Shown here one piece after another: positions 1 through 64,000 of a DNA stretch of 64,000 bases. The DNA is taken from positions 1-64,000 of IMG/VR virus record IMGVR_UViG_3300034198_006385. One strand, 5' to 3'. Below the pieces are notes generated by a model. That model did not search any database, had not been told where the DNA came from, and saw nothing but the letters and a program-made list of their open reading frames with translations. The position numbers were made by a program, and so were the translations under genes. This DNA is from a virus. Numbering within the stretch: position 1 is the first letter of the stretch; each line of letters begins with the position of its first letter.

Positions 1-507
1 AATAGATGTATTACCACTTACAGTTAATAAATTAGATAATGTAGTGTTTCCATTAACAATTAATGTATTAGCAATAGATGTATTACCGGAAACAGATAAC
101 ATTCCAGTTAAATTTTCATTTCCATTAATGACAATATTACCAGAAACCGTCATATTACCACCAATTGTGGTATTTCCTGTTATTGATAATGTATTCGATA
201 CTATAGCATTACCAGAAAGACTGAATGTATTTGCAACTGTAGTAATGCCTTGAATTATAACATTCGATGAAATAGTTAATGTATTAGATGCATCAACAGA
301 ACCACCACGTAAAGAATTTCCTGCAATGAGAGTATCACTACCAAAAATTCCAGTAACATATCCATTACCTATAGAATTATTTCCAGTTGCATTTGTATCA
401 ACGGTAACAACTTGTTGTGTAAACAGTGTTGCCATTTGATTGACACGCGCAATCATGGTACTAAATGTATCAACTGCTACATCAAGATTGGCAACAGATG
501 TGGTCAT
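1..507 (-). CDS. Virion structural/fibre-like protein, N-terminal part (runs off the window)
   Basis: Not in the ORF track. ATG at 507 reads MTTSVANLDVAVDTFSTMIARVNQ... and stays open towards base 1, with G/N/V/T-rich beta-repeat character; follows the baseplate genes. Confidence 0.65.
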   Translation of the reverse strand, partial: MTTSVANLDVAVDTFSTMIARVNQMATLFTQQVVTVDTNATGNNSIGNGYVTGIFGSDTLIAGNSLRGGSVDASNTLTISSNVIIQGITTVANTFSLSGNAIVSNTLSITGNTTIGGNMTVSGNIVINGNENLTGMLSVSGNTSIANTLIVNGNTTLSNLLTVSGNTSI

Positions 508-510
508 TAA

Positions 511-735
511 TTATTTTCCCCGTAAAATCATTAGATCGTTTAATATTTGTTTAATTTCATAGAGACCATTTTTAATATCATAAACATCCTTTTCTAAAGT
601 AATTAATTTACGATCACGTTCTCTTTTTTTCTTATAATTTTCCAATTGTTCATTGCTTGTATTTAGTATAGCTTTACTGTTATTATTTCTTAATAATTCA
701 GGATGATCTACAACTTTTAATAATTCTATATTCAT
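511..735 (-). CDS. Small coiled-coil protein of the kind found after DUF4815 genes in T4-like phages
   Basis: LLRNNNSKAILN motif followed by heptads; start overlaps the upstream stop. Confidence 0.6.
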   Translation of the reverse strand: MNIELLKVVDHPELLRNNNSKAILNTSNEQLENYKKKRERDRKLITLEKDVYDIKNGLYEIKQILNDLMILRGK

Positions 736-2573
736 TATACTTGTACCGCAATAGCACGCATATCAGCAACACGAGGAACAATGAATGATTGATCTGCGGT
801 TAGAATAATTTTAATTGCAAATGTATTATATCCATCAAAATAATCACCAGTAGATGTATAATATCTAACAACATTATTATTATCAGAATTAGTAAATCCT
901 GTTGTAGTAGTTGTGGAATTATTTCCTGATGGTATTTTAAATTGTAATTCTCTCATATCAGTTAAGTCTGCTTTACTGGAATAAGGTTTAGGAGTTACTT
1001 CTTCCATTAATGTCCAATATTTATTAGAAAAAGAATCCGGGTCTTCACTATTTAATAATTTACAAAATACATAAATTTCAGTATTAAGAGGTCTATATGC
1101 AGTTAAATATACTATTAAATCCTCGGCAGTTTGTAATAATTCTACTGATTTAGAAATATATTTATTTGGTAATGATCCGCCAGGAGGATTAGTTTCATTT
1201 GTTATTAGAGTAGTATTAGCTTTTGAAATTCTATTATGGATCATAAGCATTGATTGCTTAATATTATTTAAAACAGGAGTAATATTTTCTGATGAAGTTT
1301 CAAAATTAACTTTTATTTGTAATGATTTTGTTCCTCCGCTATAATATAATTCATCTGAGCGAGAACGAACAATACGTAATTTATCAATAAATTTTTGATT
1401 CTTATCAAATATAAGAGGTAAGAAATTCGCATCCATCGTATTACTACTAGCGGAAAATCCTTTTTGGAATATAGAAAGAGAAGTTTTGGGGGGAACAGAA
1501 TACGCAAATTGAGCAACCGCTTCATCATAACGAACGGCAGCAATACCATGTAAATTAGCCGCAGTTCCAGATAATTGACCAATTAATAAAGGTTGAGTAT
1601 TTTTTTCTACAAATAATTTACGAAAATTCATAGTGGTATTTGCGGTTGATTGATATAGAATCAAATGACGTGGGCCATTTATATAACTTTCGGCACCATA
1701 TAATGCCCCATTACTATGAAGAAATCCTAATGATGCATTTGAACTAGTAAAAGTTGGTGCAGCATTAATAGTAATTTGTGTATTAGCCCCAGGATTATTT
1801 ACTACACTAATAATTTGTCTAATATCTGTTTGTGCATAATTTTCCGCAGAAATATAAATTAATTTATTGGTAGCTGAGGTATAAGAAGAATTTGCAGGAT
1901 ATAAAGTGATTGTGGTTGATGACGGACTTAATGTAATATTACTTGAATCTGTTACCCCATTTGATACATAAATTTTTTCTCCACGTAAAAATGGATTTCT
2001 TTGATTAATAGTATCTCTAACAAGATATTCTGTATTAGCATTAGTAAAAATAGAATAACCAGTATTTGAATATGGAAATTTAGCTTTTCTTAATGTAAAT
2101 TTTAAATCTTCGTCTTGATATGCAGTCCATGATCTACCATCTGACGAAGTTAATAATACCCCAACAGAACTATTTGTTGTAATTTTTTTATTTGTTGCGT
2201 TTGATGGTGCAGATTTATCATCCGCATTAATTTGACCTGTCCATAATTCATAATCTGGATGATTACCATCAGCAGCAACAACAATTGCATATTGAGTTTG
2301 TGTTTTTAAAAATGGTGGAATACCAAAAGTAAATGCAGTAGCATATGTACCATTAAATGCATCGGCGGGAATAATATCAGGAGTATAACGACATTTAGCA
2401 AATGGAATAATGTTTTGAGTTGGAACACCATTTTCTACTTCATTAATTGTCACAGTTACCCCAATATTACTTGTGCTACCAGGGGTTTTAGCAAAATATA
2501 AAGTTACATCCGTTATATAAAGTCCAGTTACATCATAAGTAGGATCAGTAATATAAAAAGTTTGTGCTAACAT
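735..2573 (-). CDS. Virion structural protein, C-terminal moiety of a DUF4815/VrlC-like baseplate protein
   Basis: Starts LAQTF; contains W..YQDEDLKFTL, KYISK.V.L and F.IKI.L...VPRV.D.RAIA; own SD (TAAGGA). Confidence 0.75.
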   Translation of the reverse strand: MLAQTFYITDPTYDVTGLYITDVTLYFAKTPGSTSNIGVTVTINEVENGVPTQNIIPFAKCRYTPDIIPADAFNGTYATAFTFGIPPFLKTQTQYAIVVAADGNHPDYELWTGQINADDKSAPSNATNKKITTNSSVGVLLTSSDGRSWTAYQDEDLKFTLRKAKFPYSNTGYSIFTNANTEYLVRDTINQRNPFLRGEKIYVSNGVTDSSNITLSPSSTTITLYPANSSYTSATNKLIYISAENYAQTDIRQIISVVNNPGANTQITINAAPTFTSSNASLGFLHSNGALYGAESYINGPRHLILYQSTANTTMNFRKLFVEKNTQPLLIGQLSGTAANLHGIAAVRYDEAVAQFAYSVPPKTSLSIFQKGFSASSNTMDANFLPLIFDKNQKFIDKLRIVRSRSDELYYSGGTKSLQIKVNFETSSENITPVLNNIKQSMLMIHNRISKANTTLITNETNPPGGSLPNKYISKSVELLQTAEDLIVYLTAYRPLNTEIYVFCKLLNSEDPDSFSNKYWTLMEEVTPKPYSSKADLTDMRELQFKIPSGNNSTTTTTGFTNSDNNNVVRYYTSTGDYFDGYNTFAIKIILTADQSFIVPRVADMRAIAVQV

Positions 2574-2588
2574 TTAATTTCCTTATTT

Positions 2589-5500
2589 TTAAAAAACATC
2601 CCCGCCAAAATTACTGTCGCCAGGATATATGTCTGTAGAACCTACCGTTTCTATACCATATACAGTGTCAGTATATCCTTCACGAACAATAATATATGAA
2701 CCATTGTCTGCTCCATTACTAGGATTATTATTTGAAGTATCATATGCGGCTGGTTCTGTTGATGTGATTGGTGCTATTGGCGTTGAATCTGGATATATAT
2801 TTTGAACATAGTTATTATAATTATTATTAATTGTATTAAAGGTATTATTAATAATTGGCGTTGGTGTAGACATAACAGGTTTAGTTAATGTAGAAATTAA
2901 TTCTACATCATGTGGTTGTGTTTGAAAATTAACCGATGCTCTAGCAATATCAATATTGCTACCATAAAATATAGTAGATGCTTCATTAGTAATAATATTA
3001 CTTGATGTTGAAAAATCAACAATATCAACAAGTTTAAAAATTCTTTCACCAGTTCTAAATACCCCGCGTGGCATAAAAAATAATCCATATAAATTTCCAG
3101 ATGAATCAGTTTTTAACTGTGCCCCAAGATTAGAGGTTGCAACAAAAGTTGAATTAGTTTGTTGGCAAAGACTATCTACTAACGTACTATCAAAAAATAC
3201 ATGCATATTTGTATTTGGTTTCAAACCATTTGCACTAAATTTAATTAATATTGGGTCCAAATATGGTTGAACAGTAATATCTTGAACTATATCATTAACA
3301 GTATATGTAGTTCCACTACTAGAAGGAGTAATAGTAGAAGTTAGATTGGAATCAATTGCTAAGGTAGAAGGATTTTGGGTTACTGTATATGCTGATCCAA
3401 TTAATACCTGATTTACTGTTCTTACATTACCTAATGTTGCAATTTGTACAGTCATAGAAGGATTAGTAGTTATATCAATTTTATGATTTCCTGGGGGATC
3501 AAGAGTTACATTACCTTTATATGTAAATATAGTTCCCTCTGAAATATTACGTTTTTTACTAGCCCCAGGTTGCGATAACCAATCTTCCCCGGTAGCAAGT
3601 AATGAATATGTTTTATTTGGAATATCGTTTTTATTATGTATATATTTTCCATATGTTCCTATAGATACGTTAGTATCATTATCTAATGGAACATAATTAA
3701 TAATTTGACGAGGGACAATTTCACTATTTCCAAGATCAAATCCAGGGGAATAATTAGTAAATTCTAAATTATTAGTATCAGCAATAGAACTATCATTAAA
3801 AGGATCAACTAAAAATCCATTTTTAAATCTATCATTACCATTGGAATCTAATACAGAGGTTTGTTTAGTGGATAATTCAAGCATATTTAAAGTAGTATAA
3901 TATTCAAGCCTTTTAATTCTATCTTCAAGCAATCCAATATCACGCATAGTAAATCTTTTTACCTGTTGTACAGATAATTGAACCGCATAATCTGGTCTAC
4001 CATAGGCTAATGAATAATTATAAGGCAATGAAGGATACGGCGGAATTTTGAGAACCCCAAGTGTCATTGTTTGTGGTTTATCGCTTGGGGTTTTTGGTGT
4101 TAGAGATGGAACCCCCTCATAAATTCCAATATTACCATTACCATCAAGATAAATTTTATCAATACGACTAATATAATATGAAAAATCTGTTACAAAGTCT
4201 TCATCTGGAACAAATGAATATGCTCCACCAGTAATAATATCAAATGTTATAGTATTAGATGGATTAACTGTAGCATTTGTAATTATGGTTGCGCTATTAG
4301 CAGTATTTGCTACAATTGGCCTAAAATCTATACAATCCCGTAAATCTAATAATTTACCAGTAGTTGTGTTAAATCTGGGAATTTGCATTGTAGTGATGGC
4401 ATTTATATTTGTGGTATTTGCATCATCAATAGGATAAGATTCAATAGATGAAAACCCTACACCACTAGATTTATTATGCGTAAAATGATCAAGTTTAATT
4501 AATAATCTATCAGTAGATGAAAAAGTTTGATTTGTTTTTGTTCTAATATATGCTAAATCATATCTATCATCGCGTTGACCATTATCTAATGCAAATAATC
4601 CAATAATATTTCTATTAGATGTACTATATTCTCCATATGAAGATATAGAATTACCAATATAAATTCCTGAAATTGTTAATACATCGGGCAATCCAAGACA
4701 CCATGGACCAGTAGTATTTGTAGAAAGATCAATTTTAACATATCTATTTTTATTAATAACTTTAGATATACCAACAGCTTTTAATCTTTTTATATTATAA
4801 TAAACTACGGAATTTAAATCTACATTTAATGGTGTTCCCACATATAGATTAGCAGTTGATGTACTAGTTACAGAAATATTTGCTGTGGGTTTAGTTAAAT
4901 TAACAATACTTCCTGCCGGAATATGTCTTTTTACTACAGCCCCAGAAGGAAATGTTCCTACAAAATTAGAATTTACTGTAAATACTGTTGTATTAGTTAC
5001 TGCTAATACTTGTTTCAATTCTTGTGTGGTAGTATTTGCAATATAAACGAAATCACCTGTTTGTAAATTATTTAATCCTGATGTTGCGCTACCAAAATTT
5101 GTTCCAATACCAGTTACGGTTGCTCCACTTGTAGATACTGTTCCTGTTAAATTTGCAGTATTTGCAGAATTAGTTGCAATTACCACAAAATCATATTCTG
5201 TTGTTTCGCTTAATGTTCCGCCACCATAAGGCAATTCTTGACCAGATGTGCCTACGCCGCTTGTAGGAATAGTTAATGTTGCAACTGAATTTTGTGCCGT
5301 TGTAAATGTTACAGTATTACTTGTTCTAAATGTATAATATGTAATATAATCGTCTGGTGCAGTTTCGCTATTACGTAAATTTTTAACAGCACTTTTTCCC
5401 AATGGTAATACCAAACTAGAAAGATTTGATTCCTTTAAAATTGCATTACCATCGGTTAATACAACATCAGCAAATCCTTTATTACCACCTGAAATACCAT

Positions 5501-6899
5501 ATACAGAACGAATATCTTTAAAAGTTTTACCACTATTCATTCTAATATTAGAAAGATACATTTTATATTGTGCCGAACCTGTGCCGGGAACACCAGAATA
5601 ATAAATTATAGTTCTAATATTTGCTTTTCCTATTTCTGTTCCCGGTGCAGAACCAGTTGTTAAAACACCAGTAGAAACAGAATTAGCAATTGTATCACGA
5701 AGGCTAATTGAATTAAGATTATTAAAATCAAATGTTCCTGATACTTCTTTTGCTAAAATATAATTACCAAAATTTCCTGTTATAGTTTGGTTTTCAATAA
5801 CTTCATTATCTGTTCCTTTTCTAGTAGGAATATATGTTTTATCATCATATTGAATACGATAACCTTGAACATATCCTATACCTTTATCTACAACCGAATT
5901 AAAATAAGTTGTATTTGCTACACCATTATTATATCTAACATCTGTTGTTACAGAAAATGGATTAACAACATAATTGCCACTTTCCTCAAAAGTACGACGT
6001 GCTAATTCATCCCCAATTATTGCATATTTTGGATCAGTGAAAATTCTAACAGCACTACCATTTTGAAAATCAGCAATAGTGAAAAAACTACTAGTATCCG
6101 TAGTATTAACTGTTGCCGTATTACGAACAGTTAATGTTGGAGTTAATTTAATTCTATGGGCACCGGGGGCATTATAATTAAATGAACCTTGTGCATTATC
6201 TAATAATGTTGTATCAATTTCAGGGGTGATAATTTCCTCTGTAGTAACAAATCCAACTGATACATTATTTGGAGAATTATTATATTTTGATACAACAATT
6301 TTTTGAGAATCTACTCCAATAAAAATGCCTTTATGGAAAATTACGCCAGATGTAACTGAAGCAGAGAAACTATTTCCTGTATGAGAAGATGTAGTATTTG
6401 CTACATTAATGGAACCAAAATTTACATTAGCAGTAGTGTAAACTGTTAATATTTCATTTGGATCAAATTTAGATTGTTGAGCACCATTAGCATATGTTCC
6501 ACTATTAATATATTTAATATATGCCGTTTTTAGATCAGGGGGTGTTCCTTCTGATCCTTCTGTTGTTGAATATACATAGGCTTTAAGTTGACTATTTGCT
6601 ACAATATATTTATCTATTAAATCAGTTACAGCAATAGCTGCCCCATTAGTATAATTATCTGTAATTTTTAAATACTGAATATTTTTATCAAAAGATAAAT
6701 CACATCCATCAATTACACTACCATCAATAAATACATGCTTACCAAATTTTTCAATTTGATTTTGAAAAATTGTTTGTAATTGAGTTAATTCCCTAGCTTG
6801 GACAGCAGTTCCTGGCCGAAATAAAATTCTATGAAAATGTTTATCGGGATCATAATCATCGTAATATGGAACTCTATTAAAATCTGTTTGTAATGGCAT
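2589..6899 (-). CDS. DUF4815/VrlC-like large baseplate structural protein, N-terminal moiety
   Basis: PYYDDY...ILFRPG.AVQARELTQLQ, ARRTFEESGNY, TMRDIG.LE.RI..LEYYT, RFKNGFLVD.F. Confidence 0.85.
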   Translation of the reverse strand: MPLQTDFNRVPYYDDYDPDKHFHRILFRPGTAVQARELTQLQTIFQNQIEKFGKHVFIDGSVIDGCDLSFDKNIQYLKITDNYTNGAAIAVTDLIDKYIVANSQLKAYVYSTTEGSEGTPPDLKTAYIKYINSGTYANGAQQSKFDPNEILTVYTTANVNFGSINVANTTSSHTGNSFSASVTSGVIFHKGIFIGVDSQKIVVSKYNNSPNNVSVGFVTTEEIITPEIDTTLLDNAQGSFNYNAPGAHRIKLTPTLTVRNTATVNTTDTSSFFTIADFQNGSAVRIFTDPKYAIIGDELARRTFEESGNYVVNPFSVTTDVRYNNGVANTTYFNSVVDKGIGYVQGYRIQYDDKTYIPTRKGTDNEVIENQTITGNFGNYILAKEVSGTFDFNNLNSISLRDTIANSVSTGVLTTGSAPGTEIGKANIRTIIYYSGVPGTGSAQYKMYLSNIRMNSGKTFKDIRSVYGISGGNKGFADVVLTDGNAILKESNLSSLVLPLGKSAVKNLRNSETAPDDYITYYTFRTSNTVTFTTAQNSVATLTIPTSGVGTSGQELPYGGGTLSETTEYDFVVIATNSANTANLTGTVSTSGATVTGIGTNFGSATSGLNNLQTGDFVYIANTTTQELKQVLAVTNTTVFTVNSNFVGTFPSGAVVKRHIPAGSIVNLTKPTANISVTSTSTANLYVGTPLNVDLNSVVYYNIKRLKAVGISKVINKNRYVKIDLSTNTTGPWCLGLPDVLTISGIYIGNSISSYGEYSTSNRNIIGLFALDNGQRDDRYDLAYIRTKTNQTFSSTDRLLIKLDHFTHNKSSGVGFSSIESYPIDDANTTNINAITTMQIPRFNTTTGKLLDLRDCIDFRPIVANTANSATIITNATVNPSNTITFDIITGGAYSFVPDEDFVTDFSYYISRIDKIYLDGNGNIGIYEGVPSLTPKTPSDKPQTMTLGVLKIPPYPSLPYNYSLAYGRPDYAVQLSVQQVKRFTMRDIGLLEDRIKRLEYYTTLNMLELSTKQTSVLDSNGNDRFKNGFLVDPFNDSSIADTNNLEFTNYSPGFDLGNSEIVPRQIINYVPLDNDTNVSIGTYGKYIHNKNDIPNKTYSLLATGEDWLSQPGASKKRNISEGTIFTYKGNVTLDPPGNHKIDITTNPSMTVQIATLGNVRTVNQVLIGSAYTVTQNPSTLAIDSNLTSTITPSSSGTTYTVNDIVQDITVQPYLDPILIKFSANGLKPNTNMHVFFDSTLVDSLCQQTNSTFVATSNLGAQLKTDSSGNLYGLFFMPRGVFRTGERIFKLVDIVDFSTSSNIITNEASTIFYGSNIDIARASVNFQTQPHDVELISTLTKPVMSTPTPIINNTFNTINNNYNNYVQNIYPDSTPIAPITSTEPAAYDTSNNNPSNGADNGSYIIVREGYTDTVYGIETVGSTDIYPGDSNFGGDVF

Positions 6900-6908
6900 T
6901 TATAGTCC

Positions 6909-9900
6909 TTAAAACTTAATTAGTAATCTAACTGTTTCGCTAGTATTAGCAGAACGTGTAATATATTCTCTATTTTCTATATATAATACATCTCCGCTTT
7001 CTCTGACTAATTCGGGTTTGATAATTGTATTACTATATGCAATATATCCATTAGCAGTAGATGTTAATCCATATAGATAATTATTATTACTTTCTGCCCA
7101 TGTTCCATCAAAATCAGATAAAATTAATACAGGAAGAACACGTTTAACCGTTGCTGTTGCACTAGAATTTTCTCCTGTTATAGTATATCCAATTTGATTA
7201 GAAAAACTACCAGAAACACCCGTTAATTTCATGTGAGTAGAATTTGCATATCTCATTATAGCAGTTGCGCCACTGGTAGTTTGAGTAATTTTTTCATTTA
7301 ATGAAAATGGAATAGTATTTCCAGTTATTAATAAATCTCTATCATCTACAGTAGAATAAATTGCTGCATCACCTAATTTGATATTAGTTATAAATGCTTT
7401 AAATTCTATTTGCTCATTATTAGCAAAAGGAATAGTATTAGATGATAAAGTAATTCTTGCTAATTGATTAAATCTATTAAAAGTAGTTGGTTTTGTATTT
7501 CCGGCTAAACTAAAAGAAGCGGAATTTGAATAAGTATTAGTTGATGCATCATAAATTATTTTACCTGTAGAAAACATACCTGCTGCATTAGTTATATTAA
7601 TAGAATCAGTAGCAGTAGTTACAAGAATACCTTTCGCACCAGTATTTTGCTGAACTATAACTTGTGTCCCTGGATTTTTACTAAATGTAAATAAATTTGA
7701 TATTCTTACGTTTGCCGTTGCTTTCGATTGTAAACCAAGAATGCTATCATTAGCAGTATTTGCCTTAAATTGTCCTCTAATATCATCAAAATAAATTGAT
7801 GCATTTGATCCATTAGTATTAACTACTAAAATAGTTGCACTGGTATTAGTATTTGCTTGATAAATTATTTCTCCATTGGTAAAACTACCAGAAATATTAT
7901 TTACCGTTAATGCCCCTCTTTTGAAATTTCCATTAGATGTTGGTGTTGTAATAGTAACATCATTAAACAAAGGATTTCTAATTAATCCAACAGTTCTATA
8001 TGTCCCATAAGATGGGAAATCATATGCTTCATCAGAGGCTTTTCCAAAATCAGTAGCTATCATAACATAATTGCCACCTAATTCGGTTACTGGATCATAC
8101 CCATGCCCCCTAACTGGTCCAATTGATGCTACTAAATTTGCTCCTGAACCATATGTAGAATTAGATGTTACTATAACATTTGCTTGGGTATAACCTGTAC
8201 CCGGATTAATCACATTTACTGAATCAATACTATAATTTGAGGTATTAATAATTGGATATGCTTTTGCATTATATCCATCCCCCGTAATAGTAATAGTTGG
8301 AGCAATAACATATTCGGTATCATCATTTGGTAACGACGAAACAGATTTAATTTTTGCACTACTTCCAATAGTAGTTGTAATATAATCTCCAACAATAAAT
8401 TTGCCACTAGTATAATTTAAAGTTATTGATGGACGAGAAGTTACAACTGATACATTTGCAGTAGCTTGTGAAGTATACCCAGAAATAGTAAATGTTACAG
8501 TTGAATTTGATGCGGAAAATCCTGGACCTTGTATATCTGATACAATCATATAATTATTAGTAACATAAACAATAGTCCCATTACTAGATGATCCTGGCTG
8601 AGAAACAACTTCACCTAAAAAGAATTTTTTGTTAATATTAATTACATCTAATTTAACACTATTTAAATCAGAAAATAAAATTGTTCCTATTGCTTCATTT
8701 TTTGTAAAAGATGAGACATATGCTGCTGATGGAACTTTATAAAAAACATTTGCACTATAATTATCATTAAAACCAGTCCCATCAATTTTTAAACTAATAT
8801 TATTAGTTACTGAGGTAACTCTTCTAAAATAACTTCCAACTTGAATATAATATGGTGTATTGTCTGAGGCAGATGGAAATAAAGTAGTAAATGATGTGCC
8901 TACACCAGTAATTGTATTAGAACTAGTAGTAGTAGTAACTGTACCAGTTCCTAATATTGGTGTATCTCCAGAATTAATAGAATTATTCATACTAAAAGTG
9001 CCAGTTAATTTTCTGACAGTTAAATTATTTTTATTTAACTGTGAGCGAATAATTTCCCCTGTTGCTCCAGTAGCACTTTGTGTTATTGTATCCCCTATAT
9101 CAAATGTTCCTGTTATATAAGATAAATTTAAAAAATATGTTGTTTCAGAAACATTATCCCCAATTAAAAATGAGCCACTAGTATTACTTAATTCTAAATT
9201 AAATGCTACATCTAAATCATCATGTAATGTAACAGATTTAGTAGTAGCATTATAACCGATAATTTCAGAAATTTGACCTGATCCCAATCCATTTTTCAAA
9301 TAAATGGAGGCACCTGTATAAAAATTAGAATTAGATGATGCATTGTCAGAATTAATTATTAATTCATTTGATGCTACAACATTTGTGATAAATCCAGTAT
9401 TATAAGTCAACCACAATGACCCACCAGAATTAATTTTAATAATATCAATACCGCCAGGATTTGCTGATTGTTGAATATTTGTATTTGCCACAACTGGAAT
9501 ATATTCACGAGTAGCAAACTTTCTCATAGAAGTATCATCAATAGTAAACATATATTTCCAAATATAATTATCACTTGTTTTAAAAACAGAATTACTTACT
9601 ATATTAGGTTTAACTACTGATTTACCATTTTTATTATTATCTAATACTTTATATACATTTTGTTCAGGAGTAATAACAAAAAAATTATTATTATAAAGAT
9701 TAGGATTATCTTTATCATATCTACTATATGCGGTATCTGAAACCCAATTATATCTAGGAATCATATATTTAACATCATTAGTAGTAATATTTTTTCCAAA
9801 TAATATGTGATTATAAATTGAATGTTCAGTCGAATCAATACTGGTATTAGTAGCAGGAACAATAGTTTCACTTACAGGCCATGGTTGATGATGTGAGGCA

Positions 9901-9992
9901 AACATATAATAATTAGTATTAGTGGATAAAACAGAATCCACAAATTCTTTAGCATTATTAATTGAATGTTTTTTAGTTAATTTTCCAGTCAT
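6909..9992 (-). CDS. gp8: Baseplate wedge subunit gp8-like, expanded
   Basis: IPRYNW, VYKVLDN, D.YIWKYMFTI, GHG.DPV.ELGG, C-terminal SGDVLYIENR..ITRS. Confidence 0.85.
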   Translation of the reverse strand: MTGKLTKKHSINNAKEFVDSVLSTNTNYYMFASHHQPWPVSETIVPATNTSIDSTEHSIYNHILFGKNITTNDVKYMIPRYNWVSDTAYSRYDKDNPNLYNNNFFVITPEQNVYKVLDNNKNGKSVVKPNIVSNSVFKTSDNYIWKYMFTIDDTSMRKFATREYIPVVANTNIQQSANPGGIDIIKINSGGSLWLTYNTGFITNVVASNELIINSDNASSNSNFYTGASIYLKNGLGSGQISEIIGYNATTKSVTLHDDLDVAFNLELSNTSGSFLIGDNVSETTYFLNLSYITGTFDIGDTITQSATGATGEIIRSQLNKNNLTVRKLTGTFSMNNSINSGDTPILGTGTVTTTTSSNTITGVGTSFTTLFPSASDNTPYYIQVGSYFRRVTSVTNNISLKIDGTGFNDNYSANVFYKVPSAAYVSSFTKNEAIGTILFSDLNSVKLDVININKKFFLGEVVSQPGSSSNGTIVYVTNNYMIVSDIQGPGFSASNSTVTFTISGYTSQATANVSVVTSRPSITLNYTSGKFIVGDYITTTIGSSAKIKSVSSLPNDDTEYVIAPTITITGDGYNAKAYPIINTSNYSIDSVNVINPGTGYTQANVIVTSNSTYGSGANLVASIGPVRGHGYDPVTELGGNYVMIATDFGKASDEAYDFPSYGTYRTVGLIRNPLFNDVTITTPTSNGNFKRGALTVNNISGSFTNGEIIYQANTNTSATILVVNTNGSNASIYFDDIRGQFKANTANDSILGLQSKATANVRISNLFTFSKNPGTQVIVQQNTGAKGILVTTATDSINITNAAGMFSTGKIIYDASTNTYSNSASFSLAGNTKPTTFNRFNQLARITLSSNTIPFANNEQIEFKAFITNIKLGDAAIYSTVDDRDLLITGNTIPFSLNEKITQTTSGATAIMRYANSTHMKLTGVSGSFSNQIGYTITGENSSATATVKRVLPVLILSDFDGTWAESNNNYLYGLTSTANGYIAYSNTIIKPELVRESGDVLYIENREYITRSANTSETVRLLIKF

Positions 9993-10001
9993 TAAAAAAT
10001 C

Positions 10002-12239
10002 CTAATTAATTTTAATTTTACTATATGTATTAGATGTATATGAATTTCCAAACGAATTATCTATAATTAATAATGTATTATTAGAAATACTATTCACTGT
10101 TCTCTCATCTCCATTAATTCTTATTAAATCCCCCTTTGTGAAAAATGTAGTAAAAGAGGTATTTATCCCAATTACATTAACTGTTGTAGTATTAACAACA
10201 GTAACAGTTCCATTACCAGATAATTGTAATTGACTATTAATAGCAATACTTTCATCTTCTAAACGATTTGATGTTAATAAAAATTTACCAAACATTTCTG
10301 TTCCAATTGGATGAACCAATGTGCGAACAATATTATTATATCTTTCATAATTAATATCGCTTTGTATTTCATATGAATATTCTTGATAATATTTACTATC
10401 TTGAATTTTTTTATCATCCGATAAAAATCCTCTAGTAGATTTCCAATATCCACTTTTTTTACCTTGTTTTAAAACAATTGCTCTGCCTGTAATACTATAA
10501 TTTGATCCAGTTTTTTGTAAAGTTAAATATTCACCTTGTTCGTAACCATATCCACTATCAATAACTTCTACTACTGTTGCTATACCATCAGCTATACCAG
10601 CAGTTGCCGTTACGAGAGCATTATTACCTTTAAATCCGCCAATATCATTAATACGCATTGATGCAACAGGATAATATATTAATGTGACAAATGGATCAAG
10701 ACTATATCCTTTACCGGGAACAACCGCTTTAAGATATTGAATACTTCCAATTTCAATAGTTTCATAATTTAAAGCTTCATTAATAACTGTATTATATGTA
10801 TTTCTTACACCATCAAATGAAGTTATAGAAAATTGTGCAATATCTCTTAAATAATTACGATTAACTGTAATAAATTCGGTATCGTAAATATCACCAATTC
10901 TAAATGAGGCATCTTCACCACCACCGTCTATATCAGTAATTGTAGCAGAACCAGTATTTGGACCACCTGATATAGCATATACAAAACCTTTTACATGAGT
11001 ATTGCTTGAAACTATTGTATTATTAGCTACAGAATTGGTGTAATATGAGGTATTAAATTGTCCTAATACATCGGTTACATATATTATAGTGTTACTAACA
11101 CCAGTTTTAAATGAGGAAATAATTCCATTTGCTATTTGAGTAGCCCCATAATACTGAGTAATTACTTCTCCAATAGAAAAATTATTAATATTATTTGCTA
11201 ATTTTGTAGTAGTTAATTGTATTGCAGTTTTTATATTACTTTGTATTTTAAAACCACTACTTATTTGTTTTAATGTTATAGAATTTGGTCCAGTTTCATA
11301 AATTTCACCATTTGCTATATTATCAGTTTGATATATAAATTGACCAGCACGAATATAACCACTAGTGCTTGAAGTAGATAAAATAATTCTTGGTTGAACT
11401 AAAGGTATAGTATCTCTACTATAACCAGACCCAGGAAATATTAATTTAAATGATATTTTACCAACAGAAGATTGTGTTTCTACAACTCTACCCTTAGCAT
11501 TTTTACCTTTACCTGTAATATCTACGATATCACCGATTTCAAAATTAGCACCACCATCAATAACATTAACTGCTGTTAAAGAACCCAAAATTTTGGGAAG
11601 ATCGTCAATAGTATCAGAACCAAATATTCTAATATACTCACCAGTTAAAAAGAAACCTTTAGCATTAGATAAAGTTAAAACTTCAATTACTTTATTGTTT
11701 ATTAAAATTTGATGGTAATCTTCAACAATTGCGGTTGCATTACTGCCAATACCAATGATTTTTTTACCAACATAATTATTTAAATCATTGGTAAGAGATA
11801 CCTCTAGATAATTTGGCGCATACCATTCGCCATCGGATACTCGTAATATATCTTTAGAAGGTAGATAAATACTTACATCTTTATCAAATAAAGAGCGAAA
11901 AAGAATATCATAACTTCTTTCATTTCCTTTATTTCTATAAAAATCTAATGCATTTTTAATTAATATTTTTTTTGTTGTTGTATTAGTATCTGGTGAAAAT
12001 GGTATATCAGCAATATACTTATTTTTAACTCTTTCTAATAAATCAGTTGTAGTTAAATCAAGATCGCCATATTCTAATAATTTACGAGTTTTATATCCGA
12101 TGTTATCTTCTGATTGCAACCAAACGTAATATTGTTTTAAAAATTCAATTAATAATGGCCCACCAAATTCTTCATCTCTATAAAAAGATGGAATTTGTTG
12201 TTCAATAAATAAATCAATATTGGGATGAATTGAGATCAT
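10002..12239 (-). CDS. gp7: Baseplate wedge protein gp7-like
   Basis: FLKQYY.WL, FYR.KG..RSY..LFR.LF, IQDS.YYQEYSY.I, LVHP.G..MFG; lies between gp6 and gp8. Confidence 0.75.
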   Translation of the reverse strand: MISIHPNIDLFIEQQIPSFYRDEEFGGPLLIEFLKQYYVWLQSEDNIGYKTRKLLEYGDLDLTTTDLLERVKNKYIADIPFSPDTNTTTKKILIKNALDFYRNKGNERSYDILFRSLFDKDVSIYLPSKDILRVSDGEWYAPNYLEVSLTNDLNNYVGKKIIGIGSNATAIVEDYHQILINNKVIEVLTLSNAKGFFLTGEYIRIFGSDTIDDLPKILGSLTAVNVIDGGANFEIGDIVDITGKGKNAKGRVVETQSSVGKISFKLIFPGSGYSRDTIPLVQPRIILSTSSTSGYIRAGQFIYQTDNIANGEIYETGPNSITLKQISSGFKIQSNIKTAIQLTTTKLANNINNFSIGEVITQYYGATQIANGIISSFKTGVSNTIIYVTDVLGQFNTSYYTNSVANNTIVSSNTHVKGFVYAISGGPNTGSATITDIDGGGEDASFRIGDIYDTEFITVNRNYLRDIAQFSITSFDGVRNTYNTVINEALNYETIEIGSIQYLKAVVPGKGYSLDPFVTLIYYPVASMRINDIGGFKGNNALVTATAGIADGIATVVEVIDSGYGYEQGEYLTLQKTGSNYSITGRAIVLKQGKKSGYWKSTRGFLSDDKKIQDSKYYQEYSYEIQSDINYERYNNIVRTLVHPIGTEMFGKFLLTSNRLEDESIAINSQLQLSGNGTVTVVNTTTVNVIGINTSFTTFFTKGDLIRINGDERTVNSISNNTLLIIDNSFGNSYTSNTYSKIKIN

Positions 12240-12240
12240 A

Positions 12241-14040
12241 TTACTCAGATTCTACATCAATATTTAATGAACCAATATCAACTGATATAATAGTATCTTG
12301 TCTAACTATAATATCTTTATTTCTAGGAATTGCAAAAAATCTAATTGCATCATTTTCATAAGAATCAATAATTATTGAATTTATACTAATTTTTCCAGTA
12401 TCATAATTTACTGTTCCACAATTAGATTTTAATATTTTGCGCCCAGAATTAGTATATTCATAAACAAAAATATTTCCTGCTCCATCTTCACCAAATGATG
12501 CGGTTACACCATTATAAACAAAATTAGATGAATATAATGTAAATTCATTTGTCAATGGTCTTGATTGTATGTTATCATCTTTTCTAATTGGATTTCTAAA
12601 TTCAATAGTAAAAATTAAATTTTGTCCTATTAATGGAACATAATCTTTTGCCATGATTATATCAGTTTCATTACTTAATATACTTGAATCTGAATTATCA
12701 ATTGCTGCCACAAATTTAGAATAATGAAAATCTTTATCAAAATCATTTAGATATGTTGTTGTAAAATTTTCAATAGCGTTAACTGCCATTGATTTAATTA
12801 TATTTGGAGGATTAGTTGTTAATGATAATTTATATGTTATAGTTGAATTTACAATCAAATATAGATAACTAGGATCAATGTAAAAAACATCAATAGATAA
12901 TGGGGTTCTAGTTTTTAAATATTGTATAATTTCCGTTTTAGTAAATTCACTTAATCCTTCACCTGAAGTTGTACTTGCAGAAACAAAAACTCTACCATAT
13001 TGAGGTTCATCTAAAGTTTCCCCGCCATATACGTTAACTGCTTTAATATCATTAAAATTTGCTTGAATAAGAGTTTTATAATCTTCGGATGTAACTGCTC
13101 TATATTGGGTTTGATAATGGCGAGGTGCTCTATATTTTATTGAGGTATTTGTTTCTCTATCACTACCTGCTCTAGAATTTTCTAATTTAGTAACCGCAAA
13201 ACTATATTTTTCACTGCCACTAAACCCATTAAATTTAAAATTAGATGCACCATTAGCAGGTTCACCATTAGTAATCATATATTCTACTTTTACAATATTT
13301 GGCGAAATAGGATGTTTACCAAATACATTATCCCCAAAAATTATTTCATATTTATCATCAAAATATGCTTGTAAAAAATATACAGTCGAATCGGAATTTA
13401 AATTGTATAATGTTTGAGTATAAGAATATAATGTATTTGATGTATCAGATTGAGAAGCCTGCACAGTAAGAATTATTGATTCAGTATCAATTTCTTTATT
13501 TGAAATAACAAATCTTTGCTCCATTGATCCATTGACATTAAAATATTCAGTAATATATGTTCCTTCATAAATATCCAATTCGCCAGTAAATTCAGTAGCA
13601 GAAATTCTTTGTAATATTGCATTATCTCTAGTTACAAAATTATATTGTGTATTATAACTTTTATTATTCTGTGTTGTTAATGCAGTAAATGATGTATTTT
13701 TTGGTATTACAATTTCACCCAAGGAAGGATCATTCACTGTAGCAGTTAATTGAATTTTAGCTTTAGATGATGAACGTGATCTAGGAAGATAATTTAATTC
13801 TTTTGAATGAGAAATGATTGTATCTCTAACGACAGCACTATCCATAAACATTTCACTGCCAACCATATTTAAATATAACGCATTTAAATATGTATTGTAT
13901 GCTATAACATCCAATAATACATTAATATTAGAACCTTCATAATTAATGTCTTTAAAATTATCTTGATTTTTTAGATAATCTCTAAAGGCATTTTTTAATG
14001 TAGAAAAATCTAAATTTGTTGCATTTAAAAAGTCAGCCAT
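12241..14040 (-). CDS. gp6: Baseplate wedge subunit gp6
   Basis: LDF..LK, EGSNINVLLD.IAYNT, ELNY.PRS, Q.RAVT..DY, GTVNYDTG. Confidence 0.95.
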   Translation of the reverse strand: MADFLNATNLDFSTLKNAFRDYLKNQDNFKDINYEGSNINVLLDVIAYNTYLNALYLNMVGSEMFMDSAVVRDTIISHSKELNYLPRSRSSSKAKIQLTATVNDPSLGEIVIPKNTSFTALTTQNNKSYNTQYNFVTRDNAILQRISATEFTGELDIYEGTYITEYFNVNGSMEQRFVISNKEIDTESIILTVQASQSDTSNTLYSYTQTLYNLNSDSTVYFLQAYFDDKYEIIFGDNVFGKHPISPNIVKVEYMITNGEPANGASNFKFNGFSGSEKYSFAVTKLENSRAGSDRETNTSIKYRAPRHYQTQYRAVTSEDYKTLIQANFNDIKAVNVYGGETLDEPQYGRVFVSASTTSGEGLSEFTKTEIIQYLKTRTPLSIDVFYIDPSYLYLIVNSTITYKLSLTTNPPNIIKSMAVNAIENFTTTYLNDFDKDFHYSKFVAAIDNSDSSILSNETDIIMAKDYVPLIGQNLIFTIEFRNPIRKDDNIQSRPLTNEFTLYSSNFVYNGVTASFGEDGAGNIFVYEYTNSGRKILKSNCGTVNYDTGKISINSIIIDSYENDAIRFFAIPRNKDIIVRQDTIISVDIGSLNIDVESE

Positions 14041-14519
14041 TAGCGATTTCTTTCTACTATAATATTTACATTTAATTGTTCGTCAGTATTTATTACTCTG
14101 AAAACAATATTTATCATGATACTATGGTCCGAATCTCCACCCAATGAGGATGGTTCATTATATAAATCTGATAATGTATTTTGTGCATATGTAATATTAT
14201 CAGCAGTTATAACTTCAACCGAAATAATTTCAACTCTTGGCTCATATGCTTCTATAGATTTTTTAATTTTATCTTTAATGATGAATATATCTGTTTCAGA
14301 TGCGATATTATCAAATAAAAGTTTTCTTATATCTCCACCTAAATTGGGTTTATATAATCTTTCTCCACGATTAGTTAATACAATATTTCTTAGAGATTGT
14401 TTAACTACATCTCTATTTGTTAATTGTGTAATATTTCCTGTAACTGGATGAATACCTAAATTATTAGAAAAATCGGAAAAAACGATTTGTGCTAAATCAA
14501 AAGTAGTTGGGCGTGGCAT
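14040..14519 (-). CDS. gp25: Baseplate wedge subunit gp25
   Basis: VKQSLRNIVLT..GER.YKP..G, YEPRV; adjacent to gp6. Confidence 0.92.
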   Translation of the reverse strand: MPRPTTFDLAQIVFSDFSNNLGIHPVTGNITQLTNRDVVKQSLRNIVLTNRGERLYKPNLGGDIRKLLFDNIASETDIFIIKDKIKKSIEAYEPRVEIISVEVITADNITYAQNTLSDLYNEPSSLGGDSDHSIMINIVFRVINTDEQLNVNIIVERNR

Positions 14520-14529
14520 TTAAACTCCG

Positions 14530-15312
14530 TTAACAAATTGAACTTCTAATTGCATCACGAATACCTAATTGTGAATCTGGTCTAGAAGCACATGTGCTTG
14601 TTCTTGTTGATGCATATCCAAATAATCCACCAGCAATTCTATCAGATAATTGATTTATTTCACTTTGCAAAGCATATAATGTTGTATTTATCTCAGTGGT
14701 AACACTATTTGTTAAAGAAGATACGGCTTCTTCTATTGATGCAATTCCCCCGAGCAATCCGCCTAGACTATCTTGCAATTCTTGTAATCCTGGCATTAAT
14801 GCGCAAAATGCTGCATCTGTTATACCATCTATTACTTCATTTACTGCTTGTGTTCCTGTTGCAACAACATCAAATATAGTATTTTGTATTCCTTCAAATA
14901 CTGCGGATTGTAATTGATACAATGCGTTTGGCCCAAAATTTTGAACGTTTCCTAATGTTCGTACAATTTGAACAAAATCATTTCCTAATCTTTCTTGAAT
15001 ATCTAATAACATTGATATTCCTGTTGCATCTGCTACTACACCCATAAGCCCTATAATATTATTATCAATAGTTCTATCAATAGCAGATAAACATGAATTA
15101 ATTCTTGAATTTAATACATAACCAGATGGCCCTAGACCTGATAATACTTTACCAATAGTTCCACTAGATGATGTTGTTTTATTAACACTTTTTTTAGCCT
15201 TTAACATAACATTTAATTCATAGACTTTATCTTCTGGTAACATAGACATACGCCGAATTAAATCAGTAAATTGTCTTTCTTTTAATTCTGCTCTATAAAC
15301 ATTAACAAACAT
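14530..15312 (-). CDS. Hypothetical protein in the baseplate operon
   Basis: 260-aa helical ORF tightly packed between gp5C and gp25. Confidence 0.5.
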   Translation of the reverse strand: MFVNVYRAELKERQFTDLIRRMSMLPEDKVYELNVMLKAKKSVNKTTSSSGTIGKVLSGLGPSGYVLNSRINSCLSAIDRTIDNNIIGLMGVVADATGISMLLDIQERLGNDFVQIVRTLGNVQNFGPNALYQLQSAVFEGIQNTIFDVVATGTQAVNEVIDGITDAAFCALMPGLQELQDSLGGLLGGIASIEEAVSSLTNSVTTEINTTLYALQSEINQLSDRIAGGLFGYASTRTSTCASRPDSQLGIRDAIRSSIC

Positions 15313-15315
15313 TTT

Positions 15316-17073
15316 TTATACTCGCGTAAATTGTGTTATTGGTTTATGATTATAAAATGTACAATATTCTCTTTTTAATTTGTTTTTATTAAATGAAATA
15401 TGAAACCACGGTTTACCCGATCCTCCAGATTGATATTCTAATAATAACTGATCAAATGGTAATATTTTAATTAATTCTTCTGCTCTTTTAGGATAATCAT
15501 CGGCACCAATTTTAAACTGTATATCTACAGCTTGGCCTAATTCGTGCTGAGAAATTTTACCTGTTGTATATGGTCTGAAACCTGATGTTATTATAAATGA
15601 AGATCGTCCATATGAATCTACTAATTTATCTAAAATATTAACAGCTAATTGTTGTAAATTTCTATAGATATCTAATTCTGATAGTCCTGCCTGTGTAACA
15701 ATTTGATGTGGAAATGCCGCACGAATTGACAAATCCCCAGCAGTAAAATACTTAGATATTAAAGTATTATAAGATGGTTCATTTATTAATATATCATTAG
15801 AAACAGGAATTATTGGTTGTGCGGATATTGCGCCATCGGGAGTTTTTATTGCACGTCCACTTTCCAAATCTTGATTAAATGATTGATCATTTGGATTAAT
15901 ATATGGGGCTTGTTTAGTATATCCTGGATATAATGGTAAACTAGATTCAGATAAACCATCATTTTCGATAGCAATTCTAGTTAATCTAGTATTTGGCATA
16001 GATTCTGTAATTTTGGGTTCTGCTACAGTTGTTCTATCTCCGGGAATTATTAAACCAGTGCTAAGGGCTTCCACAGCATCGCTTGCGGCGGTTAGAGATG
16101 GGGTATTATAGTTAGGATATACTGGTGTTGGTGTTACCCCGCCGCCTAACCCACCGGCCACAAGAGAAGTATATGAATAATTTGCACCATTAGCAAAAAG
16201 TGCGAATTGTATTTTGCCCCGAACAAGAGGAACATGGATTTCTTCTTTTACATATAAATTATTTTCAAGATGCATATTAGTTTTTACTGATAATTTGTCC
16301 GCTCCCTGTAGAACAATCTCCTTATCTGATTTAAGACTAAAATTTCCAATATTTAAAATATAATCAGCTTTTGTTTTTACATCAAATGTATTAGTAGAGA
16401 GATTATAAAAACCTACATTTTTATGATTAAATTTACTTGTTTCTACTACCATATTATCTGCACGAATTTTTAATGTTTCTTTAACATTTAAATTCATACA
16501 ACCATTAGAAATCATATTAATATCATTTTTTACGACAGCATTTAATGATCCATTAATTTCTAAATTACAATTATTAAGAACAAGTATATTACATGAACCA
16601 TCAACTGTTACATCAGCACGACCTTTAATGTAAATATGTCCATGTTTTTCAATTATAAGAAAATGCTCACCTACAATTTTTCTTACTTCATTTCCTTCAC
16701 TATCTACTTCAACAAAACTTCCAGATGGATGAAATCTATGATATCTTTCATTTCCTGTAGTATCATCAAATTCTTCTACATGACCATTTTTGGTTTCATA
16801 TACTTGATTATATGGATATGATGCATTGAATGCTGATCTTGGTTGATCCCAAGTATTAGGCGATAATGCTGTTGGTATATTAAGTATTCTATTATTATCT
16901 TTAGTTTCTACTACAGTTCCCTCTGAAATACCCCTTGCTAATCTTGGTGTATCTTGTTCATTTACTTTAATAGTTTCTATATTTCTTGCTTGAGGATAAT
17001 TTTGTAATGATTTTTCTAAATAATTATTATTAGGATCAGAAAATAAATTTAATTCATATTTTGATATAGTCAT
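15316..17073 (-). CDS. gp5-like spike protein, C-terminal part (beta-helix) with appended peptidase M15-type domain
   Basis: YPYNQVYET..GHV.EFDDT.G.ER...H.SG.F.E then beta-helix repeats; C-terminal ISKYFT, ITSGFR...SQH..GQAVD, WFHISF. Confidence 0.85.
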   Translation of the reverse strand: MTISKYELNLFSDPNNNYLEKSLQNYPQARNIETIKVNEQDTPRLARGISEGTVVETKDNNRILNIPTALSPNTWDQPRSAFNASYPYNQVYETKNGHVEEFDDTTGNERYHRFHPSGSFVEVDSEGNEVRKIVGEHFLIIEKHGHIYIKGRADVTVDGSCNILVLNNCNLEINGSLNAVVKNDINMISNGCMNLNVKETLKIRADNMVVETSKFNHKNVGFYNLSTNTFDVKTKADYILNIGNFSLKSDKEIVLQGADKLSVKTNMHLENNLYVKEEIHVPLVRGKIQFALFANGANYSYTSLVAGGLGGGVTPTPVYPNYNTPSLTAASDAVEALSTGLIIPGDRTTVAEPKITESMPNTRLTRIAIENDGLSESSLPLYPGYTKQAPYINPNDQSFNQDLESGRAIKTPDGAISAQPIIPVSNDILINEPSYNTLISKYFTAGDLSIRAAFPHQIVTQAGLSELDIYRNLQQLAVNILDKLVDSYGRSSFIITSGFRPYTTGKISQHELGQAVDIQFKIGADDYPKRAEELIKILPFDQLLLEYQSGGSGKPWFHISFNKNKLKREYCTFYNHKPITQFTRV

Positions 17074-17081
17074 TTTAATAC

Positions 17082-18002
17082 CTATTCTGTTACACTATTA
17101 TAACCAAGATTGTAATACGAACGACCTGTAGTGCCATTGGCATCTCTACCATCCGTACCACGATAAAATTTATTTGCCCCACCAGCACCTAATAAATGAG
17201 CAACCGCAAGATAACCTGCTAATTGTTTAGGCGGGGTAACATTAGTAATTGTTCCTAATTTTAACATTCTATTATAATTTAATTGTAATAATTCATCCAT
17301 TGCTGTTTCTTGACAATTTCCTTGATTTTTTAAAAATATTTGTAAGTTATTTACCCCATTTTTTCCTTTCCAATTTGCATCATTTCTTAATAATGAATTA
17401 CTAGATGTAGGTGATGCGGTATATCCTAAATCATAAAGAGCAGCATTTCCAAATTGATATTTTCCAATAAAACCATAACCATTTACCGCAGTATAATTAT
17501 TACTAGATTCTTTTTGACCTAATGCGGATTTTAATTGACCATATTGTTTTTCATTTAATGTTCCTAAAAATTGAACAGTTTGATTCCCCGTTACATTTCC
17601 TAAATCTTCCAAAGCAATTCCAGGAATAATAGAATTTCCACCTGCTTGATTAGCTAGAATTTGTTCTGATGTAGCATTCTTTGAACTTCCTGGGCGAGCA
17701 TTAATGGCATTAATAACACCAATAATTATTGGATATTGGCCTACTGGACCATCAGCAAAAAACCCTACTACTGTTGTTCCCGGTAATAATCCACTAGGAG
17801 CCATAAATGTCCCACCAGTAACAGGTTTTAAATGAATTGCCCATGGTAATGCTTCTGTAGGTAATTCATTAGGATTTTCTGAATGAAATCCGTATATTCT
17901 TACTCTTACTCTACCATTTTGTAATGGATCAGCAATATCTTCCACTACACCAATAAACCATGTAAAACCATTTGTTCCCATAAATTCAGGCACTTGAAGC
18001 AT
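17082..18002 (-). CDS. gp5-like hub protein, N-terminal part: OB-fold plus lysozyme-like domain
   Basis: FTWFIGVVED..DP...GRVRVR..G.H, LPWA, V.GFF.DG..Q.P; then ESSNNY.A.N..G.IGKYQFG and AHL.G.GGA. Confidence 0.85.
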   Translation of the reverse strand: MLQVPEFMGTNGFTWFIGVVEDIADPLQNGRVRVRIYGFHSENPNELPTEALPWAIHLKPVTGGTFMAPSGLLPGTTVVGFFADGPVGQYPIIIGVINAINARPGSSKNATSEQILANQAGGNSIIPGIALEDLGNVTGNQTVQFLGTLNEKQYGQLKSALGQKESSNNYTAVNGYGFIGKYQFGNAALYDLGYTASPTSSNSLLRNDANWKGKNGVNNLQIFLKNQGNCQETAMDELLQLNYNRMLKLGTITNVTPPKQLAGYLAVAHLLGAGGANKFYRGTDGRDANGTTGRSYYNLGYNSVTE

Positions 18003-18012
18003 TTTTTATTCC

Positions 18013-19398
18013 TTAAACAATGGTTGAAATATCGGGTAATGTATTAATATCATATCCGCCAAATCTTTTTTCATTGTAAATATCTTGTGGTATAGGAATT
18101 AAATCTCTAACCAATGAAATACTAGTATCATGATAAAATGCTCCATATTGATCTTTTTGTTGAATAATATGATTTATTCCTTGAACAATATATCTTCCTG
18201 AATATCTCATATCTTTTGAACTATTAATATTATTTGGATGGTAATTATTTGTTATTTCTATGATTAATGGATCACCTAATTCTATTAAAAAGGTGCCATC
18301 AATTACAATGTTTAAAGTATTTTCTTTTAATAATTGTTCAAATGGTTTAGTATATTGATAATACTTATATGTTAAATCATTGACACCATTTTCGCTATTC
18401 CATGGTAAAAAATATGTATATGGTCCTGCTTTAGCCAAAGATTTAGCAAAATTTTCTGATGTATTTAATGTTAACCCATCAAGAGATTTATCTGTGGTTC
18501 CAACATGGGCAATTTTCTTTATGTCTTCAAATGCATTGAAATATTCTGTAGTTACTCTTTTTGTATTAAAATCAAATCTATATGTTTCGCTACCATAAAA
18601 TCCATTAATAATTCTATCAAAATTATTACTTCTTGTGGTGGATTCATATGTTTTTATATTTCTAAAAAAAGGATTACTAAATTTTTTAAATGCGGCTGCC
18701 TCTGAATACATATATGTTAATGGTTGTGTATTAGCATTACTTTCATTTACTATATTTTCAAATGATCTAAAATTATATCCATTTTTGGTTTCATAAAAGA
18801 AAAATTTAGAGAAAATATAATCATTTTTTGAATAAGATTGTTGTTTTAAAATTTCTATTTTTTCTAATGGACGTATTCTAGTAAAACCAAAAGTTCTAGT
18901 TCCTAGAGTATCTTCAAAATTTTGTATATTAATTTCACTTTGTAATTCATCAGATAATATTTTTTTAATAATATCAGTTATACTTATATTAACATATCCC
19001 CGAGATTTAAAACCAAATGAATTAGAGAAAAAATCTACAGAAATTAAAGATATAATTAATATAGCACTATCGCCACTTTCATCTTTTATTTCTAAATCAA
19101 CAGAAGCAACTACAAATTTATAAGAAAATTTAGTATCTTCTACATTTTCTAATTCAATTTCTATAAATTCTTCACCAGTAATTACTAATTTTTCATTATT
19201 CATTAATCCATCATAATCATTTATTACTATATTCCCATAAATTGTAGGACTAGTTAAAGTTGTAGTAAATTGAAATGATGTAATATATTTGCGTAAATCT
19301 AATTCTTGTGTTGACTCATTGACTTTATTAATACTCTTTAATAAAGCCTTAGTAATTTTTGTAAAATTTAAATTTCCAATTGTATTAATTTCTACCAT
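18013..19398 (-). CDS. Baseplate hub/tail protein (gp27-like)
   Basis: I.GEE.I, FFFYET..GYNF.S.E.I, SGRY.V..I.H; lies between gp53 and gp5. Confidence 0.7.
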   Translation of the reverse strand: MVEINTIGNLNFTKITKALLKSINKVNESTQELDLRKYITSFQFTTTLTSPTIYGNIVINDYDGLMNNEKLVITGEEFIEIELENVEDTKFSYKFVVASVDLEIKDESGDSAILIISLISVDFFSNSFGFKSRGYVNISITDIIKKILSDELQSEINIQNFEDTLGTRTFGFTRIRPLEKIEILKQQSYSKNDYIFSKFFFYETKNGYNFRSFENIVNESNANTQPLTYMYSEAAAFKKFSNPFFRNIKTYESTTRSNNFDRIINGFYGSETYRFDFNTKRVTTEYFNAFEDIKKIAHVGTTDKSLDGLTLNTSENFAKSLAKAGPYTYFLPWNSENGVNDLTYKYYQYTKPFEQLLKENTLNIVIDGTFLIELGDPLIIEITNNYHPNNINSSKDMRYSGRYIVQGINHIIQQKDQYGAFYHDTSISLVRDLIPIPQDIYNEKRFGGYDINTLPDISTIV

Positions 19399-19399
19399 G

Positions 19400-20212
19400 T
19401 TATTTTAAATTTGTATATGCACCTTTCAACATATTTTTTATTTCGCTATCTATTTTATATCCAACACTAGGAATAACAGCATTCAAAAATCTTCTTTTTT
19501 CGTTTTCATCATATTCATATTCTGTATTAGTAACAGAAACATAATCTAATTTTTGATTATTAGATAACATATTATATGTATCTGTATTAATTACAATATT
19601 ATTACTACTAGTTTCAGTATTAAATATAATTGGTGCTATTTTTGCATTATCCTGACTATTTTCTTTTATTATTTTATTTGAATTTGCATCATAAAAAGTA
19701 ATTACTGGCGAATTTATATCTGAACCTTTTTGTGTTAAAGTAGTGGAAATTATACCACCAGTAGAATTAGTAGTTAAATTAGCAAAAGCATCAATAAATC
19801 CACCAGAAATTACTAAATAATCAGAATTAGAATAATTATTTCCTCCATATTTTACAATAATATCATCGACATAATATTGTTGTATTTTTAATTTATAATA
19901 TTTGGGATCATTTTTTGTAGTATTATATTTGTCTAAAATATATTGATCTAATTGTTTTTGAGACAAATACCATTCATAATATGGGTCAATAATATCATTT
20001 AAAAGATAAAATAAATAATCATATGAAGAATTTTGAAATAAAAGATGTGCCAAATAATCTGATCTATCACCTTCTTTTATATTAAGAGTTTGTAAAACAG
20101 TATTTTTTGAACTCTCGCGCAAATTTCCTCTGACTAAAATATTACGCAATAAAGTATTAGTATTATCGGATTCATATTTTATGATAGGAAAATTGAAAAA
20201 ATAACCAGCCAT
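19400..20212 (-). CDS. gp53: Baseplate wedge subunit gp53
   Basis: YF.NFP.I.Y, I.EG.R.D.LA, NDI.DPY..W, EYE..ENE.RR. Confidence 0.85.
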   Translation of the reverse strand: MAGYFFNFPIIKYESDNTNTLLRNILVRGNLRESSKNTVLQTLNIKEGDRSDYLAHLLFQNSSYDYLFYLLNDIIDPYYEWYLSQKQLDQYILDKYNTTKNDPKYYKLKIQQYYVDDIIVKYGGNNYSNSDYLVISGGFIDAFANLTTNSTGGIISTTLTQKGSDINSPVITFYDANSNKIIKENSQDNAKIAPIIFNTETSSNNIVINTDTYNMLSNNQKLDYVSVTNTEYEYDENEKRRFLNAVIPSVGYKIDSEIKNMLKGAYTNLK

Positions 20213-20225
20213 TGTGTGATCCTAA

Positions 20226-21023
20226 TTAAAAATAAGATGTTGCGCCATAATTAACTGTAGATAATTTATCATTATCTCGATATAGCGGTAATATTTCTTT
20301 TAATGTTAAATATAAACCATAAACAGACGGGGTTCCTGTTCCTGCAAAAAATGTTGGATAATCAGCGGCGGTTCTATCTACCATAAAATTTTCAATAACA
20401 CATGGACCAATAGGAAATACATGATCTGGATTTCTTGGCCCAAGATAACGAAAATTTAATAATTCAGGATAACGTAAAAGTAATCCTAATAATTCCATTT
20501 CTGGATGCATTCGTAATCTAATTTCAGAAATAATTTTTTCAACAATATCAGTATCTTCTTTAGATTCTGGTGCTAATTTGAAAAATAATTCATGCCGACG
20601 TAAATGAACATTTTTTAATTTTAATACACTATATGGATTAATACCATATCCGATATATGGGCCTGCGGCATTTCCTGCTGCTGATCTCGCCCACGCAGCA
20701 TTTTGCCCCCCCAAAGAATCAATTATTTTACCCACTATTGCTGATATATTTACTGTTTCATATGCTACTGTATATGGTTCATGAATTTTAATTGGCAAGG
20801 GTAAAGTAATAGCTACTGTTGGGGTTCCACCTTTTTCTAATCCTTGTAAAGTTAAATTATTAGGAGTAGTTGTAAGAGTATCAGGATCGACAGCAATAGA
20901 ATATTTATTAAAAGTCATTAATGTTTTATGTGGAATAGAATTTATTCTATCAGAAGGAAATCTATAATCCTTTGTTATTAAATTATTTCTAGCGGCTTCT
21001 AATATAGATTGTGCAGTAGGCAT
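20226..21023 (-). CDS. gp48: Baseplate tail-tube cap gp48
   Basis: I.LP.P, NPY....L..V.LR.H...FKL.P.S..D, LTLKE; divergent from gp4. Confidence 0.8.
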   Translation of the reverse strand: MPTAQSILEAARNNLITKDYRFPSDRINSIPHKTLMTFNKYSIAVDPDTLTTTPNNLTLQGLEKGGTPTVAITLPLPIKIHEPYTVAYETVNISAIVGKIIDSLGGQNAAWARSAAGNAAGPYIGYGINPYSVLKLKNVHLRRHELFFKLAPESKEDTDIVEKIISEIRLRMHPEMELLGLLLRYPELLNFRYLGPRNPDHVFPIGPCVIENFMVDRTAADYPTFFAGTGTPSVYGLYLTLKEILPLYRDNDKLSTVNYGATSYF

Positions 21024-21029
21024 CTTATT

Positions 21030-21066
21030 ACCTTAAATAGTTATTATTTGATTTATTTATTTAGGA
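21030..21066. promoter_or_regulatory. Divergent late-promoter-like TAAATA boxes between gp48 and gp4
   Basis: TTAAATA on + and CTAAATAAATA on -; resemble the T4-type gp55 late -10 box. Confidence 0.45.
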
Positions 21067-21072
21067 ACAACA

Positions 21073-21498
21073 ATGGCATATAAAGGTTTTTTTAAACCAA
21101 AGAACCCACAAAAATATAGGGGCGATGTAAACAACATAATTTATAGAAGTAGTTGGGAATTAAAATTATTGATGCGGGCGGATGCTGATAATAATATTTT
21201 ACAGTATTCATCTGAAGAATTTTTTATTCCTTATTACAATCCTCTAGATGATAAATGGCATCGGTATTTTCCTGATATGTGGATAAAAACTATTGATGGG
21301 AGAAATCTTATTTTAGAAATAAAACCATATAAACAAACAATACCTCCAAAAAAACAAACTAAAAGATATTTAATTGAAATGAAAACATATGTAATAAATA
21401 AACAAAAATGGGAGGCTGCCGAGAATTATTGTAAAAAACAAGGTTCTGGGTGGCATTTCTTAATATTAACAGAAAAAGAATTGGATATTAATTTCTAA
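21073..21498 (+). CDS. gp4: Head completion nuclease gp4
   Basis: KG.F.PKNP.KY.GD...I.YRSSWE, HRYFPD, EIKP, N..KW.AA. Confidence 0.95.
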   Translation: MAYKGFFKPKNPQKYRGDVNNIIYRSSWELKLLMRADADNNILQYSSEEFFIPYYNPLDDKWHRYFPDMWIKTIDGRNLILEIKPYKQTIPPKKQTKRYLIEMKTYVINKQKWEAAENYCKKQGSGWHFLILTEKELDINF

Positions 21499-22100
21499 TG
21501 CCATTTAATATAGAACAATTTATAAGCAATATTGATAATGTTAAAGGATTAGCGCCAGCATCAAAATTTGATGTTCAAATTACTATACCTAATAATACAA
21601 AATTAAATGAATTAGCAAGCAAAAGAGAAATTTCATTTCTTGCATTTTCTGCTGATATCCCAGGAATAAATTTAACTCCTGATTATGTATTTTTAAATGG
21701 TTATGGTAGAGTAAATGAAGTTCCCGTAAGACCAAATTTGTCAGAATGTGATATTGGTTTTTATATAGACGAATCTAATGTGACATATGAATTATTTTAT
21801 ACTTGGATTAATAATGTAGTAAATATGGATGGAAATAATTATAAATCATCTCCTAATAATTCTCGGGATGCATATTATGATGAAGTATTTTATGCAAAAG
21901 AATATTATTCTACAATAAATTTATCATATTTGGGAAATAAAAATAAATTATTTACTATCCAATTATTAGATGCCTTTCCAATTCAATTATCAGGATTAGG
22001 ATTAGATTGGAATACTACTGACACTATTGCTACTGGAGAAGTAAAAATAGCATATAGAGCAATGAAAGTAACCTTTGAACAAACTAGGCAAACTCAATGA
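21498..22100 (+). CDS. gp54: Tail tube initiator gp54-like (tube-fold protein)
   Basis: F..W...V, L.DAFP..L....L.W; lies between gp4 and gp26. Confidence 0.7.
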   Translation: MPFNIEQFISNIDNVKGLAPASKFDVQITIPNNTKLNELASKREISFLAFSADIPGINLTPDYVFLNGYGRVNEVPVRPNLSECDIGFYIDESNVTYELFYTWINNVVNMDGNNYKSSPNNSRDAYYDEVFYAKEYYSTINLSYLGNKNKLFTIQLLDAFPIQLSGLGLDWNTTDTIATGEVKIAYRAMKVTFEQTRQTQ

Positions 22101-22798
22101 AAATAGAAATACAATATCCTATTTTAAATATTACATTACCTATAACAAAAAAAGATCTTGTTCTTAGAGTAATGAGAATAAAAGAAGAAAAAATATTATT
22201 AACCGCACAATCAAGTAAAAATCAAGCGGAATTATTACATGCAATGATGGTATGTCTTACTAATTGTTTAGTAGAACCTTCAGATTTAAAATTAGATAAT
22301 ATTCCTTTTTTTGATTTACAATATATGTTTCTACAGCTTAGATCGGCATCTGTAAATAAAATATCAAAATTATTAATTCAAGATGAATATAACAAAATTA
22401 AAAAACATGAAGTTGTAATAGATATTACAAATGTTAATTTTGAATTTAAATCAGAAACAACAAAAATAATGTTTACAGAAACAAGTGGTATAGAAATGAT
22501 ATACCCAACATTTTCTATTGTTAAAAAATTATTAAACTATACCAATCCAACAGAAAAAACATTAGAATTTTTAAAGTTATGTATTAAAAACATATTTACT
22601 GATACAAATGTATATAATACTTCATCAATGAGCGCAAATGATATATCAGAATATATTGAATCATTACCCGCTAGTTATTTTATTAAATTAAAAGAATATG
22701 TAGATAATTTACCAAAAATTACTTATAATATAGAATATATTAATACAAAGGGAGAACACAAAAATATTGTGTTAGATGACCTCGAAAATTTTACCTAG
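22097..22798 (+). CDS. gp26: Baseplate hub assembly protein gp26
   Basis: LP....R....KEEKILL.A, FD..Y.FLQLR..SV, G..M.YP, C-terminal L..L.NF. Confidence 0.9.
   Translation: MKIEIQYPILNITLPITKKDLVLRVMRIKEEKILLTAQSSKNQAELLHAMMVCLTNCLVEPSDLKLDNIPFFDLQYMFLQLRSASVNKISKLLIQDEYNKIKKHEVVIDITNVNFEFKSETTKIMFTETSGIEMIYPTFSIVKKLLNYTNPTEKTLEFLKLCIKNIFTDTNVYNTSSMSANDISEYIESLPASYFIKLKEYVDNLPKITYNIEYINTKGEHKNIVLDDLENFT
22786..22792 (+). promoter_or_regulatory. Candidate -1 frameshift slippery heptamer A AAT TTT
   Basis: X XXY YYZ pattern in the gp26 frame, one codon before the TAG; the -1 frame is open into gp51. Confidence 0.55.
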
Positions 22799-22800
22799 TG

Positions 22801-22971
22801 ATGTTGGCCCATAATGATATGGTAAATTTTTATCATAATATTTTCAATATGGTTCAACATCATGGATATAGAATAGAAGAAGTAGAAAATATGGTAATTT
22901 ATGAATTAGATATCTATAATACCTTACTAATACAATATATAAAAGATAAAGAATTAGCGGAACAAAGTTAA
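22801..22971 (+). CDS. gp51: Baseplate hub assembly protein gp51-like (56 aa, not in the ORF track)
   Basis: MLAHNDMVNFYHNIFNMVQHHGYRIEEVENMVIYELDIYNTLL... matches the gp51 pattern QHH.Y...E.ENM...E..IY. Confidence 0.85.
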   Translation: MLAHNDMVNFYHNIFNMVQHHGYRIEEVENMVIYELDIYNTLLIQYIKDKELAEQS

Positions 22972-22976
22972 TAAAA

Positions 22977-24344
22977 ATGGTAGATGAAAATTCTAGAATA
23001 AATGAATTAAATAACTCAGTTAATAAAACTATTAATATATCAAAAATAGATAGTGTTATTGATTCAGAATTAACCAACAAAATTAATAATAATACTAAAG
23101 GTTTTATTGGTAATGTAAATAAAGAACTTGATATAAATTCCAGTATTAAACCAGTATCAAATATTGAACCATCAATTGATACCAAAATTATATCACCAGA
23201 AATTAAAAAACAAAAAGTAGCATCTTTTTTAAAAAATAAATTACCAGAAAAATTAAAAAGTATAGCTGGTAAATCTTTACCCGGCATTGGTGCTGTAGCT
23301 TCTGCTTATGGCGTTATTGATAAAATCAATGAAGGTGATATTCCAGGGGCAATTACACAAACAGCCGCAGGTATAAGTTCATTTATTCCCGGTAAAGGAA
23401 CGGTAGCATCTTATACATTACAGGGGGTATCTCTTGCCCGAGATTTTTATAAAGAAATATTCGATGAATATCCAGGCGAAGATAAAAATTTTGAAAAACA
23501 TGCAAAAATTATTGATGATACTATGAGAGAATATGGTTTACCCGAAGCTATTATTTCAACTATATCAAATGGAATTTCATATGCAAAAAGTGGTGAAACT
23601 TTTATAAATGATGCTTTTAGATCAAAAGAAAATTATACTCCAGAGGCATCAAAACAAACTATAGTAAATAATACTACAGAAAATAAACCAATGAGAGGAA
23701 AAACAAATAAAGGGGTTTCCCTCATAGAAGATTTTAAAGATACACAAAATAATAGTAATAATGAATTAAATAATTTATTAGAAATGAATAGAAATAAATT
23801 TGAACAAAATTCAAATTTAGACATTAATACTAATATATCTAATCAATTACAAGAAAATCCAAATATTACACCATCTATAATTAATGAATCACAAGTTCAA
23901 CCAAATATTAATACATCTGTAAATAATATGACACAGGTTAATTCAAATATTAATAAACAATTACAATCTGAATTAAATATAGATAGCACATTAAATAATA
24001 AAAACCAAATAATTAATACTGAGTTAACACCAGATACACCATCAAATTTTTATTTAAAACTTGAAACACCATATATTAATAAATCATCCCCATCAACTAT
24101 AATATATCCGTATAACAATCAAACTAAATCTACTCAAATTAATAAAACAATTAAAAGAAATCAAAATGATGTCAAAAATATACAGACTAATAATTATAAC
24201 GAGCAACAAACTGCAAAAAATTTAAATAATGTATTTGTTTCAGAAAATTCTGTACCTATAACTCCAGAAAATCAACAATATCAATTTAATATGCCTGAAC
24301 CAAAAAATGTTCCAAATTCACCGGCTATTGGACCAATTAGATAA
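22977..24344 (+). CDS. Putative tape-measure/gp29-like protein
   Basis: KSLPGIG...EGDIPGA...FIPG.GT segment, low-complexity N/Q tail, position after gp26/gp51. Confidence 0.5.
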   Translation: MVDENSRINELNNSVNKTINISKIDSVIDSELTNKINNNTKGFIGNVNKELDINSSIKPVSNIEPSIDTKIISPEIKKQKVASFLKNKLPEKLKSIAGKSLPGIGAVASAYGVIDKINEGDIPGAITQTAAGISSFIPGKGTVASYTLQGVSLARDFYKEIFDEYPGEDKNFEKHAKIIDDTMREYGLPEAIISTISNGISYAKSGETFINDAFRSKENYTPEASKQTIVNNTTENKPMRGKTNKGVSLIEDFKDTQNNSNNELNNLLEMNRNKFEQNSNLDINTNISNQLQENPNITPSIINESQVQPNINTSVNNMTQVNSNINKQLQSELNIDSTLNNKNQIINTELTPDTPSNFYLKLETPYINKSSPSTIIYPYNNQTKSTQINKTIKRNQNDVKNIQTNNYNEQQTAKNLNNVFVSENSVPITPENQQYQFNMPEPKNVPNSPAIGPIR

Positions 24345-25176
24345 TATATTTTTGCATACTTTTTTCTATACCATAAAGATTAATATTTTTTAATGAATTA
24401 TCCATTAAAAATGTATTACATGTATAATTTTTATTAGGCGTTGATAATAATATTTCAAAATTTTCCGGTAAATTATGAATATAACAAAAATATTTAATAA
24501 ATTCACTAATTGTAAATGATTGAGAATATGCACAATTGATATCTGACGGATAATCAATCCAATTTTCTATAACATTTGAAATAATTTTACTTAAATCAAT
24601 TGCTGATATCCATGAAAATTCTCTATTATGAGAAATAATAAATTTTTTATTTTCTTTAATATAATTGCAATATTTTTTTAATAAACGAAAATCTGGTTCA
24701 TTTGAATCAAAACAACCAAATATTCTTAATGTTATTGCGTTTGGAATAAGGCGACAATAACGACTAATTATATTTTTTGCTAATCCATAACTTTCAGTTG
24801 GTAATCTTCTATCAATTTCATCTTCTTTCACATAATCAATATTAGTAGTAATATCCATTTCTGCACCACTACCAATATTTATTAATAGACCATAATGATT
24901 ATTCAAATTTGAAATATTTTGAAATATTTTTAGATTATTATGAAATTCATCTTTATTAAATTCACCAAGATTCTGTTTACCACCGGCAGTGGCACAAAGA
25001 ATAACAACATCAGGATTAATATTTTTAATTGTATGATAAACATTATCAAAATTAGTTAAATCACAAATATCTCTATGAATACCAAATTTATAACAATATG
25101 GTAATTGGTCCATCAATACTGAACCAAGAAATCCTTTTGATCCTAAAATAACAATTCTTTTATTTTTATAACTCAT
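24337..25176 (-). CDS. NAD-dependent epimerase/reductase (extended SDR) acting on nucleotide sugars
   Basis: GSKGFLG Rossmann motif, IGSGAE, YGLAK (YxxxK), LRIFGCF. Confidence 0.9.
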   Translation of the reverse strand: MSYKNKRIVILGSKGFLGSVLMDQLPYCYKFGIHRDICDLTNFDNVYHTIKNINPDVVILCATAGGKQNLGEFNKDEFHNNLKIFQNISNLNNHYGLLINIGSGAEMDITTNIDYVKEDEIDRRLPTESYGLAKNIISRYCRLIPNAITLRIFGCFDSNEPDFRLLKKYCNYIKENKKFIISHNREFSWISAIDLSKIISNVIENWIDYPSDINCAYSQSFTISEFIKYFCYIHNLPENFEILLSTPNKNYTCNTFLMDNSLKNINLYGIEKSMQKYII

Positions 25177-25182
25177 ATAGTA

Positions 25183-25938
25183 TTACTCTAATTCTTCTGA
25201 CGGTAAAAATGGATACATATCATCCAATCCCGCCTGTATTTTCTTACCATCCACTATTTTAAAAGATTGCATAGGTATAATTTCTTCATCTGGTTCACAA
25301 AATGCTTCAATAATCATACATTGTTTATTTTTTAATACATTACTAAAACATAAACTTTTTTCATTATATGTATTCGAATAGTAATCCCATAAATCAATAT
25401 ATGGAATGTCAAATCCATCAGCAATTTTACTCATATTAGGAATATGTACACCTGTATTTTTATCAACCCCATATATTCTATTATTATAAAAATTCTTTTG
25501 AGTATTTTTGATTGACATGTATCCATTATTATTTAATACTATAATTTTTATTGGTAAATTCATTCCTTTAATTGTAGATAATTCTTGAAGATTTGACATG
25601 AAAGACCCATCACCAACAATTACAATTACATCTTTGTTACTTTCAATTGCAACCCCAATTGATGCAGGAATTGCAAATCCCATATCTGCTTGCGATTGAC
25701 TAAAAATAAAACGTCTATCCATACTGGCATGAAGATTTACTGGACAAACATATGATGGAGACCCCGCATCTGTAACAACAATACTATCAGCCCACATAGT
25801 ATTGTTAATAAAATTAATTACATGGTAAATAGAAAAAACACCATTTTTTGGTTGACCCTTAGGTAGTCCAGTTACCCATTTATTTTTCCATGATAAACAT
25901 TTTAAAGCCCAATGACTATAAGGATCATCCCAACTCAT
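25183..25938 (-). CDS. ThDP-dependent enzyme (acetolactate synthase/YerE-like), C-terminal ThDP-binding domain
   Basis: DAGS, MGFAIPASIG, GDGSFM.N.QEL.T, LNNNGY.SI. Confidence 0.9.
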   Translation of the reverse strand: MSWDDPYSHWALKCLSWKNKWVTGLPKGQPKNGVFSIYHVINFINNTMWADSIVVTDAGSPSYVCPVNLHASMDRRFIFSQSQADMGFAIPASIGVAIESNKDVIVIVGDGSFMSNLQELSTIKGMNLPIKIIVLNNNGYMSIKNTQKNFYNNRIYGVDKNTGVHIPNMSKIADGFDIPYIDLWDYYSNTYNEKSLCFSNVLKNKQCMIIEAFCEPDEEIIPMQSFKIVDGKKIQAGLDDMYPFLPSEELE

Positions 25939-27023
25939 TATAATTTTCCTAATTTATATTGTGAAATTGCGTGAGTAAAAAATTCTCTCAAATCCATACG
26001 CAATCCTTTATTAAAAGAAACAATATTAGAATTTATATCTTGATTGCATGTTTTTAACAATTCGCTTTGTGAAATATCTACAATCATTTTATATGCATTT
26101 GGTGCAAAATTATTTTTATCATATCCAATATGACAAACTGTTAATGAACTACCAAGAACTAATAATGTATCAGATTTCATTAAGGCCATATTTCCTGCAC
26201 GAGAACCTTTAACTCCAATACACCCAATATTTAATGGATTTGCGTGATCTGTATAATCTCTAGCACCATAAGTTGATACAAAAGGAATTTTTGTCATTTC
26301 AATAAAACGAATAAATTGTTGAATTGTGTTAGATTGTGCAATACCATTACCAGCCAAAATCAATGGTTTATCTGCCTGAAATAGTTTATCAACCATAAAA
26401 TTTAAAGTAGTGAATCTAGTTAAATTATTTTCTTCATAATTAAATTTTAGTAATTTAAGAATAATTGGTTGTGTATATTGTTCATTTAATTCTGCAATTT
26501 GTACATCGGCAGGAATATCAATCCATGCTGGTCCCGGTCTACCATTTGTCATGGCATTAATTGCTGACATAAGAACAGAACGAATATTATTAGGATTATT
26601 TAGAAAATGTGTATATGTTGTATAATTTTTTACCATCGGAATTATATCATTTTCTTGAATGCCATATTTGCGTAATGCCCATTGGTTTTCGTTATTCATT
26701 TTATATGTTGTTTGATCGGAACGAACATTACCAGAAATAAATAATACAGGAACACCATCTTGCCATGCATCTAACAGAGGTGTCATGCAATTAGTTCCAC
26801 CGCAGCCAGTTGTTGGATTGACAATACTAAAGTTTCGACTATATTTTGCAGCACCAATGGCAGCATATCCAGCCGCTTGTTCATGATGAAAACATATGTA
26901 ATTGATATCTGGATTTCTGATAAAACCATCATTTAACCCTGATGCGCCACCACCAGTTAATCCATAAACATTTTTAATTCCTAGATTAACTAATTCCCGC
27001 GCAATATAATCGCAAACTCTCAT
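25938..27023 (-). CDS. ThDP-dependent enzyme (acetolactate synthase/YerE-like), N-terminal and central domains
   Basis: HHEQAA.YAA, TTG.GGTN, D.VP.LFISG, GRPGP.WIDIP.DVQ, G.RAGN. Confidence 0.9.
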   Translation of the reverse strand: MRVCDYIARELVNLGIKNVYGLTGGGASGLNDGFIRNPDINYICFHHEQAAGYAAIGAAKYSRNFSIVNPTTGCGGTNCMTPLLDAWQDGVPVLFISGNVRSDQTTYKMNNENQWALRKYGIQENDIIPMVKNYTTYTHFLNNPNNIRSVLMSAINAMTNGRPGPAWIDIPADVQIAELNEQYTQPIILKLLKFNYEENNLTRFTTLNFMVDKLFQADKPLILAGNGIAQSNTIQQFIRFIEMTKIPFVSTYGARDYTDHANPLNIGCIGVKGSRAGNMALMKSDTLLVLGSSLTVCHIGYDKNNFAPNAYKMIVDISQSELLKTCNQDINSNIVSFNKGLRMDLREFFTHAISQYKLGKL

Positions 27024-28354
27024 TCATATTTCCTCATAAATTTCTTGACCATATCATGAATATAAAATAATTGGTCAACTGTAATAGTTGGACTTGTGCC
27101 ATGAAAAAATGTTGACGTTGTTGTATATGTTGCATTTGGAAAATCTTTTTTTACATCATATGAGTGTTCAGATGCTAAATGAGAATATCCCGGTTGTAAT
27201 AAAATATTACCCGCAAAATATGGACGAGTTTGAATTTTACATTCCTCTAAAAAAGCAACAAATTCCTTACGAGTAAAAGGAGCATCCGGTTTAACTGTTA
27301 GAGGAAAAGCAAACCATGATGGATCAGATTTTGGTGTTGCTTTTGGAATTATGAAATATTTTTCATATGGGTCATATGTGACGCGAAGCATTTCATAATT
27401 ATGTTTGCGACGTTCAATGATATTTGGAATTTTTTTAATTTGTTGTAGACCAATAGATGCTTGTAATTCTATTGGTTTTAGATTGTAACCAATTTCACTA
27501 TACACATATTTGTGATCAAAAATTTCATTTGGTAATTCAGGAAGCCATGAACTAAATCGTTTACCACATGTGCCGCATGGAAGTTTATTAGCTTTCTCGC
27601 CTTGGCAATAACAAGCGCGGCCCCAATCCCGCAGAGAATGAATTACATCATTTAGGCCAATATCGTTAGTGGCAACAAAACCACCTTCACCTAACGAAAT
27701 GTGATGGGCTGGATAAAAACTGCAAGACGCCATTTTACCAAATGATCCTAATGGGTTTCCATCATATAAAGAACCAAGAGCATCACAACAATCCTCTAAA
27801 AGAATAAGATCATATTTCTCGCACAATTTCATCACTTTATCCATATTAGGTGGATTTCCTAATACGTGTGCGAAAGAGATTGCTTTAATATTACTCTTAG
27901 AACCATAACGCTGTAGAATATGTTCTACCTGTTTAAGATCAATATTGAGAGTATCTAATTCAATGTCAACAAATACTGGCTCAAATCCTAATTGAATAAT
28001 CGGATTGATAGTAGTTGGAAAACCAGCAACAGGTGTCAAAATTTTTGAACCCGGTGGTAGATCAAATGCGTTTTTACTGCGTAAAGCGGAATACATTAAT
28101 AGATTAGCGGAACTTCCACTATTAACTAAAGCACCAAATTTTTTACCAAGAAATTTACTAAATTGAGATTCGAAATGAATTGCATCTTTACCTAATCCCA
28201 TCCACCCATTTAGAAGTGTTTGGACGGCGGCAACAATTTCTTTTTCGTTATAATAGGTGCCAGCGTAATTTACTTGATCTACGCCAGCTATCCATTTCTT
28301 GGCTTTGTTTTTTTCAATAAGATATTTTTCAATTTCAGATAAAATATGTTCCAT
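27020..28354 (-). CDS. rfbH: CDP-4-keto-6-deoxyglucose 3-dehydrase (E1, DdhC/RfbH)
   Basis: VNSGSSANL, GFPTTINP, H.LGNP, EDCCDALG, SFYPAHH (His at the usual PLP-Lys position), DWGR.C.C...TC..RF Fe-S motif, DHKY.Y..IGYNLK. Confidence 0.92.
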   Translation of the reverse strand: MEHILSEIEKYLIEKNKAKKWIAGVDQVNYAGTYYNEKEIVAAVQTLLNGWMGLGKDAIHFESQFSKFLGKKFGALVNSGSSANLLMYSALRSKNAFDLPPGSKILTPVAGFPTTINPIIQLGFEPVFVDIELDTLNIDLKQVEHILQRYGSKSNIKAISFAHVLGNPPNMDKVMKLCEKYDLILLEDCCDALGSLYDGNPLGSFGKMASCSFYPAHHISLGEGGFVATNDIGLNDVIHSLRDWGRACYCQGEKANKLPCGTCGKRFSSWLPELPNEIFDHKYVYSEIGYNLKPIELQASIGLQQIKKIPNIIERRKHNYEMLRVTYDPYEKYFIIPKATPKSDPSWFAFPLTVKPDAPFTRKEFVAFLEECKIQTRPYFAGNILLQPGYSHLASEHSYDVKKDFPNATYTTTSTFFHGTSPTITVDQLFYIHDMVKKFMRKYE

Positions 28355-28695
28355 TACATTTCCTCATTAGAATCACCATTATAGTGATTAAATACATATT
28401 GCAATTCTTCATCCGAAATAACGGTAAGAATCCTAGAAACAATTTCGGATGCTTTCTTATGTCGATCTAATGTTTTTTGATATTTTTCAATGTCATCACA
28501 CATATATGAAATATAACTATCAACATCTTGTTCCAAAATAGTGGTATTTGGCAATTCTTTAAAAAAGAATCCATATTTACCGCTTTTCATAATACGAACG
28601 GTCAATTCATTATTTTTATTCAACTCCGACCGCTGACCAAGAGAAACTAATTCATTATAAAGTGTATTAAACACAGAAGCCTTTTCATTCATCAA
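28354..28695 (-). CDS. Hypothetical protein (true start possibly ATA at 28749)
   Basis: Stop overlaps the rfbH start; frame is open upstream to an SD-preceded ATA. Confidence 0.5.
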   Translation of the reverse strand: MMNEKASVFNTLYNELVSLGQRSELNKNNELTVRIMKSGKYGFFFKELPNTTILEQDVDSYISYMCDDIEKYQKTLDRHKKASEIVSRILTVISDEELQYVFNHYNGDSNEEM

Positions 28696-28756
28696 ATCAA
28701 TGTGCTTCTTACGAATTGCTTTACGGGAATCAATTACAAGTTTACTTATGATATAA

Positions 28757-29404
28757 TCACCTTACAATATTATTAACCATAATCTTTGCTTGCGCTATTT
28801 TTGATTCTAGCGTAATGCCGGGCCAATGTAAAGCCCAATCTCCGTGCTGCCATATCATACTATGCCCCAACAAATCAATATCTGTTGGAAGTTGATCATG
28901 ACGATAAATTTGTTTTTGTAAACTATTCATATATCGAGCAGGAACAATACCAAGAATATCTTTATATTGATTTAATGTGTCAATAACGACTTGTTGTTCT
29001 TTCCATGAATGATTCGTATAAATTGGTTCCAACGAAAGTAAGTCACAAATATATTGTTTGCATTCAGGAGAATTACGAAACAATGCATTACCAACATTTA
29101 TTCCATTAAAATACATTGACCAAATTACATGAACATTAGAATTAATTCTATCTTCTATCTTAATATTAAAATTGGTTACGATTGCATCACAATCAACAAT
29201 GAATAACCACTCACACTCAGGATATAATTCAAACACTTCTAAGACCAAATGAAGTCTGGCGAACCCCATATCAGGAGTCCGCCAGTTATTTTTCTTACAA
29301 TAGAAAGTATATCCGTGTTTATCGCAATATTCTTTCTTTGTTTGATCTGTTATAGTGGCTAAATCTTCATACCCTTCAGTATTAAATGATACCACTACAA
29401 ACAT
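28757..29404 (-). CDS. Glycosyltransferase, GT34/MNN10-like (GT-A)
   Basis: K.EYC.KHGY, EWLF.VDCDA (DxD), N.G....RNS, W.EQ, GDW..HW.G. Confidence 0.8.
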   Translation of the reverse strand: MFVVVSFNTEGYEDLATITDQTKKEYCDKHGYTFYCKKNNWRTPDMGFARLHLVLEVFELYPECEWLFIVDCDAIVTNFNIKIEDRINSNVHVIWSMYFNGINVGNALFRNSPECKQYICDLLSLEPIYTNHSWKEQQVVIDTLNQYKDILGIVPARYMNSLQKQIYRHDQLPTDIDLLGHSMIWQHGDWALHWPGITLESKIAQAKIMVNNIVR

Positions 29405-30357
29405 TATTTTCTCTTAGCCATTTTTTTAAAGAAACTCATTTCATTATCATCTTCTTCTTCGTCGTTATCATTATTCGATGATGAAGTATTTTCCTTTTCA
29501 TTATTTTCATCATCGTCATCGTCCCATGGAACTTGATTTACATTTTTATTAATGAGTTTATTAGTAGTTGTTTTTGGTGCATCAATATTAGATGATTTTT
29601 TAGGTTGAGATGTCCCAAGAACATATTCGAGGCGTTTCTTTAGTTCATCATATGATTTAAATTTTTCAGGAGCAATTTCTGATTGCAGAGAATGAGAGGA
29701 CTTCCAGATTTTTTCTAGAACATCATCATCATCAGAAATAGATGTAGGTGGTTTTACAAACACCGATTGATCGTAATTCCTATTACCTTCTACCCTACGA
29801 ATAATTAGACGAAAATTACACCCTTCCCACATATCAAAAACATTAATTGGTGCATCATCTTCAAATGTTGGATGAAGCATTTCATTAATTTTATCATAGA
29901 TTTTTTTACCAAATTTAAAACGAAATACTTTTCCGTTATTTTCTGGTGCGCCTTTATCATCAATAACAAGAATATTGGCAACATAATATAATTTACGTTT
30001 ACGATCTTTAGCTAATTGAATATTTTCTTTATCACCAGATTCATAAAGTTGATTATTCATTTCAACAACAGGATCATCTTGACCTAATGTTGTTAAACAT
30101 TTTTCAATATACCAACGCTTTTTATCGCCATGAACAACATTAAAACCATGTTCCCAATAACGGATTAGGGCATCTTCTTCATTTGGGGGAGGAGGAAGAA
30201 ATCTAATAATTGCCAGACCATTTCCAGCTTTATCTACTGTTGGTTGCCAATAAGTATCATCATCATAATTTTGTTTTGTATTTTGTGCTTGCAATTGTTT
30301 TGCAAGATTTTCTGCTTGTGCTTTACGATTATTTTTTAGTTCGGCAAAATTTACCAT
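29404..30357 (-). CDS. gp32: Single-stranded DNA-binding protein gp32
   Basis: DKAGNG.A.IRFLP, WYIE.C.TT.G, KRK..Y..NI.V..D, FGKKI..KI, NYD.S.F, acidic tail. Confidence 0.97.
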   Translation of the reverse strand: MVNFAELKNNRKAQAENLAKQLQAQNTKQNYDDDTYWQPTVDKAGNGLAIIRFLPPPPNEEDALIRYWEHGFNVVHGDKKRWYIEKCLTTLGQDDPVVEMNNQLYESGDKENIQLAKDRKRKLYYVANILVIDDKGAPENNGKVFRFKFGKKIYDKINEMLHPTFEDDAPINVFDMWEGCNFRLIIRRVEGNRNYDQSVFVKPPTSISDDDDVLEKIWKSSHSLQSEIAPEKFKSYDELKKRLEYVLGTSQPKKSSNIDAPKTTTNKLINKNVNQVPWDDDDDENNEKENTSSSNNDNDEEEDDNEMSFFKKMAKRK

Positions 30358-30361
30358 TTTA

Positions 30362-30982
30362 TTATTTCTCCATATAATTTGTATAATTAGTATCTTCTGT
30401 ATATTTGAATTTTTGTATTGCTACATTTTTATATATGTCCGTTTCCACCCTAATAAAAGGTTTATACTTAATTAATTTTTGGTAAATATCAGGCCAAATA
30501 ATGTCATCCTGAATTTTACCATTAATAACACTGAGAAAATTCGTCAATCTATCAATAATAATGACGGTTTCAGGTGTTATTTTTTGTTGAAGATAACAAC
30601 GTATAATTTTAGGGTAAATATCAATATCTTCTATTATCCTAAAATTATTATCAAAATCTTCATCGAATTTAGAAAGATCACTCTTAAAAGTATATAAGAG
30701 TGATTCTCTTACCTTCTGGCGTTTCTTATATACCGAATCCCCTTGTTTAGTCAAGCAATCTGTGACCCAACATTTGGAATTTTCGAAAAGATTAGCAACT
30801 ATTAATCCTTCAGGATCATTCATTTTAGACAATTTATAAAATGCATATTTGTCATTTCTTTTTTCAAATGATTCTGGTTTAAGATTAACTTTTCCTCTAT
30901 ATTTAAAATAGTCATATTTTTTATTTTTAAAATGCATTGATAAACTTGTAAATAAACAAAAAGCATCAAATGAAGTCATCAT
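30362..30982 (-). CDS. gp59: Helicase loader gp59
   Basis: HF....YDYFKY.GK, F.KR.DKY.F.KL, I..ET, KY.PF; upstream of gp32. Confidence 0.9.
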   Translation of the reverse strand: MMTSFDAFCLFTSLSMHFKNKKYDYFKYRGKVNLKPESFEKRNDKYAFYKLSKMNDPEGLIVANLFENSKCWVTDCLTKQGDSVYKKRQKVRESLLYTFKSDLSKFDEDFDNNFRIIEDIDIYPKIIRCYLQQKITPETVIIIDRLTNFLSVINGKIQDDIIWPDIYQKLIKYKPFIRVETDIYKNVAIQKFKYTEDTNYTNYMEK

Positions 30983-31197
30983 TTCACCAATTTTAATTTT
31001 TTCGCTTCTTCTTTTATTTCAGTAAAAAATATTTTATCACTTTGTATAATATCAGCAATAAAATATGGATCAAGTTCATTTCTTTCCATATAATGATTAA
31101 TAGCATCCATTAATAATATCTGATTACTTTTTGCTATATCTCTTATATTTTTAATATGTTCGTTTAATATTTTCATTATAATTTTTAATTGCCTCAA
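30979..31197 (-). CDS. gp33: Late transcription coactivator gp33-like
   Basis: MDAI.HY...N, I..EA.KL.L; position next to gp59. Confidence 0.65.
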   Translation of the reverse strand: MRQLKIIMKILNEHIKNIRDIAKSNQILLMDAINHYMERNELDPYFIADIIQSDKIFFTEIKEEAKKLKLVK

Positions 31198-31846
31198 TCA
31201 ATTGTTCAACATAATTATCTCTTTTTTCCTGAAATACATTCCCCCCGCCATCATTAAATGTCATAATAATAGTAAGATCAGTAATAGGAATACCAGTCAA
31301 TTCTTCAAACATAATACTATATGCTGTTGCTTGCATAAAATAAGTAGTAATATGTTCTTTCTTTTTTTCTTTACGTGATGTTTTATAATCAATAATAGAT
31401 TTTTTACCATTATATTTTGCGATTAAATCTGTTTTTCCGGCAACCCCAAGATAATCTGAATATAAAGATTTTTCAATAACATATACATCATCTACATTTT
31501 CGTCTAATATTTTTTTAATATATTTGAATGATAGATTAGTAATTACATCATTATTACCAAGATAATCTTCTTCATTCAATATATATCGTTCACAGGTATC
31601 GTGTAATAAGGTTCCTTTACGTGAAGCCTGTACCATAACTTTGCGGGCGTCTTGCTCGCCTACACGTTCTTTCCATTTATCAATACCATCCTTAGCTACA
31701 TGTGACATTACAGTTGTTACTGATGGATATGTTTTACCATTAGGATGATGATAAGTGCGACCAGTTTCAAGTGTTATAGATTTAACTATATCAAGTTTAC
31801 TTGTATCAAAATCAGTAATATAACGAAAATATTTAGAACGGGGCAT
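31151..31846 (-). CDS. PD-(D/E)XK exonuclease
   Basis: R.Y..P.G..YPSVTTV, GT..H...E, AG..D.I, IIDYKTS, YF.Q..AY. Confidence 0.9.
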   Translation of the reverse strand: MPRSKYFRYITDFDTSKLDIVKSITLETGRTYHHPNGKTYPSVTTVMSHVAKDGIDKWKERVGEQDARKVMVQASRKGTLLHDTCERYILNEEDYLGNNDVITNLSFKYIKKILDENVDDVYVIEKSLYSDYLGVAGKTDLIAKYNGKKSIIDYKTSRKEKKKEHITTYFMQATAYSIMFEELTGIPITDLTIIMTFNDGGGNVFQEKRDNYVEQLIEAIKNYNENIKRTY

Positions 31847-32598
31847 TAAGATAAACCCATCTTATATCTTTCTAAGATATATTCTTTAACAAATCCCGAA
31901 CGAACAATATCCTCAATTTCAAAATCAATTGTTTGAACAGATTTAATTCCATTCAATACATCCATAATTTCCGCTAAACCAGATTGTTCTGTTTTTTTAT
32001 CTTTTAAATCATCTTGTCTATAATCGCCACACATAATAAATCGTGTATTTTTACCAATACGAGTAAGAATACTATGTAATTCCATACGAGTCATATTTTG
32101 CATTTCATCAACAATAATAATTGCATCATCAAATGTCAAACCACGTACAAATGATGTAGATTGAAATTCAATAATACCTTTTGATTTTAATTGAGAATAA
32201 GCAAATTTTGTATGAAATAATTCATTACAAATATTATCATATGGCAATTCGTAAATATTAATTTTTTCCGTAATTTTTCCAGGCAAGAATCCAATATCTC
32301 TAGTAGGAACAACACTACGCACAATGATTATTTTTTTATATCGAGGATTTTCTTGAAATATTTCATCAAGAGCAAGATATAAAGAAATATAGGTTTTTCC
32401 GGTTCCTGCAACACCATGAAGAATTAAATGTTTATTATCATCAAATGCATCAAATGTTCTTTGTTGCCTTATTGTTAAGGGTTTAATTGTTTTAAGTTCA
32501 AATAATGATGATAATGATTGATTAACTGCTGTATTCGCAGATGAATTATTACGTGCTTGTTTTTTTCTTTTTGTTTTTAGTGACCGTTCTGTAGACAT
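31846..32598 (-). CDS. phoH: PhoH-like ATPase
   Basis: G.AGTGKT, RSVVP.RDIGFLPG, F.RG.TFD..IIIVDE.QN, GD..Q.D, DIVRSG. Confidence 0.95.
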   Translation of the reverse strand: MSTERSLKTKRKKQARNNSSANTAVNQSLSSLFELKTIKPLTIRQQRTFDAFDDNKHLILHGVAGTGKTYISLYLALDEIFQENPRYKKIIIVRSVVPTRDIGFLPGKITEKINIYELPYDNICNELFHTKFAYSQLKSKGIIEFQSTSFVRGLTFDDAIIIVDEMQNMTRMELHSILTRIGKNTRFIMCGDYRQDDLKDKKTEQSGLAEIMDVLNGIKSVQTIDFEIEDIVRSGFVKEYILERYKMGLS

Positions 32599-32837
32599 TA
32601 TCGAAAATTAATACCTTTCCCGCGTGAATGATGTTTTTGTACATTTTTTAATACATCACGAAAACCTTTATCAATAGTTTTAACACCAAGAGCCACAGGA
32701 TCACCCAACATAATTGGCGTTGTAAAGATTTGTTCAACATTTGGATTATACTTTAAATAATGTTCACGTTCAGAATTAGTCATAAATTCTGTCCATTCTT
32801 CACCCGTTGTATTATTTCTAAAATTATAATTAGGCAT
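32598..32837 (-). CDS. Conserved small T4-like phage protein (FmdB-like N-terminus)
   Basis: MP.Y.F.N..TGE...FM, GF.DVL; typical neighbour of phoH. Confidence 0.6.
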   Translation of the reverse strand: MPNYNFRNNTTGEEWTEFMTNSEREHYLKYNPNVEQIFTTPIMLGDPVALGVKTIDKGFRDVLKNVQKHHSRGKGINFR

Positions 32838-33174
32838 TTTCTGTTTCTTTAAAAATTGGTAAATATTCTGTAAACATGATTATTTGAGAAAGTAAATTTG
32901 TTGTTGCTACTACTGGAAATTCCATATTATTAAATGTATCTTTTGATACTACATTTTTATAAAAATTTTCAGTAATATTTTCTTTACCTTTATAAATTTC
33001 CATATATGTTACTGCCCTATATTTGTCAGTCATTCCTATACCTTCATAGGTATGAAGCAATTTAATAAAATATTCATTTGGTAAAGGAATGGTAGTAACA
33101 TATTCAGGATTTAAATCACTATTTGGTAAGTAAGGATTTTCAGCGAAAGTAATTTTCATATTCATCATTTTCAT
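32830..33174 (-). CDS. Hypothetical protein
   Basis: ORF within a tightly packed operon. Confidence 0.45.
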   Translation of the reverse strand: MKMMNMKITFAENPYLPNSDLNPEYVTTIPLPNEYFIKLLHTYEGIGMTDKYRAVTYMEIYKGKENITENFYKNVVSKDTFNNMEFPVVATTNLLSQIIMFTEYLPIFKETENA

Positions 33175-33325
33175 CGTTATCTAATCTATTATTTTTACGA
33201 TTTTGTTTTCTGCGTTCGTCTTTCCATTTATCTTTTTTTAAATTTTTATGATAATTGGAATTATCTTGATATTCATAATCATCATCGAAATATTTTCGAT
33301 TATGCTTTTTAAATGATTTACTCAT
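33140..33325 (-). CDS. Small charged hypothetical protein
   Basis: Overlapping start/stop with neighbours. Confidence 0.5.
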   Translation of the reverse strand: MSKSFKKHNRKYFDDDYEYQDNSNYHKNLKKDKWKDERRKQNRKNNRLDNDENDEYENYFR

Positions 33326-33746
33326 CTATTAAACCTGGGTATACCTTTTCAATAAATTTGCGGGTTATTTTTTTATAGGGTAATTTCTTATCCTTTATTG
33401 ATACTAGCAGTTCGGCATCATTCTTGTCAATGCTTTCTAACAGCATAATGAATAATTGTTCTCTCCGTAATTTATTTTGTGGTTGTGCCATTGCAGCATG
33501 TAAATTAGTAAACCTATCTAATTTTTTTACTTCAGAATATAACATTCCTTGTGCATCAATAAATTCAGATGGTTTATATGGAACAGTTCCACCTTTTGGA
33601 AGTAGAAATTCAATTCTTTCATCAAAACAATATTTTAATAATAATCGTATTGCTGGACTATCATTTTGATGTAAATATTTAATTCTTTTATCGGAATCAT
33701 CTATTTCATTAGCATTTTTAAAAATTTCAGAAATACTCAATCTCAT
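33318..33746 (-). CDS. Conserved T4-like phage protein
   Basis: ISEI, FD....F.LP.G..PY.P, RRE.LFI.LLE.....AELL...KDKKL. Confidence 0.7.
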   Translation of the reverse strand: MRLSISEIFKNANEIDDSDKRIKYLHQNDSPAIRLLLKYCFDERIEFLLPKGGTVPYKPSEFIDAQGMLYSEVKKLDRFTNLHAAMAQPQNKLRREQLFIMLLESIDKNDAELLVSIKDKKLPYKKITRKFIEKVYPGLIDE

Positions 33747-33839
33747 AATTATATTTTTTCCTTAGTTAATAACATTGGTTTCCTATTCATTAATAGTTAT
33801 CATTATATATTAAATATGTTTCCCTTGTGGACACTCCAC

Positions 33840-33867
33840 ATTATATCCATAATTTTGGAAATGTCAA
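33840..33867 (-). promoter_or_regulatory. Sigma70-like promoter for the phoH-gp32-sugar operon
   Basis: TTGACA-16 nt-TATAAT on the - strand. Confidence 0.7.
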
Positions 33868-33880
33868 CAAAAAAATGCGG

Positions 33881-33908
33881 TTGCATAAATTTTTTTTAGG
33901 GGTATAAT
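33881..33908 (+). promoter_or_regulatory. Sigma70-like promoter, divergent
   Basis: TTGCAT-16 nt-TATAAT, ending 6 nt before ATG 33915 (possibly leaderless). Confidence 0.5.
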
Positions 33909-33914
33909 AATAAG

Positions 33915-34496
33915 ATGAAAATAAGAATTTACAAATGTATAGACAAAGATAAAAAACAACTAATTAATTATATGGTTAATTTTTTTGGTCATGTTTTGTT
34001 CCCCGAATTAATGAATAATGATGATTATATTTTACGTATAAAATTTTCTTCAAAAGAAAAAATGATGCATAATGATTTTAAAGAAATATTTGGATTAACA
34101 CATCATTATAAAATTAAAAATAAATTGTTGAAAAAAGAAGTTGGTGTTGATTTATCAGAAGAACAAAATATTTTTATGACCACAAGAACATTGATTCATG
34201 AATTGGCTCATGTTAAACAAATATGGATTGATAATACAGAATTTCATGAAGATCATGTATTATGGAATGGAGTATTGCATTCATACGATGAGTATGATAC
34301 ATATTGGCTCTATCCTTGGGAAATAGAGGCACATGGTTATGAGACAGTTCTTTTTAATTTGTTTATAGAAAAATATTCTCTCGTAAAACAAACTTTTTCA
34401 TTACCATATATTAAAATTCTGGAAAATATTAAAAATGTCGATGACACGCGAAGAACGATTTCTGAAGGAATTGGAAAAGGTTGCGTTGGCAATTAA
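33915..34496 (+). CDS. HEXXH zinc metallopeptidase-like protein
   Basis: TLIHELAHVKQ ... YW..PWEIEA. Confidence 0.75.
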   Translation: MKIRIYKCIDKDKKQLINYMVNFFGHVLFPELMNNDDYILRIKFSSKEKMMHNDFKEIFGLTHHYKIKNKLLKKEVGVDLSEEQNIFMTTRTLIHELAHVKQIWIDNTEFHEDHVLWNGVLHSYDEYDTYWLYPWEIEAHGYETVLFNLFIEKYSLVKQTFSLPYIKILENIKNVDDTRRTISEGIGKGCVGN

Positions 34497-34857
34497 TCCT
34501 AGTTCTACTAATCGCGCACGATTGGCGGCATGTTTGGTCTATAAGAATAATATAATTTCTTATGGAATAAATCAAATGAAGAGCCATCCTTTTCAGGCAC
34601 GATTTTCTCGCAATTCAGAATCAATTTATCTTCATGCTGAAACCGATTGTATCAAGAATGCATTGCGTATAATTGATATTAATGAAATAAGTAAGTCTAC
34701 TCTTTATATTTGTAGAATTAAGTATTGTGATACTTCAAAGAAGCAATTGATTTGGGGGCTTAGTAAGCCATGCAACGGTTGTGCTAAGGCTATTGCTACC
34801 TTTAATATTAAAAATGTAGTTTATACGTGCGATAATGGTTTTTATAAATATCTATAA
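34435..34857 (+). CDS. Cytidine/deoxycytidylate deaminase-fold protein
   Basis: HAE ... SKPCNGC zinc motif. Confidence 0.8.
   Translation: MSMTREERFLKELEKVALAINPSSTNRARLAACLVYKNNIISYGINQMKSHPFQARFSRNSESIYLHAETDCIKNALRIIDINEISKSTLYICRIKYCDTSKKQLIWGLSKPCNGCAKAIATFNIKNVVYTCDNGFYKYL
34843..34850 (+). promoter_or_regulatory. T4-type late promoter
   Basis: Exact TATAAATA upstream of the structural gene at 34918. Confidence 0.6.
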
Positions 34858-34917
34858 ATTATAGATATTAATTTATTATCAAATTTTAAAGATAATAAAT
34901 TTGAAAAGGACATATTA

Positions 34918-36219
34918 ATGGCACAATTTCGTAAAGATACACATCAATATTTAAGTGATGGAAAAACTATATTTGAAGTAATGATGTTAGCCGATCAATA
35001 TGGAAATTTAGTTGGTCCCGCTAATCCATCAGGAACTTCTGTAGATGCATTTGGGCGGAATAGAATGTCTACCCCCTTAACTTTATTTGATTCTTCTTAT
35101 AGATATAGAGATAATAATCTTTGGTATACATCTAATACTGCTGGTACAACATATACATTTAATGCTAATTCTGGGTTAATGGATTTAACTCTTGATACTA
35201 CATCAAATTCTGAAATAATTAGAGAAACTACAAAAGTATTTTCATATCAACCGGGAAAATCATTATTAGTATTAAATACTTTTGTTTTTAATCCAACTAA
35301 AACTAATTTAAGACAAAGAGTTGGATATTTTGGTGCCCAAAATGGAATCTTTTTAGAACAAGATAATACAAATATTTATTTTGTTCAACGATCTTTTGTT
35401 AGTGGTAGTATAGTTGATACTAAAATATCTCAATCAAATTGGAATATTGATCCTTTAAATGGAACAGGACCATCATTATTAACATTAGATTTATCTAAAG
35501 CACAAATTTTTTGGATTGATTTAGAATGGCTTGGTGTTGGAAGTGTTAGATGTGGTTTTGTTATAGATGGTAAAATTATTCACTGCCATTCTTTTCATCA
35601 TGCCAATTTACTTACACAAACATATATTACTACTGCAAGTTTACCATTAAGATATGAAATAAAAAATACAGGAACAGTTACTAGTAATAGTAATTTAAAA
35701 CAAATTTGTTCAACTGTAATTTCAGAGGGTGGATATGAATTAAGAGGCGCGCAGCAATCTATTGGAACCGCAATAACATCCGCAAAAGCATTAGCAACTG
35801 CTGGAACATATTATCCTGTAGTATCTATTAGATTAAAATCGACACATCTTGATGGTATAGTTATATTATCTGCTATTTCTTTGCAGGGATTAGGTAATAA
35901 TACAAATTATAATTGGAGAGTTATTGCCGATGGGACAGTTACTACTGCGGCATGGACTGATGCTGGTTCGACATCTTCAGTTGAATATACATTAAGTGGA
36001 ACAGCTATTTCTGGTGGAAGAACCCTTGCTAGTGGGTATTTTAGTTCATCAACACAAAGTTCAATGCCTGTTGAAATTTTAAAAGAAGCATTATTTAAAT
36101 TTCAATTAGAAAGAAATAGTTTAACATCAACACCAGTAACATTAAGTTTAGCTGTAGCCGCTAGTGTTGATACATCTACTGTATTTGGCTCAATAGATTG
36201 GGAAGAAGTTTCAAGATAA
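34918..36219 (+). CDS. Putative virion structural protein
   Basis: DAFGR.R.S.P.TLFDS, YQPGKS, EWLGVG.VR.GF, LP.RYEI, C.TVISEGG; late promoter upstream. Confidence 0.65.
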   Translation: MAQFRKDTHQYLSDGKTIFEVMMLADQYGNLVGPANPSGTSVDAFGRNRMSTPLTLFDSSYRYRDNNLWYTSNTAGTTYTFNANSGLMDLTLDTTSNSEIIRETTKVFSYQPGKSLLVLNTFVFNPTKTNLRQRVGYFGAQNGIFLEQDNTNIYFVQRSFVSGSIVDTKISQSNWNIDPLNGTGPSLLTLDLSKAQIFWIDLEWLGVGSVRCGFVIDGKIIHCHSFHHANLLTQTYITTASLPLRYEIKNTGTVTSNSNLKQICSTVISEGGYELRGAQQSIGTAITSAKALATAGTYYPVVSIRLKSTHLDGIVILSAISLQGLGNNTNYNWRVIADGTVTTAAWTDAGSTSSVEYTLSGTAISGGRTLASGYFSSSTQSSMPVEILKEALFKFQLERNSLTSTPVTLSLAVAASVDTSTVFGSIDWEEVSR

Positions 36220-36235
36220 AAAATAGGGAAATGTT

Positions 36236-37153
36236 ATGAAAAAAATAATAAAAAATACTTCAGGTAAATATGAATTAAAAGAATATGTTTCTGAATATTT
36301 AGCAAAAGAATTAGTTAAAAAATTTTCTAAAGATGCAGTAAAAACTATTCCTAAAGAAAAACCTAGTTGGATGCCAAATCCGTTTAAACCAGTAGAACCT
36401 ACTCCTGCACCAGTTAGACCAGTAGAACCTACTCCTGCACCAGTTAGACCAGTAGAACCTTATAAACCTACCCCTCAACCAATAGAAAAACCAAAACCTA
36501 TTCCTAAAACAATAGAAGAACCAAAACCTATTCCTATTCCTATTCCTATGCCTGAACCAAGATCAGACACAAAAATTGATATACCACCAAAAGGCGGTAA
36601 TTTACCTTTTAGATGGAGACCTAAAATAAAAGGTGGAATAGATATTGATACTGATACATCTCCAGATCAAACTTTTGATAATAAAGGTATTCCAATTATT
36701 CGTGGAGATACCGCTCTCACTATTGATCCAAAAAATAAAAAATATAAAGAATCATCTTTATCTAATATTAAAAGAATTAGAACACAAAATGCCCACGAAT
36801 TATCAACAATACCCACATTTATTACACAATCATATGATCCGATTGTTCGTGGTGATACCGCACCTACTATTGATTCAAAAAATAAAACATATAAAGAAAC
36901 ATCTTTATCTAATATTAAAAGAATTAGATCACAAAATGCTATGATTTTAAATAAAAATCCACAAATAATTACACAATCATATGATCCATGTTTACAAAGT
37001 AGACCACATGAAATTGGAACAGATGATATAGTAAAAGCATATACTGAAGTAACACCTGGGCAACAATTAGAGCGACGTAAAAAATTAAAAAATTTTAGAG
37101 TATATTATGAAGAAAAATGTAAATCAATAAATAATATGAAAAAATATAAATAG
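36236..37153 (+). CDS. Proline-rich repeat protein, probable internal head protein
   Basis: PVEPTPAPVR repeats, 49-aa duplication, C-terminal EIGTD....Y...TPGQ motif. Confidence 0.55.
   Translation: MKKIIKNTSGKYELKEYVSEYLAKELVKKFSKDAVKTIPKEKPSWMPNPFKPVEPTPAPVRPVEPTPAPVRPVEPYKPTPQPIEKPKPIPKTIEEPKPIPIPIPMPEPRSDTKIDIPPKGGNLPFRWRPKIKGGIDIDTDTSPDQTFDNKGIPIIRGDTALTIDPKNKKYKESSLSNIKRIRTQNAHELSTIPTFITQSYDPIVRGDTAPTIDSKNKTYKETSLSNIKRIRSQNAMILNKNPQIITQSYDPCLQSRPHEIGTDDIVKAYTEVTPGQQLERRKKLKNFRVYYEEKCKSINNMKKYK
36388..36460 (+). repeat. 30-bp perfect tandem repeat (about 2.4 copies)
   Basis: Unit ACCAGTAGAACCTACTCCTGCACCAGTTAG, in frame. Confidence 0.95.
36694..36987 (+). repeat. 147-bp imperfect tandem duplication
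   Basis: Two copies of RGDTA..ID.KNK.YKE.SLSNIKRIR.QNA...ITQSYDP, offset by 147 nt. Confidence 0.9.
37145..37152 (+). promoter_or_regulatory. T4-type late promoter
   Basis: Exact TATAAATA 11 nt before ATG 37164. Confidence 0.5.
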
Positions 37154-37163
37154 AGGATTAACA

Positions 37164-38420
37164 ATGACACAATCATTACGAAAAAGATTAGGATTATCAG
37201 ATAGTCTTATTGAAGCAGCAGCAAAAATTAATAATAAACCTGTTGTTGATCTTGGAACTCTTGATAATGTTGAAATTGAGCCAAAACCACAAATAAAAAA
37301 GGTTCCAAAAGAACAATTATTTCAAAAACCGGCATCTACGCCTGAATCAGATGCGTCATCTTTAATTCAAAAAAGACAATTATCACAAGAAGAAACCCAA
37401 ATTAATGAATTTAAAATTACACCAAACACATTTGGTGTAATTGGTGATGTAGTAGGAAGAATGTTGCGGGGCGGGGGAATAAAACCACCATCTGGAACAA
37501 TTAAACCGCAACTTTCACCTTCTCCTAAAAATCCCCAAATTACAGATCAATCTAAAATTGATATGCCATTACCTACAAGGCCACGCGGCCAAACCGGAGA
37601 AGGTGGCCCAACAGGTTTATTTAATAGAGCACAAAATGCTATTGATAATATTCCTACTATGGAAATTAAACCATCATCTTCTCCTAAATCTCCCACTGTA
37701 ACCGGACAAGATAGCGAAGCAATTGCTCCTCCAAGTGTTGATTTAACAAAACCATTAGGAAAAGGTGGTATTGGTTCTGATGCTACCGCAGCACCAAAAG
37801 CAGCAAAAATTGCACCTAAAATTGCTACAATTACACCAAAAACACCAGAAATGTCTGCTGATGATTTAAATAAAATTTCTCTTAATTTATCAAAAGGCCA
37901 AGATACATCAACTGCCGCTGGAGATGAAAATGATCCAATGCGTGCTCAAAAAAGAGTTGCCGCAGAACGTATTAAACAAAGAATGTCAAATGCAGCTAAT
38001 GAAAATTTTGTTTATCATGCAAAATTTGGACTTGGTGAAATTTTGACTATTTCTGAAAATACATATGATGTACTTTTTGAACATGGTATTGAAAAAAATA
38101 TGCCAGAAATGGTTCTAAATTTTTTCGTAGCTGAGTCATCCGATAATGTTGTGAACCAACTTCCTGTTGGATCGAATAGCTCTTCTATTAATTATGATAC
38201 ACAAAATAATCCAGAAACAATTCAAGCAACATTGATGATGACAGCGGATAGAGCAGTTAAATTATCAATGTTGCTTAAATCAAATGTTCAAATTGAAGAT
38301 TGGATGGAAACTAAAATTTCTACTGCTTTTGACTATATAAATAGTATATTTGATTATTTAAATAATTTAAATCCCGGAAACGAAAATATAATCTTAAACC
38401 CAAAAGTAAAAGAAGATTAA
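37164..38420 (+). CDS. Low-complexity late protein, probable internal head protein
   Basis: Pro-rich linkers; H..FG.G...YDVLFEHG.E and E.WM..KI..A.DY modules; [ILV]xE sites. Confidence 0.5.
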   Translation: MTQSLRKRLGLSDSLIEAAAKINNKPVVDLGTLDNVEIEPKPQIKKVPKEQLFQKPASTPESDASSLIQKRQLSQEETQINEFKITPNTFGVIGDVVGRMLRGGGIKPPSGTIKPQLSPSPKNPQITDQSKIDMPLPTRPRGQTGEGGPTGLFNRAQNAIDNIPTMEIKPSSSPKSPTVTGQDSEAIAPPSVDLTKPLGKGGIGSDATAAPKAAKIAPKIATITPKTPEMSADDLNKISLNLSKGQDTSTAAGDENDPMRAQKRVAAERIKQRMSNAANENFVYHAKFGLGEILTISENTYDVLFEHGIEKNMPEMVLNFFVAESSDNVVNQLPVGSNSSSINYDTQNNPETIQATLMMTADRAVKLSMLLKSNVQIEDWMETKISTAFDYINSIFDYLNNLNPGNENIILNPKVKED

Positions 38421-38421
38421 C

Positions 38422-38676
38422 ATGACACAAGCCGTAGCTACCCATACAGGTAAAATTAAATCAAGTAGTCGTATTACAAAAGCATTACAAAAAGCTATTT
38501 CTAGTGATGCCGCAGTTGATTATTCATTTGAGGATGGAACCCAAGCTACTATTGAACCATCATTAGCTAAAAGGGCATTGACTTATTATGAAAAATTATC
38601 GCCATTTGAAAAAGCAAAAGTTGCCCAACAAATGCGCGCTTCATTTAAATCGTTTCTCTCAATAGCAAAAAGATAA
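38422..38676 (+). CDS. Small late protein (prohead-core-like module)
   Basis: F.DG....I.P..A..AL..Y..L; operon context. Confidence 0.4.
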   Translation: MTQAVATHTGKIKSSSRITKALQKAISSDAAVDYSFEDGTQATIEPSLAKRALTYYEKLSPFEKAKVAQQMRASFKSFLSIAKR

Positions 38677-38689
38677 GGTAAAAAACAAA

Positions 38690-39547
38690 ATGGCTCAATT
38701 TAATAAAAATGATGTAGCGTCTAATTCAGTATTATGGGCTCCGTCACAATTTAATAAAACTGCTAATTCTGCTAATAGAGATGCCTTATTTGGTAATACT
38801 ACTGTTAGTGCATTTATATCAAACAAAATTGTTGGTATGTTTGGGGTTGATACTACAGAAGCAAATGTTGCCTCTGGTAATCTTGTATCAGGCATTATTA
38901 CCTATGCGGGCACTGGTTATACAGCAAATGCTGCGGTTACATTAACAGTAACTAATGGTGGAACTAGTGGCACTGCAAATGCTACAGCTAATTCTACTGG
39001 TAAAATTTCTGCATTAAATGTTGCAGTAGCGGGCAGTGGTTATGTAACAAAACCAACTGTTGTAATTGCCGCACCTGCAAATACTACATTTAATGCAAAT
39101 ACTGCGGTAACTGCCGGTCCTGATAATGGTACAAATGGTGCAAATAGCGTAATTACTATTTCATCTGCTGGGGCATTCGTAATTGGTGATCCACTCGTAT
39201 ATCAAGTAGCAACAAATAATACAGCTATTTCTGGATTAACAAGCGGAACAACATATTATGTTCAATTTGCTAATTCTACTGTAGTTGCTCTTGCTAATTC
39301 GCCAACTGGTAGCAGAATTACATTGACTAAAGGGTTAACCGAAACAGGCCATGCATTAACAGGTGTTCAAGCAACAGGGGTTATTACTGTTGGTGGTGCT
39401 AAAAATAATGGTGTAACCCATGCTGGGTGGGTGGTAAGAACAGTCGGCACAGGCGGTCGTGCGGGTCGTGTAACATACGAAACATTAGTTGCTATGGGTT
39501 CACTTACTGGTGATGCATCTGATGATTCAATTCTTCCTGATGCCTAA
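38690..39547 (+). CDS. Virion structural protein
   Basis: FGVD..E, GSGY...PTV.IAAP, C-terminal HAGWV.RT.GTGGRAGRV..ETLVAM. Confidence 0.7.
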   Translation: MAQFNKNDVASNSVLWAPSQFNKTANSANRDALFGNTTVSAFISNKIVGMFGVDTTEANVASGNLVSGIITYAGTGYTANAAVTLTVTNGGTSGTANATANSTGKISALNVAVAGSGYVTKPTVVIAAPANTTFNANTAVTAGPDNGTNGANSVITISSAGAFVIGDPLVYQVATNNTAISGLTSGTTYYVQFANSTVVALANSPTGSRITLTKGLTETGHALTGVQATGVITVGGAKNNGVTHAGWVVRTVGTGGRAGRVTYETLVAMGSLTGDASDDSILPDA

Positions 39548-39834
39548 TGACTAAATTATCTAAGTTACCGACAACTAATAGTATTTCATCTAATGATTTT
39601 TTAGTTGCGGTAACTAACCCGAATACTCAATCCCAAACAAGTAAATTATTAGTGTCCACATTATTTTCGAATGTGGACACTATTATCGTTAATAATTTAA
39701 TTTTGGGTAATACACATATTGCAGTTAGTAATACAGAAACTAATACTAAAGGAACAATATTCTTTAGTAATACGCATTTGTATATTGCAATTTCTAACAA
39801 TGTTTTACGAAGAATCCCATTAGAAACTTTTTAA
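39547..39834 (+). CDS. Small structural/fibre-associated protein
   Basis: KLS.LP, G.I.F.N.HLYIA...N..RR..L. Confidence 0.55.
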   Translation: MTKLSKLPTTNSISSNDFLVAVTNPNTQSQTSKLLVSTLFSNVDTIIVNNLILGNTHIAVSNTETNTKGTIFFSNTHLYIAISNNVLRRIPLETF

Positions 39835-39837
39835 TTT

Positions 39838-40233
39838 ATGAATAATGAAAATTTGACTGAAAAAAATTATATTTTATATGCTGCAAAAAATTATAACAAT
39901 AATAATTGTAGTAGCACTAAAGAATTTTATGATGACTTAGAAAGAATTGTTTATTTAAAAAGAATTTTTAATAAATATAAAAAGAATGGTTTAATACAAA
40001 AAAGATTAGTATTAAACCATTTAATTGTTTTATATAATGTTTTTGATGAGGGGGCAATAACTAGAATTTTATTTTTAAAATTAAATGATCATTTATCCAT
40101 TCTCAAAACATTTTTAATATTTTTAAAAAAAGTGCCACCAATTGTGTATAATATCAATAGCATAAATATTAATACTATTGATATACAAATGGATGATCTT
40201 ATAATAACTATTCTTAGGCAAAAAGATGGATAA
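39838..40233 (+). CDS. Conserved T4-like phage protein
   Basis: L.A.KNY.N..C....EF..DL.R..Y.KR, RL.LNH.IVL.NVF. Confidence 0.75.
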   Translation: MNNENLTEKNYILYAAKNYNNNNCSSTKEFYDDLERIVYLKRIFNKYKKNGLIQKRLVLNHLIVLYNVFDEGAITRILFLKLNDHLSILKTFLIFLKKVPPIVYNINSININTIDIQMDDLIITILRQKDG

Positions 40234-40693
40234 TGATAATAATATACAAAATATATTAAATGTTTATGGTATTAAAAAAAATATTCGTTTTCCTGATGAT
40301 AAGGAAATGAATAACGTTTATTGCTATGAATTTTTAATTCGTTTTTTAATGCCCTTTGATAAATGGCCTGCATTTACATCTGGTGTAATTGATAAAAATG
40401 GAAATATTTTAATTTCTCGTAAAAAAATGAATTTTGTACAAAATAAATCTTTCACAAAATTTGATTTATTAATATTACGTATTAAAAAAATTATAGAAAA
40501 ATCTCCACAAAACTTTTTTATTAAAAATATGTCGGCACAATCTTTTATATCTTCTTTATTAAAAGAATCAGAAGCACCTGTTAATGTTTCAAGTGGTATT
40601 GCTCAAAAAGATAATCCAATGCTTTTTTTGATCCGTAAAACACCATTAATAAAGAAAGATAATAAGGATGGAAGATTTATTAAAAACAGCTAA
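40226..40693 (+). CDS. Conserved T4-like phage protein
   Basis: PF.KW.AF..G.ID.NG, T.F..L...IK..I. Confidence 0.65.
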   Translation: MDNDNNIQNILNVYGIKKNIRFPDDKEMNNVYCYEFLIRFLMPFDKWPAFTSGVIDKNGNILISRKKMNFVQNKSFTKFDLLILRIKKIIEKSPQNFFIKNMSAQSFISSLLKESEAPVNVSSGIAQKDNPMLFLIRKTPLIKKDNKDGRFIKNS

Positions 40694-41174
40694 AGAAATA
40701 CTATCCACTGTTGCCCCCACTGTAGCTACTGCTTTAGGTGGGCCATTAGGAGGTGTTGCTGTAAAATCATTAATTAATATATTAGGACTTGATCCTGCTA
40801 CTCCAGAAAAAGAAGTATTAGAAAAAGTTACTAATGCTGATCCAGAAATGCTTTTTAAATTTAAACAACTTGAACAAGATTTTGCTCTACAAATGAAAAA
40901 ATTGCAAGTAAATGTTCAAGAATTAAATAATGCTAATCTAGATTCTGCTCGTAATAGAGAAATTCAACTTAAAGATAATACAAATAAATACTTAGCATAT
41001 ATTGTTACTGGTCTATATATTGCAATCCAATTATGGCTAGTGTCTGGCCATATTTTACCACAAGAAATGAGGGAGATTGTAATGAGAGCATTAGGAACAT
41101 TGGATGCTATTATTGCTATGGTATTTGGCTACTATTATGGTTCATCAATAGATAAAACCAAAAATGATAGATAA
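40668..41174 (+). CDS. Holin-like membrane protein (GTA 3TM-type)
   Basis: APTVATALGGPLGG.A, D/N..SAR.R, two C-terminal hydrophobic helices ending YYYGSS. Confidence 0.7.
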   Translation: MEDLLKTAKEILSTVAPTVATALGGPLGGVAVKSLINILGLDPATPEKEVLEKVTNADPEMLFKFKQLEQDFALQMKKLQVNVQELNNANLDSARNREIQLKDNTNKYLAYIVTGLYIAIQLWLVSGHILPQEMREIVMRALGTLDAIIAMVFGYYYGSSIDKTKNDR

Positions 41175-41493
41175 TAATAAAGCGGAATTAAGTCTTGATA
41201 CTAGAATAACAGTATTAGAACATGACTTAAATAAAATAGCAGATGTATTATCTAAATTAGAAACTAGTTTTGAAAAATTAGTAGATATATCTACATCGTT
41301 AAAACATATAATAGCAATACATGAAATGAAATTTGAATATAAAGATAAAGATAATATATTAATTAAAGAAGAATTGACCGAATTAAATAAAAGAGTCGAT
41401 CATTTAGAGCAATTTAGATGGTATGTATATGGTGTATTTGCTATAATAATTTTTTTATCACCAGTAATTTATAAATTTGTGTTCAAAATCTAG
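41164..41493 (+). CDS. Coiled-coil protein with C-terminal transmembrane helix
   Basis: Heptads, IA.HE, R...LE..RW then hydrophobic stretch; precedes primase. Confidence 0.65.
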   Translation: MIDNNKAELSLDTRITVLEHDLNKIADVLSKLETSFEKLVDISTSLKHIIAIHEMKFEYKDKDNILIKEELTELNKRVDHLEQFRWYVYGVFAIIIFLSPVIYKFVFKI

Positions 41494-41522
41494 TTGACAC
41501 GGTAATCATATAGTGGTATACT
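41494..41522 (+). promoter_or_regulatory. Sigma70-like promoter for primase
   Basis: TTGACA-17 nt-TATACT. Confidence 0.8.
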
Positions 41523-41555
41523 CTACTTGTCATAAACAAAAAGAGTATATAATTA

Positions 41556-42602
41556 ATGTCATCTTTATGGTTAGATCGTAAATATATTGATTTATGTTCG
41601 GCAGGATTACGAAACTTTAAATGGAAAAGTTCTATTCTTGCTAATTGTAGTTGCCCATTTTGTGGGGATAGCACAAAAAATAAATTAAAGGCTAGATTTT
41701 ATTTCTTTGAAAAAGAAAATGGATTTAATGGATATTGTCATAATTGTGGCGAAAGCATGGGATTTGACAATTTCTTAAAAAAATTTAATTTATTATTACA
41801 TTCAGAATATGTTCGCGAAAGATTTTTTGAAACGGCGTCCACTGAACATATTGAACAAAAAATAGAAAAAATTAAAATGGATGCAATTCATTTTAATGAT
41901 AAAAGATTAACTAATATTAAAAAAATTTCACAATTAAAAGCAAATCATCCAGCTAAAATTTATGTAAATGAACGACAGATTCCAGAAAAATTTCATTATA
42001 AATTATATTATACACCAAAATTTAAATCTTGGATTAATGAATTATTACCTGGAAAATTTGACGCAGTATATGATGAACCCCGTTTAGTTATTCCTTTTTT
42101 TGATAAAGACAAAAAAATGTATGCTGTGCAAGGTAGAAGTTTTGGTAATATTGAGCCAAAATATTATTCAATTATTTTAAATGATAATTATCCCAAAATT
42201 TATGGATTGGATACAATTGATTATAATAGACGTTATTATATTTTAGAGGGACCAATTGATTCATTGTTTATTCCAAATTCTTTAGGAATGGCGGGATCAG
42301 ATTTTACTTTTGATTTACCAAATATCTATAATAATGCAGTTGTCATATTTGACAATCAACCACGTAATAGTGAAATTATTCGTAAAATGGAAGCATGTTT
42401 GAATAATGGATTGCAAATAGTAATCTGGCCGGATACATTAGAACATAAAGATATTAATGATATGATTAAATCTGGTATGAGTAGTAATGATATTATGTTT
42501 ATTATTAAACAAAATACATTTAAAGATTTAGCCGGGATATTAAAACTTAAAAAATGGAATAAAGTGAAAGGATTTAAAAATGAAAGTAAAAGAATTAATT
42601 GA
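41556..42602 (+). CDS. gp61: DNA primase gp61
   Basis: CP.CGDS..K.KAR, CHNCG, RLVIPF, QGR, EGPIDSLF, FDN.PRN, KD.NDM. Confidence 0.97.
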   Translation: MSSLWLDRKYIDLCSAGLRNFKWKSSILANCSCPFCGDSTKNKLKARFYFFEKENGFNGYCHNCGESMGFDNFLKKFNLLLHSEYVRERFFETASTEHIEQKIEKIKMDAIHFNDKRLTNIKKISQLKANHPAKIYVNERQIPEKFHYKLYYTPKFKSWINELLPGKFDAVYDEPRLVIPFFDKDKKMYAVQGRSFGNIEPKYYSIILNDNYPKIYGLDTIDYNRRYYILEGPIDSLFIPNSLGMAGSDFTFDLPNIYNNAVVIFDNQPRNSEIIRKMEACLNNGLQIVIWPDTLEHKDINDMIKSGMSSNDIMFIIKQNTFKDLAGILKLKKWNKVKGFKNESKRIN

Positions 42603-42792
42603 ATATTTACAATCATTTGATGGTGACATGAATGTAATTTTATCAAGTGATGCTGAAGGTAATTATTTCGATAAAGTTCAGGATGTAAGAATTATGTTAT
42701 ATGATTCTGATGACAGAATGGCATTTAATTTAGAGGATTTTGAAGAAGTTAAAGATGTTGCCTCTGAACAAGCGGTCTGTATTTGGCCTTAA
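42580..42792 (+). CDS. Hypothetical protein
   Basis: MKVKELIE.L..D..V....D.EGN phage small-protein pattern. Confidence 0.6.
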   Translation: MKVKELIEYLQSFDGDMNVILSSDAEGNYFDKVQDVRIMLYDSDDRMAFNLEDFEEVKDVASEQAVCIWP

Positions 42793-43097
42793 TGGAAGGA
42801 AATAAAATGCTTTTTAAAAAAGAAATTCTTAAAGAATTATTGTGGGATGAAGAATATGAGGATGAAAAAGGTGATGAATATAAAACTATTTTAAATGAAA
42901 TTAATGATACTAGTCGTTGGTCAATTCATCATAAACACATCTTTTCATTCAAAGGAAAATATTACATTACTTACTATAGTGTTGGCGCAACTGAACAACA
43001 AGATGAAAGCCCATATGAGTATGATGATGACATGATTGAATGTGATGAAGTTGAACCATATGAAGAAACAATTATTAAGTATAGGGTTAAAAAATAA
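42783..43097 (+). CDS. Hypothetical protein (probable start ATG 42807)
   Basis: SRWS, Y..GATE.Q.E.P; SD GGAAGG upstream of the internal ATG. Confidence 0.6.
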   Translation: MALMEGNKMLFKKEILKELLWDEEYEDEKGDEYKTILNEINDTSRWSIHHKHIFSFKGKYYITYYSVGATEQQDESPYEYDDDMIECDEVEPYEETIIKYRVKK

Positions 43098-43285
43098 TGT
43101 GGAAACCCTGGCAAAGATTTATTATTGGAATTACTGAAGTAATTGATGGATTTTCATCCATTCTTACTTTTGGTTTTTATCATTCAACTCTATCATATTA
43201 TGTAATGTCATTTTTTGTTAATAAAAATGACGATTTTTATATTGATGGTTCAGATATTGAGGTAAAGGAAGAAAATGAAACTTGA
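43097..43285 (+). CDS. Hypothetical protein
   Basis: Overlapping start/stop with neighbours. Confidence 0.5.
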   Translation: MWKPWQRFIIGITEVIDGFSSILTFGFYHSTLSYYVMSFFVNKNDDFYIDGSDIEVKEENET

Positions 43286-43724
43286 TTTTAGTATTCAAAC
43301 AATTCAATTTGAAAAAATGATTGTTGACGGAATTGAAGTATTTCGATTAGGTAGTAATTGTTGGTTTGCCATCTCTAACTCTGGTAGTGAATTTTACGAA
43401 ATTATGGTTTGTGATCATCTAGAAAAAGAATATCAAAGACGCAAAGAAATATTTAATAAAAAATGGATGTATATTCAACCATCTTCGGCTGGTCCCAATT
43501 TTCCAGAATATATTACAATGACTGGTAAAGAAATTTATGATGAATATTGGGATCATTTTTATACTAAAATGATTAAAAAATTTGGTCCAGGGCATGAATA
43601 TATTACATTAGAAGAATGTATCTATTCTTGGGTAGCTGTGCATTGGGCATGGGAAGTAAAAGAAGATGAAAATCCATTTGAATATGATGATCCATTTGAT
43701 TTAGAAAATTTGATCCAAGATTGA
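43275..43724 (+). CDS. Hypothetical protein
   Basis: SD AAGGA; C-terminal C...W..VHWAW. Confidence 0.55.
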   Translation: MKLDFSIQTIQFEKMIVDGIEVFRLGSNCWFAISNSGSEFYEIMVCDHLEKEYQRRKEIFNKKWMYIQPSSAGPNFPEYITMTGKEIYDEYWDHFYTKMIKKFGPGHEYITLEECIYSWVAVHWAWEVKEDENPFEYDDPFDLENLIQD

Positions 43725-43726
43725 TA

Positions 43727-43755
43727 TTGACATATCACTATATCTGGTGTATATT
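43727..43755 (+). promoter_or_regulatory. Sigma70-like promoter for thyX
   Basis: TTGACA-17 nt-TATATT. Confidence 0.7.
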
Positions 43756-43791
43756 AAGGCTAACCAATAACAATAAGAGGTATTTTAAAAT

Positions 43792-45537
43792 ATGAGTATT
43801 GAATCTTACGAAGATTATGTAAGTGTTAAAATAATCGGAATGACTGAATCTTTTATTAAAGATAATGTAACTGGCCAAAAATTGACACCACAAGAATTTG
43901 TGGCCTATTGTGCTAGGGTTAGTAATCCATCAAATCAGATGAATAATGACACATCAGAAAATCTTCTTATGTATTGTATTCGTAATAAACATTGGTCGAT
44001 TTTTGAAATGGTCAATATTGCCTGTGAAATTAAAACAACGCGCGATATTTCCCATCAAGCAATTCGTCACCGAAGCCAAAATTTCCAAGAATTTTGTGTT
44101 TCTGGTGACACAAAAATTAGATTTATATTACCAAGTGTTTTAAAACGGGACGGAAATTCATCTTACACAAAAGAAATTGAACATTTATACAATAATTGGA
44201 TTAAAAATTCCCATACACAAAATGTAATTAAAAATATGCATATTCGAGTATATGATGAAGTAAATAAATGTTTTACTACTTCACATATTTCTAATATATT
44301 TAAAACAGGTGTTAAACCAGTATTTAAAGTTACTTTAACTAACGAAAAAACAATTAAATGCACGAAAGAAGAGAGATTTTTCACAAAAAATGGATTTCTT
44401 CCTTTAGAAGAAATTGTTGGTCTAACTAACAATAAAAATATGTGGTCTATGACTAATAATTGTGAAGTTGCAACCAACGGTATTCCTGTCTATCAATCAT
44501 ACGAATGGTTAAAAGAAGCTAAAGAAGAATCTATTATTAAAGGCTTTGGGGTTCCATATATTGCCGAAAAAGCGGGGGTGTCATATCACACAATTAGAAA
44601 ATGGTTAAAAATTAATAAACTTCAATTTACAAAAAAAGAAGTTGCACAATACACCCAAATTTGGAATAAAGGGAAATTCGGATATTCTCTGCCCAAACAT
44701 AAACAAGAAACTATTGAAAAAATGCGTAAAAGTGCTAAACGCGGTGCCGACTCCAATTTATGGAAAGGCGGTGTTGAGCGGTCAGAACGTTTAAAAATTG
44801 CTGATTGGTGTAATGCAAATAGATCATCATTTTTAATAAAATATAATTATACATGTAATAAATGTAATTCTAATAAAAAATTACATCTTCATCATATAAA
44901 ACCCGTATATTCACACTCAGAATTAGCATATGATTTCGACAATATTGAAGTATTATGTAAAAATTGTCATTATGATGTTCATAATTTAAACGGAGATTAT
45001 AAAATCAATAAATCAAAAAAATCTAAATTAGGTATTGAATGGACAACATTTAAGCATATTGAATATATTGGCGAAGAAATGACTTATGATTTAGAAGTTG
45101 AACACAATTCACATAATTATGTTGCAAATAATATTTTAGTTCATAATTCTCAAAGATATGCCGACCCAACACAACTAGATAGTGGATTTGTTGTCAGAGA
45201 AGCAAGGCTTCAAGATAAAAAAAATCGTCAAAATAGTATTGATGTTGAAGATGATAAATTACAAGAAGAATGGATTTCTCGCCAATTAAAACAAATTGAT
45301 CTTGCAAAAGAAAATTATGATTGGGCAGTTGCAAATGGTATTGCAAAAGAACAAGCAAGAGTTGTGCTTCCTGAAGGATTAACCAAAACAACCTATTACA
45401 TTAATGGAACTTTACGTTCCTTTATTCATTACATTCAAGTTCGCGCTGATCCGTCAACACAAAAGGAACACAGAATTATTGCAAATGCTCTACTACAAAA
45501 TTTGCAACAATATTTCCCATTTTTAAATCGGGTCTAA
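43792..45537 (+). CDS. thyX: Flavin-dependent thymidylate synthase ThyX containing an intein
   Basis: AYCARVSNP, HWS.FEM, RHRS.NFQEF | SQRY, G.AKEQAR.VLP, TQKEH. Confidence 0.95.
   Translation: MSIESYEDYVSVKIIGMTESFIKDNVTGQKLTPQEFVAYCARVSNPSNQMNNDTSENLLMYCIRNKHWSIFEMVNIACEIKTTRDISHQAIRHRSQNFQEFCVSGDTKIRFILPSVLKRDGNSSYTKEIEHLYNNWIKNSHTQNVIKNMHIRVYDEVNKCFTTSHISNIFKTGVKPVFKVTLTNEKTIKCTKEERFFTKNGFLPLEEIVGLTNNKNMWSMTNNCEVATNGIPVYQSYEWLKEAKEESIIKGFGVPYIAEKAGVSYHTIRKWLKINKLQFTKKEVAQYTQIWNKGKFGYSLPKHKQETIEKMRKSAKRGADSNLWKGGVERSERLKIADWCNANRSSFLIKYNYTCNKCNSNKKLHLHHIKPVYSHSELAYDFDNIEVLCKNCHYDVHNLNGDYKINKSKKSKLGIEWTTFKHIEYIGEEMTYDLEVEHNSHNYVANNILVHNSQRYADPTQLDSGFVVREARLQDKKNRQNSIDVEDDKLQEEWISRQLKQIDLAKENYDWAVANGIAKEQARVVLPEGLTKTTYYINGTLRSFIHYIQVRADPSTQKEHRIIANALLQNLQQYFPFLNRV
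44095..45147 (+). mobile_element. Intein (351 aa) with HNH homing endonuclease
   Basis: Starts CVSGDT, ends YDLEV...HNYVANNILVHN with +1 Ser; internal HTH and CxxC...HHI...N...LCxxCH...H. Confidence 0.93.
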
Positions 45538-45585
45538 AACTAAATAAGAAATCCTCGTAAACAAAAAATCATTAAAGGATTAAAA

Positions 45586-47355
45586 ATGGTATCTATAGAT
45601 TTAACAAGGGACTCGTTATTTGATTCCCTTGGGGTAATACGTCTGCGCGAATCTTATATGAAAGATGAAGAACAAAGCCCCCAGGAACGATATGCATATG
45701 TTTCCGAAAAATTTAGTTCCAATCCTGAACATGCTCAAAGATTATATGAATATGCATCAAAACATTGGCTTTCATATTCCACCCCAATTTTATCATTTGG
45801 AAAATCAAAAAAAGGATTACCAATTAGTTGTTTTCTAAGCTATATGCAAGATTCAACTGAAGGATTAGTGGATACTTTATCGGAGACTAATTGGCTTTCA
45901 ATGCTTGGTGGTGGTGTTGGAGTTGGTTTGGGTATTAGGGCTAAAGATGAAAAATCAACAGGTGTGATGCCTCATTTAAGAGTTTATGATGCATCATGTA
46001 GAGCATATCAACAAGGAACAACTAGACGTGGTTCTTATGCTATGTATCTTGATATTTCGCATCCTGATATTGAAATGTTTATTGATATGCGTAAAGCAAC
46101 CGGAGACCAAAATCTTCGCGCACCAAATCTACATCATGGAATTAATGTAACTGATGAATTTATGCAAATTATTGAAAAATGTATGACTATCCCAAATTAT
46201 GATGATACATGGGAATTAATTAATCCTCATAATAAAAAAGTTATGAAAAAAATTTCCGCCAAATATCTATGGCAAAAAATTCTTAATAATAGAATGGAAA
46301 CAGGGGAACCATATCTTCATTTTATTACAACAGCAAATAGAGCACTACCTAAATGGCAAAAAGATAAGGGATTGGAAATTAAACAATCAAATTTATGTTC
46401 AGAAATAGAACTTTCAACAAATAAAGAAAGAACAGCAGTTTGTTGTTTATCATCAGTAAATTTATTATATTATGATATTTGGAAAGATGATCCATTATTT
46501 TTATCTGATATTCTTGAAATGTTAGATAATGTTTTACAATATTTTATTAAAAATGCACCAAATACAATCAAACGTGCAAAATATTCTGCAATGATGGAAA
46601 GGTCTGTTGGTGTTGGTGCATTAGGATGGCATTCTTATCTACAAAAAAATAATATCGCCTTCGAAAGTTTAGAGGCAATTGATGCAAATAATAAAATTTT
46701 TAAACATATTAGAGAACAATTAAATAATGCAAATTTACGTCTTGGTAAAGAAAGAGGAGAGGCGCTGGATGCAATTGGAACTGGATATCGTCTTTCTCAT
46801 GTAATGTCGATTGCCCCAAACGCAACATCTTCAATTATTTGTGGTAATGTTTCCCCATCAATTGAACCTCTTAAAGCTAATATCTACAATCAAAAAACTT
46901 TATCGGGTGTGCATACTACAAGAAATGAACATTTTACAAATCTATTAAAACAAAAATATCCAGAACAAGATATTGATGAAGTTTGGAGAAGTGTATTAGC
47001 TAATGAAGGATCAGTTCAACATTTAGATTTCTTATCAGCACATGATAAAAATGTATTTAAAACTGCATTAGAAATTGACCAAAGATGGATTATTTTACAT
47101 GCATCTACTAGACAAAGATTTATTGATCAAGGACAATCAATCAATTTATTTTTTGAACCAACAACTAATGTTAAATATTTACATGATGTTCATTTCTTAG
47201 CATGGAAATCTGGATGTAAAGCATTATATTATTGCCGAAGTGAAAATGTTGGTAGAACAGATAAAGTAGGTAAACAAATTGAACGACAAATCATTCATGA
47301 AATTCAAGAAATTGGTCTTGAACAATCAGATGAATGTTTAGCATGTAGTGGATAA
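45586..47355 (+). CDS. nrdA: Ribonucleotide reductase class I alpha subunit (compact form)
   Basis: STPILS, LPISCFL, GGGVG, TRRGSYA.Y, SNLCSEI, IAPNA.SSI, DQ.QS.NLF, LYYCRS, ECLAC. Confidence 0.97.
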   Translation: MVSIDLTRDSLFDSLGVIRLRESYMKDEEQSPQERYAYVSEKFSSNPEHAQRLYEYASKHWLSYSTPILSFGKSKKGLPISCFLSYMQDSTEGLVDTLSETNWLSMLGGGVGVGLGIRAKDEKSTGVMPHLRVYDASCRAYQQGTTRRGSYAMYLDISHPDIEMFIDMRKATGDQNLRAPNLHHGINVTDEFMQIIEKCMTIPNYDDTWELINPHNKKVMKKISAKYLWQKILNNRMETGEPYLHFITTANRALPKWQKDKGLEIKQSNLCSEIELSTNKERTAVCCLSSVNLLYYDIWKDDPLFLSDILEMLDNVLQYFIKNAPNTIKRAKYSAMMERSVGVGALGWHSYLQKNNIAFESLEAIDANNKIFKHIREQLNNANLRLGKERGEALDAIGTGYRLSHVMSIAPNATSSIICGNVSPSIEPLKANIYNQKTLSGVHTTRNEHFTNLLKQKYPEQDIDEVWRSVLANEGSVQHLDFLSAHDKNVFKTALEIDQRWIILHASTRQRFIDQGQSINLFFEPTTNVKYLHDVHFLAWKSGCKALYYCRSENVGRTDKVGKQIERQIIHEIQEIGLEQSDECLACSG

Positions 47356-47361
47356 TGAATT

Positions 47362-48336
47362 ATGAGTAATAAAAAATTAAAATTAACAGACAGACGTGAT
47401 TATTTTAAACCATTTTCATATCCGTGGGCATATGATGCGTGGTTAAAATCAGAACAATCTCATTGGCTTCATACAGAAGTTCCAATGGATGGTGATGTAA
47501 ATGATTGGAATCAACGAATTACTGATGGAGAACGATATTTTCTAACTCAGATTTTTCGGTTCTTTACTCAAGGAGATATTGATGTTGCGGATGGTTATAT
47601 TGAAAAATATATGCCTTTCTTCCCACAACCAGAAATTCGCATGATGCTTTCATCATTTGCCGCGCGTGAAGCACTCCATATTGCTGCATACAGTCATCTA
47701 ATTGAAACTGTTGGTATGGCTGAAACCACGTATGAAGAATTTCATAACTACAAAGAAATGCGAGATAAACACGAATATTTTGCCACTTTAGCTAAAAGCG
47801 ATGAAGAATCAATTGCACAACAAATTGCCGCATTTTCGGCATTCACCGAAGGTATGCAATTATTCAGTTCTTTCATCATGCTTTTGAATTTTCCTCGTCA
47901 TGGAAAAATGAATGGAATGGGTCAGATTATTGCATGGTCAATCATTGATGAAACCTTGCATTGTGAAAGTATGATTAAATTATTTCGAACTTTCGTTGAA
48001 GAAAATCGTCATATTTGGAAAGATAAATTAAAAAGTGAAATTTATACTATTGCAACTAAAATGGTTGAATTAGAAGATGCATTTATTGATCTTGCTTTTT
48101 CCCTGGGACCAATGCAAAATCTAACTGCCGATGAAGTAAAACAATATATTAGATATATTTGTGATAGGAGATTAATTGCTCTGGGATTAAAAGGCATTTT
48201 TAAAATAAAAAAGAATCCTTTAATGTGGGTAGAAGAAATTCTAAATGCCCCAGCACACGTTAACTTCTTTGAAAATCGAAGTACCAATTATTCTAAAGGC
48301 GCGATGACAGGAACTTGGGGAGATGTATGGAAATGA
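47362..48336 (+). CDS. nrdB: Ribonucleotide reductase class I beta subunit
   Basis: FFTQGD.DV, EALH..AY, FTEG.QLF.SF, DE..H, NFFE.R.T.Y. Confidence 0.97.
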   Translation: MSNKKLKLTDRRDYFKPFSYPWAYDAWLKSEQSHWLHTEVPMDGDVNDWNQRITDGERYFLTQIFRFFTQGDIDVADGYIEKYMPFFPQPEIRMMLSSFAAREALHIAAYSHLIETVGMAETTYEEFHNYKEMRDKHEYFATLAKSDEESIAQQIAAFSAFTEGMQLFSSFIMLLNFPRHGKMNGMGQIIAWSIIDETLHCESMIKLFRTFVEENRHIWKDKLKSEIYTIATKMVELEDAFIDLAFSLGPMQNLTADEVKQYIRYICDRRLIALGLKGIFKIKKNPLMWVEEILNAPAHVNFFENRSTNYSKGAMTGTWGDVWK

Positions 48337-48923
48337 AATACAAAAATCATTTCACAATAATTAAAGAAATGAATACGCATCATATTTCAATAGAAGATAG
48401 AGATTTATATAATGTAAATGGAAGTAAACCATTTGATCCTATGGATCATGCAATTGATAATCAATTAAATATTAGAAAAATTTCAGAAACCCCAACTGGT
48501 CATCATATCTATCATATTAATGATACAAATCATCCTGAATATCATACGATTTATGCGTGGCATCCAGATGACAAAACATCTCATGTATCAGTAAATGTTA
48601 CTGATATGGATAAAAATAAAGGTAAATTACCAAAAAATATTCATGTAGATATGGTTTCTTCCAAAAAAGGATCATCATTAAAAGCGCATGATTTATATCA
48701 TCATTTAATTACCAATCATGACATGGTTATTACAAGCGGTGAACAAACAATGGGCGGTCTTAAATTATGGAAAAATTTAGCAAAAAATAAAGATGTATCA
48801 ATTCGTGGATTTATACCATCAAATAATGAGTTTACTGGTCCAGTAAATTTAGATACAATGGAACCATTAAATCCTGCTAAATCAAATATGTTATTAATTG
48901 CATCAAAAAGTAATAATGAATAA
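48315..48923 (+). CDS. His-rich protein with GNAT-like C-terminal signature (probable start ATG 48333)
   Basis: LY.HL......ITS..QT.GG..LW..L; function not established. Confidence 0.4.
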   Translation: MGRCMEMKYKNHFTIIKEMNTHHISIEDRDLYNVNGSKPFDPMDHAIDNQLNIRKISETPTGHHIYHINDTNHPEYHTIYAWHPDDKTSHVSVNVTDMDKNKGKLPKNIHVDMVSSKKGSSLKAHDLYHHLITNHDMVITSGEQTMGGLKLWKNLAKNKDVSIRGFIPSNNEFTGPVNLDTMEPLNPAKSNMLLIASKSNNE

Positions 48924-49365
48924 TATGAAAAAGAAATTTATAGAATATTATATGAAGATTGCGGAGGAGACAGCGATGTTATCCTCCGCAAGACGTTTAA
49001 AGGCTGGTTGTGTTGCCGCGAAAAATAATCGCATCATCGCCTACGGTTATAATGGAACTCCTTCTGGATGGGATAATAATTGTGAAATAGAAAAAAATGA
49101 TGGCACTCTGATTACTAAACCAGAAGTTTTACATGCCGAAATGAATTGTTTAATGAAATTATGCCAATCAACAGAATCATCACTTGGCGCAATACTTTTT
49201 ATTACTCATTCACCTTGCATGGAATGTAGCAAGGCTATATACCAGTCAGGTATAACCCATGTAATTTACAAAGACGAATATCGTCTTAATGATGGTTTGA
49301 TATTTCTCAAAAAGGGAAATGTATTAGTAGAAAAATATTATGATATTATTAATGAAAAGGATTAA
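48898..49365 (+). CDS. dCMP deaminase
   Basis: S.A.RLK.G, GYNGTPSGWDN.CE, HAE.N, THSPC..C.K. Confidence 0.93.
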   Translation: MHQKVIMNNMKKKFIEYYMKIAEETAMLSSARRLKAGCVAAKNNRIIAYGYNGTPSGWDNNCEIEKNDGTLITKPEVLHAEMNCLMKLCQSTESSLGAILFITHSPCMECSKAIYQSGITHVIYKDEYRLNDGLIFLKKGNVLVEKYYDIINEKD

Positions 49366-49367
49366 TT

Positions 49368-50357
49368 ATGTTTGATGAAAATGAGATTTCCATTAAAGCA
49401 AATGGCGGAACTGAATTAGCCAAAAGACATTTAGGGCAATTACTTCCCCAAGATTTACAAGATAATTTTCAAATTATTTGTTCGCGAGTAAGAGACTTAC
49501 AAGAAGATAAAATTCGCATCTTCTGGTGCCACGATTTATTTGCTGATCCTGAATGTAAAAAATTAGCAGAACAATCTTTTCGCCAAAAATTTCATAAAAT
49601 TGTATATGTAAGTAATTGGCAATATGATATGTTTAGAAAAGGATTAAATCTTCCTTATACTGAAAAAGATATTGTTATTGAAAATGGAATTGAGCCTATG
49701 CAATATATTCCAAATAAATCTAATGACGTAATTAATTTAGTTTATGCATCTACCCCACAAAGGGGATTAGGTATTTTAGTTCCTGTATTTGAAGCACTAT
49801 ACAATCATAGAAAAGATATTCATCTTCATGTATTTTCTAGTTTTAAAATTTATGGCTGGGATGATGCGGATAAACAATTTAATGAATTATTTGAGCGGTG
49901 TAAAGCCCATCCAGCTATTACATATCACGGCTATCAGGATTACGCTACAGTGAGGCAGCAAGTCAGTCAGAGCCATATTCTGGCCTACCCTAGCATCTGG
50001 GAGGAAACATCCTGTAGAGTGCTTATAGAGGCAATGAGCGCGGGACTATTATGCGTTCATCCTAACTATGGCGCATTACCCGATACATCAGGTGGATTGA
50101 CAATTATGTATCAAGGAGATGAAGATTTAAATCTTCATGCACAAATTTTTGCTAATACTTTAAATCAAGCAATTGATAAAGCAAAAAATATAGATATGGA
50201 AAATTATTCAAATCTTTTAAAGCATTATACTGATATGAGATTTGGTATTAATAAAATTTCTAAACAGTGGGAATTTTTGCTGAATGATTTACTAGATCAA
50301 TATTCTACTATTGAAAGTAGAAAACTTAATAAAACTATTTTAACATTTAAATTTTAA
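49368..50357 (+). CDS. Glycosyltransferase, GT-B/GT4-like
   Basis: GGTE, W.HD, VS.WQ, Y.STP.RGL, YPS.W.ETSC...IEAMSAG. Confidence 0.88.
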   Translation: MFDENEISIKANGGTELAKRHLGQLLPQDLQDNFQIICSRVRDLQEDKIRIFWCHDLFADPECKKLAEQSFRQKFHKIVYVSNWQYDMFRKGLNLPYTEKDIVIENGIEPMQYIPNKSNDVINLVYASTPQRGLGILVPVFEALYNHRKDIHLHVFSSFKIYGWDDADKQFNELFERCKAHPAITYHGYQDYATVRQQVSQSHILAYPSIWEETSCRVLIEAMSAGLLCVHPNYGALPDTSGGLTIMYQGDEDLNLHAQIFANTLNQAIDKAKNIDMENYSNLLKHYTDMRFGINKISKQWEFLLNDLLDQYSTIESRKLNKTILTFKF

Positions 50358-50367
50358 GGAATAAACT

Positions 50368-50526
50368 ATGGCTGAATATGATATTATTTGTCAAAATTGT
50401 GGAGTTGATTGTACAATATTAGTAAATCAACCCGGAATGCTAGGATTCGTTGTTGATTTTTGCCCGATTTGTGGGGAAGAAGTTGAAAATGATAATATGG
50501 ATGAAGAAGAGGATGATGAAGATTAA
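50368..50526 (+). CDS. Small zinc-ribbon protein (52 aa, not in the ORF track)
   Basis: MAEYDIICQNCG...FCPICGE plus acidic tail; SD TAAGGA. Confidence 0.7.
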   Translation: MAEYDIICQNCGVDCTILVNQPGMLGFVVDFCPICGEEVENDNMDEEEDDED

Positions 50527-50528
50527 AT

Positions 50529-50951
50529 ATGGATTACGATAATCCTTGGGTATATAAAAATAAAATATTTACAAGTGATGATATAGATGAATATGTTTCA
50601 TTTGTCTATATCATCACAAATTTAAAAAATCATAAAAAATATATTGGCAAGAAAACTTTTGTTAATACTACACGAGTTGCCAAGAAAAATACTAAACGCC
50701 GAAAAATTGTTCGTAAAGAAAGTGATTGGAAAAAATATTATGGGAGTTCCAAATCTCTTTTATCTGATATAGAAATATACGGAAAAGAGCATTTTCGTCG
50801 TACAATTTTACATTTATGTAAAAATAAATCTCAGGCAACCTATTATGAAGCAAAAGAACAATTCAAAAGAGGGTGCCTTGAATCCGATAAATGGTATAAT
50901 GAATGGATTTATTGTAAAATTCAAAAATCAAATATTATTTTGCGGGAATAA
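50529..50951 (+). CDS. GIY-YIG endonuclease II-like protein
   Basis: FVY.ITN....KKYIGKK, ESDW.KY.GSS, F.R.IL.LC, YN.WI. Confidence 0.85.
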   Translation: MDYDNPWVYKNKIFTSDDIDEYVSFVYIITNLKNHKKYIGKKTFVNTTRVAKKNTKRRKIVRKESDWKKYYGSSKSLLSDIEIYGKEHFRRTILHLCKNKSQATYYEAKEQFKRGCLESDKWYNEWIYCKIQKSNIILRE

Positions 50952-51177
50952 TAGATACAATATTGGCTTTAATGAATGATCGCCATGCCATTATTTCCAG
51001 ATCATAAATTCTTGCTACATGATCTGGAAATACGATAGGCGGTCCCGGTGGCCAATCTTCTTGAGGTACATATTTTAAATTTTGGGTGCATAACATATAT
51101 CTAAGAGAAGCATATCCTTTTTTATAAAATATGATATATGCTATACCATCCAATAATTTATAATTAATTATTGCCAT
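50935..51177 (-). CDS. WYL_2/SH3-like small protein
   Basis: F.K..G..R.M.CT.....P ... YDLE..AWRSF. Confidence 0.7.
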   Translation of the reverse strand: MAIINYKLLDGIAYIIFYKKGYASLRYMLCTQNLKYVPQEDWPPGPPIVFPDHVARIYDLEIMAWRSFIKANIVSIIPAK

Positions 51178-51418
51178 TTTTTGTTACAAATAAATCTGGC
51201 TGAATTACCGATAATAACATTAATTGATCATAACCCCCTATAAAATTATCATCAATAAAAATTGCTGGTGCCGTTCTATGTGCAATTTTATTATATTTTT
51301 CTAGGGTAATATCTATTCCAATTTCTTTTTCCCTAAAATCAATTCCCCGTGAATTAAAAAATTCCTTTGTCATAATACAAAATGGGCAATTTTTAATTGT
51401 ATAAATTAATACATTCAT
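51164..51418 (-). CDS. nrdC: Glutaredoxin
   Basis: CPFC, T.P.IF.D..FIGGY..L. Confidence 0.92.
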   Translation of the reverse strand: MNVLIYTIKNCPFCIMTKEFFNSRGIDFREKEIGIDITLEKYNKIAHRTAPAIFIDDNFIGGYDQLMLLSVIQPDLFVTKNGNN

Positions 51419-51432
51419 TATAATATTTCCTT

Positions 51433-52035
51433 TTAGTGTTTAAGATATTTAGAAACATGATACATTGTAATTGCTGCTGCCGATGCAACATTCAATGATC
51501 TAATAACACCACGTTGTTCTAAATGATATACTTCATTTGTTGTATTGATTAAACATTCAGGAATACCATTTTTTTCATTACCAAAAACAAAACAAAATAT
51601 AAAATCATTACGAAATTCATGATTATTATAATCAATTATAATTTTATTAAAATTATCTAAATTTTTTGATTTATATGTCTTATCAATAAAGATAGGAAAT
51701 ATTTTATTTGAATAACACATACTTAAAAAATTATCAGTCATTTCCTTTTCATTAGAAAAATCATTATAATTATAACGAACATAATCAATATAATTATGTG
51801 CGCCGACAGTAGATCGAGTATCTACTTTATTTTTACCAAAAATTAAAACTTTCTTTGCTCCTAGAATATGCGCGGACCTAATTCCATTTCCAATATTATT
51901 ATCATATTCAAGATTAAGAAAACAAATAGCATAAGGAAGTCTATCGTTATCAGAAATAACTTTTAATTCTTCTACTGTTTTATCTTTTAAATCATCATGC
52001 ACATTATACATTTTATTAACCTTTAATAAGTTCAA
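51433..52035 (-). CDS. SpoU/TrmH-family RNA 2'-O-methyltransferase
   Basis: N.G..IRSA..LG, FGNE..GI, RSLNVASAA.I.MY. Confidence 0.88.
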   Translation of the reverse strand: MNLLKVNKMYNVHDDLKDKTVEELKVISDNDRLPYAICFLNLEYDNNIGNGIRSAHILGAKKVLIFGKNKVDTRSTVGAHNYIDYVRYNYNDFSNEKEMTDNFLSMCYSNKIFPIFIDKTYKSKNLDNFNKIIIDYNNHEFRNDFIFCFVFGNEKNGIPECLINTTNEVYHLEQRGVIRSLNVASAAAITMYHVSKYLKH

Positions 52036-52393
52036 CTTTTAATTTTTTACTACCGATTTTGACCATATCTAGATTTACGGCACATAGGTAGGTCATATCG
52101 AACTCTACGCCTCTAGCATATGGCCCACGGTCATTTACGCGGGCAATGATACTGCGATTATTGTCTAGGTTAGTCAAACGGACTAATGTTCCAAATGGTA
52201 ATTTACGATGTGCTACAGTTAATTGATGATTAGGTGAAAATTTTTCACCATTAGCTGTTTTCTTCCCATGTTTATACCATGATGCTTTAGCATAATAAGT
52301 TTTAGTAATAGTAACATTATTATCTGTAGCATACGCAGCGTTGCTTATCAAAAGTGATGATAGCATCAGTGCTACTGCTGCAAATTTTTTCAA
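52016..52393 (-). CDS. rlpA: RlpA-like lytic transglycosylase (DPBB) with signal peptide
   Basis: ASWY, TANGE.F, AHR.LPFGT.VR.TN, VNDRGPY; TTG start after SD AAGGAG, then KKFAAVALMLSS. Confidence 0.88.
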   Translation of the reverse strand: MKKFAAVALMLSSLLISNAAYATDNNVTITKTYYAKASWYKHGKKTANGEKFSPNHQLTVAHRKLPFGTLVRLTNLDNNRSIIARVNDRGPYARGVEFDMTYLCAVNLDMVKIGSKKLKVELIKG

Positions 52394-52406
52394 AGTAATT
52401 CTCCTT

Positions 52407-52438
52407 AAAAACAAAATCGGCGGCATAGACCGCCGATT
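52407..52438 (-). terminator. Intrinsic terminator
   Basis: 9-bp stem AATCGGCGG/CCGCCGATT with 6-nt loop, followed by TTGTTTTT on -. Confidence 0.7.
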
Positions 52439-52464
52439 GTATAGCCTATTATTATTGCTGGCAA
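52436..52464 (-). promoter_or_regulatory. Sigma70-like promoter for rlpA, overlapping the terminator arm
   Basis: TTGCCA-17 nt-TACAAT. Confidence 0.6.
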
Positions 52465-52467
52465 GTA

Positions 52468-53079
52468 TTACTTGCTGGCTTCCTCTAGTTTTGCCTTTGT
52501 TGACGATTCATAAAATTCTGATGCACGCAGCCCACTTTGAAAATAATTTTGTGTAACTGCTGATGCAATTCCCATACCTAAATTCATAGTATTATGATTT
52601 AAATTAATATTACGAGAATTATCAAATACCCCAAATGTATTTTTTGCTACATCTGCAATACCATCAAAATTTGCTCCCATAAAAACCACATCATAATTAT
52701 ATTTAGCAATCAAATTTTTAGTCATTTCTTTTACATCAATAGCTTTAAAATGTTTAGATGTATTTTCATAATTATTTGTTAGCATAACTAGAATAGCATT
52801 TTTTGCACCAGAATCCATCATATTATGCATAATACGTGCAGCGGAATCTAATAATGGTGTTGAACCACGAGGTTGAATTTCATTAGAAGAAATATCTTTC
52901 CAATTTTTTCGTGTAGTATTACGAACAATATCATAACTATATGAATCAAATACCGCAACAATAATATCAGCATCTTTAATTGGTTCAATATATTTATTAA
53001 TACCTGAGATAGTTTCATCCCAAATATTAACCATTGATCCAGAACGATCAAGAAGAAAATATAGTTTATTTTTACTCAT
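52468..53079 (-). CDS. vWA-domain protein with degenerate MIDAS
   Basis: LLDRSGSM, PRG.TPLLD, F.GAN.D; the usual TDG.EN.S reads TNN.EN.S. Confidence 0.8.
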   Translation of the reverse strand: MSKNKLYFLLDRSGSMVNIWDETISGINKYIEPIKDADIIVAVFDSYSYDIVRNTTRKNWKDISSNEIQPRGSTPLLDSAARIMHNMMDSGAKNAILVMLTNNYENTSKHFKAIDVKEMTKNLIAKYNYDVVFMGANFDGIADVAKNTFGVFDNSRNINLNHNTMNLGMGIASAVTQNYFQSGLRASEFYESSTKAKLEEASK

Positions 53080-53144
53080 TATTTATTTTATCTTTATTGT
53101 TTGTTGAACACATAAGATTTATTAATAGAAATTCTACCTAATAA

Positions 53145-53684
53145 TTAAATCCAGGGGGGTGGTTGACGGTTTTTCCAACTATGTAGGTGGGATTTACCAA
53201 ATTTATAATAATTACGATAATTTTCGACAGAATCATCACTGATAATATATTCCTCTGGCATGGCGCATGGAATTTTAGTTAAACCAATATCTGATATATT
53301 TTTAGGAGAAATATGTAAAATATTATTTAATTCATAATTAGTGCAATATGAATGAATTTTTCCATAACGATGTGTATATTCCAAATGAAGATGTGTTAGA
53401 TATTTAACTAACCAATAATAATTATCTCGTGATTCACGAACCCAAACTGCACTTGGATGATTCTGATGTGTCGCCTTTAATAAAACACGATTTGTAATAG
53501 GATCATCCAATTTCCAAATTTTATTGCGGCGACCATTCTTGATAATCGTTTCTTCTTTACCATCAAGAACACGGTGGGCAGTTGATAATAGTTGTGTTGA
53601 TTCAAGAATCATTTTTACAGTATGACGATCAACTGCCCATACCGCCGAAGTAACATAACTGTGATCAAGATAGAAAATATTCAT
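53145..53684 (-). CDS. Pyrimidine-dimer DNA glycosylase-like protein
   Basis: MNIFYLD, H.VKMILE..QLLSTAH, H.NHP..VW.R.S..NY, EY..RYGK.H. Confidence 0.75.
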   Translation of the reverse strand: MNIFYLDHSYVTSAVWAVDRHTVKMILESTQLLSTAHRVLDGKEETIIKNGRRNKIWKLDDPITNRVLLKATHQNHPSAVWVRESRDNYYWLVKYLTHLHLEYTHRYGKIHSYCTNYELNNILHISPKNISDIGLTKIPCAMPEEYIISDDSVENYRNYYKFGKSHLHSWKNRQPPPWI

Positions 53685-53701
53685 AATATAAAAAACTCAT
53701 G

Positions 53702-54076
53702 TTAAAAATTTGGGGCGCGGCGCTGAATGAAATTTGATTGATAATTGGTGAAATTATAGAATCGTTTCACACAGGCAATCGCAACATCTACATCATACGG
53801 CTTACAAGAGAAAATGTCAATATATCCAGAGCCATCAATGTCAACAAAATGTGCGGTGATATTTGACGTTTCAATTAATTGCACTAAACTATAACCAGCT
53901 TTATCGGGATCGTGTGTGGCAAAATGTTTAATTGTTGGTTCGCCATATGCAACCATATCAATTTCTTCAATTAATACTTTAAGAAAATTTTTGTGATTTT
54001 CAACGTCTTTAATTTTATCCATATCACATCCACAAACATCAAGTAGTAGATGATACCCCCAATAATTATACGACAT
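53702..54076 (-). CDS. AdoMet decarboxylase-family pyruvoyl enzyme, divergent paralogue
   Basis: WG.HL.LD, I.M...G.P, G.SL.QLIETS.I..HF, D.FSCK. Confidence 0.85.
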   Translation of the reverse strand: MSYNYWGYHLLLDVCGCDMDKIKDVENHKNFLKVLIEEIDMVAYGEPTIKHFATHDPDKAGYSLVQLIETSNITAHFVDIDGSGYIDIFSCKPYDVDVAIACVKRFYNFTNYQSNFIQRRAPNF

Positions 54077-54079
54077 AAC

Positions 54080-54424
54080 TTATCCTCTGATTTCTAGTTT
54101 AATTTTGCTGGTCTTTGGTTGAAAATAATTTAGTAATATATCCATCATATCTTCAGGATTGCAATTCCCACACATGAAGGCATCAATCGCACAATACCCT
54201 ACTTCCGGCCAAGAGTGAAGAGAAAGGTGACTCTCGGCTAGAATAATTACGCCGGTAACTCCGTATTCATCACCAAAATGATGCATGTGACTAAAGATAA
54301 CAGTGGCGCCACAATGTAATGCAGCGCCTTTAAGTAAATCTTCAATTTCAATAGGGTTGTTTAATCTATTGGATGGACAGCCACAAAAATCAACTAATAA
54401 ATGTTTCCCACCTGCTGGAACCAT
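54080..54424 (-). CDS. speD: S-adenosylmethionine decarboxylase proenzyme
   Basis: GKHL.VD..GC, GVTG..IL.ESH.S.H.WPE.GY.AID.F.CG. Confidence 0.92.
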   Translation of the reverse strand: MVPAGGKHLLVDFCGCPSNRLNNPIEIEDLLKGAALHCGATVIFSHMHHFGDEYGVTGVIILAESHLSLHSWPEVGYCAIDAFMCGNCNPEDMMDILLNYFQPKTSKIKLEIRG

Positions 54425-54459
54425 ATCGCTCTCCTATAGAATAAACAATAAAGCCCTAT

Positions 54460-54837
54460 TTAGGTGTAATACGGAACAACATGAATTTCAAATTTACGAT
54501 TGAAATCTAAATTTTCAAAAATATAATCATATGATACCCACAATCTATCCCAAATATATTGATCATATTGTTTACATTCATTGGGATTGATAGAAGTAAT
54601 TTCCGAATCTTGACATGGTTCATATGTTGAAATATGTTTACCAATAATTAAATAATTTCCACTCATTACATCAGGAAGAAATAAATCTTGATCGCGTCCA
54701 TCATAATAATTGTGTATCTCTTTATCGTCAGTATCGGTGTTATTATCACCAAAAATATATGGATCAAATTTTGCAATTAATCTTTTATCATTAATTAAAA
54801 TACCATACCAAACTTGAACAGTAAAGTTTGTGCTCAT
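54460..54837 (-). CDS. Hypothetical protein
   Basis: ORF in operon orientation. Confidence 0.5.
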   Translation of the reverse strand: MSTNFTVQVWYGILINDKRLIAKFDPYIFGDNNTDTDDKEIHNYYDGRDQDLFLPDVMSGNYLIIGKHISTYEPCQDSEITSINPNECKQYDQYIWDRLWVSYDYIFENLDFNRKFEIHVVPYYT

Positions 54838-54841
54838 TTTC

Positions 54842-55048
54842 TCATACCTTCTCTAAACAGGATTTACTTGTTCCAAACGTTTTAAACAAAGAATATTCCG
54901 GTGGTAGATCATCCATCTGTAATGAGAATATTTCTGAGGATTCCCAATAAGAATTTCCAATAATTGTTCCAATTTTACCTAGAAGAAAATGATCTTCTGG
55001 AAAATTAATTATTCTAACTCTGTCACCAATTTTTAATTCCATATCCAT
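54842..55048 (-). CDS. Small SH3/KOW-like hypothetical protein
   Basis: LKIGDRVRI...GK.G.I; ATG 55048 after SD AGGA. Confidence 0.5.
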   Translation of the reverse strand: MDMELKIGDRVRIINFPEDHFLLGKIGTIIGNSYWESSEIFSLQMDDLPPEYSLFKTFGTSKSCLEKV

Positions 55049-55059
55049 GATACAAATTC

Positions 55060-55449
55060 CTAAACAGCTAATACCCAATAAATTAAAGCAATGTATGTGA
55101 TTTGATGAAGATATTGATCAAATCCAGTTAACCACCAAAATTGATTATGTGTTGTTGGTTCCTATTGCATGATGCGATTGATATTCATTTTAGCCCAATC
55201 AATATGATAATGAGCAATATAATCAATTGCGAAAATAAAAAGAATTTCATCTGGCATCAAGGCGCGTTGAAAATACCCCATAACTAAAAAGAAACATAGA
55301 GCGGTTCCACTGGCATTTTTTGCTGCGTGCAATACGCCGCCCGCGTGACCATACGTTCCTTTATTAGACCATTCAAATTTGGGTTGCCAAATCCAATCAA
55401 TAATTAAATGTTTACATTGTAGAAAAAACATTAACCAAATAGCTGTCAT
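55060..55449 (-). pseudogene. DUF3307-like membrane protein interrupted by an in-frame amber codon
   Basis: KH.I.DW..Q, KG.YG..GG..H, HY.IDW.K, then TAG (55162-55164), then in-frame FWW..G.DQ.LH..TY. Confidence 0.75.
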
Positions 55450-55467
55450 AATCTAAATCCTTATGAA

Positions 55468-56361
55468 TTAAAATTCATCACCAGTGTAACCTTGTTTACG
55501 TGCATTCTTTTTTCTTTTAGCCAAATTATATGCGTGGTTCACGTCATCACTAAATCCATGATCCCTAGCAACGATATGTTCCGTGCCATTGGGATGCTTC
55601 CATACACCCATATTGCCGATATCGCTATAGTCAGATGGGTTAGTGCCACCATTTGCGTGATAGGCAAGAAATTTTTCAACTAAAGGATGATCTTCCAATC
55701 TGTCCATATGTTCATCATATTTTTTTCCACTATCCCAATAATTTCCTTTAGCCCGTTGATGTGAACGAAAAAGAACTTTTACAAAATCATTGTGAGTAAT
55801 ACCATCGGGAAATTCTGGCGTCTTTGTCATTTTCTCAAATTTAGAATGAGTGATATTTTCAACGTGACCAACATCAGACCACATATGATTTTTTTCATCA
55901 TGATCTATTAATGGTGGGAAAACACCCATTTTATTTGTTTTGTATGCCTTTGTTCCATTCTCTATGTCACGGGATAATACTCTGTGATGATCAGTGAAGG
56001 AATCACCATTTTCGGCGTGATTTTGCATTTGCCCCAATGTCATTCCATCATAATAATCTTTATTGTGGTGTGCATCTAAAGTTGAACGAATAGCAATTTT
56101 TGTTCCGTATGGAATGTGATGTGTTTGACCATCAATTGTAATTTGCGCGGGTTCTTTATGTTTAATGTAAGCACGAGATGATCCTGATGGCATATTACCT
56201 TCAACGCCCGTAGGTTCACCACGTTCAGATAATTCTTTAATTTTGTTTACAACAAGTGTCTTTCTGTTCTTGGAACTTGGTGGCGCTTGAACAATTGCCT
56301 TTAATTCGGGGTGCAATTCCTCAGTAATTAAACTTCTAATGAATGTCTTGAAATTATCCAT
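55468..56361 (-). CDS. Protein-kinase-like protein
   Basis: GSSRAY, KIA, G..QN..E, D....GN.G, DHGF, in kinase motif order. Confidence 0.55.
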   Translation of the reverse strand: MDNFKTFIRSLITEELHPELKAIVQAPPSSKNRKTLVVNKIKELSERGEPTGVEGNMPSGSSRAYIKHKEPAQITIDGQTHHIPYGTKIAIRSTLDAHHNKDYYDGMTLGQMQNHAENGDSFTDHHRVLSRDIENGTKAYKTNKMGVFPPLIDHDEKNHMWSDVGHVENITHSKFEKMTKTPEFPDGITHNDFVKVLFRSHQRAKGNYWDSGKKYDEHMDRLEDHPLVEKFLAYHANGGTNPSDYSDIGNMGVWKHPNGTEHIVARDHGFSDDVNHAYNLAKRKKNARKQGYTGDEF

Positions 56362-56391
56362 AAATATATCCTCTGTTTTTGAAATTATTTA

Positions 56392-56466
56392 TGGAGCACC
56401 CACCCAGGATTGAACTGAAAATTGAAGATTACAAATCTACTGTTTTGCCAATTAAACTATAGGTGC
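56392..56466 (-). tRNA. tRNA-Thr(TGT)
   Basis: Acceptor GCACCTA/TGGGTGC, loop TT-TGT-AA, GTTCAATC, CCA encoded; one mismatch in the anticodon stem. Confidence 0.85.
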
Positions 56467-56471
56467 TTTCA

Positions 56472-56702
56472 TTACATGTTAGCTAAAGCTGTTCGTCCAT
56501 CTGAAAATTCGGTCCATGTCTGAAAATATATAGCATACTTGGTGCCTTTTTCATTTGGGCGAAAATGATGTGATTTCCATCCTTCCCGAACCTTTCCTTT
56601 AATTGGACCATAAATTCCAACAGGAATTTCATCACCAATTACGATGACAGTATCATCTTTCATATCTTTAAGAAGTTCTTTTAATTCACCAACGGTAATC
56701 AT
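56472..56702 (-). CDS. Hypothetical protein
   Basis: TV.ELKE.L...DD..V small phage protein pattern. Confidence 0.5.
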   Translation of the reverse strand: MITVGELKELLKDMKDDTVIVIGDEIPVGIYGPIKGKVREGWKSHHFRPNEKGTKYAIYFQTWTEFSDGRTALANM

Positions 56703-56987
56703 TTATTCTTCTTTTCCATTTACGTAGCCATCAATAAATTTTGGGAAATTTCTTTTAAATTTATCTTTATCCCAATTAAGAATTTGTCCGGTGTCAAGAT
56801 CAATGTTTAAATAAACATAATCACCATAATGTTCTTCTGGCATAAAGGAAGGGACATATCCTTCATAATTTAAAATTGAATTATTATTTGTGTCAACAAA
56901 CTCGGCACAAAAATCGTCTCTAACTTTTAGATACATTTTCATAACATTGATATCGACTTCAACTGGCTTATTTACTTTAATTTTCAT
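56703..56987 (-). CDS. Conserved phage hypothetical protein
   Basis: KV.D.F, GYVP.FMP.EHYGDY..L.ID..TG.I.NW; start MKIKV after SD GGGGT. Confidence 0.65.
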   Translation of the reverse strand: MKIKVNKPVEVDINVMKMYLKVRDDFCAEFVDTNNNSILNYEGYVPSFMPEEHYGDYVYLNIDLDTGQILNWDKDKFKRNFPKFIDGYVNGKEE

Positions 56988-57198
56988 TTTGTTTACCCCT
57001 ATTTGAATGAAATTCACGATGCCACCCCACGGAATCAATATGAAAATGAACCGATAATCCAATTGGCTCGCCATAAGCAGCGCGATAAACATTCAACATG
57101 GTTTCAAATTCGACCAAAAAATCGTAAACATCTTCTGTTTGTTCAAGAGTTGCCAATCCTGGCGCCTTTACGTAAGCAAGCAATTTTTCTTTGATCAT
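56977..57198 (-). CDS. Hypothetical protein
   Basis: ORF in operon orientation. Confidence 0.45.
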   Translation of the reverse strand: MIKEKLLAYVKAPGLATLEQTEDVYDFLVEFETMLNVYRAAYGEPIGLSVHFHIDSVGWHREFHSNRGKQNEN

Positions 57199-57210
57199 TT
57201 TAAAATTCTT

Positions 57211-57423
57211 TCACTTTCGCGGGGGATTGATGTCAATATCAACTAGATAAGGATCGCCTGCTTGAACATACCAATCTGGTGCAGTTGGGCTGGTATTTTT
57301 AGCGTTTTCTTTATCTCTAAATTCTTCAGCTTCTTTCAAAGTTAGAAAATCTGTATCAGACCAATGTTTTGATCCCCAACCGCGTTCATATTCTCTTAAA
57401 GTAACTCTGTATCGTGCCTGCAT
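57211..57423 (-). CDS. Conserved phage hypothetical protein
   Basis: E.ERGWG.K....F....EA....N......PDWY..A. Confidence 0.65.
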   Translation of the reverse strand: MQARYRVTLREYERGWGSKHWSDTDFLTLKEAEEFRDKENAKNTSPTAPDWYVQAGDPYLVDIDINPPRK

Positions 57424-57440
57424 TTTAAAATTCCTTTAAA

Positions 57441-57520
57441 TGGTGCGGCCAACGGGGATCGAACCCGCATTTTCTGGCTTGAAAGGCCGGAGTCCTAGTC
57501 CTAATTTAGACGACAGCCGC
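57441..57520 (-). tRNA. tRNA-Glu(TTC)
   Basis: Acceptor GCGGCTG/TGGCCGC, loop CT-TTC-AA, GGTTCGATCC, CCA encoded; enlarged D-loop. Confidence 0.88.
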
Positions 57521-57526
57521 TTTAGA

Positions 57527-57709
57527 TCAAATTTTAGACCATCCTGTATTTGATGCAATATCACCTTCAAGATGCTTACGTAGGTATACTACACTGCGGT
57601 CTAGACTGTCAAGAAGAACCTCATAGTCACCATAAACTTCTTTGAGTAAGTCACCATTATAATCTTTGATTTGTTGTTTGTTAATTGCAATCGAATCATA
57701 TTTAATCAT
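57527..57709 (-). CDS. Hypothetical protein
   Basis: Short ORF in operon. Confidence 0.4.
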   Translation of the reverse strand: MIKYDSIAINKQQIKDYNGDLLKEVYGDYEVLLDSLDRSVVYLRKHLEGDIASNTGWSKI

Positions 57710-57905
57710 TTTGTAATCCCAATCTTTTCAAATCTTTGGATGATAGTTGTTCTTTGGTGGCATAATAATATCTAGATTTGTTTCTGTAAATGCCTTGACT
57801 TTTTTGAATAGTTTTCTTCAGAATAACATCATACTGATAATTACCAAACAAAATAGTTTTACCATATTGATCAACATATGAACGATCAGGAGGAAATTCT
57901 TTCAT
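57702..57905 (-). CDS. Hypothetical protein
   Basis: Short ORF; start uncertain. Confidence 0.4.
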   Translation of the reverse strand: MKEFPPDRSYVDQYGKTILFGNYQYDVILKKTIQKSQGIYRNKSRYYYATKEQLSSKDLKRLGLQND

Positions 57906-57961
57906 TTCGACCCAATACCAAATACCGTTGCGCCATATTTAATTTCCTTTATATATAAAAT

Positions 57962-58195
57962 CAATTGCCACATGAAGATGAAAAATATCAAATTAATAAA
58001 AGCGATTATGCAATAAACAATATTCAATATGAAATAAGCAAAAGGCTTAATCTTGGATCAATAAACAATGCCGCTTATATACGGACTAATTAAACCAAGG
58101 GTCAATTTGCCAAATGATATGAGCAATCCCATATCTTTCTGATAATTGTTTTGCTATATTAAATAAATATAATCCTTCTCCATGTGGCATCCCGT
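57962..58195 (-). ncRNA. Candidate structured non-coding RNA
   Basis: No ORF in the track; closing helix TGCCACATG/CATGTGGCA, nested stems and a duplicated ATTGTTTATTG. Confidence 0.45.
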
Positions 58196-58205
58196 AACCT
58201 TTCGA

Positions 58206-58802
58206 TTACAGAATTTTTGCGAATTTTAAAAATTCCGCCATTTCTGATGACAATGTAATTTCATGCGACAGATTAAGAGAAATTAACTTGTCACTAATGT
58301 CCTGCAATTCTTTCTTGCGATTATTAATCCTATTTTTCAGGAGATCAATCTCTTTCTGAGAATATACTGAAAAGGATTGACGATCAACCGCGTTGTGAAA
58401 ATCCCGCCCATCGCGTTTCGCGGAAAATTCTAAGATTTTTTTAATTTCTTCATTGGATTTTGATGGTGTAAGCCTAGATACCAACTCTTTCAGAAATTGA
58501 ATTTCCATAAGAATTGTATTACGCAAAGCCAATAATTCATTAATTCTGGTGGAGGAATTTAATGCGCCAACTTTAGTGCGAATGTCAACCAGAATTGTTT
58601 CTAGATACGAAACATCAGCAAATACTACTTCGTTTTCCACAAAACGATCATAAAGGACTTTTTCAAAGTCAACAGTATCATGATCCCACACGTTAAACCA
58701 AATTTCAGTATTTGAACGAAGTTCATTCCTCTTTTCTTTGATTTTCTCAATGATTGCGGATTGAACAGCGGCGGCGTTGCGTAGGTTGATATTTGCTAAC
58801 AT
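58206..58802 (-). CDS. Long coiled-coil protein
   Basis: I.LR.A.A.Q..I, IR..V...N....IN..L, K..LQ...D.L..LN....I.L; loosely DIP1984-like. Confidence 0.6.
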   Translation of the reverse strand: MLANINLRNAAAVQSAIIEKIKEKRNELRSNTEIWFNVWDHDTVDFEKVLYDRFVENEVVFADVSYLETILVDIRTKVGALNSSTRINELLALRNTILMEIQFLKELVSRLTPSKSNEEIKKILEFSAKRDGRDFHNAVDRQSFSVYSQKEIDLLKNRINNRKKELQDISDKLISLNLSHEITLSSEMAEFLKFAKIL

Positions 58803-58814
58803 GATATAGTTCCT

Positions 58815-59135
58815 TTAAAAATTCAAACGGGGAATTAGTTTACCAATTTCTTCTTTTACAATCTCATTACATTGTTTTTTAATATCGGCTAACATCTGTT
58901 GACGATCATCGCCTCGTGTTTTTTTCCATAAATGAGTATTACGACTCATGTCAAGAGACATTTTATCCTCAAACTTGGATTTTGCAAACGAGAAGCGAAT
59001 AGTAGCATATTCATCGGTATAAAGCAAGCCCGAACCTGAACACATTGTATGAACTTCTTCATTGTCTTCACTTCCAATTAGATTGAAAATATGAAAACTA
59101 ATCATGTCAATATTAACTGTTACAACTGGTGGCAT
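58815..59135 (-). CDS. Hypothetical protein
   Basis: ORF in operon orientation. Confidence 0.45.
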   Translation of the reverse strand: MPPVVTVNIDMISFHIFNLIGSEDNEEVHTMCSGSGLLYTDEYATIRFSFAKSKFEDKMSLDMSRNTHLWKKTRGDDRQQMLADIKKQCNEIVKEEIGKLIPRLNF

Positions 59136-59138
59136 AAG

Positions 59139-59294
59139 TTAATCTTCTTCGTGTTGTTGCATTAATTCTTGGGCTGCTTCAAATCCTTCCCAATTATCAA
59201 CACCAACTTCTACTAGACAATTAAGAAAAATTGAATCATTAAGTAGTTCGTTGTATTCTTCTAGGGTGATAGTGATTGTTGGTTTTTCTGTCAT
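59139..59294 (-). CDS. Small acidic protein with GVDNW.G motif (51 aa, not in the ORF track)
   Basis: MTEKPTITITLEEYNELLNDSIFLNCLVEVGVDNWEGFEAAQELMQQHEED fills the gap between neighbours. Confidence 0.7.
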   Translation of the reverse strand: MTEKPTITITLEEYNELLNDSIFLNCLVEVGVDNWEGFEAAQELMQQHEED

Positions 59295-59549
59295 TTATTT
59301 ATATCCCATATTTTTTAGCATTCTAGCAATAAGATTCCACACATGCAAGTTTAATCGTGGATAATTCTTGACTGATCCAGTTCTATTGGTTTTCTCTTGG
59401 ATCAGTGCATCATCTTTACCACGATACGTTACGCCTGCATAATTACCTTTTTGTGAAGTTCCAGTTCCATCATTATAAAGTTTCATTTTAGCAATTTCTG
59501 TAACTTTACCAGTGATGGCGGAATGTAATTCAACCGTTATTATTAGCAT
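59295..59549 (-). CDS. Conserved phage hypothetical protein
   Basis: M..IT.EL, I/L.NDGTG....GNY, V..YPR....VW.L. Confidence 0.6.
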   Translation of the reverse strand: MLIITVELHSAITGKVTEIAKMKLYNDGTGTSQKGNYAGVTYRGKDDALIQEKTNRTGSVKNYPRLNLHVWNLIARMLKNMGYK

Positions 59550-59766
59550 TTTTCTCTAATTCATCAATTTTATTTGATACTATTTTTAAATGCTCAGTAT
59601 TAAAATTTTCGATTTTAGCGATCATGGCATCCATAGAATTTTCAAATTCTATATCTCGTGTTTCGCTATGATTTTTTACATATTCATATTCACCCATAAT
59701 ATGACCATATTCATAAGACAAATTAATTAAATTAACGATTAATTCTTTAAAAGTCATTTTATACAT
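59530..59766 (-). CDS. Hypothetical protein
   Basis: Overlapping operon ORF. Confidence 0.45.
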   Translation of the reverse strand: MYKMTFKELIVNLINLSYEYGHIMGEYEYVKNHSETRDIEFENSMDAMIAKIENFNTEHLKIVSNKIDELEKNANNNG

Positions 59767-60004
59767 CCTTTGTTAAATGATCAATAATGGTATGCCCGAC
59801 AATTTCATCATCCATATTCATTCCTGATTGTTCGGCAATATGCATCAGAAGATCACATGCATCAGGAATATCATAAAATATAATACCTTCATTTACAACA
59901 GCATCAGCAATTTGAATGAGAGGAATTAGCCATTCTCTATACATGTCTAATTCCCGCCGTGTGTCATTATAGCTATTCATCCAATATTCAATATTATGTA
60001 CCAA
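59759..60004 (-). CDS. Hypothetical protein
   Basis: Overlapping operon ORF. Confidence 0.45.
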   Translation of the reverse strand: MVHNIEYWMNSYNDTRRELDMYREWLIPLIQIADAVVNEGIIFYDIPDACDLLMHIAEQSGMNMDDEIVGHTIIDHLTKDV

Positions 60005-60182
60005 TGTTTAAAACCTTCAGTAGTTCTCTTGCTAATTTAATTTCTGCTTCATAAACACCATCATCATAACCATCTTCATATGTAACTCTATATGAATGTT
60101 CATATGGGTTAGGAATTTTATTGGCACGTTTTCTAATCAATTCGATATATTCATCTGAAATATAATGTAATCTTAACATCAC
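59994..60182 (-). CDS. Hypothetical protein
   Basis: Start probably at the GTG/ATG overlapping the upstream stop; YEDGYDDG motif. Confidence 0.45.
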   Translation of the reverse strand: MMLRLHYISDEYIELIRKRANKIPNPYEHSYRVTYEDGYDDGVYEAEIKLARELLKVLNIGT

Positions 60183-60547
60183 ATACCTGCCCCATTCAGA
60201 AAACACATTACACCAAGATATGGTGTCCAACAAGCAATAGGCTCGCCCATTAAATTTTCTCGTGGTTCTAAAATTCTTGATGGAGGAACAGTTACCCACT
60301 CATTTGTTCCATATTTAAATTGATTACTATCCGTAAAAATCTGTAACTTATCACCATATACACGAATTTTTACAGGACGACAATCAGAAGTATCACAACA
60401 TGAAATATCTGTCCCTGGAATTTTAAGTGATTTAAAAAATGGTCCCATTGCGGGATCGGCATTTTCTGGTGGTGTTGCCATTACAGGAACGGTCAACATA
60501 AATGTCATCACAGTTGCATATAAAATTTTTCTCATTGCTTCCTTCAA
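60179..60547 (-). CDS. Secreted Cys-rich protein
   Basis: Signal peptide, SCC..SDC.PV, W..VP, C.....V.CF..G; resembles alphaproteobacterial hypotheticals. Confidence 0.65.
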   Translation of the reverse strand: MKEAMRKILYATVMTFMLTVPVMATPPENADPAMGPFFKSLKIPGTDISCCDTSDCRPVKIRVYGDKLQIFTDSNQFKYGTNEWVTVPPSRILEPRENLMGEPIACWTPYLGVMCFLNGAGM

Positions 60548-60573
60548 TTTAAATTAAAATTTTTTAATTTTAA

Positions 60574-60646
60574 TGCGCGCACTAGGATTTGAACGCAGAA
60601 TCAATCGGTTATGAGCCGACAGCTTTGCCAATTAAGCTATACGCGC
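60574..60646 (-). tRNA. tRNA with CAT anticodon (Met or Ile2), partly degenerate
   Basis: Acceptor GCGCGTA/TGCGCGC, loop CT-CAT-AA; T-stem has a C-C mismatch and the 3' end reads ATTA instead of ACCA. Confidence 0.7.
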
Positions 60647-60685
60647 CTAATAATTATTTTTCAAACAATACCTTAAAAATTAATA

Positions 60686-60745
60686 TTTCGAACCTTCGCA
60701 TGATAGATTCAAAATCTATTGCCTTACCGCTTAGATATACTCTTT
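60686..60745 (-). pseudogene. Truncated tRNA-Gln(TTG) remnant
   Basis: AAGCGGTAAGGC D-loop, perfect ATAGA-TT TTG AA-TCTAT arm, GGTTCGAA; no 3' T-stem or acceptor strand. Confidence 0.7.
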
Positions 60746-60758
60746 CAAAATATTTTAG

Positions 60759-60835
60759 TGGTCCGCATGGCCGGATTCGAACCAGCAACCTACAGATTAG
60801 AAATCTGTTGCACTGTCCAGTTGTGCTACATGCGG
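60759..60835 (-). tRNA. tRNA-Arg(TCT)
   Basis: Acceptor CCGCATG/CATGCGG, ACAGA-TT TCT AA-TCTGT, GGTTCGAATCC, CCA encoded. Confidence 0.93.
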
Positions 60836-60846
60836 TTATTGAGAGG

Positions 60847-60875
60847 AATCTACTATCTATGCGTCATTCTGTCAA
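60847..60875 (-). promoter_or_regulatory. Sigma70-like promoter for the tRNA cluster
   Basis: TTGACA-17 nt-TAGATT just upstream of tRNA-Arg. Confidence 0.65.
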
Positions 60876-61087
60876 CATGGTTTTTCAGGTTCTTCATATT
60901 TCACCATAGCTTGTGTTACCACAAACGCACCGTTATGAGCAAGTTCATGCTTAAATCCACCAAAAGGTTGATAATCAGCGGCGATATAATTATTTATAAT
61001 AGTTTCTAAATTAATTAAACAATCATTTAAACTTCTACTTGAAATATAGTAAGCAATTTTATAATCAATAATTTTTCGCATAATCAA
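60872..61087 (-). CDS. Small DUF1737-like hypothetical protein
   Basis: Y.I, L...IN..I...YQP.GG, QAMVKY. Confidence 0.5.
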   Translation of the reverse strand: MIMRKIIDYKIAYYISSRSLNDCLINLETIINNYIAADYQPFGGFKHELAHNGAFVVTQAMVKYEEPEKPC

Positions 61088-61428
61088 ATTTTTCTTCCAA
61101 GAGTTTTTGCGTCAGTTTCGTTAGTGATATATTGTAATGGACCCTTTGAATAAAGGGGTGCTACACGGCCCTGTAGGCGTCGCACAGCGGCTTTAACATG
61201 TTCAGGCTCAGTGTGTAGGTTAGCTAGAATACCACGCGCCTGACAAGTTTCTTTATATGATTCTAGAGGTTCCATGAATTGTTTATTTTCAATCTTAATT
61301 GTTGGTGTTGTTTGCTCTTTCACAAATTTATATGTTTTCTTGCGTGCTTTGATTTGATCGGGATGTGCGCCCATCTTACGAAGAAATTTATCATGTTCTC
61401 GCTGCAACTGTTCCAATTTTCTAGACAT
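61084..61428 (-). CDS. Conserved basic phage protein
   Basis: H..FLRKMG.HP.Q, AP.Y.KG..QYI; ATG 61428 after SD AGGA. Confidence 0.6.
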   Translation of the reverse strand: MSRKLEQLQREHDKFLRKMGAHPDQIKARKKTYKFVKEQTTPTIKIENKQFMEPLESYKETCQARGILANLHTEPEHVKAAVRRLQGRVAPLYSKGPLQYITNETDAKTLGRKI

Positions 61429-61499
61429 TAAAAATCCTATCACTACGATGTTTTCTCGTCTTACCCCAAAAAAACATGCATAGCAAATGAAAAATGTTA

Positions 61500-61528
61500 T
61501 TGACAATCTCAAAGAAACACCATATACT
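61500..61528 (+). promoter_or_regulatory. Sigma70-like promoter for the GT/clamp operon
   Basis: TTGACA-17 nt-TATACT. Confidence 0.75.
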
Positions 61529-61670
61529 TGCAGTGTTGCAAAAAAAAAAAGAAATAAACAATAACTGATCATTCACCGTTACAAGAATGATAGATAATGT
61601 AATATGGGTAAAATGAGTGAATTGAAATTTCCCATAAATTGCAAATAATAATGAAAAGGAATAAATAATT

Positions 61671-62510
61671 ATGCAAATTAATATTACCGTAGAAGAATTA
61701 CAAAAAAGAAAACTTTTCGTAGCAAGTCCGATGTATGCTGGGCAATGTGCAGGATTATATGCACGATCCATTGCAGATTTAACTGGATTATGTGTAAAAT
61801 ATGGCATTGAAATGAAATTTTATGCACTTTTCAATGAATCATTAATTACTAGGGCAAGAAATTATTGTGTAGATGAATTTCTTCGTAGTGATTATAGCCA
61901 TCTTTTATTTCTTGATAGTGATATTGGCTTTAATGCAAATGATGTAATTGCAATGCTTGCTCTACAATCAGATGAATCGGAATATGATATTCTTGCTGCC
62001 CCATATCCAAAAAAATGTATTAGTTGGGAAAAAATTAAACAAGCAGTAGATAAAGGTTTAGCAGATGACAATCCAGCAATTTTAGAAAAATTTGTTGGAG
62101 ATTATGTATTTAATCCTGTTGCTAATACAAATCAAATTGCATTAAATGAGCCAGCAGAAATTATGGAAACTGGAACTGGTTTTATGATGATTAAAAGAAA
62201 ATTATTTGCAGAATACGATATGGCGTATCCTCAATACAAATATAAACCAGATCATGTTCGTAGTGACCATTTTGATGGTAGTCGCGAAATTATGGCATAT
62301 TTTGATTGTATTATTGATCCAGATTCTAAACGCTATTTGTCAGAAGATTATATGTTTTGCCAAAATGTTCGCAAAATGGGTGGAAAAGTTTGGCTTTGCC
62401 CCTGGATTTCTACACAACATGTTGGTATGTATGTATTCGGCGGGTCTCTCGCTGATCTTGCATCAATTGGAGCGTCAGCAACCGTTGATATAGATAAAAT
62501 CAAAAAATAA
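61671..62510 (+). CDS. GT-A fold glycosyltransferase-like protein
   Basis: A.PMY.G.C, NESLITRARN, LF.DSDI (DxD), YPKK, GTGFM.I.R, RYLSEDY.FC. Confidence 0.75.
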   Translation: MQINITVEELQKRKLFVASPMYAGQCAGLYARSIADLTGLCVKYGIEMKFYALFNESLITRARNYCVDEFLRSDYSHLLFLDSDIGFNANDVIAMLALQSDESEYDILAAPYPKKCISWEKIKQAVDKGLADDNPAILEKFVGDYVFNPVANTNQIALNEPAEIMETGTGFMMIKRKLFAEYDMAYPQYKYKPDHVRSDHFDGSREIMAYFDCIIDPDSKRYLSEDYMFCQNVRKMGGKVWLCPWISTQHVGMYVFGGSLADLASIGASATVDIDKIKK

Positions 62511-62521
62511 AGGCTTATAAT

Positions 62522-62794
62522 ATGATTGACTCTAATAAAATAAATAATATTATTGAGGAATATAAAACAAAAACAATTACTAATGATGAATATGGTATGT
62601 ATTTAAAAGATACCATTTCATCATTAATTGATTTTTCTATTAAAATGACAACAATTTCTGCTATTTCTTCTAATATTTCAAAAGAAAGATTTGATATTTT
62701 AGATAAAATTTATGTAAATGAAACAGTAGAATTAATGGGTCTATTGCAAATTGTTAGAGATGGAATTAATTCGATTATTGATGATAAGGTTTAA
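62522..62794 (+). CDS. Hypothetical protein
   Basis: ORF in operon. Confidence 0.45.
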   Translation: MIDSNKINNIIEEYKTKTITNDEYGMYLKDTISSLIDFSIKMTTISAISSNISKERFDILDKIYVNETVELMGLLQIVRDGINSIIDDKV

Positions 62795-62796
62795 TT

Positions 62797-63027
62797 ATGT
62801 ATAATGAAAAAAATATTGTTCAAGCAATGAGATTATTTTCTGATATTTCCACTGCATATGTGGAAGAACTTAAAAATTATTCTGAACAAATGGCTCTATT
62901 AGATGAAGATAGTTTAACTGAATATTGTGAAAAATATTCGGATGAAATTGATGAATTGATGAAAAAAACATCATATATTAAAAAATTAGTTGATTTTCTT
63001 CAAAATAGCGAATCTACAATTCATTAA
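62797..63027 (+). CDS. Hypothetical protein
   Basis: ORF in operon. Confidence 0.45.
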   Translation: MYNEKNIVQAMRLFSDISTAYVEELKNYSEQMALLDEDSLTEYCEKYSDEIDELMKKTSYIKKLVDFLQNSESTIH

Positions 63028-63047
63028 ATTAAATAAGAAATAATATT

Positions 63048-63716
63048 ATGAAAATTAGTAAAAAACTACGTGCAATTCTATCTAGTTATTCTATTATTAA
63101 TCCAGGTATAATGTTTAAAGAAGGAAATATACTATCAACTATTTCTCCTCTTAATACTATTATGTCAACATGTGTTATTGATACTACATGTCCACAAGAT
63201 TTTTGTATTTCTAATCTATCAGAATTTATTAATATTATTAGTATTATTTCAGATAATCACGAAATTACATTTAATGATTATCAAATGATTATTAATTCTG
63301 GTAAATCTATAATCAAATATACTCTTGCTGATCCAGATACTATTACGTATTCTGGTTACGATGAACCTGTATTTGATAATACATTAACATCATTTATGCT
63401 TGATTCTTTTGATCTTTCTGCAATTATTAAAGCATCTAGTATTTTAAAATCATCAGAAATTTTAATAAAAGGTAATAGTAAAGGTATTACTATTACCTCA
63501 GGTAAATTAAAAGAAAAATCTGCTAGTAGATTTACTAAGAAAATTGATGATATTTTAATTGAACCACGTATTGAATTTGAACGCATATTTAATCTTGATA
63601 ATTTAAAAATTATTGATGGAACATATAGAATTACACTACCCGATGATCCTTTTATGGAAATGATTTCTACAAATGAAGAAAATCAAATGAAATATTGGAT
63701 TGTTGCATCTGAATAA
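63048..63716 (+). CDS. gp45: DNA polymerase sliding clamp gp45
   Basis: MK.S.....L.....IN..I.F..GN.L.T, F.I..L.EF, Y..ADP, NLK...G.Y, YWI..E. Confidence 0.9.
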   Translation: MKISKKLRAILSSYSIINPGIMFKEGNILSTISPLNTIMSTCVIDTTCPQDFCISNLSEFINIISIISDNHEITFNDYQMIINSGKSIIKYTLADPDTITYSGYDEPVFDNTLTSFMLDSFDLSAIIKASSILKSSEILIKGNSKGITITSGKLKEKSASRFTKKIDDILIEPRIEFERIFNLDNLKIIDGTYRITLPDDPFMEMISTNEENQMKYWIVASE

Positions 63717-63740
63717 AAAATAATTAATGAGGTTTATATA

Positions 63741-64000
63741 ATGGAAAATATTGCAAATTTTGTTTGGACATTTAAATATGCTCCGCAAAAATTAAACGAA
63801 TGTATTCTACCTTCTTCTATTAAAGAAAATATTAAAACAATTATTTCGCGTGGGGCCGCTCAGAATATGATTCTTACTGGTCCCGCAGGATGTGGTAAAA
63901 CCACTATAGCAAAAATGATTGTAAAAGAAATGGGTGCGGATTGTCTTTTTATCAATGCTTCAATGAATGGAAATATTGATACTCTTAGAACAGATATTAA
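63741..64000 (+). CDS. gp44: Clamp loader ATPase gp44, N-terminal part (runs off the window)
   Basis: MENIANFVWTFKYAPQKLNECILP...ILTGPAGCGKTT...INAS..GNIDTLR. Confidence 0.92.
   Translation, partial: MENIANFVWTFKYAPQKLNECILPSSIKENIKTIISRGAAQNMILTGPAGCGKTTIAKMIVKEMGADCLFINASMNGNIDTLRTDI

Follow-up and report, generated by a model that had tools for sequence, protein, structure and literature searches.

The closest described system is the yersiniose A pathway of Yersinia pseudotuberculosis (DdhA-D, YerE and YerF), in which an E1/DdhC dehydratase with a catalytic His and an Fe-S cluster takes off the 3-hydroxyl, a ThDP enzyme of the decarboxylase family puts a carbon branch on C-4, and a reductase then reduces the branch. 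The biochemistry of YerE and YerF was reportedly described by Chen, Guo and Liu in 1998. It is also treated in a 2025 review of branching enzymes (PMC12247030), which names viruses as unexplored; the bacterial surface is where dideoxy sugars with a carbon branch, yersiniose and erwiniose among them, are known as glycan components. Bacterial clusters of the JanthE (PDB 8RPH) or ErwE type encode YerE-like lyases as fused enzymes, with an aldolase, as at the bacterial locus L127, supplying long donors. A variant without a dedicated E3 reductase is the E1-type dehydratase SpnQ of spinosyn biosynthesis, which uses general ferredoxin/flavodoxin reductases on a dTDP sugar (PMC8987622).

We analysed a window of 64,000 nucleotides (positions 1 to 64,000 of IMG/VR record IMGVR_UViG_3300034198_006385) from an uncultured, marine, T4-like phage. 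The whole record has 86,662 bases (~86.6 kb), is ~51% complete, and its 124 ORFs were searched with Pfam. A cassette of six minus-strand genes lies downstream of gp32:

29404-30357, minus strand: gp32 single-stranded DNA-binding protein, the upstream neighbour (PF08804, 8.6e-40)
28757-29404, minus strand: GT34-like minimal GT-A glycosyltransferase, 215 aa (PF05637, 1.3e-19; 71.4 bits against a cut-off of 23)
28354-28695, minus strand: orphan small ORF, 113 aa (no family at cut-off)
27020-28354, minus strand: predicted E1/DdhC/RfbH-type 3-dehydratase, 444 aa (PF01041, 7.3e-73; NCBIfam RfbH)
25183-27023, minus strand: the whole split ThDP enzyme, both ORFs
25938-27023, minus strand: putative YerE-like ThDP subunit 1 with the PYR (N-terminal) and middle domains, 361 aa (PF02776, 6.1e-27; PF00205, 1.9e-25)
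25183-25938, minus strand: putative YerE-like ThDP subunit 2 with the C-terminal ThDP/Mg-binding PP domain, 251 aa (PF02775, 1.3e-29)
24337-25176, minus strand: RmlD-like SDR, 279 aa (PF01370, 2.9e-11; PF04321, 2.6e-09)

The predicted logic is that of the yersiniose A pathway: 3-hydroxyl off, carbon branch on at C-4, branch reduced. Unlike in Yersinia, the ThDP enzyme consists of two polypeptides, DdhA, DdhB and DdhD were not found, and the setting is that of a lytic T4-like phage; unlike in the JanthE- and ErwE-type clusters, the window has no aldolase for long donors. All cassette genes named by the first-pass annotation were recovered on the minus strand by ORF, Pfam and NCBIfam analysis, except that its single ThDP gene proved to be two genes of 361 aa and 251 aa, a split that had gone unnoticed. 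The stop of gp32 overlaps the first cassette gene, the GT34-like one, and the junctions within the cassette are overlaps of 1-4 nt or a 6-nt spacing, the sole exception being the 61 nt that precede the small ORF. The small ORF is outside the conserved cassette. Besides itself, only one relative (53% identical) was found among 1.84 billion representatives, and it was missing both from 84 related loci and from the viral locus L008, in which the order gp32, GT34, RfbH, ThDP subunit 1, ThDP subunit 2, SDR is repeated. A hydropathy scan gave a membrane-like segment in none of the cassette proteins, and all of them are predicted to be soluble and cytoplasmic. The neighbours are early/middle replication genes (gp59, gp32), and none of the five late-promoter-like sites (TATAAATA) in the window is located at the cassette. 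This setting and the lack of such a site fit poorly with a purely late, virion-linked role.

The dehydratase passed the NCBIfam RfbH equivalog NF011936 (472.8 bits, cut-off 423) and matched Yersinia E1 (PDB 3BCX) at 1.4e-99. In the alignment to 3BCX, His217-His218 and Cys190, Cys248, Cys250 and Cys263 fell on the E1 motif, with 'PAHHI' opposite E1 His220, in agreement with the earlier DdhC/RfbH call, which had relied on a His in place of Lys and on the Fe-S Cys cluster. The catalytic His replacing the aminotransferase Lys was present in all 83 aligned rows. The Fe-S cysteines were kept in 73 of them, the other 10 being distant second DegT paralogues with 27-29% identity, and the His and all four Cys were intact in each of the 73 primary viral orthologues. 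Judged by these residues, the protein is predicted to be a full E1/DdhC/RfbH-type, PMP- and [2Fe-2S]-dependent NDP-4-keto-6-deoxyhexose 3-dehydratase. A homologue with 40% identity, annotated as CDP-4-dehydro-6-deoxy-D-glucose 3-dehydratase, is found in the cultured T4-like cyanophage Synechococcus phage S-H68, among 4,6-dehydratase, epimerase and glycosyltransferase genes and with no ThDP enzyme annotated there.

The two ThDP ORFs join as a TAATG overlap, and the enzyme is thus not a single polypeptide of ~570-630 aa; subunit 1 tiles residues 1 to ~340 and subunit 2 residues 340-578 of the fused homologue P0081. Between them they hold the PYR, middle and PP domains (PF02776, PF00205, PF02775). 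The catalytic Glu48 of subunit 1 was present in 79/79 rows, and the GDG of the GDG...NN motif of subunit 2 likewise in 79/79. Among the best 120 homologues listed, the query cluster included, 115 are proteins of 321-365 aa with the N-terminal and middle domains only and 5 are fused. The N half matched 5AHK (2.3e-42), JanthE (8RPH, 5e-40) and AHAS I (8.8e-32) in the PDB, and the C half matched JanthE at 4.8e-32 versus AHAS I at 4.9e-14, so that JanthE ranks first or second among the solved relatives for either half. JanthE is called YerE-like in PMC12188165 and PMC12247030.

Such an enzyme could also act outside the sugar pathway, as the product of an AHAS-type auxiliary metabolic gene or on a non-sugar ketone, in which case the cassette would make an unbranched 3,6-dideoxyhexose with the SDR as 4-ketoreductase. 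The top NCBIfam names are indeed all acetolactate synthase, JGI labels the ThDP homologues in the same way, and cultured cyanophages have 3-dehydratase sugar islands without a ThDP enzyme. However, the two halves scored 164.4 and 91.2 bits against the AHAS cut-off of 538.35 (NCBIfam TIGR00118) and stayed far below every AHAS cut-off, TIGR00118 and PRK equivalogs alike, and no AHAS small regulatory subunit domain was found among the 124 ORFs. In a tree of 69 rows the AHAS clade (n=15, support 100; label confirmed by NCBIfam for at least 8 of the 15) lay on the opposite side from the window enzyme. The latter fell within a clade of 29 viral or metagenome rows (support 100) nested with bacterial fused enzymes (support 96), the stem of the viral clade being long (1.53 changes per column) and identity to the fused enzymes only 31-40%. 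The tree was built on the N-terminal and middle domains by a fast search, with SH-aLRT as its sole measure of support, and contained neither YerE nor YerF of Y. pseudotuberculosis, being anchored by JanthE and gene context. Identification as an acetolactate synthase (IlvB/G/I) was rejected on the scores and the tree. The first-pass annotation had staked its reading on a YerE versus IlvB phylogeny, and the enzyme fell outside IlvB/AHAS and with the YerE-like enzymes. Since, in addition, most of the 79 loci with both genes have RfbH right beside the ThDP gene or with a single aminotransferase gene in between, a role outside sugar metabolism is very unlikely. By PDB ranking and tree the enzyme is nearer to YerE-like sugar-branching enzymes than to AHAS, and the pair is most likely a two-subunit YerE-like carboligase, predicted to join a 2-oxo acid to a ketone.

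Relatives of the split form, which marks out a mostly viral clade, were found on at least 126 IMG/VR contigs and in 2 of the 185,579 species genomes scanned. A tblastn search of 50,697 phage records gave no close homologue of the ThDP subunit: each of the 38 records matched had less than 60% identity, the 25 rows listed ranged from 21.6% to 31.1%, and several of the records are bacterial DNA. In the 84 related loci (one contig counted twice, several loci near-copies of one another) homologues of ThDP subunit 1 were present in 83, of subunit 2 in 83, of RfbH in 79, of the SDR in 53, mostly directly downstream of subunit 2, and of the GT34-like protein in 16. The pairing of RfbH with the ThDP enzyme, noticed earlier in the window, thus recurs in 79 of the 84 loci, and the ThDP pair with the E1-type dehydratase is the conserved core of larger glycan islands in T4-like phages. 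The same linkage was seen in bacteria, where 13 of the 22 top ThDP matches lie less than 9 kb from an RfbH homologue compared with 1 of the next 18, and where the enzymes beside the viral clade in the tree lie in ddhDABC clusters. Locus L127 has the order E3-like (ddhD-like), NTP-transferase (ddhA-like), 4,6-dehydratase, RfbH, aldolase, ThDP enzyme, SDR, and its ThDP enzyme has JanthE as best PDB match.

The genes flanking the core at the two ends of the cassette encode the SDR and the glycosyltransferase. The best PDB match of the SDR is the RmlD-type dTDP-4-dehydrorhamnose reductase 9GPI (3.6e-4). GxxGxxG (G12/G15/G18) was intact in 54/54 rows, the Tyr (Y130) in 52/54 and the Lys (K134) in 50/54. 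The SDR noted earlier behind the ThDP enzyme is accordingly present with its catalytic motifs, and is a candidate reductase of the branch carbonyl, in a YerF-like role. In the GT34-like protein the DxD motif is D71-C72-D73, and D73, T77 and N78 do not vary across 18 homologues. The hydropathy maximum is 1.02 with no hydrophobic segment, so the protein is predicted to be soluble. Its AF2 model (pLDDT 95.6) has 2P6W, the N-terminal glycosyltransferase of PBCV-1 A64R, as best PDB fold (E 7.7e-14, TM 0.75/0.78, 17% identity), which is also the best PDB sequence match (2e-4). The transferase heading the cassette, noted earlier as GT34-like, is a genuine GT-A glycosyltransferase. Both proteins are viral GT-A domains of about 210 aa, and the PDB title of 2P6W states that the enzyme glycosylates the major capsid protein; PBCV-1, however, is a eukaryotic giant virus, and at 17% identity donor and acceptor are not transferable to the phage enzyme. 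Of two further glycosyltransferases thought to belong to the same system, the one at 49368 is real (GT-B, 5e-9) with no link to the cassette, and the one at 61671 gave sub-threshold GT matches only.

The source of the precursor was sought in the whole record. No DdhA-, DdhB- or DdhD-type gene was found among the 124 ORFs with Pfam, six-frame family searches gave no NTP_transferase and no SDR other than that of the cassette, and the E3 reductase domains FAD_binding_6, NAD_binding_1 and Fer2 were absent from all 124 ORFs, so the absence first noted for the window extends to the record. PF00175 or PF00111 was found in none of five related phage records, and neither a nucleotidyltransferase (DdhA) nor an E3 (DdhD) in three complete related phage genomes. 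That the ~51% complete record holds no 4,6-dehydratase, nucleotidyltransferase or E3 is an observation against the pathway. The 4,6-dehydratases of the relatives are RmlB-like rather than CDP-type (TIGR01181, 299-307 bits), and the evidence on the nucleotide carrier is split, the dehydratase resembling CDP-type E1. Given the lack of nucleotidyltransferase and E3 and the RmlB-like 4,6-dehydratases, the pathway looks SpnQ-like, with host reductases and possibly dTDP as carrier. SpnQ likewise works as an Fe-S, His-type 3-dehydratase with no dedicated E3; unlike SpnQ, the window enzyme passes the CDP-type RfbH equivalog, and the likeness is functional only, drawn with no sequence comparison. The first-pass reading thus held for the dehydratase, the ThDP grouping, the SDR, the transferase and the pairing. 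The Yersinia scheme is not simply copied, DdhD and DdhA being lacking in the three complete relatives too; a CDP-linked sugar is unproven because of the RmlB-like dehydratases, and yersiniose is unproven because the donor may be a keto acid other than pyruvate.

We consider it rather probable that the soluble cytoplasmic enzymes of the cassette convert an NDP-4-keto-6-deoxyhexose to an NDP-linked, C-4 carbon-branched 3,6-dideoxyhexose that is then transferred to an acceptor; each chemical step, the product, the nucleotide carrier (CDP or dTDP), the keto-acid donor and the acceptor are what we infer. The starting sugar would be supplied by the host, or produced by a 4,6-dehydratase whose gene lies in the part of the genome (about half) that the record lacks. 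The E1/RfbH-type enzyme would strip the 3-hydroxyl using PMP and [2Fe-2S], with electrons from general host ferredoxin/flavodoxin reductases as for SpnQ, since the cassette encodes no E3 partner. The two-subunit YerE-like enzyme would decarboxylate a 2-oxo acid (pyruvate or longer) and attach the resulting acyl unit at the ketone on C-4, the SDR would reduce the branch carbonyl, and the GT34-like GT-A enzyme would move the sugar to a cytoplasmic acceptor.

We lean toward a phage structural protein as this acceptor. The call is drawn from fold analogy at 17% identity. The same chemistry might instead remodel the host envelope (LPS, capsule or S-layer glycan) through host glycan assembly, perhaps in the course of infection, for instance to block superinfection. 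YerE-type sugars are bacterial surface-glycan components (PMC12247030), the bacterial locus L127 also holds a Bac_transf initiating transferase, and the cassette is located among early/middle and not late genes. However, a polyprenol-phosphate transferase (PF02397, PF00953) and Wzx (PF01943) were absent from five related phage records, three of them complete, and from the 124 ORFs of the record; the cassette proteins are all predicted to be soluble, and the transferase resembles a viral capsid-glycosylating enzyme, which makes the envelope an unlikely destination.

The glucosyltransferases of T4 are early genes. The cassette lies directly behind gp59-gp32, and in relatives beside gp45/gp44/gp62, which could point to the sugar being placed on phage DNA as a base hypermodification like T4 glucosyl-hmC. 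Some relatives have genes of the 7-deazaguanine type lying in between those of the cassette: GTP cyclohydrolase I, PTPS and a radical-SAM-like ORF that falls short of the Pfam cut-off. However, the base hydroxylase that a DNA target had led the first-pass annotation to look for did not appear: a ThyA-family base hydroxymethylase was found neither among the 124 ORFs nor in the five related records, three complete. The many glycosyltransferases and methyltransferases of the relatives (GT10, GT2, GT1, FkbM) are as expected for an oligosaccharide, and the GT-A transferase is most like a protein-glycosylating enzyme. DNA is therefore a highly improbable target, and a structural protein is kept as the preferred acceptor.

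What is new here is a branching enzyme in a conserved two-gene form, with close relatives almost only in viral DNA, that travels with an E1-type dehydratase lacking its usual reductase partner. Enzymologists gain a carboligase of compact size, already split by nature, that can be assayed, and students of phages gain a specific candidate for the glycosylation of virions or host surfaces by phages that abound in water. It is possible, and we propose it only tentatively, that T4-like phages of aquatic bacteria carry out an autonomous, giant-virus-style cytoplasmic glycosylation of their own virion proteins with a glycan containing a carbon-branched 3,6-dideoxy sugar, built by a YerE-like carboligase of two subunits that is specific to viruses and by an E1 dehydratase that works without E3. 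If so, sugar-branching enzymes would have a lineage of their own among viruses, and phages a new class of surface chemistry, which could alter adsorption or the recognition of phages by hosts and grazers.

The run of genes described behind gp32 by the first-pass annotation was confirmed by ORF calls and by significant family assignments in Pfam and NCBIfam, from which coordinates and families were re-derived. The gene description was correct apart from the ThDP enzyme, which had been read as a single gene and is encoded by two ORFs of 361 and 251 aa.

Genes of the cassette and the adjoining gp32 gene, with positions in the window
29404-30357, minus strand: gp32, upstream of six co-directional ORFs
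28757-29404, minus strand: GT34-like transferase, 215 aa
28354-28695, minus strand: small ORF, 113 aa
27020-28354, minus strand: RfbH dehydratase, 444 aa
25938-27023, minus strand: ThDP enzyme, N-terminal and middle domains (ThN), 361 aa
25183-25938, minus strand: ThDP enzyme, C-terminal domain (ThC), 251 aa
24337-25176, minus strand: SDR, 279 aa

The stop/start junctions have overlaps of 1-4 nt or a spacing of 6 nt, the sole exception being a 61-nt gap ahead of the small ORF. A promoter and terminator scan of 23800-31300 gave sites no commoner than in shuffled sequence. The small ORF was rejected as a pathway component such as a ferredoxin, since it has one Cys and no family, matched just one relative in a search of 1.84 billion representatives and is missing from syntenic loci.

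The dehydratase passed the RfbH equivalog model of NCBIfam (472.8 bits, cut-off 423) and was aligned with Yersinia E1 (3BCX) at 1.4e-99 across a length of 424 residues, with ColD at 3.8e-55. The His replacing the aminotransferase Lys and the E1 [2Fe-2S] cysteines (EDCCD, CYC and one later C) are visible in the 3BCX alignment. According to an excerpt from PMC8987622, the His and the four-cysteine [2Fe-2S] motif are the mark of E1 and SpnQ, ColD being without the cluster. When the window protein was aligned with 82 homologues from related loci (83 rows), the His pair was kept in 83/83 and 82/83 rows, Cys190 in 83/83, and Cys 248, 250 and 263 in 73/83; the 10 rows without the motif are second DegT-type paralogues with 27-29% identity.

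At the junction of the two ThDP genes the sequence reads ...AAA TTA TAA, with the ATG of the second gene beginning on the final A. A sequencing artefact as the source of the split was ruled out by homologues, by other loci and by the fit to a fused protein. Among the best 120 homologues listed, 115, counting the cluster of the query itself, have the N-terminal and middle domains only, at 321-365 aa, and 5 are fused, at 586-607 aa; the same two-gene form occurs in 78 loci; and the fused homologue P0081 is tiled by the window halves without a gap, over residues 1 to about 340 and 340-578. The two-gene form is thus a natural one, found mostly in viruses. All 79 rows aligned have Glu48 and the GDG...NN motif. 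An identical ThDP subunit is present on a 140-kb contig. A peptide-pattern scan of IMG/VR from the same alignment returned 126 relatives, the 80 best being retained, and a scan of one genome per species over 185,579 species, using patterns one residue longer, returned 2, each on a contig from a MAG (Magnetovibrio and Hellea). No close homologue of the ThDP enzyme was found in deposited phage genomes, the 38 matching records all being below 60% identity (21.6%-31.1% in the 25 rows listed) and several of them being bacterial DNA.

The reading of the ThDP enzyme as an acetolactate synthase (AHAS, IlvB type) was ruled out by NCBIfam scores, by the tree and by gene linkage. Against TIGR00118 the two halves scored 164.4 and 91.2 bits, with a cut-off of 538. 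The closest solved relative of the N half is 5AHK (2.3e-42), which we take to be PpYerE, a literature search on 5AHK having given no confirming paper; it is followed by 8RPH (5e-40) and then by E. coli AHAS I (8.8e-32). The C half matched 8RPH at 4.8e-32, compared with 4.9e-14 for AHAS I. From excerpts of two papers, 8RPH is JanthE (PMC12188165) and JanthE is a YerE-like enzyme (PMC12247030).

For a bacterial comparison the N half was searched against 401 Pseudomonadota genomes, 124 of which gave matches at E <=1e-30. About 22 fused bacterial proteins of 569-735 aa lay at 1e-42 to 1e-71 with 31-40% identity, and the bulk lay at about 1e-31 to 1e-35; in the other 400 Pseudomonadota genomes no N-half match was better than 7e-71. 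An RfbH homologue was located at most 9 kb away in 13 of the 22 top bacterial matches compared with 1 of the next 18. In NCBIfam, the top 22 bacterial proteins and those of loci L144, L146 and L147 fell below the AHAS cut-off (300-421 bits), and among the rows listed L143, L145 and L148-L153 were above AHAS cut-offs. The canonical gene order is seen at L127, one of the top bacterial loci: initiating transferase, E3-like reductase, nucleotidyltransferase, 4,6-dehydratase and RfbH, followed by HpcH aldolase, ThDP enzyme, SDR, acetaldehyde dehydrogenase and DmpG-type aldolase. The best match of its ThDP enzyme is JanthE (1e-108 vs 3e-74 for AHAS I). A tree of the N-terminal and middle domains (69 rows, 330 columns) was obtained by a quick IQ-TREE search with SH-aLRT support only and with authentic YpYerE not among the rows. 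Fifteen AHAS rows were set apart with support 100. The window was placed in a 29-row clade, also of support 100, made up of 21 viral split, 5 metagenomic fused and 2 MAG split enzymes and the window itself, and this clade is nested with the bacterial fused enzymes in a group of support 96. A grouping with IlvB, which would speak against the yersiniose-type pathway proposed from the sequence, was thus absent: the window lies outside the AHAS clade.

Conservation of the cassette was followed in 84 loci, 82 viral (one contig present twice) and 2 from MAGs, several being near-copies of one another. Homologues of the window proteins were found in 83 loci for ThN, 83 for ThC, 79 for RfbH, 53 for the SDR, 16 for GT34 and none for the small ORF. 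By gene maps, the core consists of RfbH, ThN, ThC, an RmlD-like SDR and a 4,6-dehydratase (72 loci), with an optional class I/II aminotransferase, and it is surrounded by islands of FkbM methyltransferase, GT10, GT2 and GT1 genes and conserved unknowns, often adjoining gp45, gp44, gp62, RegA or UvsW. The viral locus L008 repeats the exact window order gp32, GT34, RfbH, ThN, ThC, SDR, with the small ORF missing. The aminotransferase, of the aspartate type, lies between RfbH and the ThDP subunit in 37 of the 84 loci (for example L016:7845-9014) with none in the window, and in these relatives it might be the source of a 2-oxo acid donor. On the 120-kb viral contig L004, a split transketolase pair and a split YerE-like pair are clustered with genes for acylating acetaldehyde dehydrogenase, PhyH dioxygenase and 3,5-epimerase. 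In viral loci L031, L033, L035, L058 and L071-L082, the cassette is interleaved with genes for GTP cyclohydrolase I, PTPS (QueD-like), a radical-SAM-like ORF (under the Pfam cut-off), an NAD-synthase/QueC-like protein, a phosphoribosyltransferase and UDP-glucose dehydrogenase, and these interleaved genes resemble a 7-deazaguanine-type pathway.

The IMG/VR virus record itself is linear, 86,662 bases long and 51% complete by CheckV estimate, with a GC content of about 30%; the window is its first 64 kb. A Pfam run on all 124 called ORFs of at least 50 aa (8 and 116 in two batches) gave a T4-like myovirus gene set, with gp32, gp59, gp45, gp44, gp62, RegA, UvsX, a gp41-like helicase, a family-B polymerase in two ORFs, baseplate proteins (gp5, gp6, gp8, gp25 and gp53), ribonucleotide reductase and ThyX. 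The gp32 protein has at most 50% identity to any deposited phage, the nearest being from Sinorhizobium phiM12-type phages, Pelagibacter phage HTVC008M and cyanophages, and the cassette DNA had zero blastn matches in 50,697 phage records. In a seawater metagenome of another study, cassette pieces of 183-609 bases were found with 0-8 differences, together with one further 288-base piece with 22 differences; by a 31-letter rule none of these pieces spans the subunit junction. The full-length match among the contigs compared with the cassette may be the source of this DNA. The sequencing runs listed as matching the cassette include no RNA run.

Several other genes of this record were seen in the same Pfam run. 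In L001, a stretch of the record (G000), two overlapping ORFs carry the family-B DNA polymerase gp43, L001:3817-5124 with the exonuclease and the start of the polymerase domain and L001:5121-6470 with the remainder (G000 66817-69470). A UvsX/RecA-like ORF (L001:6472-7380) terminates in a HINT domain and the UvsX C-terminal domain is on its own ORF (L001:7492-8031; the pair is G000 69472-71031), an arrangement that may represent an intein or a split recombinase. In the window, the ThyX thymidylate synthase gene (43792-45537, plus strand) contains an intein bearing an HNH endonuclease (a single ORF of 581 aa with Thy1, Intein_splicing and HNH domains), and tandem S-adenosylmethionine decarboxylase-like ORFs lie at 53702-54076 and 54080-54424 on the minus strand (PF02675, 1.9e-16 and 6.1e-32). 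A 51-aa ORF (59139-59294, minus) matches the T7 gp5.9 RecBCD inhibitor family (PF25708, 9.8e-15), and an ORF with a TnsA-like endonuclease domain (21073-21498, plus; PF08722, 3.8e-18) is located inside the baseplate gene module.

The ddhA/B/D-type genes noted as missing from the window were likewise not found in the whole 86,662-base record, which covers about half of the genome and gave no nucleotidyltransferase, second SDR, 4,6-dehydratase or E3-type reductase. A stronger indication comes from 5 related phage records, in none of which NTP_transferase, NAD_binding_1 or Fer2 was found; three are complete, two of these with terminal repeats (202 and 337 kb) and one of 222 kb. The cassette 4,6-dehydratase of the related phages is RmlB-like (TIGR01181, 299-307 bits, below the cut-off of 365), and CDP-glucose dehydratase models did not appear for it at 1e-25. 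The Yersinia-type scheme is supported in its core of dehydratase, YerE-like enzyme and SDR, and not in its E3 and DdhA steps. SpnQ, described in the part of PMC8987622 consulted as an E1-type Fe-S dehydratase acting on a dTDP sugar with electrons from general ferredoxin/flavodoxin reductases, is the closest mechanistic precedent, because the related phages are without E3 genes and their 4,6-dehydratase is RmlB-like. The CDP carrier is not fixed: judged by sequence, the window dehydratase looks like a CDP-type RfbH and the 4,6-dehydratase of the relatives like RmlB.

The GT34-like protein was modelled with high confidence (pLDDT 95.6). Its best PDB fold match is 2P6W (E 7.7e-14, TM 0.75/0.78, 17% identity), a glycosyltransferase of PBCV-1 acting on the major capsid protein, and 2P6W is also its best sequence match (2e-4); in a viral structure library its top matches come from uncultured tailed phages and giant viruses and are annotated as GT34. 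No membrane-like segments were found in any cassette protein, no polyprenol-phosphate transferases or Wzx in the 5 related phage records, and no ThyA-family enzymes in these records or among the ORFs of this one. Together, the soluble proteins and the lack of these three families favour an acceptor in the cytoplasm other than a hydroxymethylated base. DNA, one of the targets suggested earlier, is unlikely, and the evidence favours a phage protein as the simplest acceptor. The cassette sits among early/middle replication genes, and TATAAATA is strongly depleted in the window (5 sites vs 28.3 expected from shuffles), at 34843, 37145 and 38336 on the plus strand and 59296 and 60991 on the minus strand. 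The three plus-strand sites are just upstream of plus-strand ORFs with starts at 34918, 37164 and 38422, which fits a T4-type late promoter. A strictly late, virion-linked role is disfavoured, because the cassette sits with early/middle genes and has no TATAAATA nearby. Two more glycosyltransferases had been suggested for the same system. The ORF at 61671 was rejected, having sub-threshold matches only (19.4 and 18.2 bits). The gene at 49368-50357 (plus strand) encodes a GT-B (GT4-like) glycosyltransferase (PF13692 5.1e-09, PF00534 7.1e-09) directly after ribonucleotide reductase and dCMP deaminase, and the 84 related loci gave no homologue of it.

The ascC/ddhC/rfbH genes are among the viral auxiliary genes of marine virome surveys, as an excerpt of PMC10653327 states, and a sugar island of the cultured cyanophage S-H68 includes an annotated 3-dehydratase and no ThDP enzyme. 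Viruses are listed as unexplored in a 2025 review of ThDP enzymes that accept ketones (PMC12247030), and literature searches gave no paper on a YerE-like enzyme from a phage. The earlier interpretation is supported in its core and changes in its details, namely the split ThDP enzyme, the lack of E3 and DdhA, DNA as an unlikely acceptor, and the CDP carrier and the donor, neither of which is fixed. The cassette is a viral form of a known pathway type.

Follow-up and report, generated by a model that had tools for sequence, protein, structure and literature searches.

A gap of 300 nt (57906-58205) in a densely coding viral DNA raises the question of what it encodes. The gap lies in a stretch of 64,000 nt (the window, positions 1 to 64,000 of the 86,662-nt IMG/VR record IMGVR_UViG_3300034198_006385), just 3' of a gene for a 198-aa protein on the minus strand. 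The first-pass annotation described it as one of the longest gaps of the region, closed by an inverted repeat, containing nested stems and an 11-nt direct repeat, beginning about 16 nt after the stop codon of a coiled-coil protein gene, and being neither a tRNA nor a simple terminator. It inferred an undescribed ncRNA which partners the upstream protein as an RNP or a toxin-antitoxin-like pair. We have now confirmed this observation in every detail. The proposed partnership is supported by the comparative evidence, although the choice between RNP and toxin-antitoxin-like pair was not settled.

Structure of the element in the gap

The inverted repeat TGCCACATG (57966-57974)/CATGTGGCA (58181-58189), the stems AGCAAAA/TTTTGCT (58037-58043/58149-58155), CTTGG/CCAAG (58052-58056/58095-58099) and GATATG/CATATC (58116-58121/58130-58135), and the direct repeat CAATAAACAAT (58011-58021 and 58059-58069) are all present. 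The repeat occurs only here in the record. Using a greedy call of ORFs of at least 45 aa (120 ORFs), the gap is the fourth longest in the record. The features of the locus are as follows.

58206-58802, minus strand: gene for the 198-aa protein, predicted to be all-helical, a member of an unnamed phage family of about 190 aa
57961-58194, minus strand: the structured ncRNA element as a whole, about 225-234 nt, with ends set by the closing helix (the true transcript ends are not known)
58153-58189, minus strand: 5' strand of the closing helix P1, purine-rich (UGCCACAUGGAGAAGGA), followed by three stacked extensions
57966-58003, minus strand: 3' strand of P1, pyrimidine-rich (UUCAUCUUCAUGUGGCA), plus extensions
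58103-58148, minus strand: 5'-domain hairpin with the apical stem GAUAUGGG/CUCAUAUC (58135-58128/58123-58116), located where relatives have the variable P2/P3 hairpins
58052-58099, minus strand: P4 hairpin (CUUGG 58099-58095/CCAAG 58056-58052), whose loop carries a small hairpin and two UUG triplets 7 nt apart (58068 and 58061)
58007-58041, minus strand: tract of five heptads in register, UUGCUUA, UUUCAUA, UUGAAUA, UUGUUUA and UUGCAUA, with UUG at 58041, 58027, 58020 and 58013
57441-57520, minus strand: tRNA-Glu, one of four tRNAs (the others at 56392-56466, 60574-60646 and 60759-60835), all on the strand of the gene and the element

On the minus strand, with G-U pairs, the closing helix extends to 16 bp (58189-58173/57982-57966). 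A further 14 bp follow in three stacked segments (58170-58166/57989-57985, 58162-58157/57998-57993 and 58155-58153/58003-58001), giving an interrupted helix of roughly 30 bp. The G-U pairs form only on the minus strand. One copy of the direct repeat lies in the heptad tract (58011-58021) and the other in the P4 loop (58059-58069). There are 12 TTG in the element against 6.6 expected.

Folding no better than shuffled sequence had been named in advance as a result that would count against the element. The minus-strand fold (-72.7 kcal/mol) has a z of -2.77, with 0 of 200 shuffles as good, whereas the plus strand gives a z of -1.54, with 16 of 200 as good. Among 2306 windows of 230 nt across the whole record, on both strands and corrected for composition, only one has a residual as low as this element (z -4.0). 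A strongly folding region near 39.5-40.2 kb was found to be ordinary coding sequence.

ARAGORN found the four tRNAs elsewhere in the window and no tRNA or tmRNA in the gap, and no terminator-like site was found in 57300-59300. An Rfam search, also suggested beforehand, gave no match at gathering scores in the window other than the four tRNAs. At E<=5, no Rfam 15 family (including GOLLD, ROOL, tmRNA, 6S and Y RNA) matched 57880-58230 or the element of another related viral locus (L039).

It is very unlikely that the gap instead holds small protein genes, with the hairpins being incidental or regulating their translation. A 34-aa ORF (58086-58190) starts with ATG after a GGG tract, and the small insertions seen within it in relatives sum to 3 nt. 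A hydrophobic 41-aa ORF (57902-58027) has a stop overlapping the ATG of the next gene (ATGA). However, neither ORF has a Pfam or PHROG match, and we saw no counterpart of either by eye in the ORF list and gap sequence of the closest relative, L004. The 11-mer TTGTTTATTGC shared by the two phages is read in different frames. In close relatives, a 7-nt insertion and a break of homology at 57959 both disrupt the 41-aa ORF.

Conservation of the RNA beside a protein gene

A word-indexed protein search with the 198-aa protein found only the protein itself, and scans for closely related loci with it found nothing. An exact 26-nt pattern from the helix was not found in viral contigs, and the upstream 106-aa protein has only one other cluster. 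In contrast, 91 cluster representatives at E<=0.001 aligned with the 198-aa protein over its full length. The family was found at 373 places in IMG/VR, using the single closest protein and a 12-sequence subset for the locus scans, and 80 related viral loci were examined for the RNA.

The covariance model R1 was built from 18 loci without the window. It finds exactly one match in 77 of the 80 loci, all 77 on the strand of the protein gene, with E from 3e-23 to 2e-7. The three loci without a match (L044, L054 and L069) are cut short on the relevant side. The one locus from a bacterial collection (L208, a MAG contig) has the RNA too. In the cultured Caulobacter phages CcrColossus and CcrPW, an unannotated gap of 284-292 nt follows the homologue, and the best model hit in each phage locus lies in that gap; the CcrColossus gap, between gp272 and gp273 (NC_019406, 201299-201582), folds with a z of -4.97. 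The ~190-aa family is the only protein shared by 51 of 51 compared loci. L004, whose protein is 28% identical, has the same arrangement, with a fold z of -4.43.

The absence of a conserved gap or of covariation among homologues had likewise been set beforehand as a refuting outcome, and the opposite was found. Of 30 consensus pairs, 23 have changes on both sides, a number reached by 0 of 500 shuffles. In total, 91.5% of cells are paired against 77.3% in shuffles (0 of 500 reach it), and partners slid by 1-3 columns give only 44-54% paired. The alignments were built by MAFFT from loci that we chose using a helix heuristic, and R-scape was not run. As P1 pairs a purine tract with a pyrimidine tract, RNAduplex scoring of the closing helix against shuffles of one arm was uninformative (median z -1.5), and support for P1 therefore rests on column-wise covariation. 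G-U pairs are frequent in P1, so only the sense strand keeps the helix. The purine-rich 5' strand of P1 in the window corresponds to the purine-rich 5' arm in 18 aligned relatives. P4 covaries in the relatives, whereas the region of the 5'-domain hairpin is variable in the family alignment.

In 51 elements, successive TTG lie exactly 7 nt apart 177 times against 13.4 expected, and there are 10.8 TTG per element against 5.9 expected. About seven UG sites are invariant across 46 sequences that share 46% mean identity, and conservation is concentrated on UG dinucleotides every 7 nt, with indels which are not multiples of 3. Related freshwater contigs carry small insertions in the 5'-domain hairpin and an exact 7-nt insertion, one more UUGCAUA unit, in the heptad tract, and their homology to the window breaks just past the helix (57959).

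The copy in the window agrees with the relatives in its position next to and on the strand of the protein gene, the purine/pyrimidine closing helix joining ends about 220 nt apart, the P4 hairpin with its two UUG triplets, and the run of heptads between P4 and the 3' strand of P1, which aligns to the invariant UG columns of the family. Both models built without it, which cover the 3' domain only, place their best window hit in the gap on the minus strand: R1 at 58006-58099 (17.2 bits, E 0.17; next best 13) and R2 at 57974-58097 (17.9 bits, E 0.03; next best 10.8). R1 aligns P4 to model positions 13-58 with one non-standard pair, and this is its only hit at E<=10 in the whole record. These scores are weak and by themselves leave the assignment of the window copy undecided, since a hit of 20.3 bits turned up in 863 kb of unrelated viral DNA preselected for TTG-rich patterns. 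The latter lies on an in-frame TTG/TGC-rich stretch that we judged by eye to be a low-complexity false positive.

A DNA-level element, such as a replication origin, an iteron array or a recombination site, was also considered, since direct repeats and a large inverted repeat sit in an AT-rich gap and synteny breaks right next to it in relatives. This seems most improbable. The helices are kept through G-U pairs, which are mismatches on the other strand, the compensatory changes preserve pairing and not sequence, the plus strand folds no better than shuffles, the orientation relative to the gene and the tRNAs is fixed in 77 of 77 matches, and a 7-bp period does not fit the DNA helical repeat.

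The RNA is not always 3' of the gene, which refines the first-pass annotation. Among 48 distinct loci, it is directly 3' in 24, further 3' in 3, separated from the gene by another gene in 9 and directly 5' in 12 (by 32-271 nt). The element might be a cis-acting 3' or 5' UTR that stabilises the message or allows the protein to control its own synthesis. No promoter-like or terminator-like site was called between the gene and the element in the window, and repeated short motifs bound by the product of the adjacent gene are typical of autoregulation. We consider this reading unlikely, although it is the strongest of the alternatives. The position switches between the two sides, another ORF lies between the gene and the RNA in 9 of 48 loci, and in the locus L036 a tRNA lies between them. 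A tRNA abuts the element within 40 nt in 7 loci and in L004. In L004 and the loci L059 and L070 it follows within 10 nt, so tRNA processing would cut the element from the mRNA. Moreover, a 30-bp helix joining the two ends is the form of a stable processed RNA. No RNA run contains the sequence, so a discrete RNA and its ends, the detection of which had also been named as a test, are not shown. In the relatives, 264 of 264 flanking tRNAs are on the strand of the pair.

The neighbouring protein family

The AF2 model of the 198-aa protein is all-helical (pLDDT 95.5). The protein is predicted to form a homodimer, with a score of 0.69 against a best control of 0.00; in calibration, 20 of 30 true homodimers and 1 of 23 single chains reached that mark. 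The runs agree in at least 94% of contacts and the pLDDT of the partner is at least 88. The window protein has no Pfam or PHROG family, and the searches including PADLOC gave no match above noise. Foldseek against the PDB gave no match at E<=0.001.

The best structural match is 3kdq, a DIP1984/DUF6847 protein of unknown function (VIA-align Z 11.2, rmsd 6.8 over 146 residues; Foldseek E 0.015, TM 0.48/0.59), and the structural neighbours in the Atlas have a TM of 0.52-0.62. These values do not decide whether the fold is shared, as Z 11 is within the range that helical bundles reach by arrangement alone. The window protein does not reach the curated cut-off of PF20935 or NF038048. Of 40 family members, 1 (Pfam) and 2 (NCBIfam NF038048, E 6e-4) reach only weak E-values.

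A type III toxin-antitoxin-like pair (as in ToxIN, CptIN and TenpIN), in which a repeat-bearing RNA neutralises the adjacent protein, would agree with the tight linkage and the tandem short repeats, but fits poorly and is very doubtful. The predicted helical bundle has no ToxN/AbiQ-type endoribonuclease fold. The repeat unit is 7 nt inside one folded RNA, whereas type III antitoxins are made of tandem direct repeats of about 34-36 nt encoded upstream of the toxin gene; here the RNA follows the gene in the window and in 36 of 48 distinct loci. The pair was found almost only in phage contigs, and only 1 of 185,579 bacterial and archaeal species genomes held a relative that matched the single peptide pattern of the scan.

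The RNA and the protein might also both be cargo of tRNA islands without touching each other, the RNA acting alone, for example as a decoy or sponge for a host factor or the ribosome, and the protein acting on the same pathway. The family is not basic (median pI 6.15 and median net charge -1 over 40 members), which is unusual for a general RNA binder, and binding was not assayed. By our reading of the sequences, which was not tested further, the purine strand of P1 looks like a Shine-Dalgarno tract and the pyrimidine strand like its partner in 16S rRNA. This explanation is nevertheless improbable, as the linkage is much tighter than shared cargo would give, with one adjacent and co-oriented RNA per protein gene in 77 of 80 loci and no other gene shared. 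The pair also occurs in loci without any tRNA within 2 kb (11 of 48). A degenerate heptad pattern (15 specified bases) matched at least 118 stretches of viral contigs, none encoding the protein family, which were treated as chance matches and do not address whether the RNA occurs without the protein; this was not examined otherwise.

A probable phage RNA-protein pair and comparable systems

Taken together, the analysis shows that the gap encodes, on the minus strand, a divergent member of a widespread and so far unnamed class of structured phage RNA of about 230 nt. The class has a long closing helix with a purine-rich 5' strand and a pyrimidine-rich 3' strand, variable 5' hairpins, a conserved internal hairpin (P4) and single-stranded UUG (or UG) triplets every 7 nt, both in the P4 loop and in a run of 4-7 units before the 3' strand of the closing helix. 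It lies next to, and on the same strand as, the gene for the ~190-aa protein, and the pair usually sits inside a phage tRNA island. Our confidence in this part is high. What we infer beyond it is that the RNA is transcribed with the neighbouring tRNAs, cut out as a stable RNA whose paired ends protect it, and works together with the protein as an RNP, in which the predicted dimers would bind the regularly spaced UUG units, one unit per binding site. The whole statement, including this inference, is only somewhat more likely than not. The function of the particle is unknown, and the context points to translation or tRNA biology during infection.

The GOLLD and ROOL RNAs (RF02032 and RF03087) are also structured phage ncRNAs of unknown function, often in or beside tRNA islands (PMC12286853; PMC5737381). 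They are 580-800 nt or more, against about 230 nt here, and the present RNA has a dedicated neighbouring protein gene and a 7-nt UUG periodicity. GOLLD has no identified protein partner. It occurs 0.5-1.4 kb past the 3' end of the element in 6 of 20 related loci, and is absent from the other 14 and from the window. The phage T4 RNAs rnaC and rnaD (species 1 and 2) are likewise stable RNAs of unknown function at the end of the tRNA cluster, on the tRNA strand (NC_000866). They are 139 and 119 nt long, R1 gives no hit on them, and the nearby 197-aa T4 protein e.6 is unrelated to the family (hhalign probability 0.7%). HutP (UAG) and TRAP (GAG/UAG), and CsrA with sponge RNAs such as CsrB/RsmZ, are oligomeric proteins that read short motifs repeated at a fixed spacing on unpaired RNA; the HutP sites are triplets with 4-nt spacers, which is also a 7-nt period. 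HutP and TRAP act on mRNA leaders and CsrB-type RNAs on a global regulator, and their proteins have beta-rich folds, in contrast to the helical bundle predicted here. Literature searches on GOLLD, ROOL and their associated proteins, structured RNAs of tRNA islands, DUF6847, RNA-seq of CcrColossus and UUG or heptanucleotide repeats showed no description of this RNA or of the pair, nor did the papers cited here, although a catalogue of 8,495 candidate viral RNAs of 29-151 nt (PMC10690425) may contain pieces of the element in its supplements, which we did not see.

It is possible, though unlikely on present evidence, that the pair is a previously unrecognised phage ribonucleoprotein in which dimers of a new helical protein would assemble along a (UUGNNNN)n track displayed by a dedicated RNA, which would be a new way of reading RNA. 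Encoded within tRNA islands, it would act on the translation or tRNA machinery of the host, for instance as a shield or decoy against tRNA-targeting defences, or as a ribosome modulator through its Shine-Dalgarno-like closing helix.

The finding gives a name and an annotation to an unannotated gap of roughly 230-300 nt. Large orphan RNAs of phage tRNA islands have resisted functional study, partly because no protein partner has been identified, as one of the papers cited above states for ROOL. The RNA described here is a smaller one from the same genomic niche, which comes with a constant protein neighbour, a simple recognition feature (UUG every 7 nt, with natural variation in the number of units) and cultured representatives in Caulobacter phages. 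The question of what tRNA-island RNAs do thereby becomes directly testable.

The gap, its fold and the neighbouring protein

The 86.7-kb viral record from which the window was taken is estimated to be about half complete and has a G+C content of about 30%. The window carries ribonucleotide reductase and a ThyX thymidylate synthase gene interrupted by an intein with an HNH endonuclease domain (43792-45537, plus strand; Pfam Thy1, Intein_splicing and HNH), as well as four tRNAs, all on the minus strand. The genes surrounding the gap also run on the minus strand, and the features of this region are as follows.

58815-59294, minus strand: two genes (106 aa and 51 aa) upstream of the 198-aa gene
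58206-58802, minus strand: ORF of 198 aa
57905, minus strand: start of the next ORF of 45 aa or more
57441-57520, minus strand: tRNA-Glu, 80 nt, anticodon at position 38

The tRNA-Glu has the lowest Rfam score of the four tRNAs (44 bits), and its nearest DNA matches among named phages are tRNA-Glu genes of jumbo Brevundimonas phages (80-82% identity). The 300 nt between the two ORFs form the fourth longest gap in the record. The observation made in the first-pass annotation held, since every repeat listed there was found at the positions it gave. On the minus strand, the 9-bp inverted repeat is extended through G-U pairs into a 16-bp helix with three stacked extensions, about 30 bp in all, which closes a 224-nt domain. 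A comparison with shuffled sequence had been set beforehand as a trial of the proposed RNA, and the minus-strand fold was better than all 200 shuffles (z -2.77), whereas the plus strand was not (z -1.54). In a composition-corrected scan of 2306 windows of 230 nt over the whole record, only one was as extreme. Several of the strongest composition-corrected folds of the record lie outside the window, at about 81750-82200, in a stretch with unusually high G+C content for this phage (43-55%) next to a 280-nt gap (81479-81758); this stretch was not searched against Rfam. ARAGORN, a terminator scan and the Rfam search that had been suggested as a check found nothing in the gap of the 198-aa gene.

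A word-indexed search with the 198-aa protein found only the protein itself, but an exhaustive HMMER search found 91 cluster representatives of 183-214 aa, aligned end to end at 21-30% identity. The family is not named in Pfam, PHROGs, NCBIfam or PADLOC. AlphaFold with the family alignment provided a confident all-helical model with two short strands (pLDDT 95.5). Its best structural match was 3kdq, a Corynebacterium protein of unknown function of the DIP1984/DUF6847 type (Z 11.2 over 146 residues; Foldseek E 0.015), a level that is suggestive but not decisive for a helical bundle. A two-copy prediction passed the dimer test with a score of 0.69 against 0.00 for the best of 3 controls; in calibration, this mark was reached by 20 of 30 true homodimers and 1 of 23 single chains. 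The runs agreed in at least 94% of contacts and the pLDDT of the partner was at least 88.

Conservation, covariation and the heptad repeat

The closest relative of the protein (28% identity) lies on two viral contigs, L004 and L005, which share the two upstream genes with the window. These two genes are shared only with the L004/L005 phage (the 106-aa protein is 44% identical) and have no family name. A conserved gap in homologues had been named in advance as a requirement of the proposal, and a 270-nt gap was found to follow the gene there too. It folds with z -4.43 and is closed by a helix which shares the CACAUG/CAUGUG core but is otherwise different in sequence. A tRNA-Pro starts a few bases after that helix. 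A subset alignment of the family retrieved 373 viral places, of which the best 80 were kept. A simple stem scan showed that many of them have a helix of 9-15 bp, the purine-rich arm of which starts 25-50 nt after the stop codon, whereas the pyrimidine-rich arm lies about 220-230 nt further on.

Eighteen such elements (236-273 nt, 52% mean column identity) were aligned to look for covariation, which had likewise been named as a test. RNAalifold gave 30 consensus pairs, 23 of them with compensatory changes. Counted on that structure, 91.5% of cells pair, against 77.3% in column shuffles (0 of 500 reached the observed value), and the 23 pairs with double changes compare with 15.7 in shuffles (0 of 500). 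Sliding the 3' partners by 1-3 columns reduced pairing to 44-54%. The architecture consists of the long closing helix P1 in two segments, variable hairpins, the two-part helix P4 whose loop ends in UUGNNNNUUG, an unpaired run of UUG or GUG units, an optional hairpin and two more units before the 3' strand of P1. G-U pairs are common in P1 (for example in 8 of 18 and 7 of 18 sequences at two positions), and the helix therefore exists only on the strand of the gene.

In 51 elements (48 distinct relatives plus the window, L004 and CcrColossus), successive TTG triplets are exactly 7 nt apart 177 times, against 13.4 expected from shuffles, and TTG is about twice as frequent as expected. In a 46-sequence alignment of the 3' domain, about seven UG sites are invariant at 46% mean identity. 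The window has, at 58041-58007 on the minus strand, the consecutive units UUGCUUA, UUUCAUA, UUGAAUA, UUGUUUA and UUGCAUA, and two more units in the P4 loop. The 11-nt direct repeat listed in the first-pass annotation is two adjacent units of this kind. Contigs from freshwater metagenomes that are 90-95% identical to the window carry a 7-nt insertion here, which adds one more UUGCAUA unit; these are contigs of DNA runs and say nothing about expression. Their similarity to the window stops at 57930 on one contig and at 57959, seven bases past the helix, on others, with different sequence beyond. The short stretch between the RNA and the next gene is therefore a rearrangement point in this phage lineage.

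Linkage to the protein gene and membership of the window copy

Covariance modelling was confined to the 3' domain. Model R1 comprises 155 positions and was built from 18 loci, with the window and L004 left out. R1 found one match in 77 of 80 family loci, all on the strand of the gene, with E from 3e-23 to 2e-7, and the three loci without a match are cut short.

Position of the RNA relative to the gene in the 48 distinct loci
Starts 20-50 nt after the stop codon: 24 loci
Somewhat further downstream: 3 loci
About 0.5 kb downstream, with another ORF between: 9 loci
Just upstream of the gene: 12 loci

An all-against-all comparison of flanking ORFs showed that the ~190-aa family is the only protein shared by all 51 loci compared. 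Of the 48 distinct loci, 37 carry tRNAs within about 2 kb, 264 tRNAs in total, all on the strand of the module, and in seven loci a tRNA abuts the RNA within 40 nt. In a scan seeded by a single conserved peptide pattern, only one of 185,579 bacterial and archaeal species genomes gave a confirmed relative, which lies on an 11-kb MAG contig that also carries the RNA. Among 50,697 phage records, tblastn with the three family members tried (P0043, P0003 and P0007) found the family only in Caulobacter phages CcrColossus and CcrPW. An unannotated gap of 284-292 nt follows the homologue there (gp272 or gp307). The CcrColossus gap folds with z -4.97 and shows the same closing helix, P4 and six heptads, although the gap itself is far more G+C-rich (about 50% in the model hit) than that of the window. 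A strong G+C-rich hairpin without a U tract, which may be a processing or stabilising signal, sits just after gp272, between the stop codon and the 5' strand of the closing helix (3599-3640 of L206, the CcrColossus locus).

With filters off, the best hit of R1 over the window plus L004 was in the L004 gap (25.1 bits, E 0.006) and the second was at window 58006-58099, minus strand (17.2 bits, E 0.17). Both cover the same model positions, and the next hit scored 13 bits. The window hit is the only R1 hit at E 10 or better in the whole record. Model R2, built from 46 sequences including L004 and the Caulobacter phages but not the window, gave 17.9 bits (E 0.03) at 57974-58097, minus strand, and its next hit scored 10.8 bits. 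These scores are modest and do not by themselves settle whether the window copy belongs: a control set of 863 kb of unrelated viral DNA, preselected for a TTG-rich pattern, produced one 20.3-bit hit, which lies on an in-frame TTG/TGC-rich stretch that we judged by eye to be a low-complexity false positive. Membership therefore rests on agreement between several features, i.e. the top hit on the right strand beside the right gene, the closing helix, P4 with its two loop units and the in-register heptads.

Excluded identities and the probable mode of action

No Rfam family matched the element in the window or in a strong relative, even at E 5. At gathering scores, the 20 related loci examined showed only tRNAs, GOLLD further downstream in six loci and freshwater-2 in two. 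GOLLD RNA (RF02032, 162-213 bits) lies 0.5-1.4 kb past the 3' end of the RNA element, on the same strand, in related loci L039 (3721-4182), L060, L061, L066, L068 and L047, and in 5 of them a tRNA is nested in its linker; the window itself has no GOLLD. The freshwater-2 RNA motif (RF02980, 57 bits) lies about 0.5 kb downstream of the module in L040 and L020 (3327-3399). The rnaC and rnaD of phage T4 share the context but not the model, and T4 e.6 is unrelated. The two small ORFs in the gap (34 and 41 aa) have no family match and we saw no counterpart by eye in L004. The 41-aa ORF is disrupted in close relatives by the 7-nt insertion and the homology break. No description of this RNA or of the pair was found in Rfam 15 or in the literature searched, although a 2023 catalogue of 8,495 short candidate viral RNAs may list fragments of the element in supplements that were not examined. 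The interpretation in the first-pass annotation, an undescribed ncRNA that partners the upstream protein, was supported.

The analysis demonstrates a conserved, strand-specific RNA structure with strictly periodic unpaired UUG units, which is inseparable in the genome from one protein family, although occurrence of the RNA without the protein was not assessed, and which is embedded co-directionally among tRNAs. The main rival reading is a cis-acting mRNA element, but the variable side and distance of the RNA and the tRNAs lying between or right beside it count against this. One observation is unexplained: the 5' strand of P1 is Shine-Dalgarno-like (GGAG or GGAGG in many members) and is paired with a CCUCC-like strand, which is our reading of the sequences without a statistical test. 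The mode of action is an inference from these data, and neither the function of the RNA nor its expression as a discrete species was examined. Direct binding by the protein is opposed by the near-neutral charge of the family (median pI 6.15) and is not backed by any experiment. In the inferred mode of action, the RNA would be made as part of tRNA-island transcripts and released by the tRNA-processing enzymes that cut its neighbours, the 30-bp helix joining its ends would stabilise it, and the dimeric protein would bind the heptad track.
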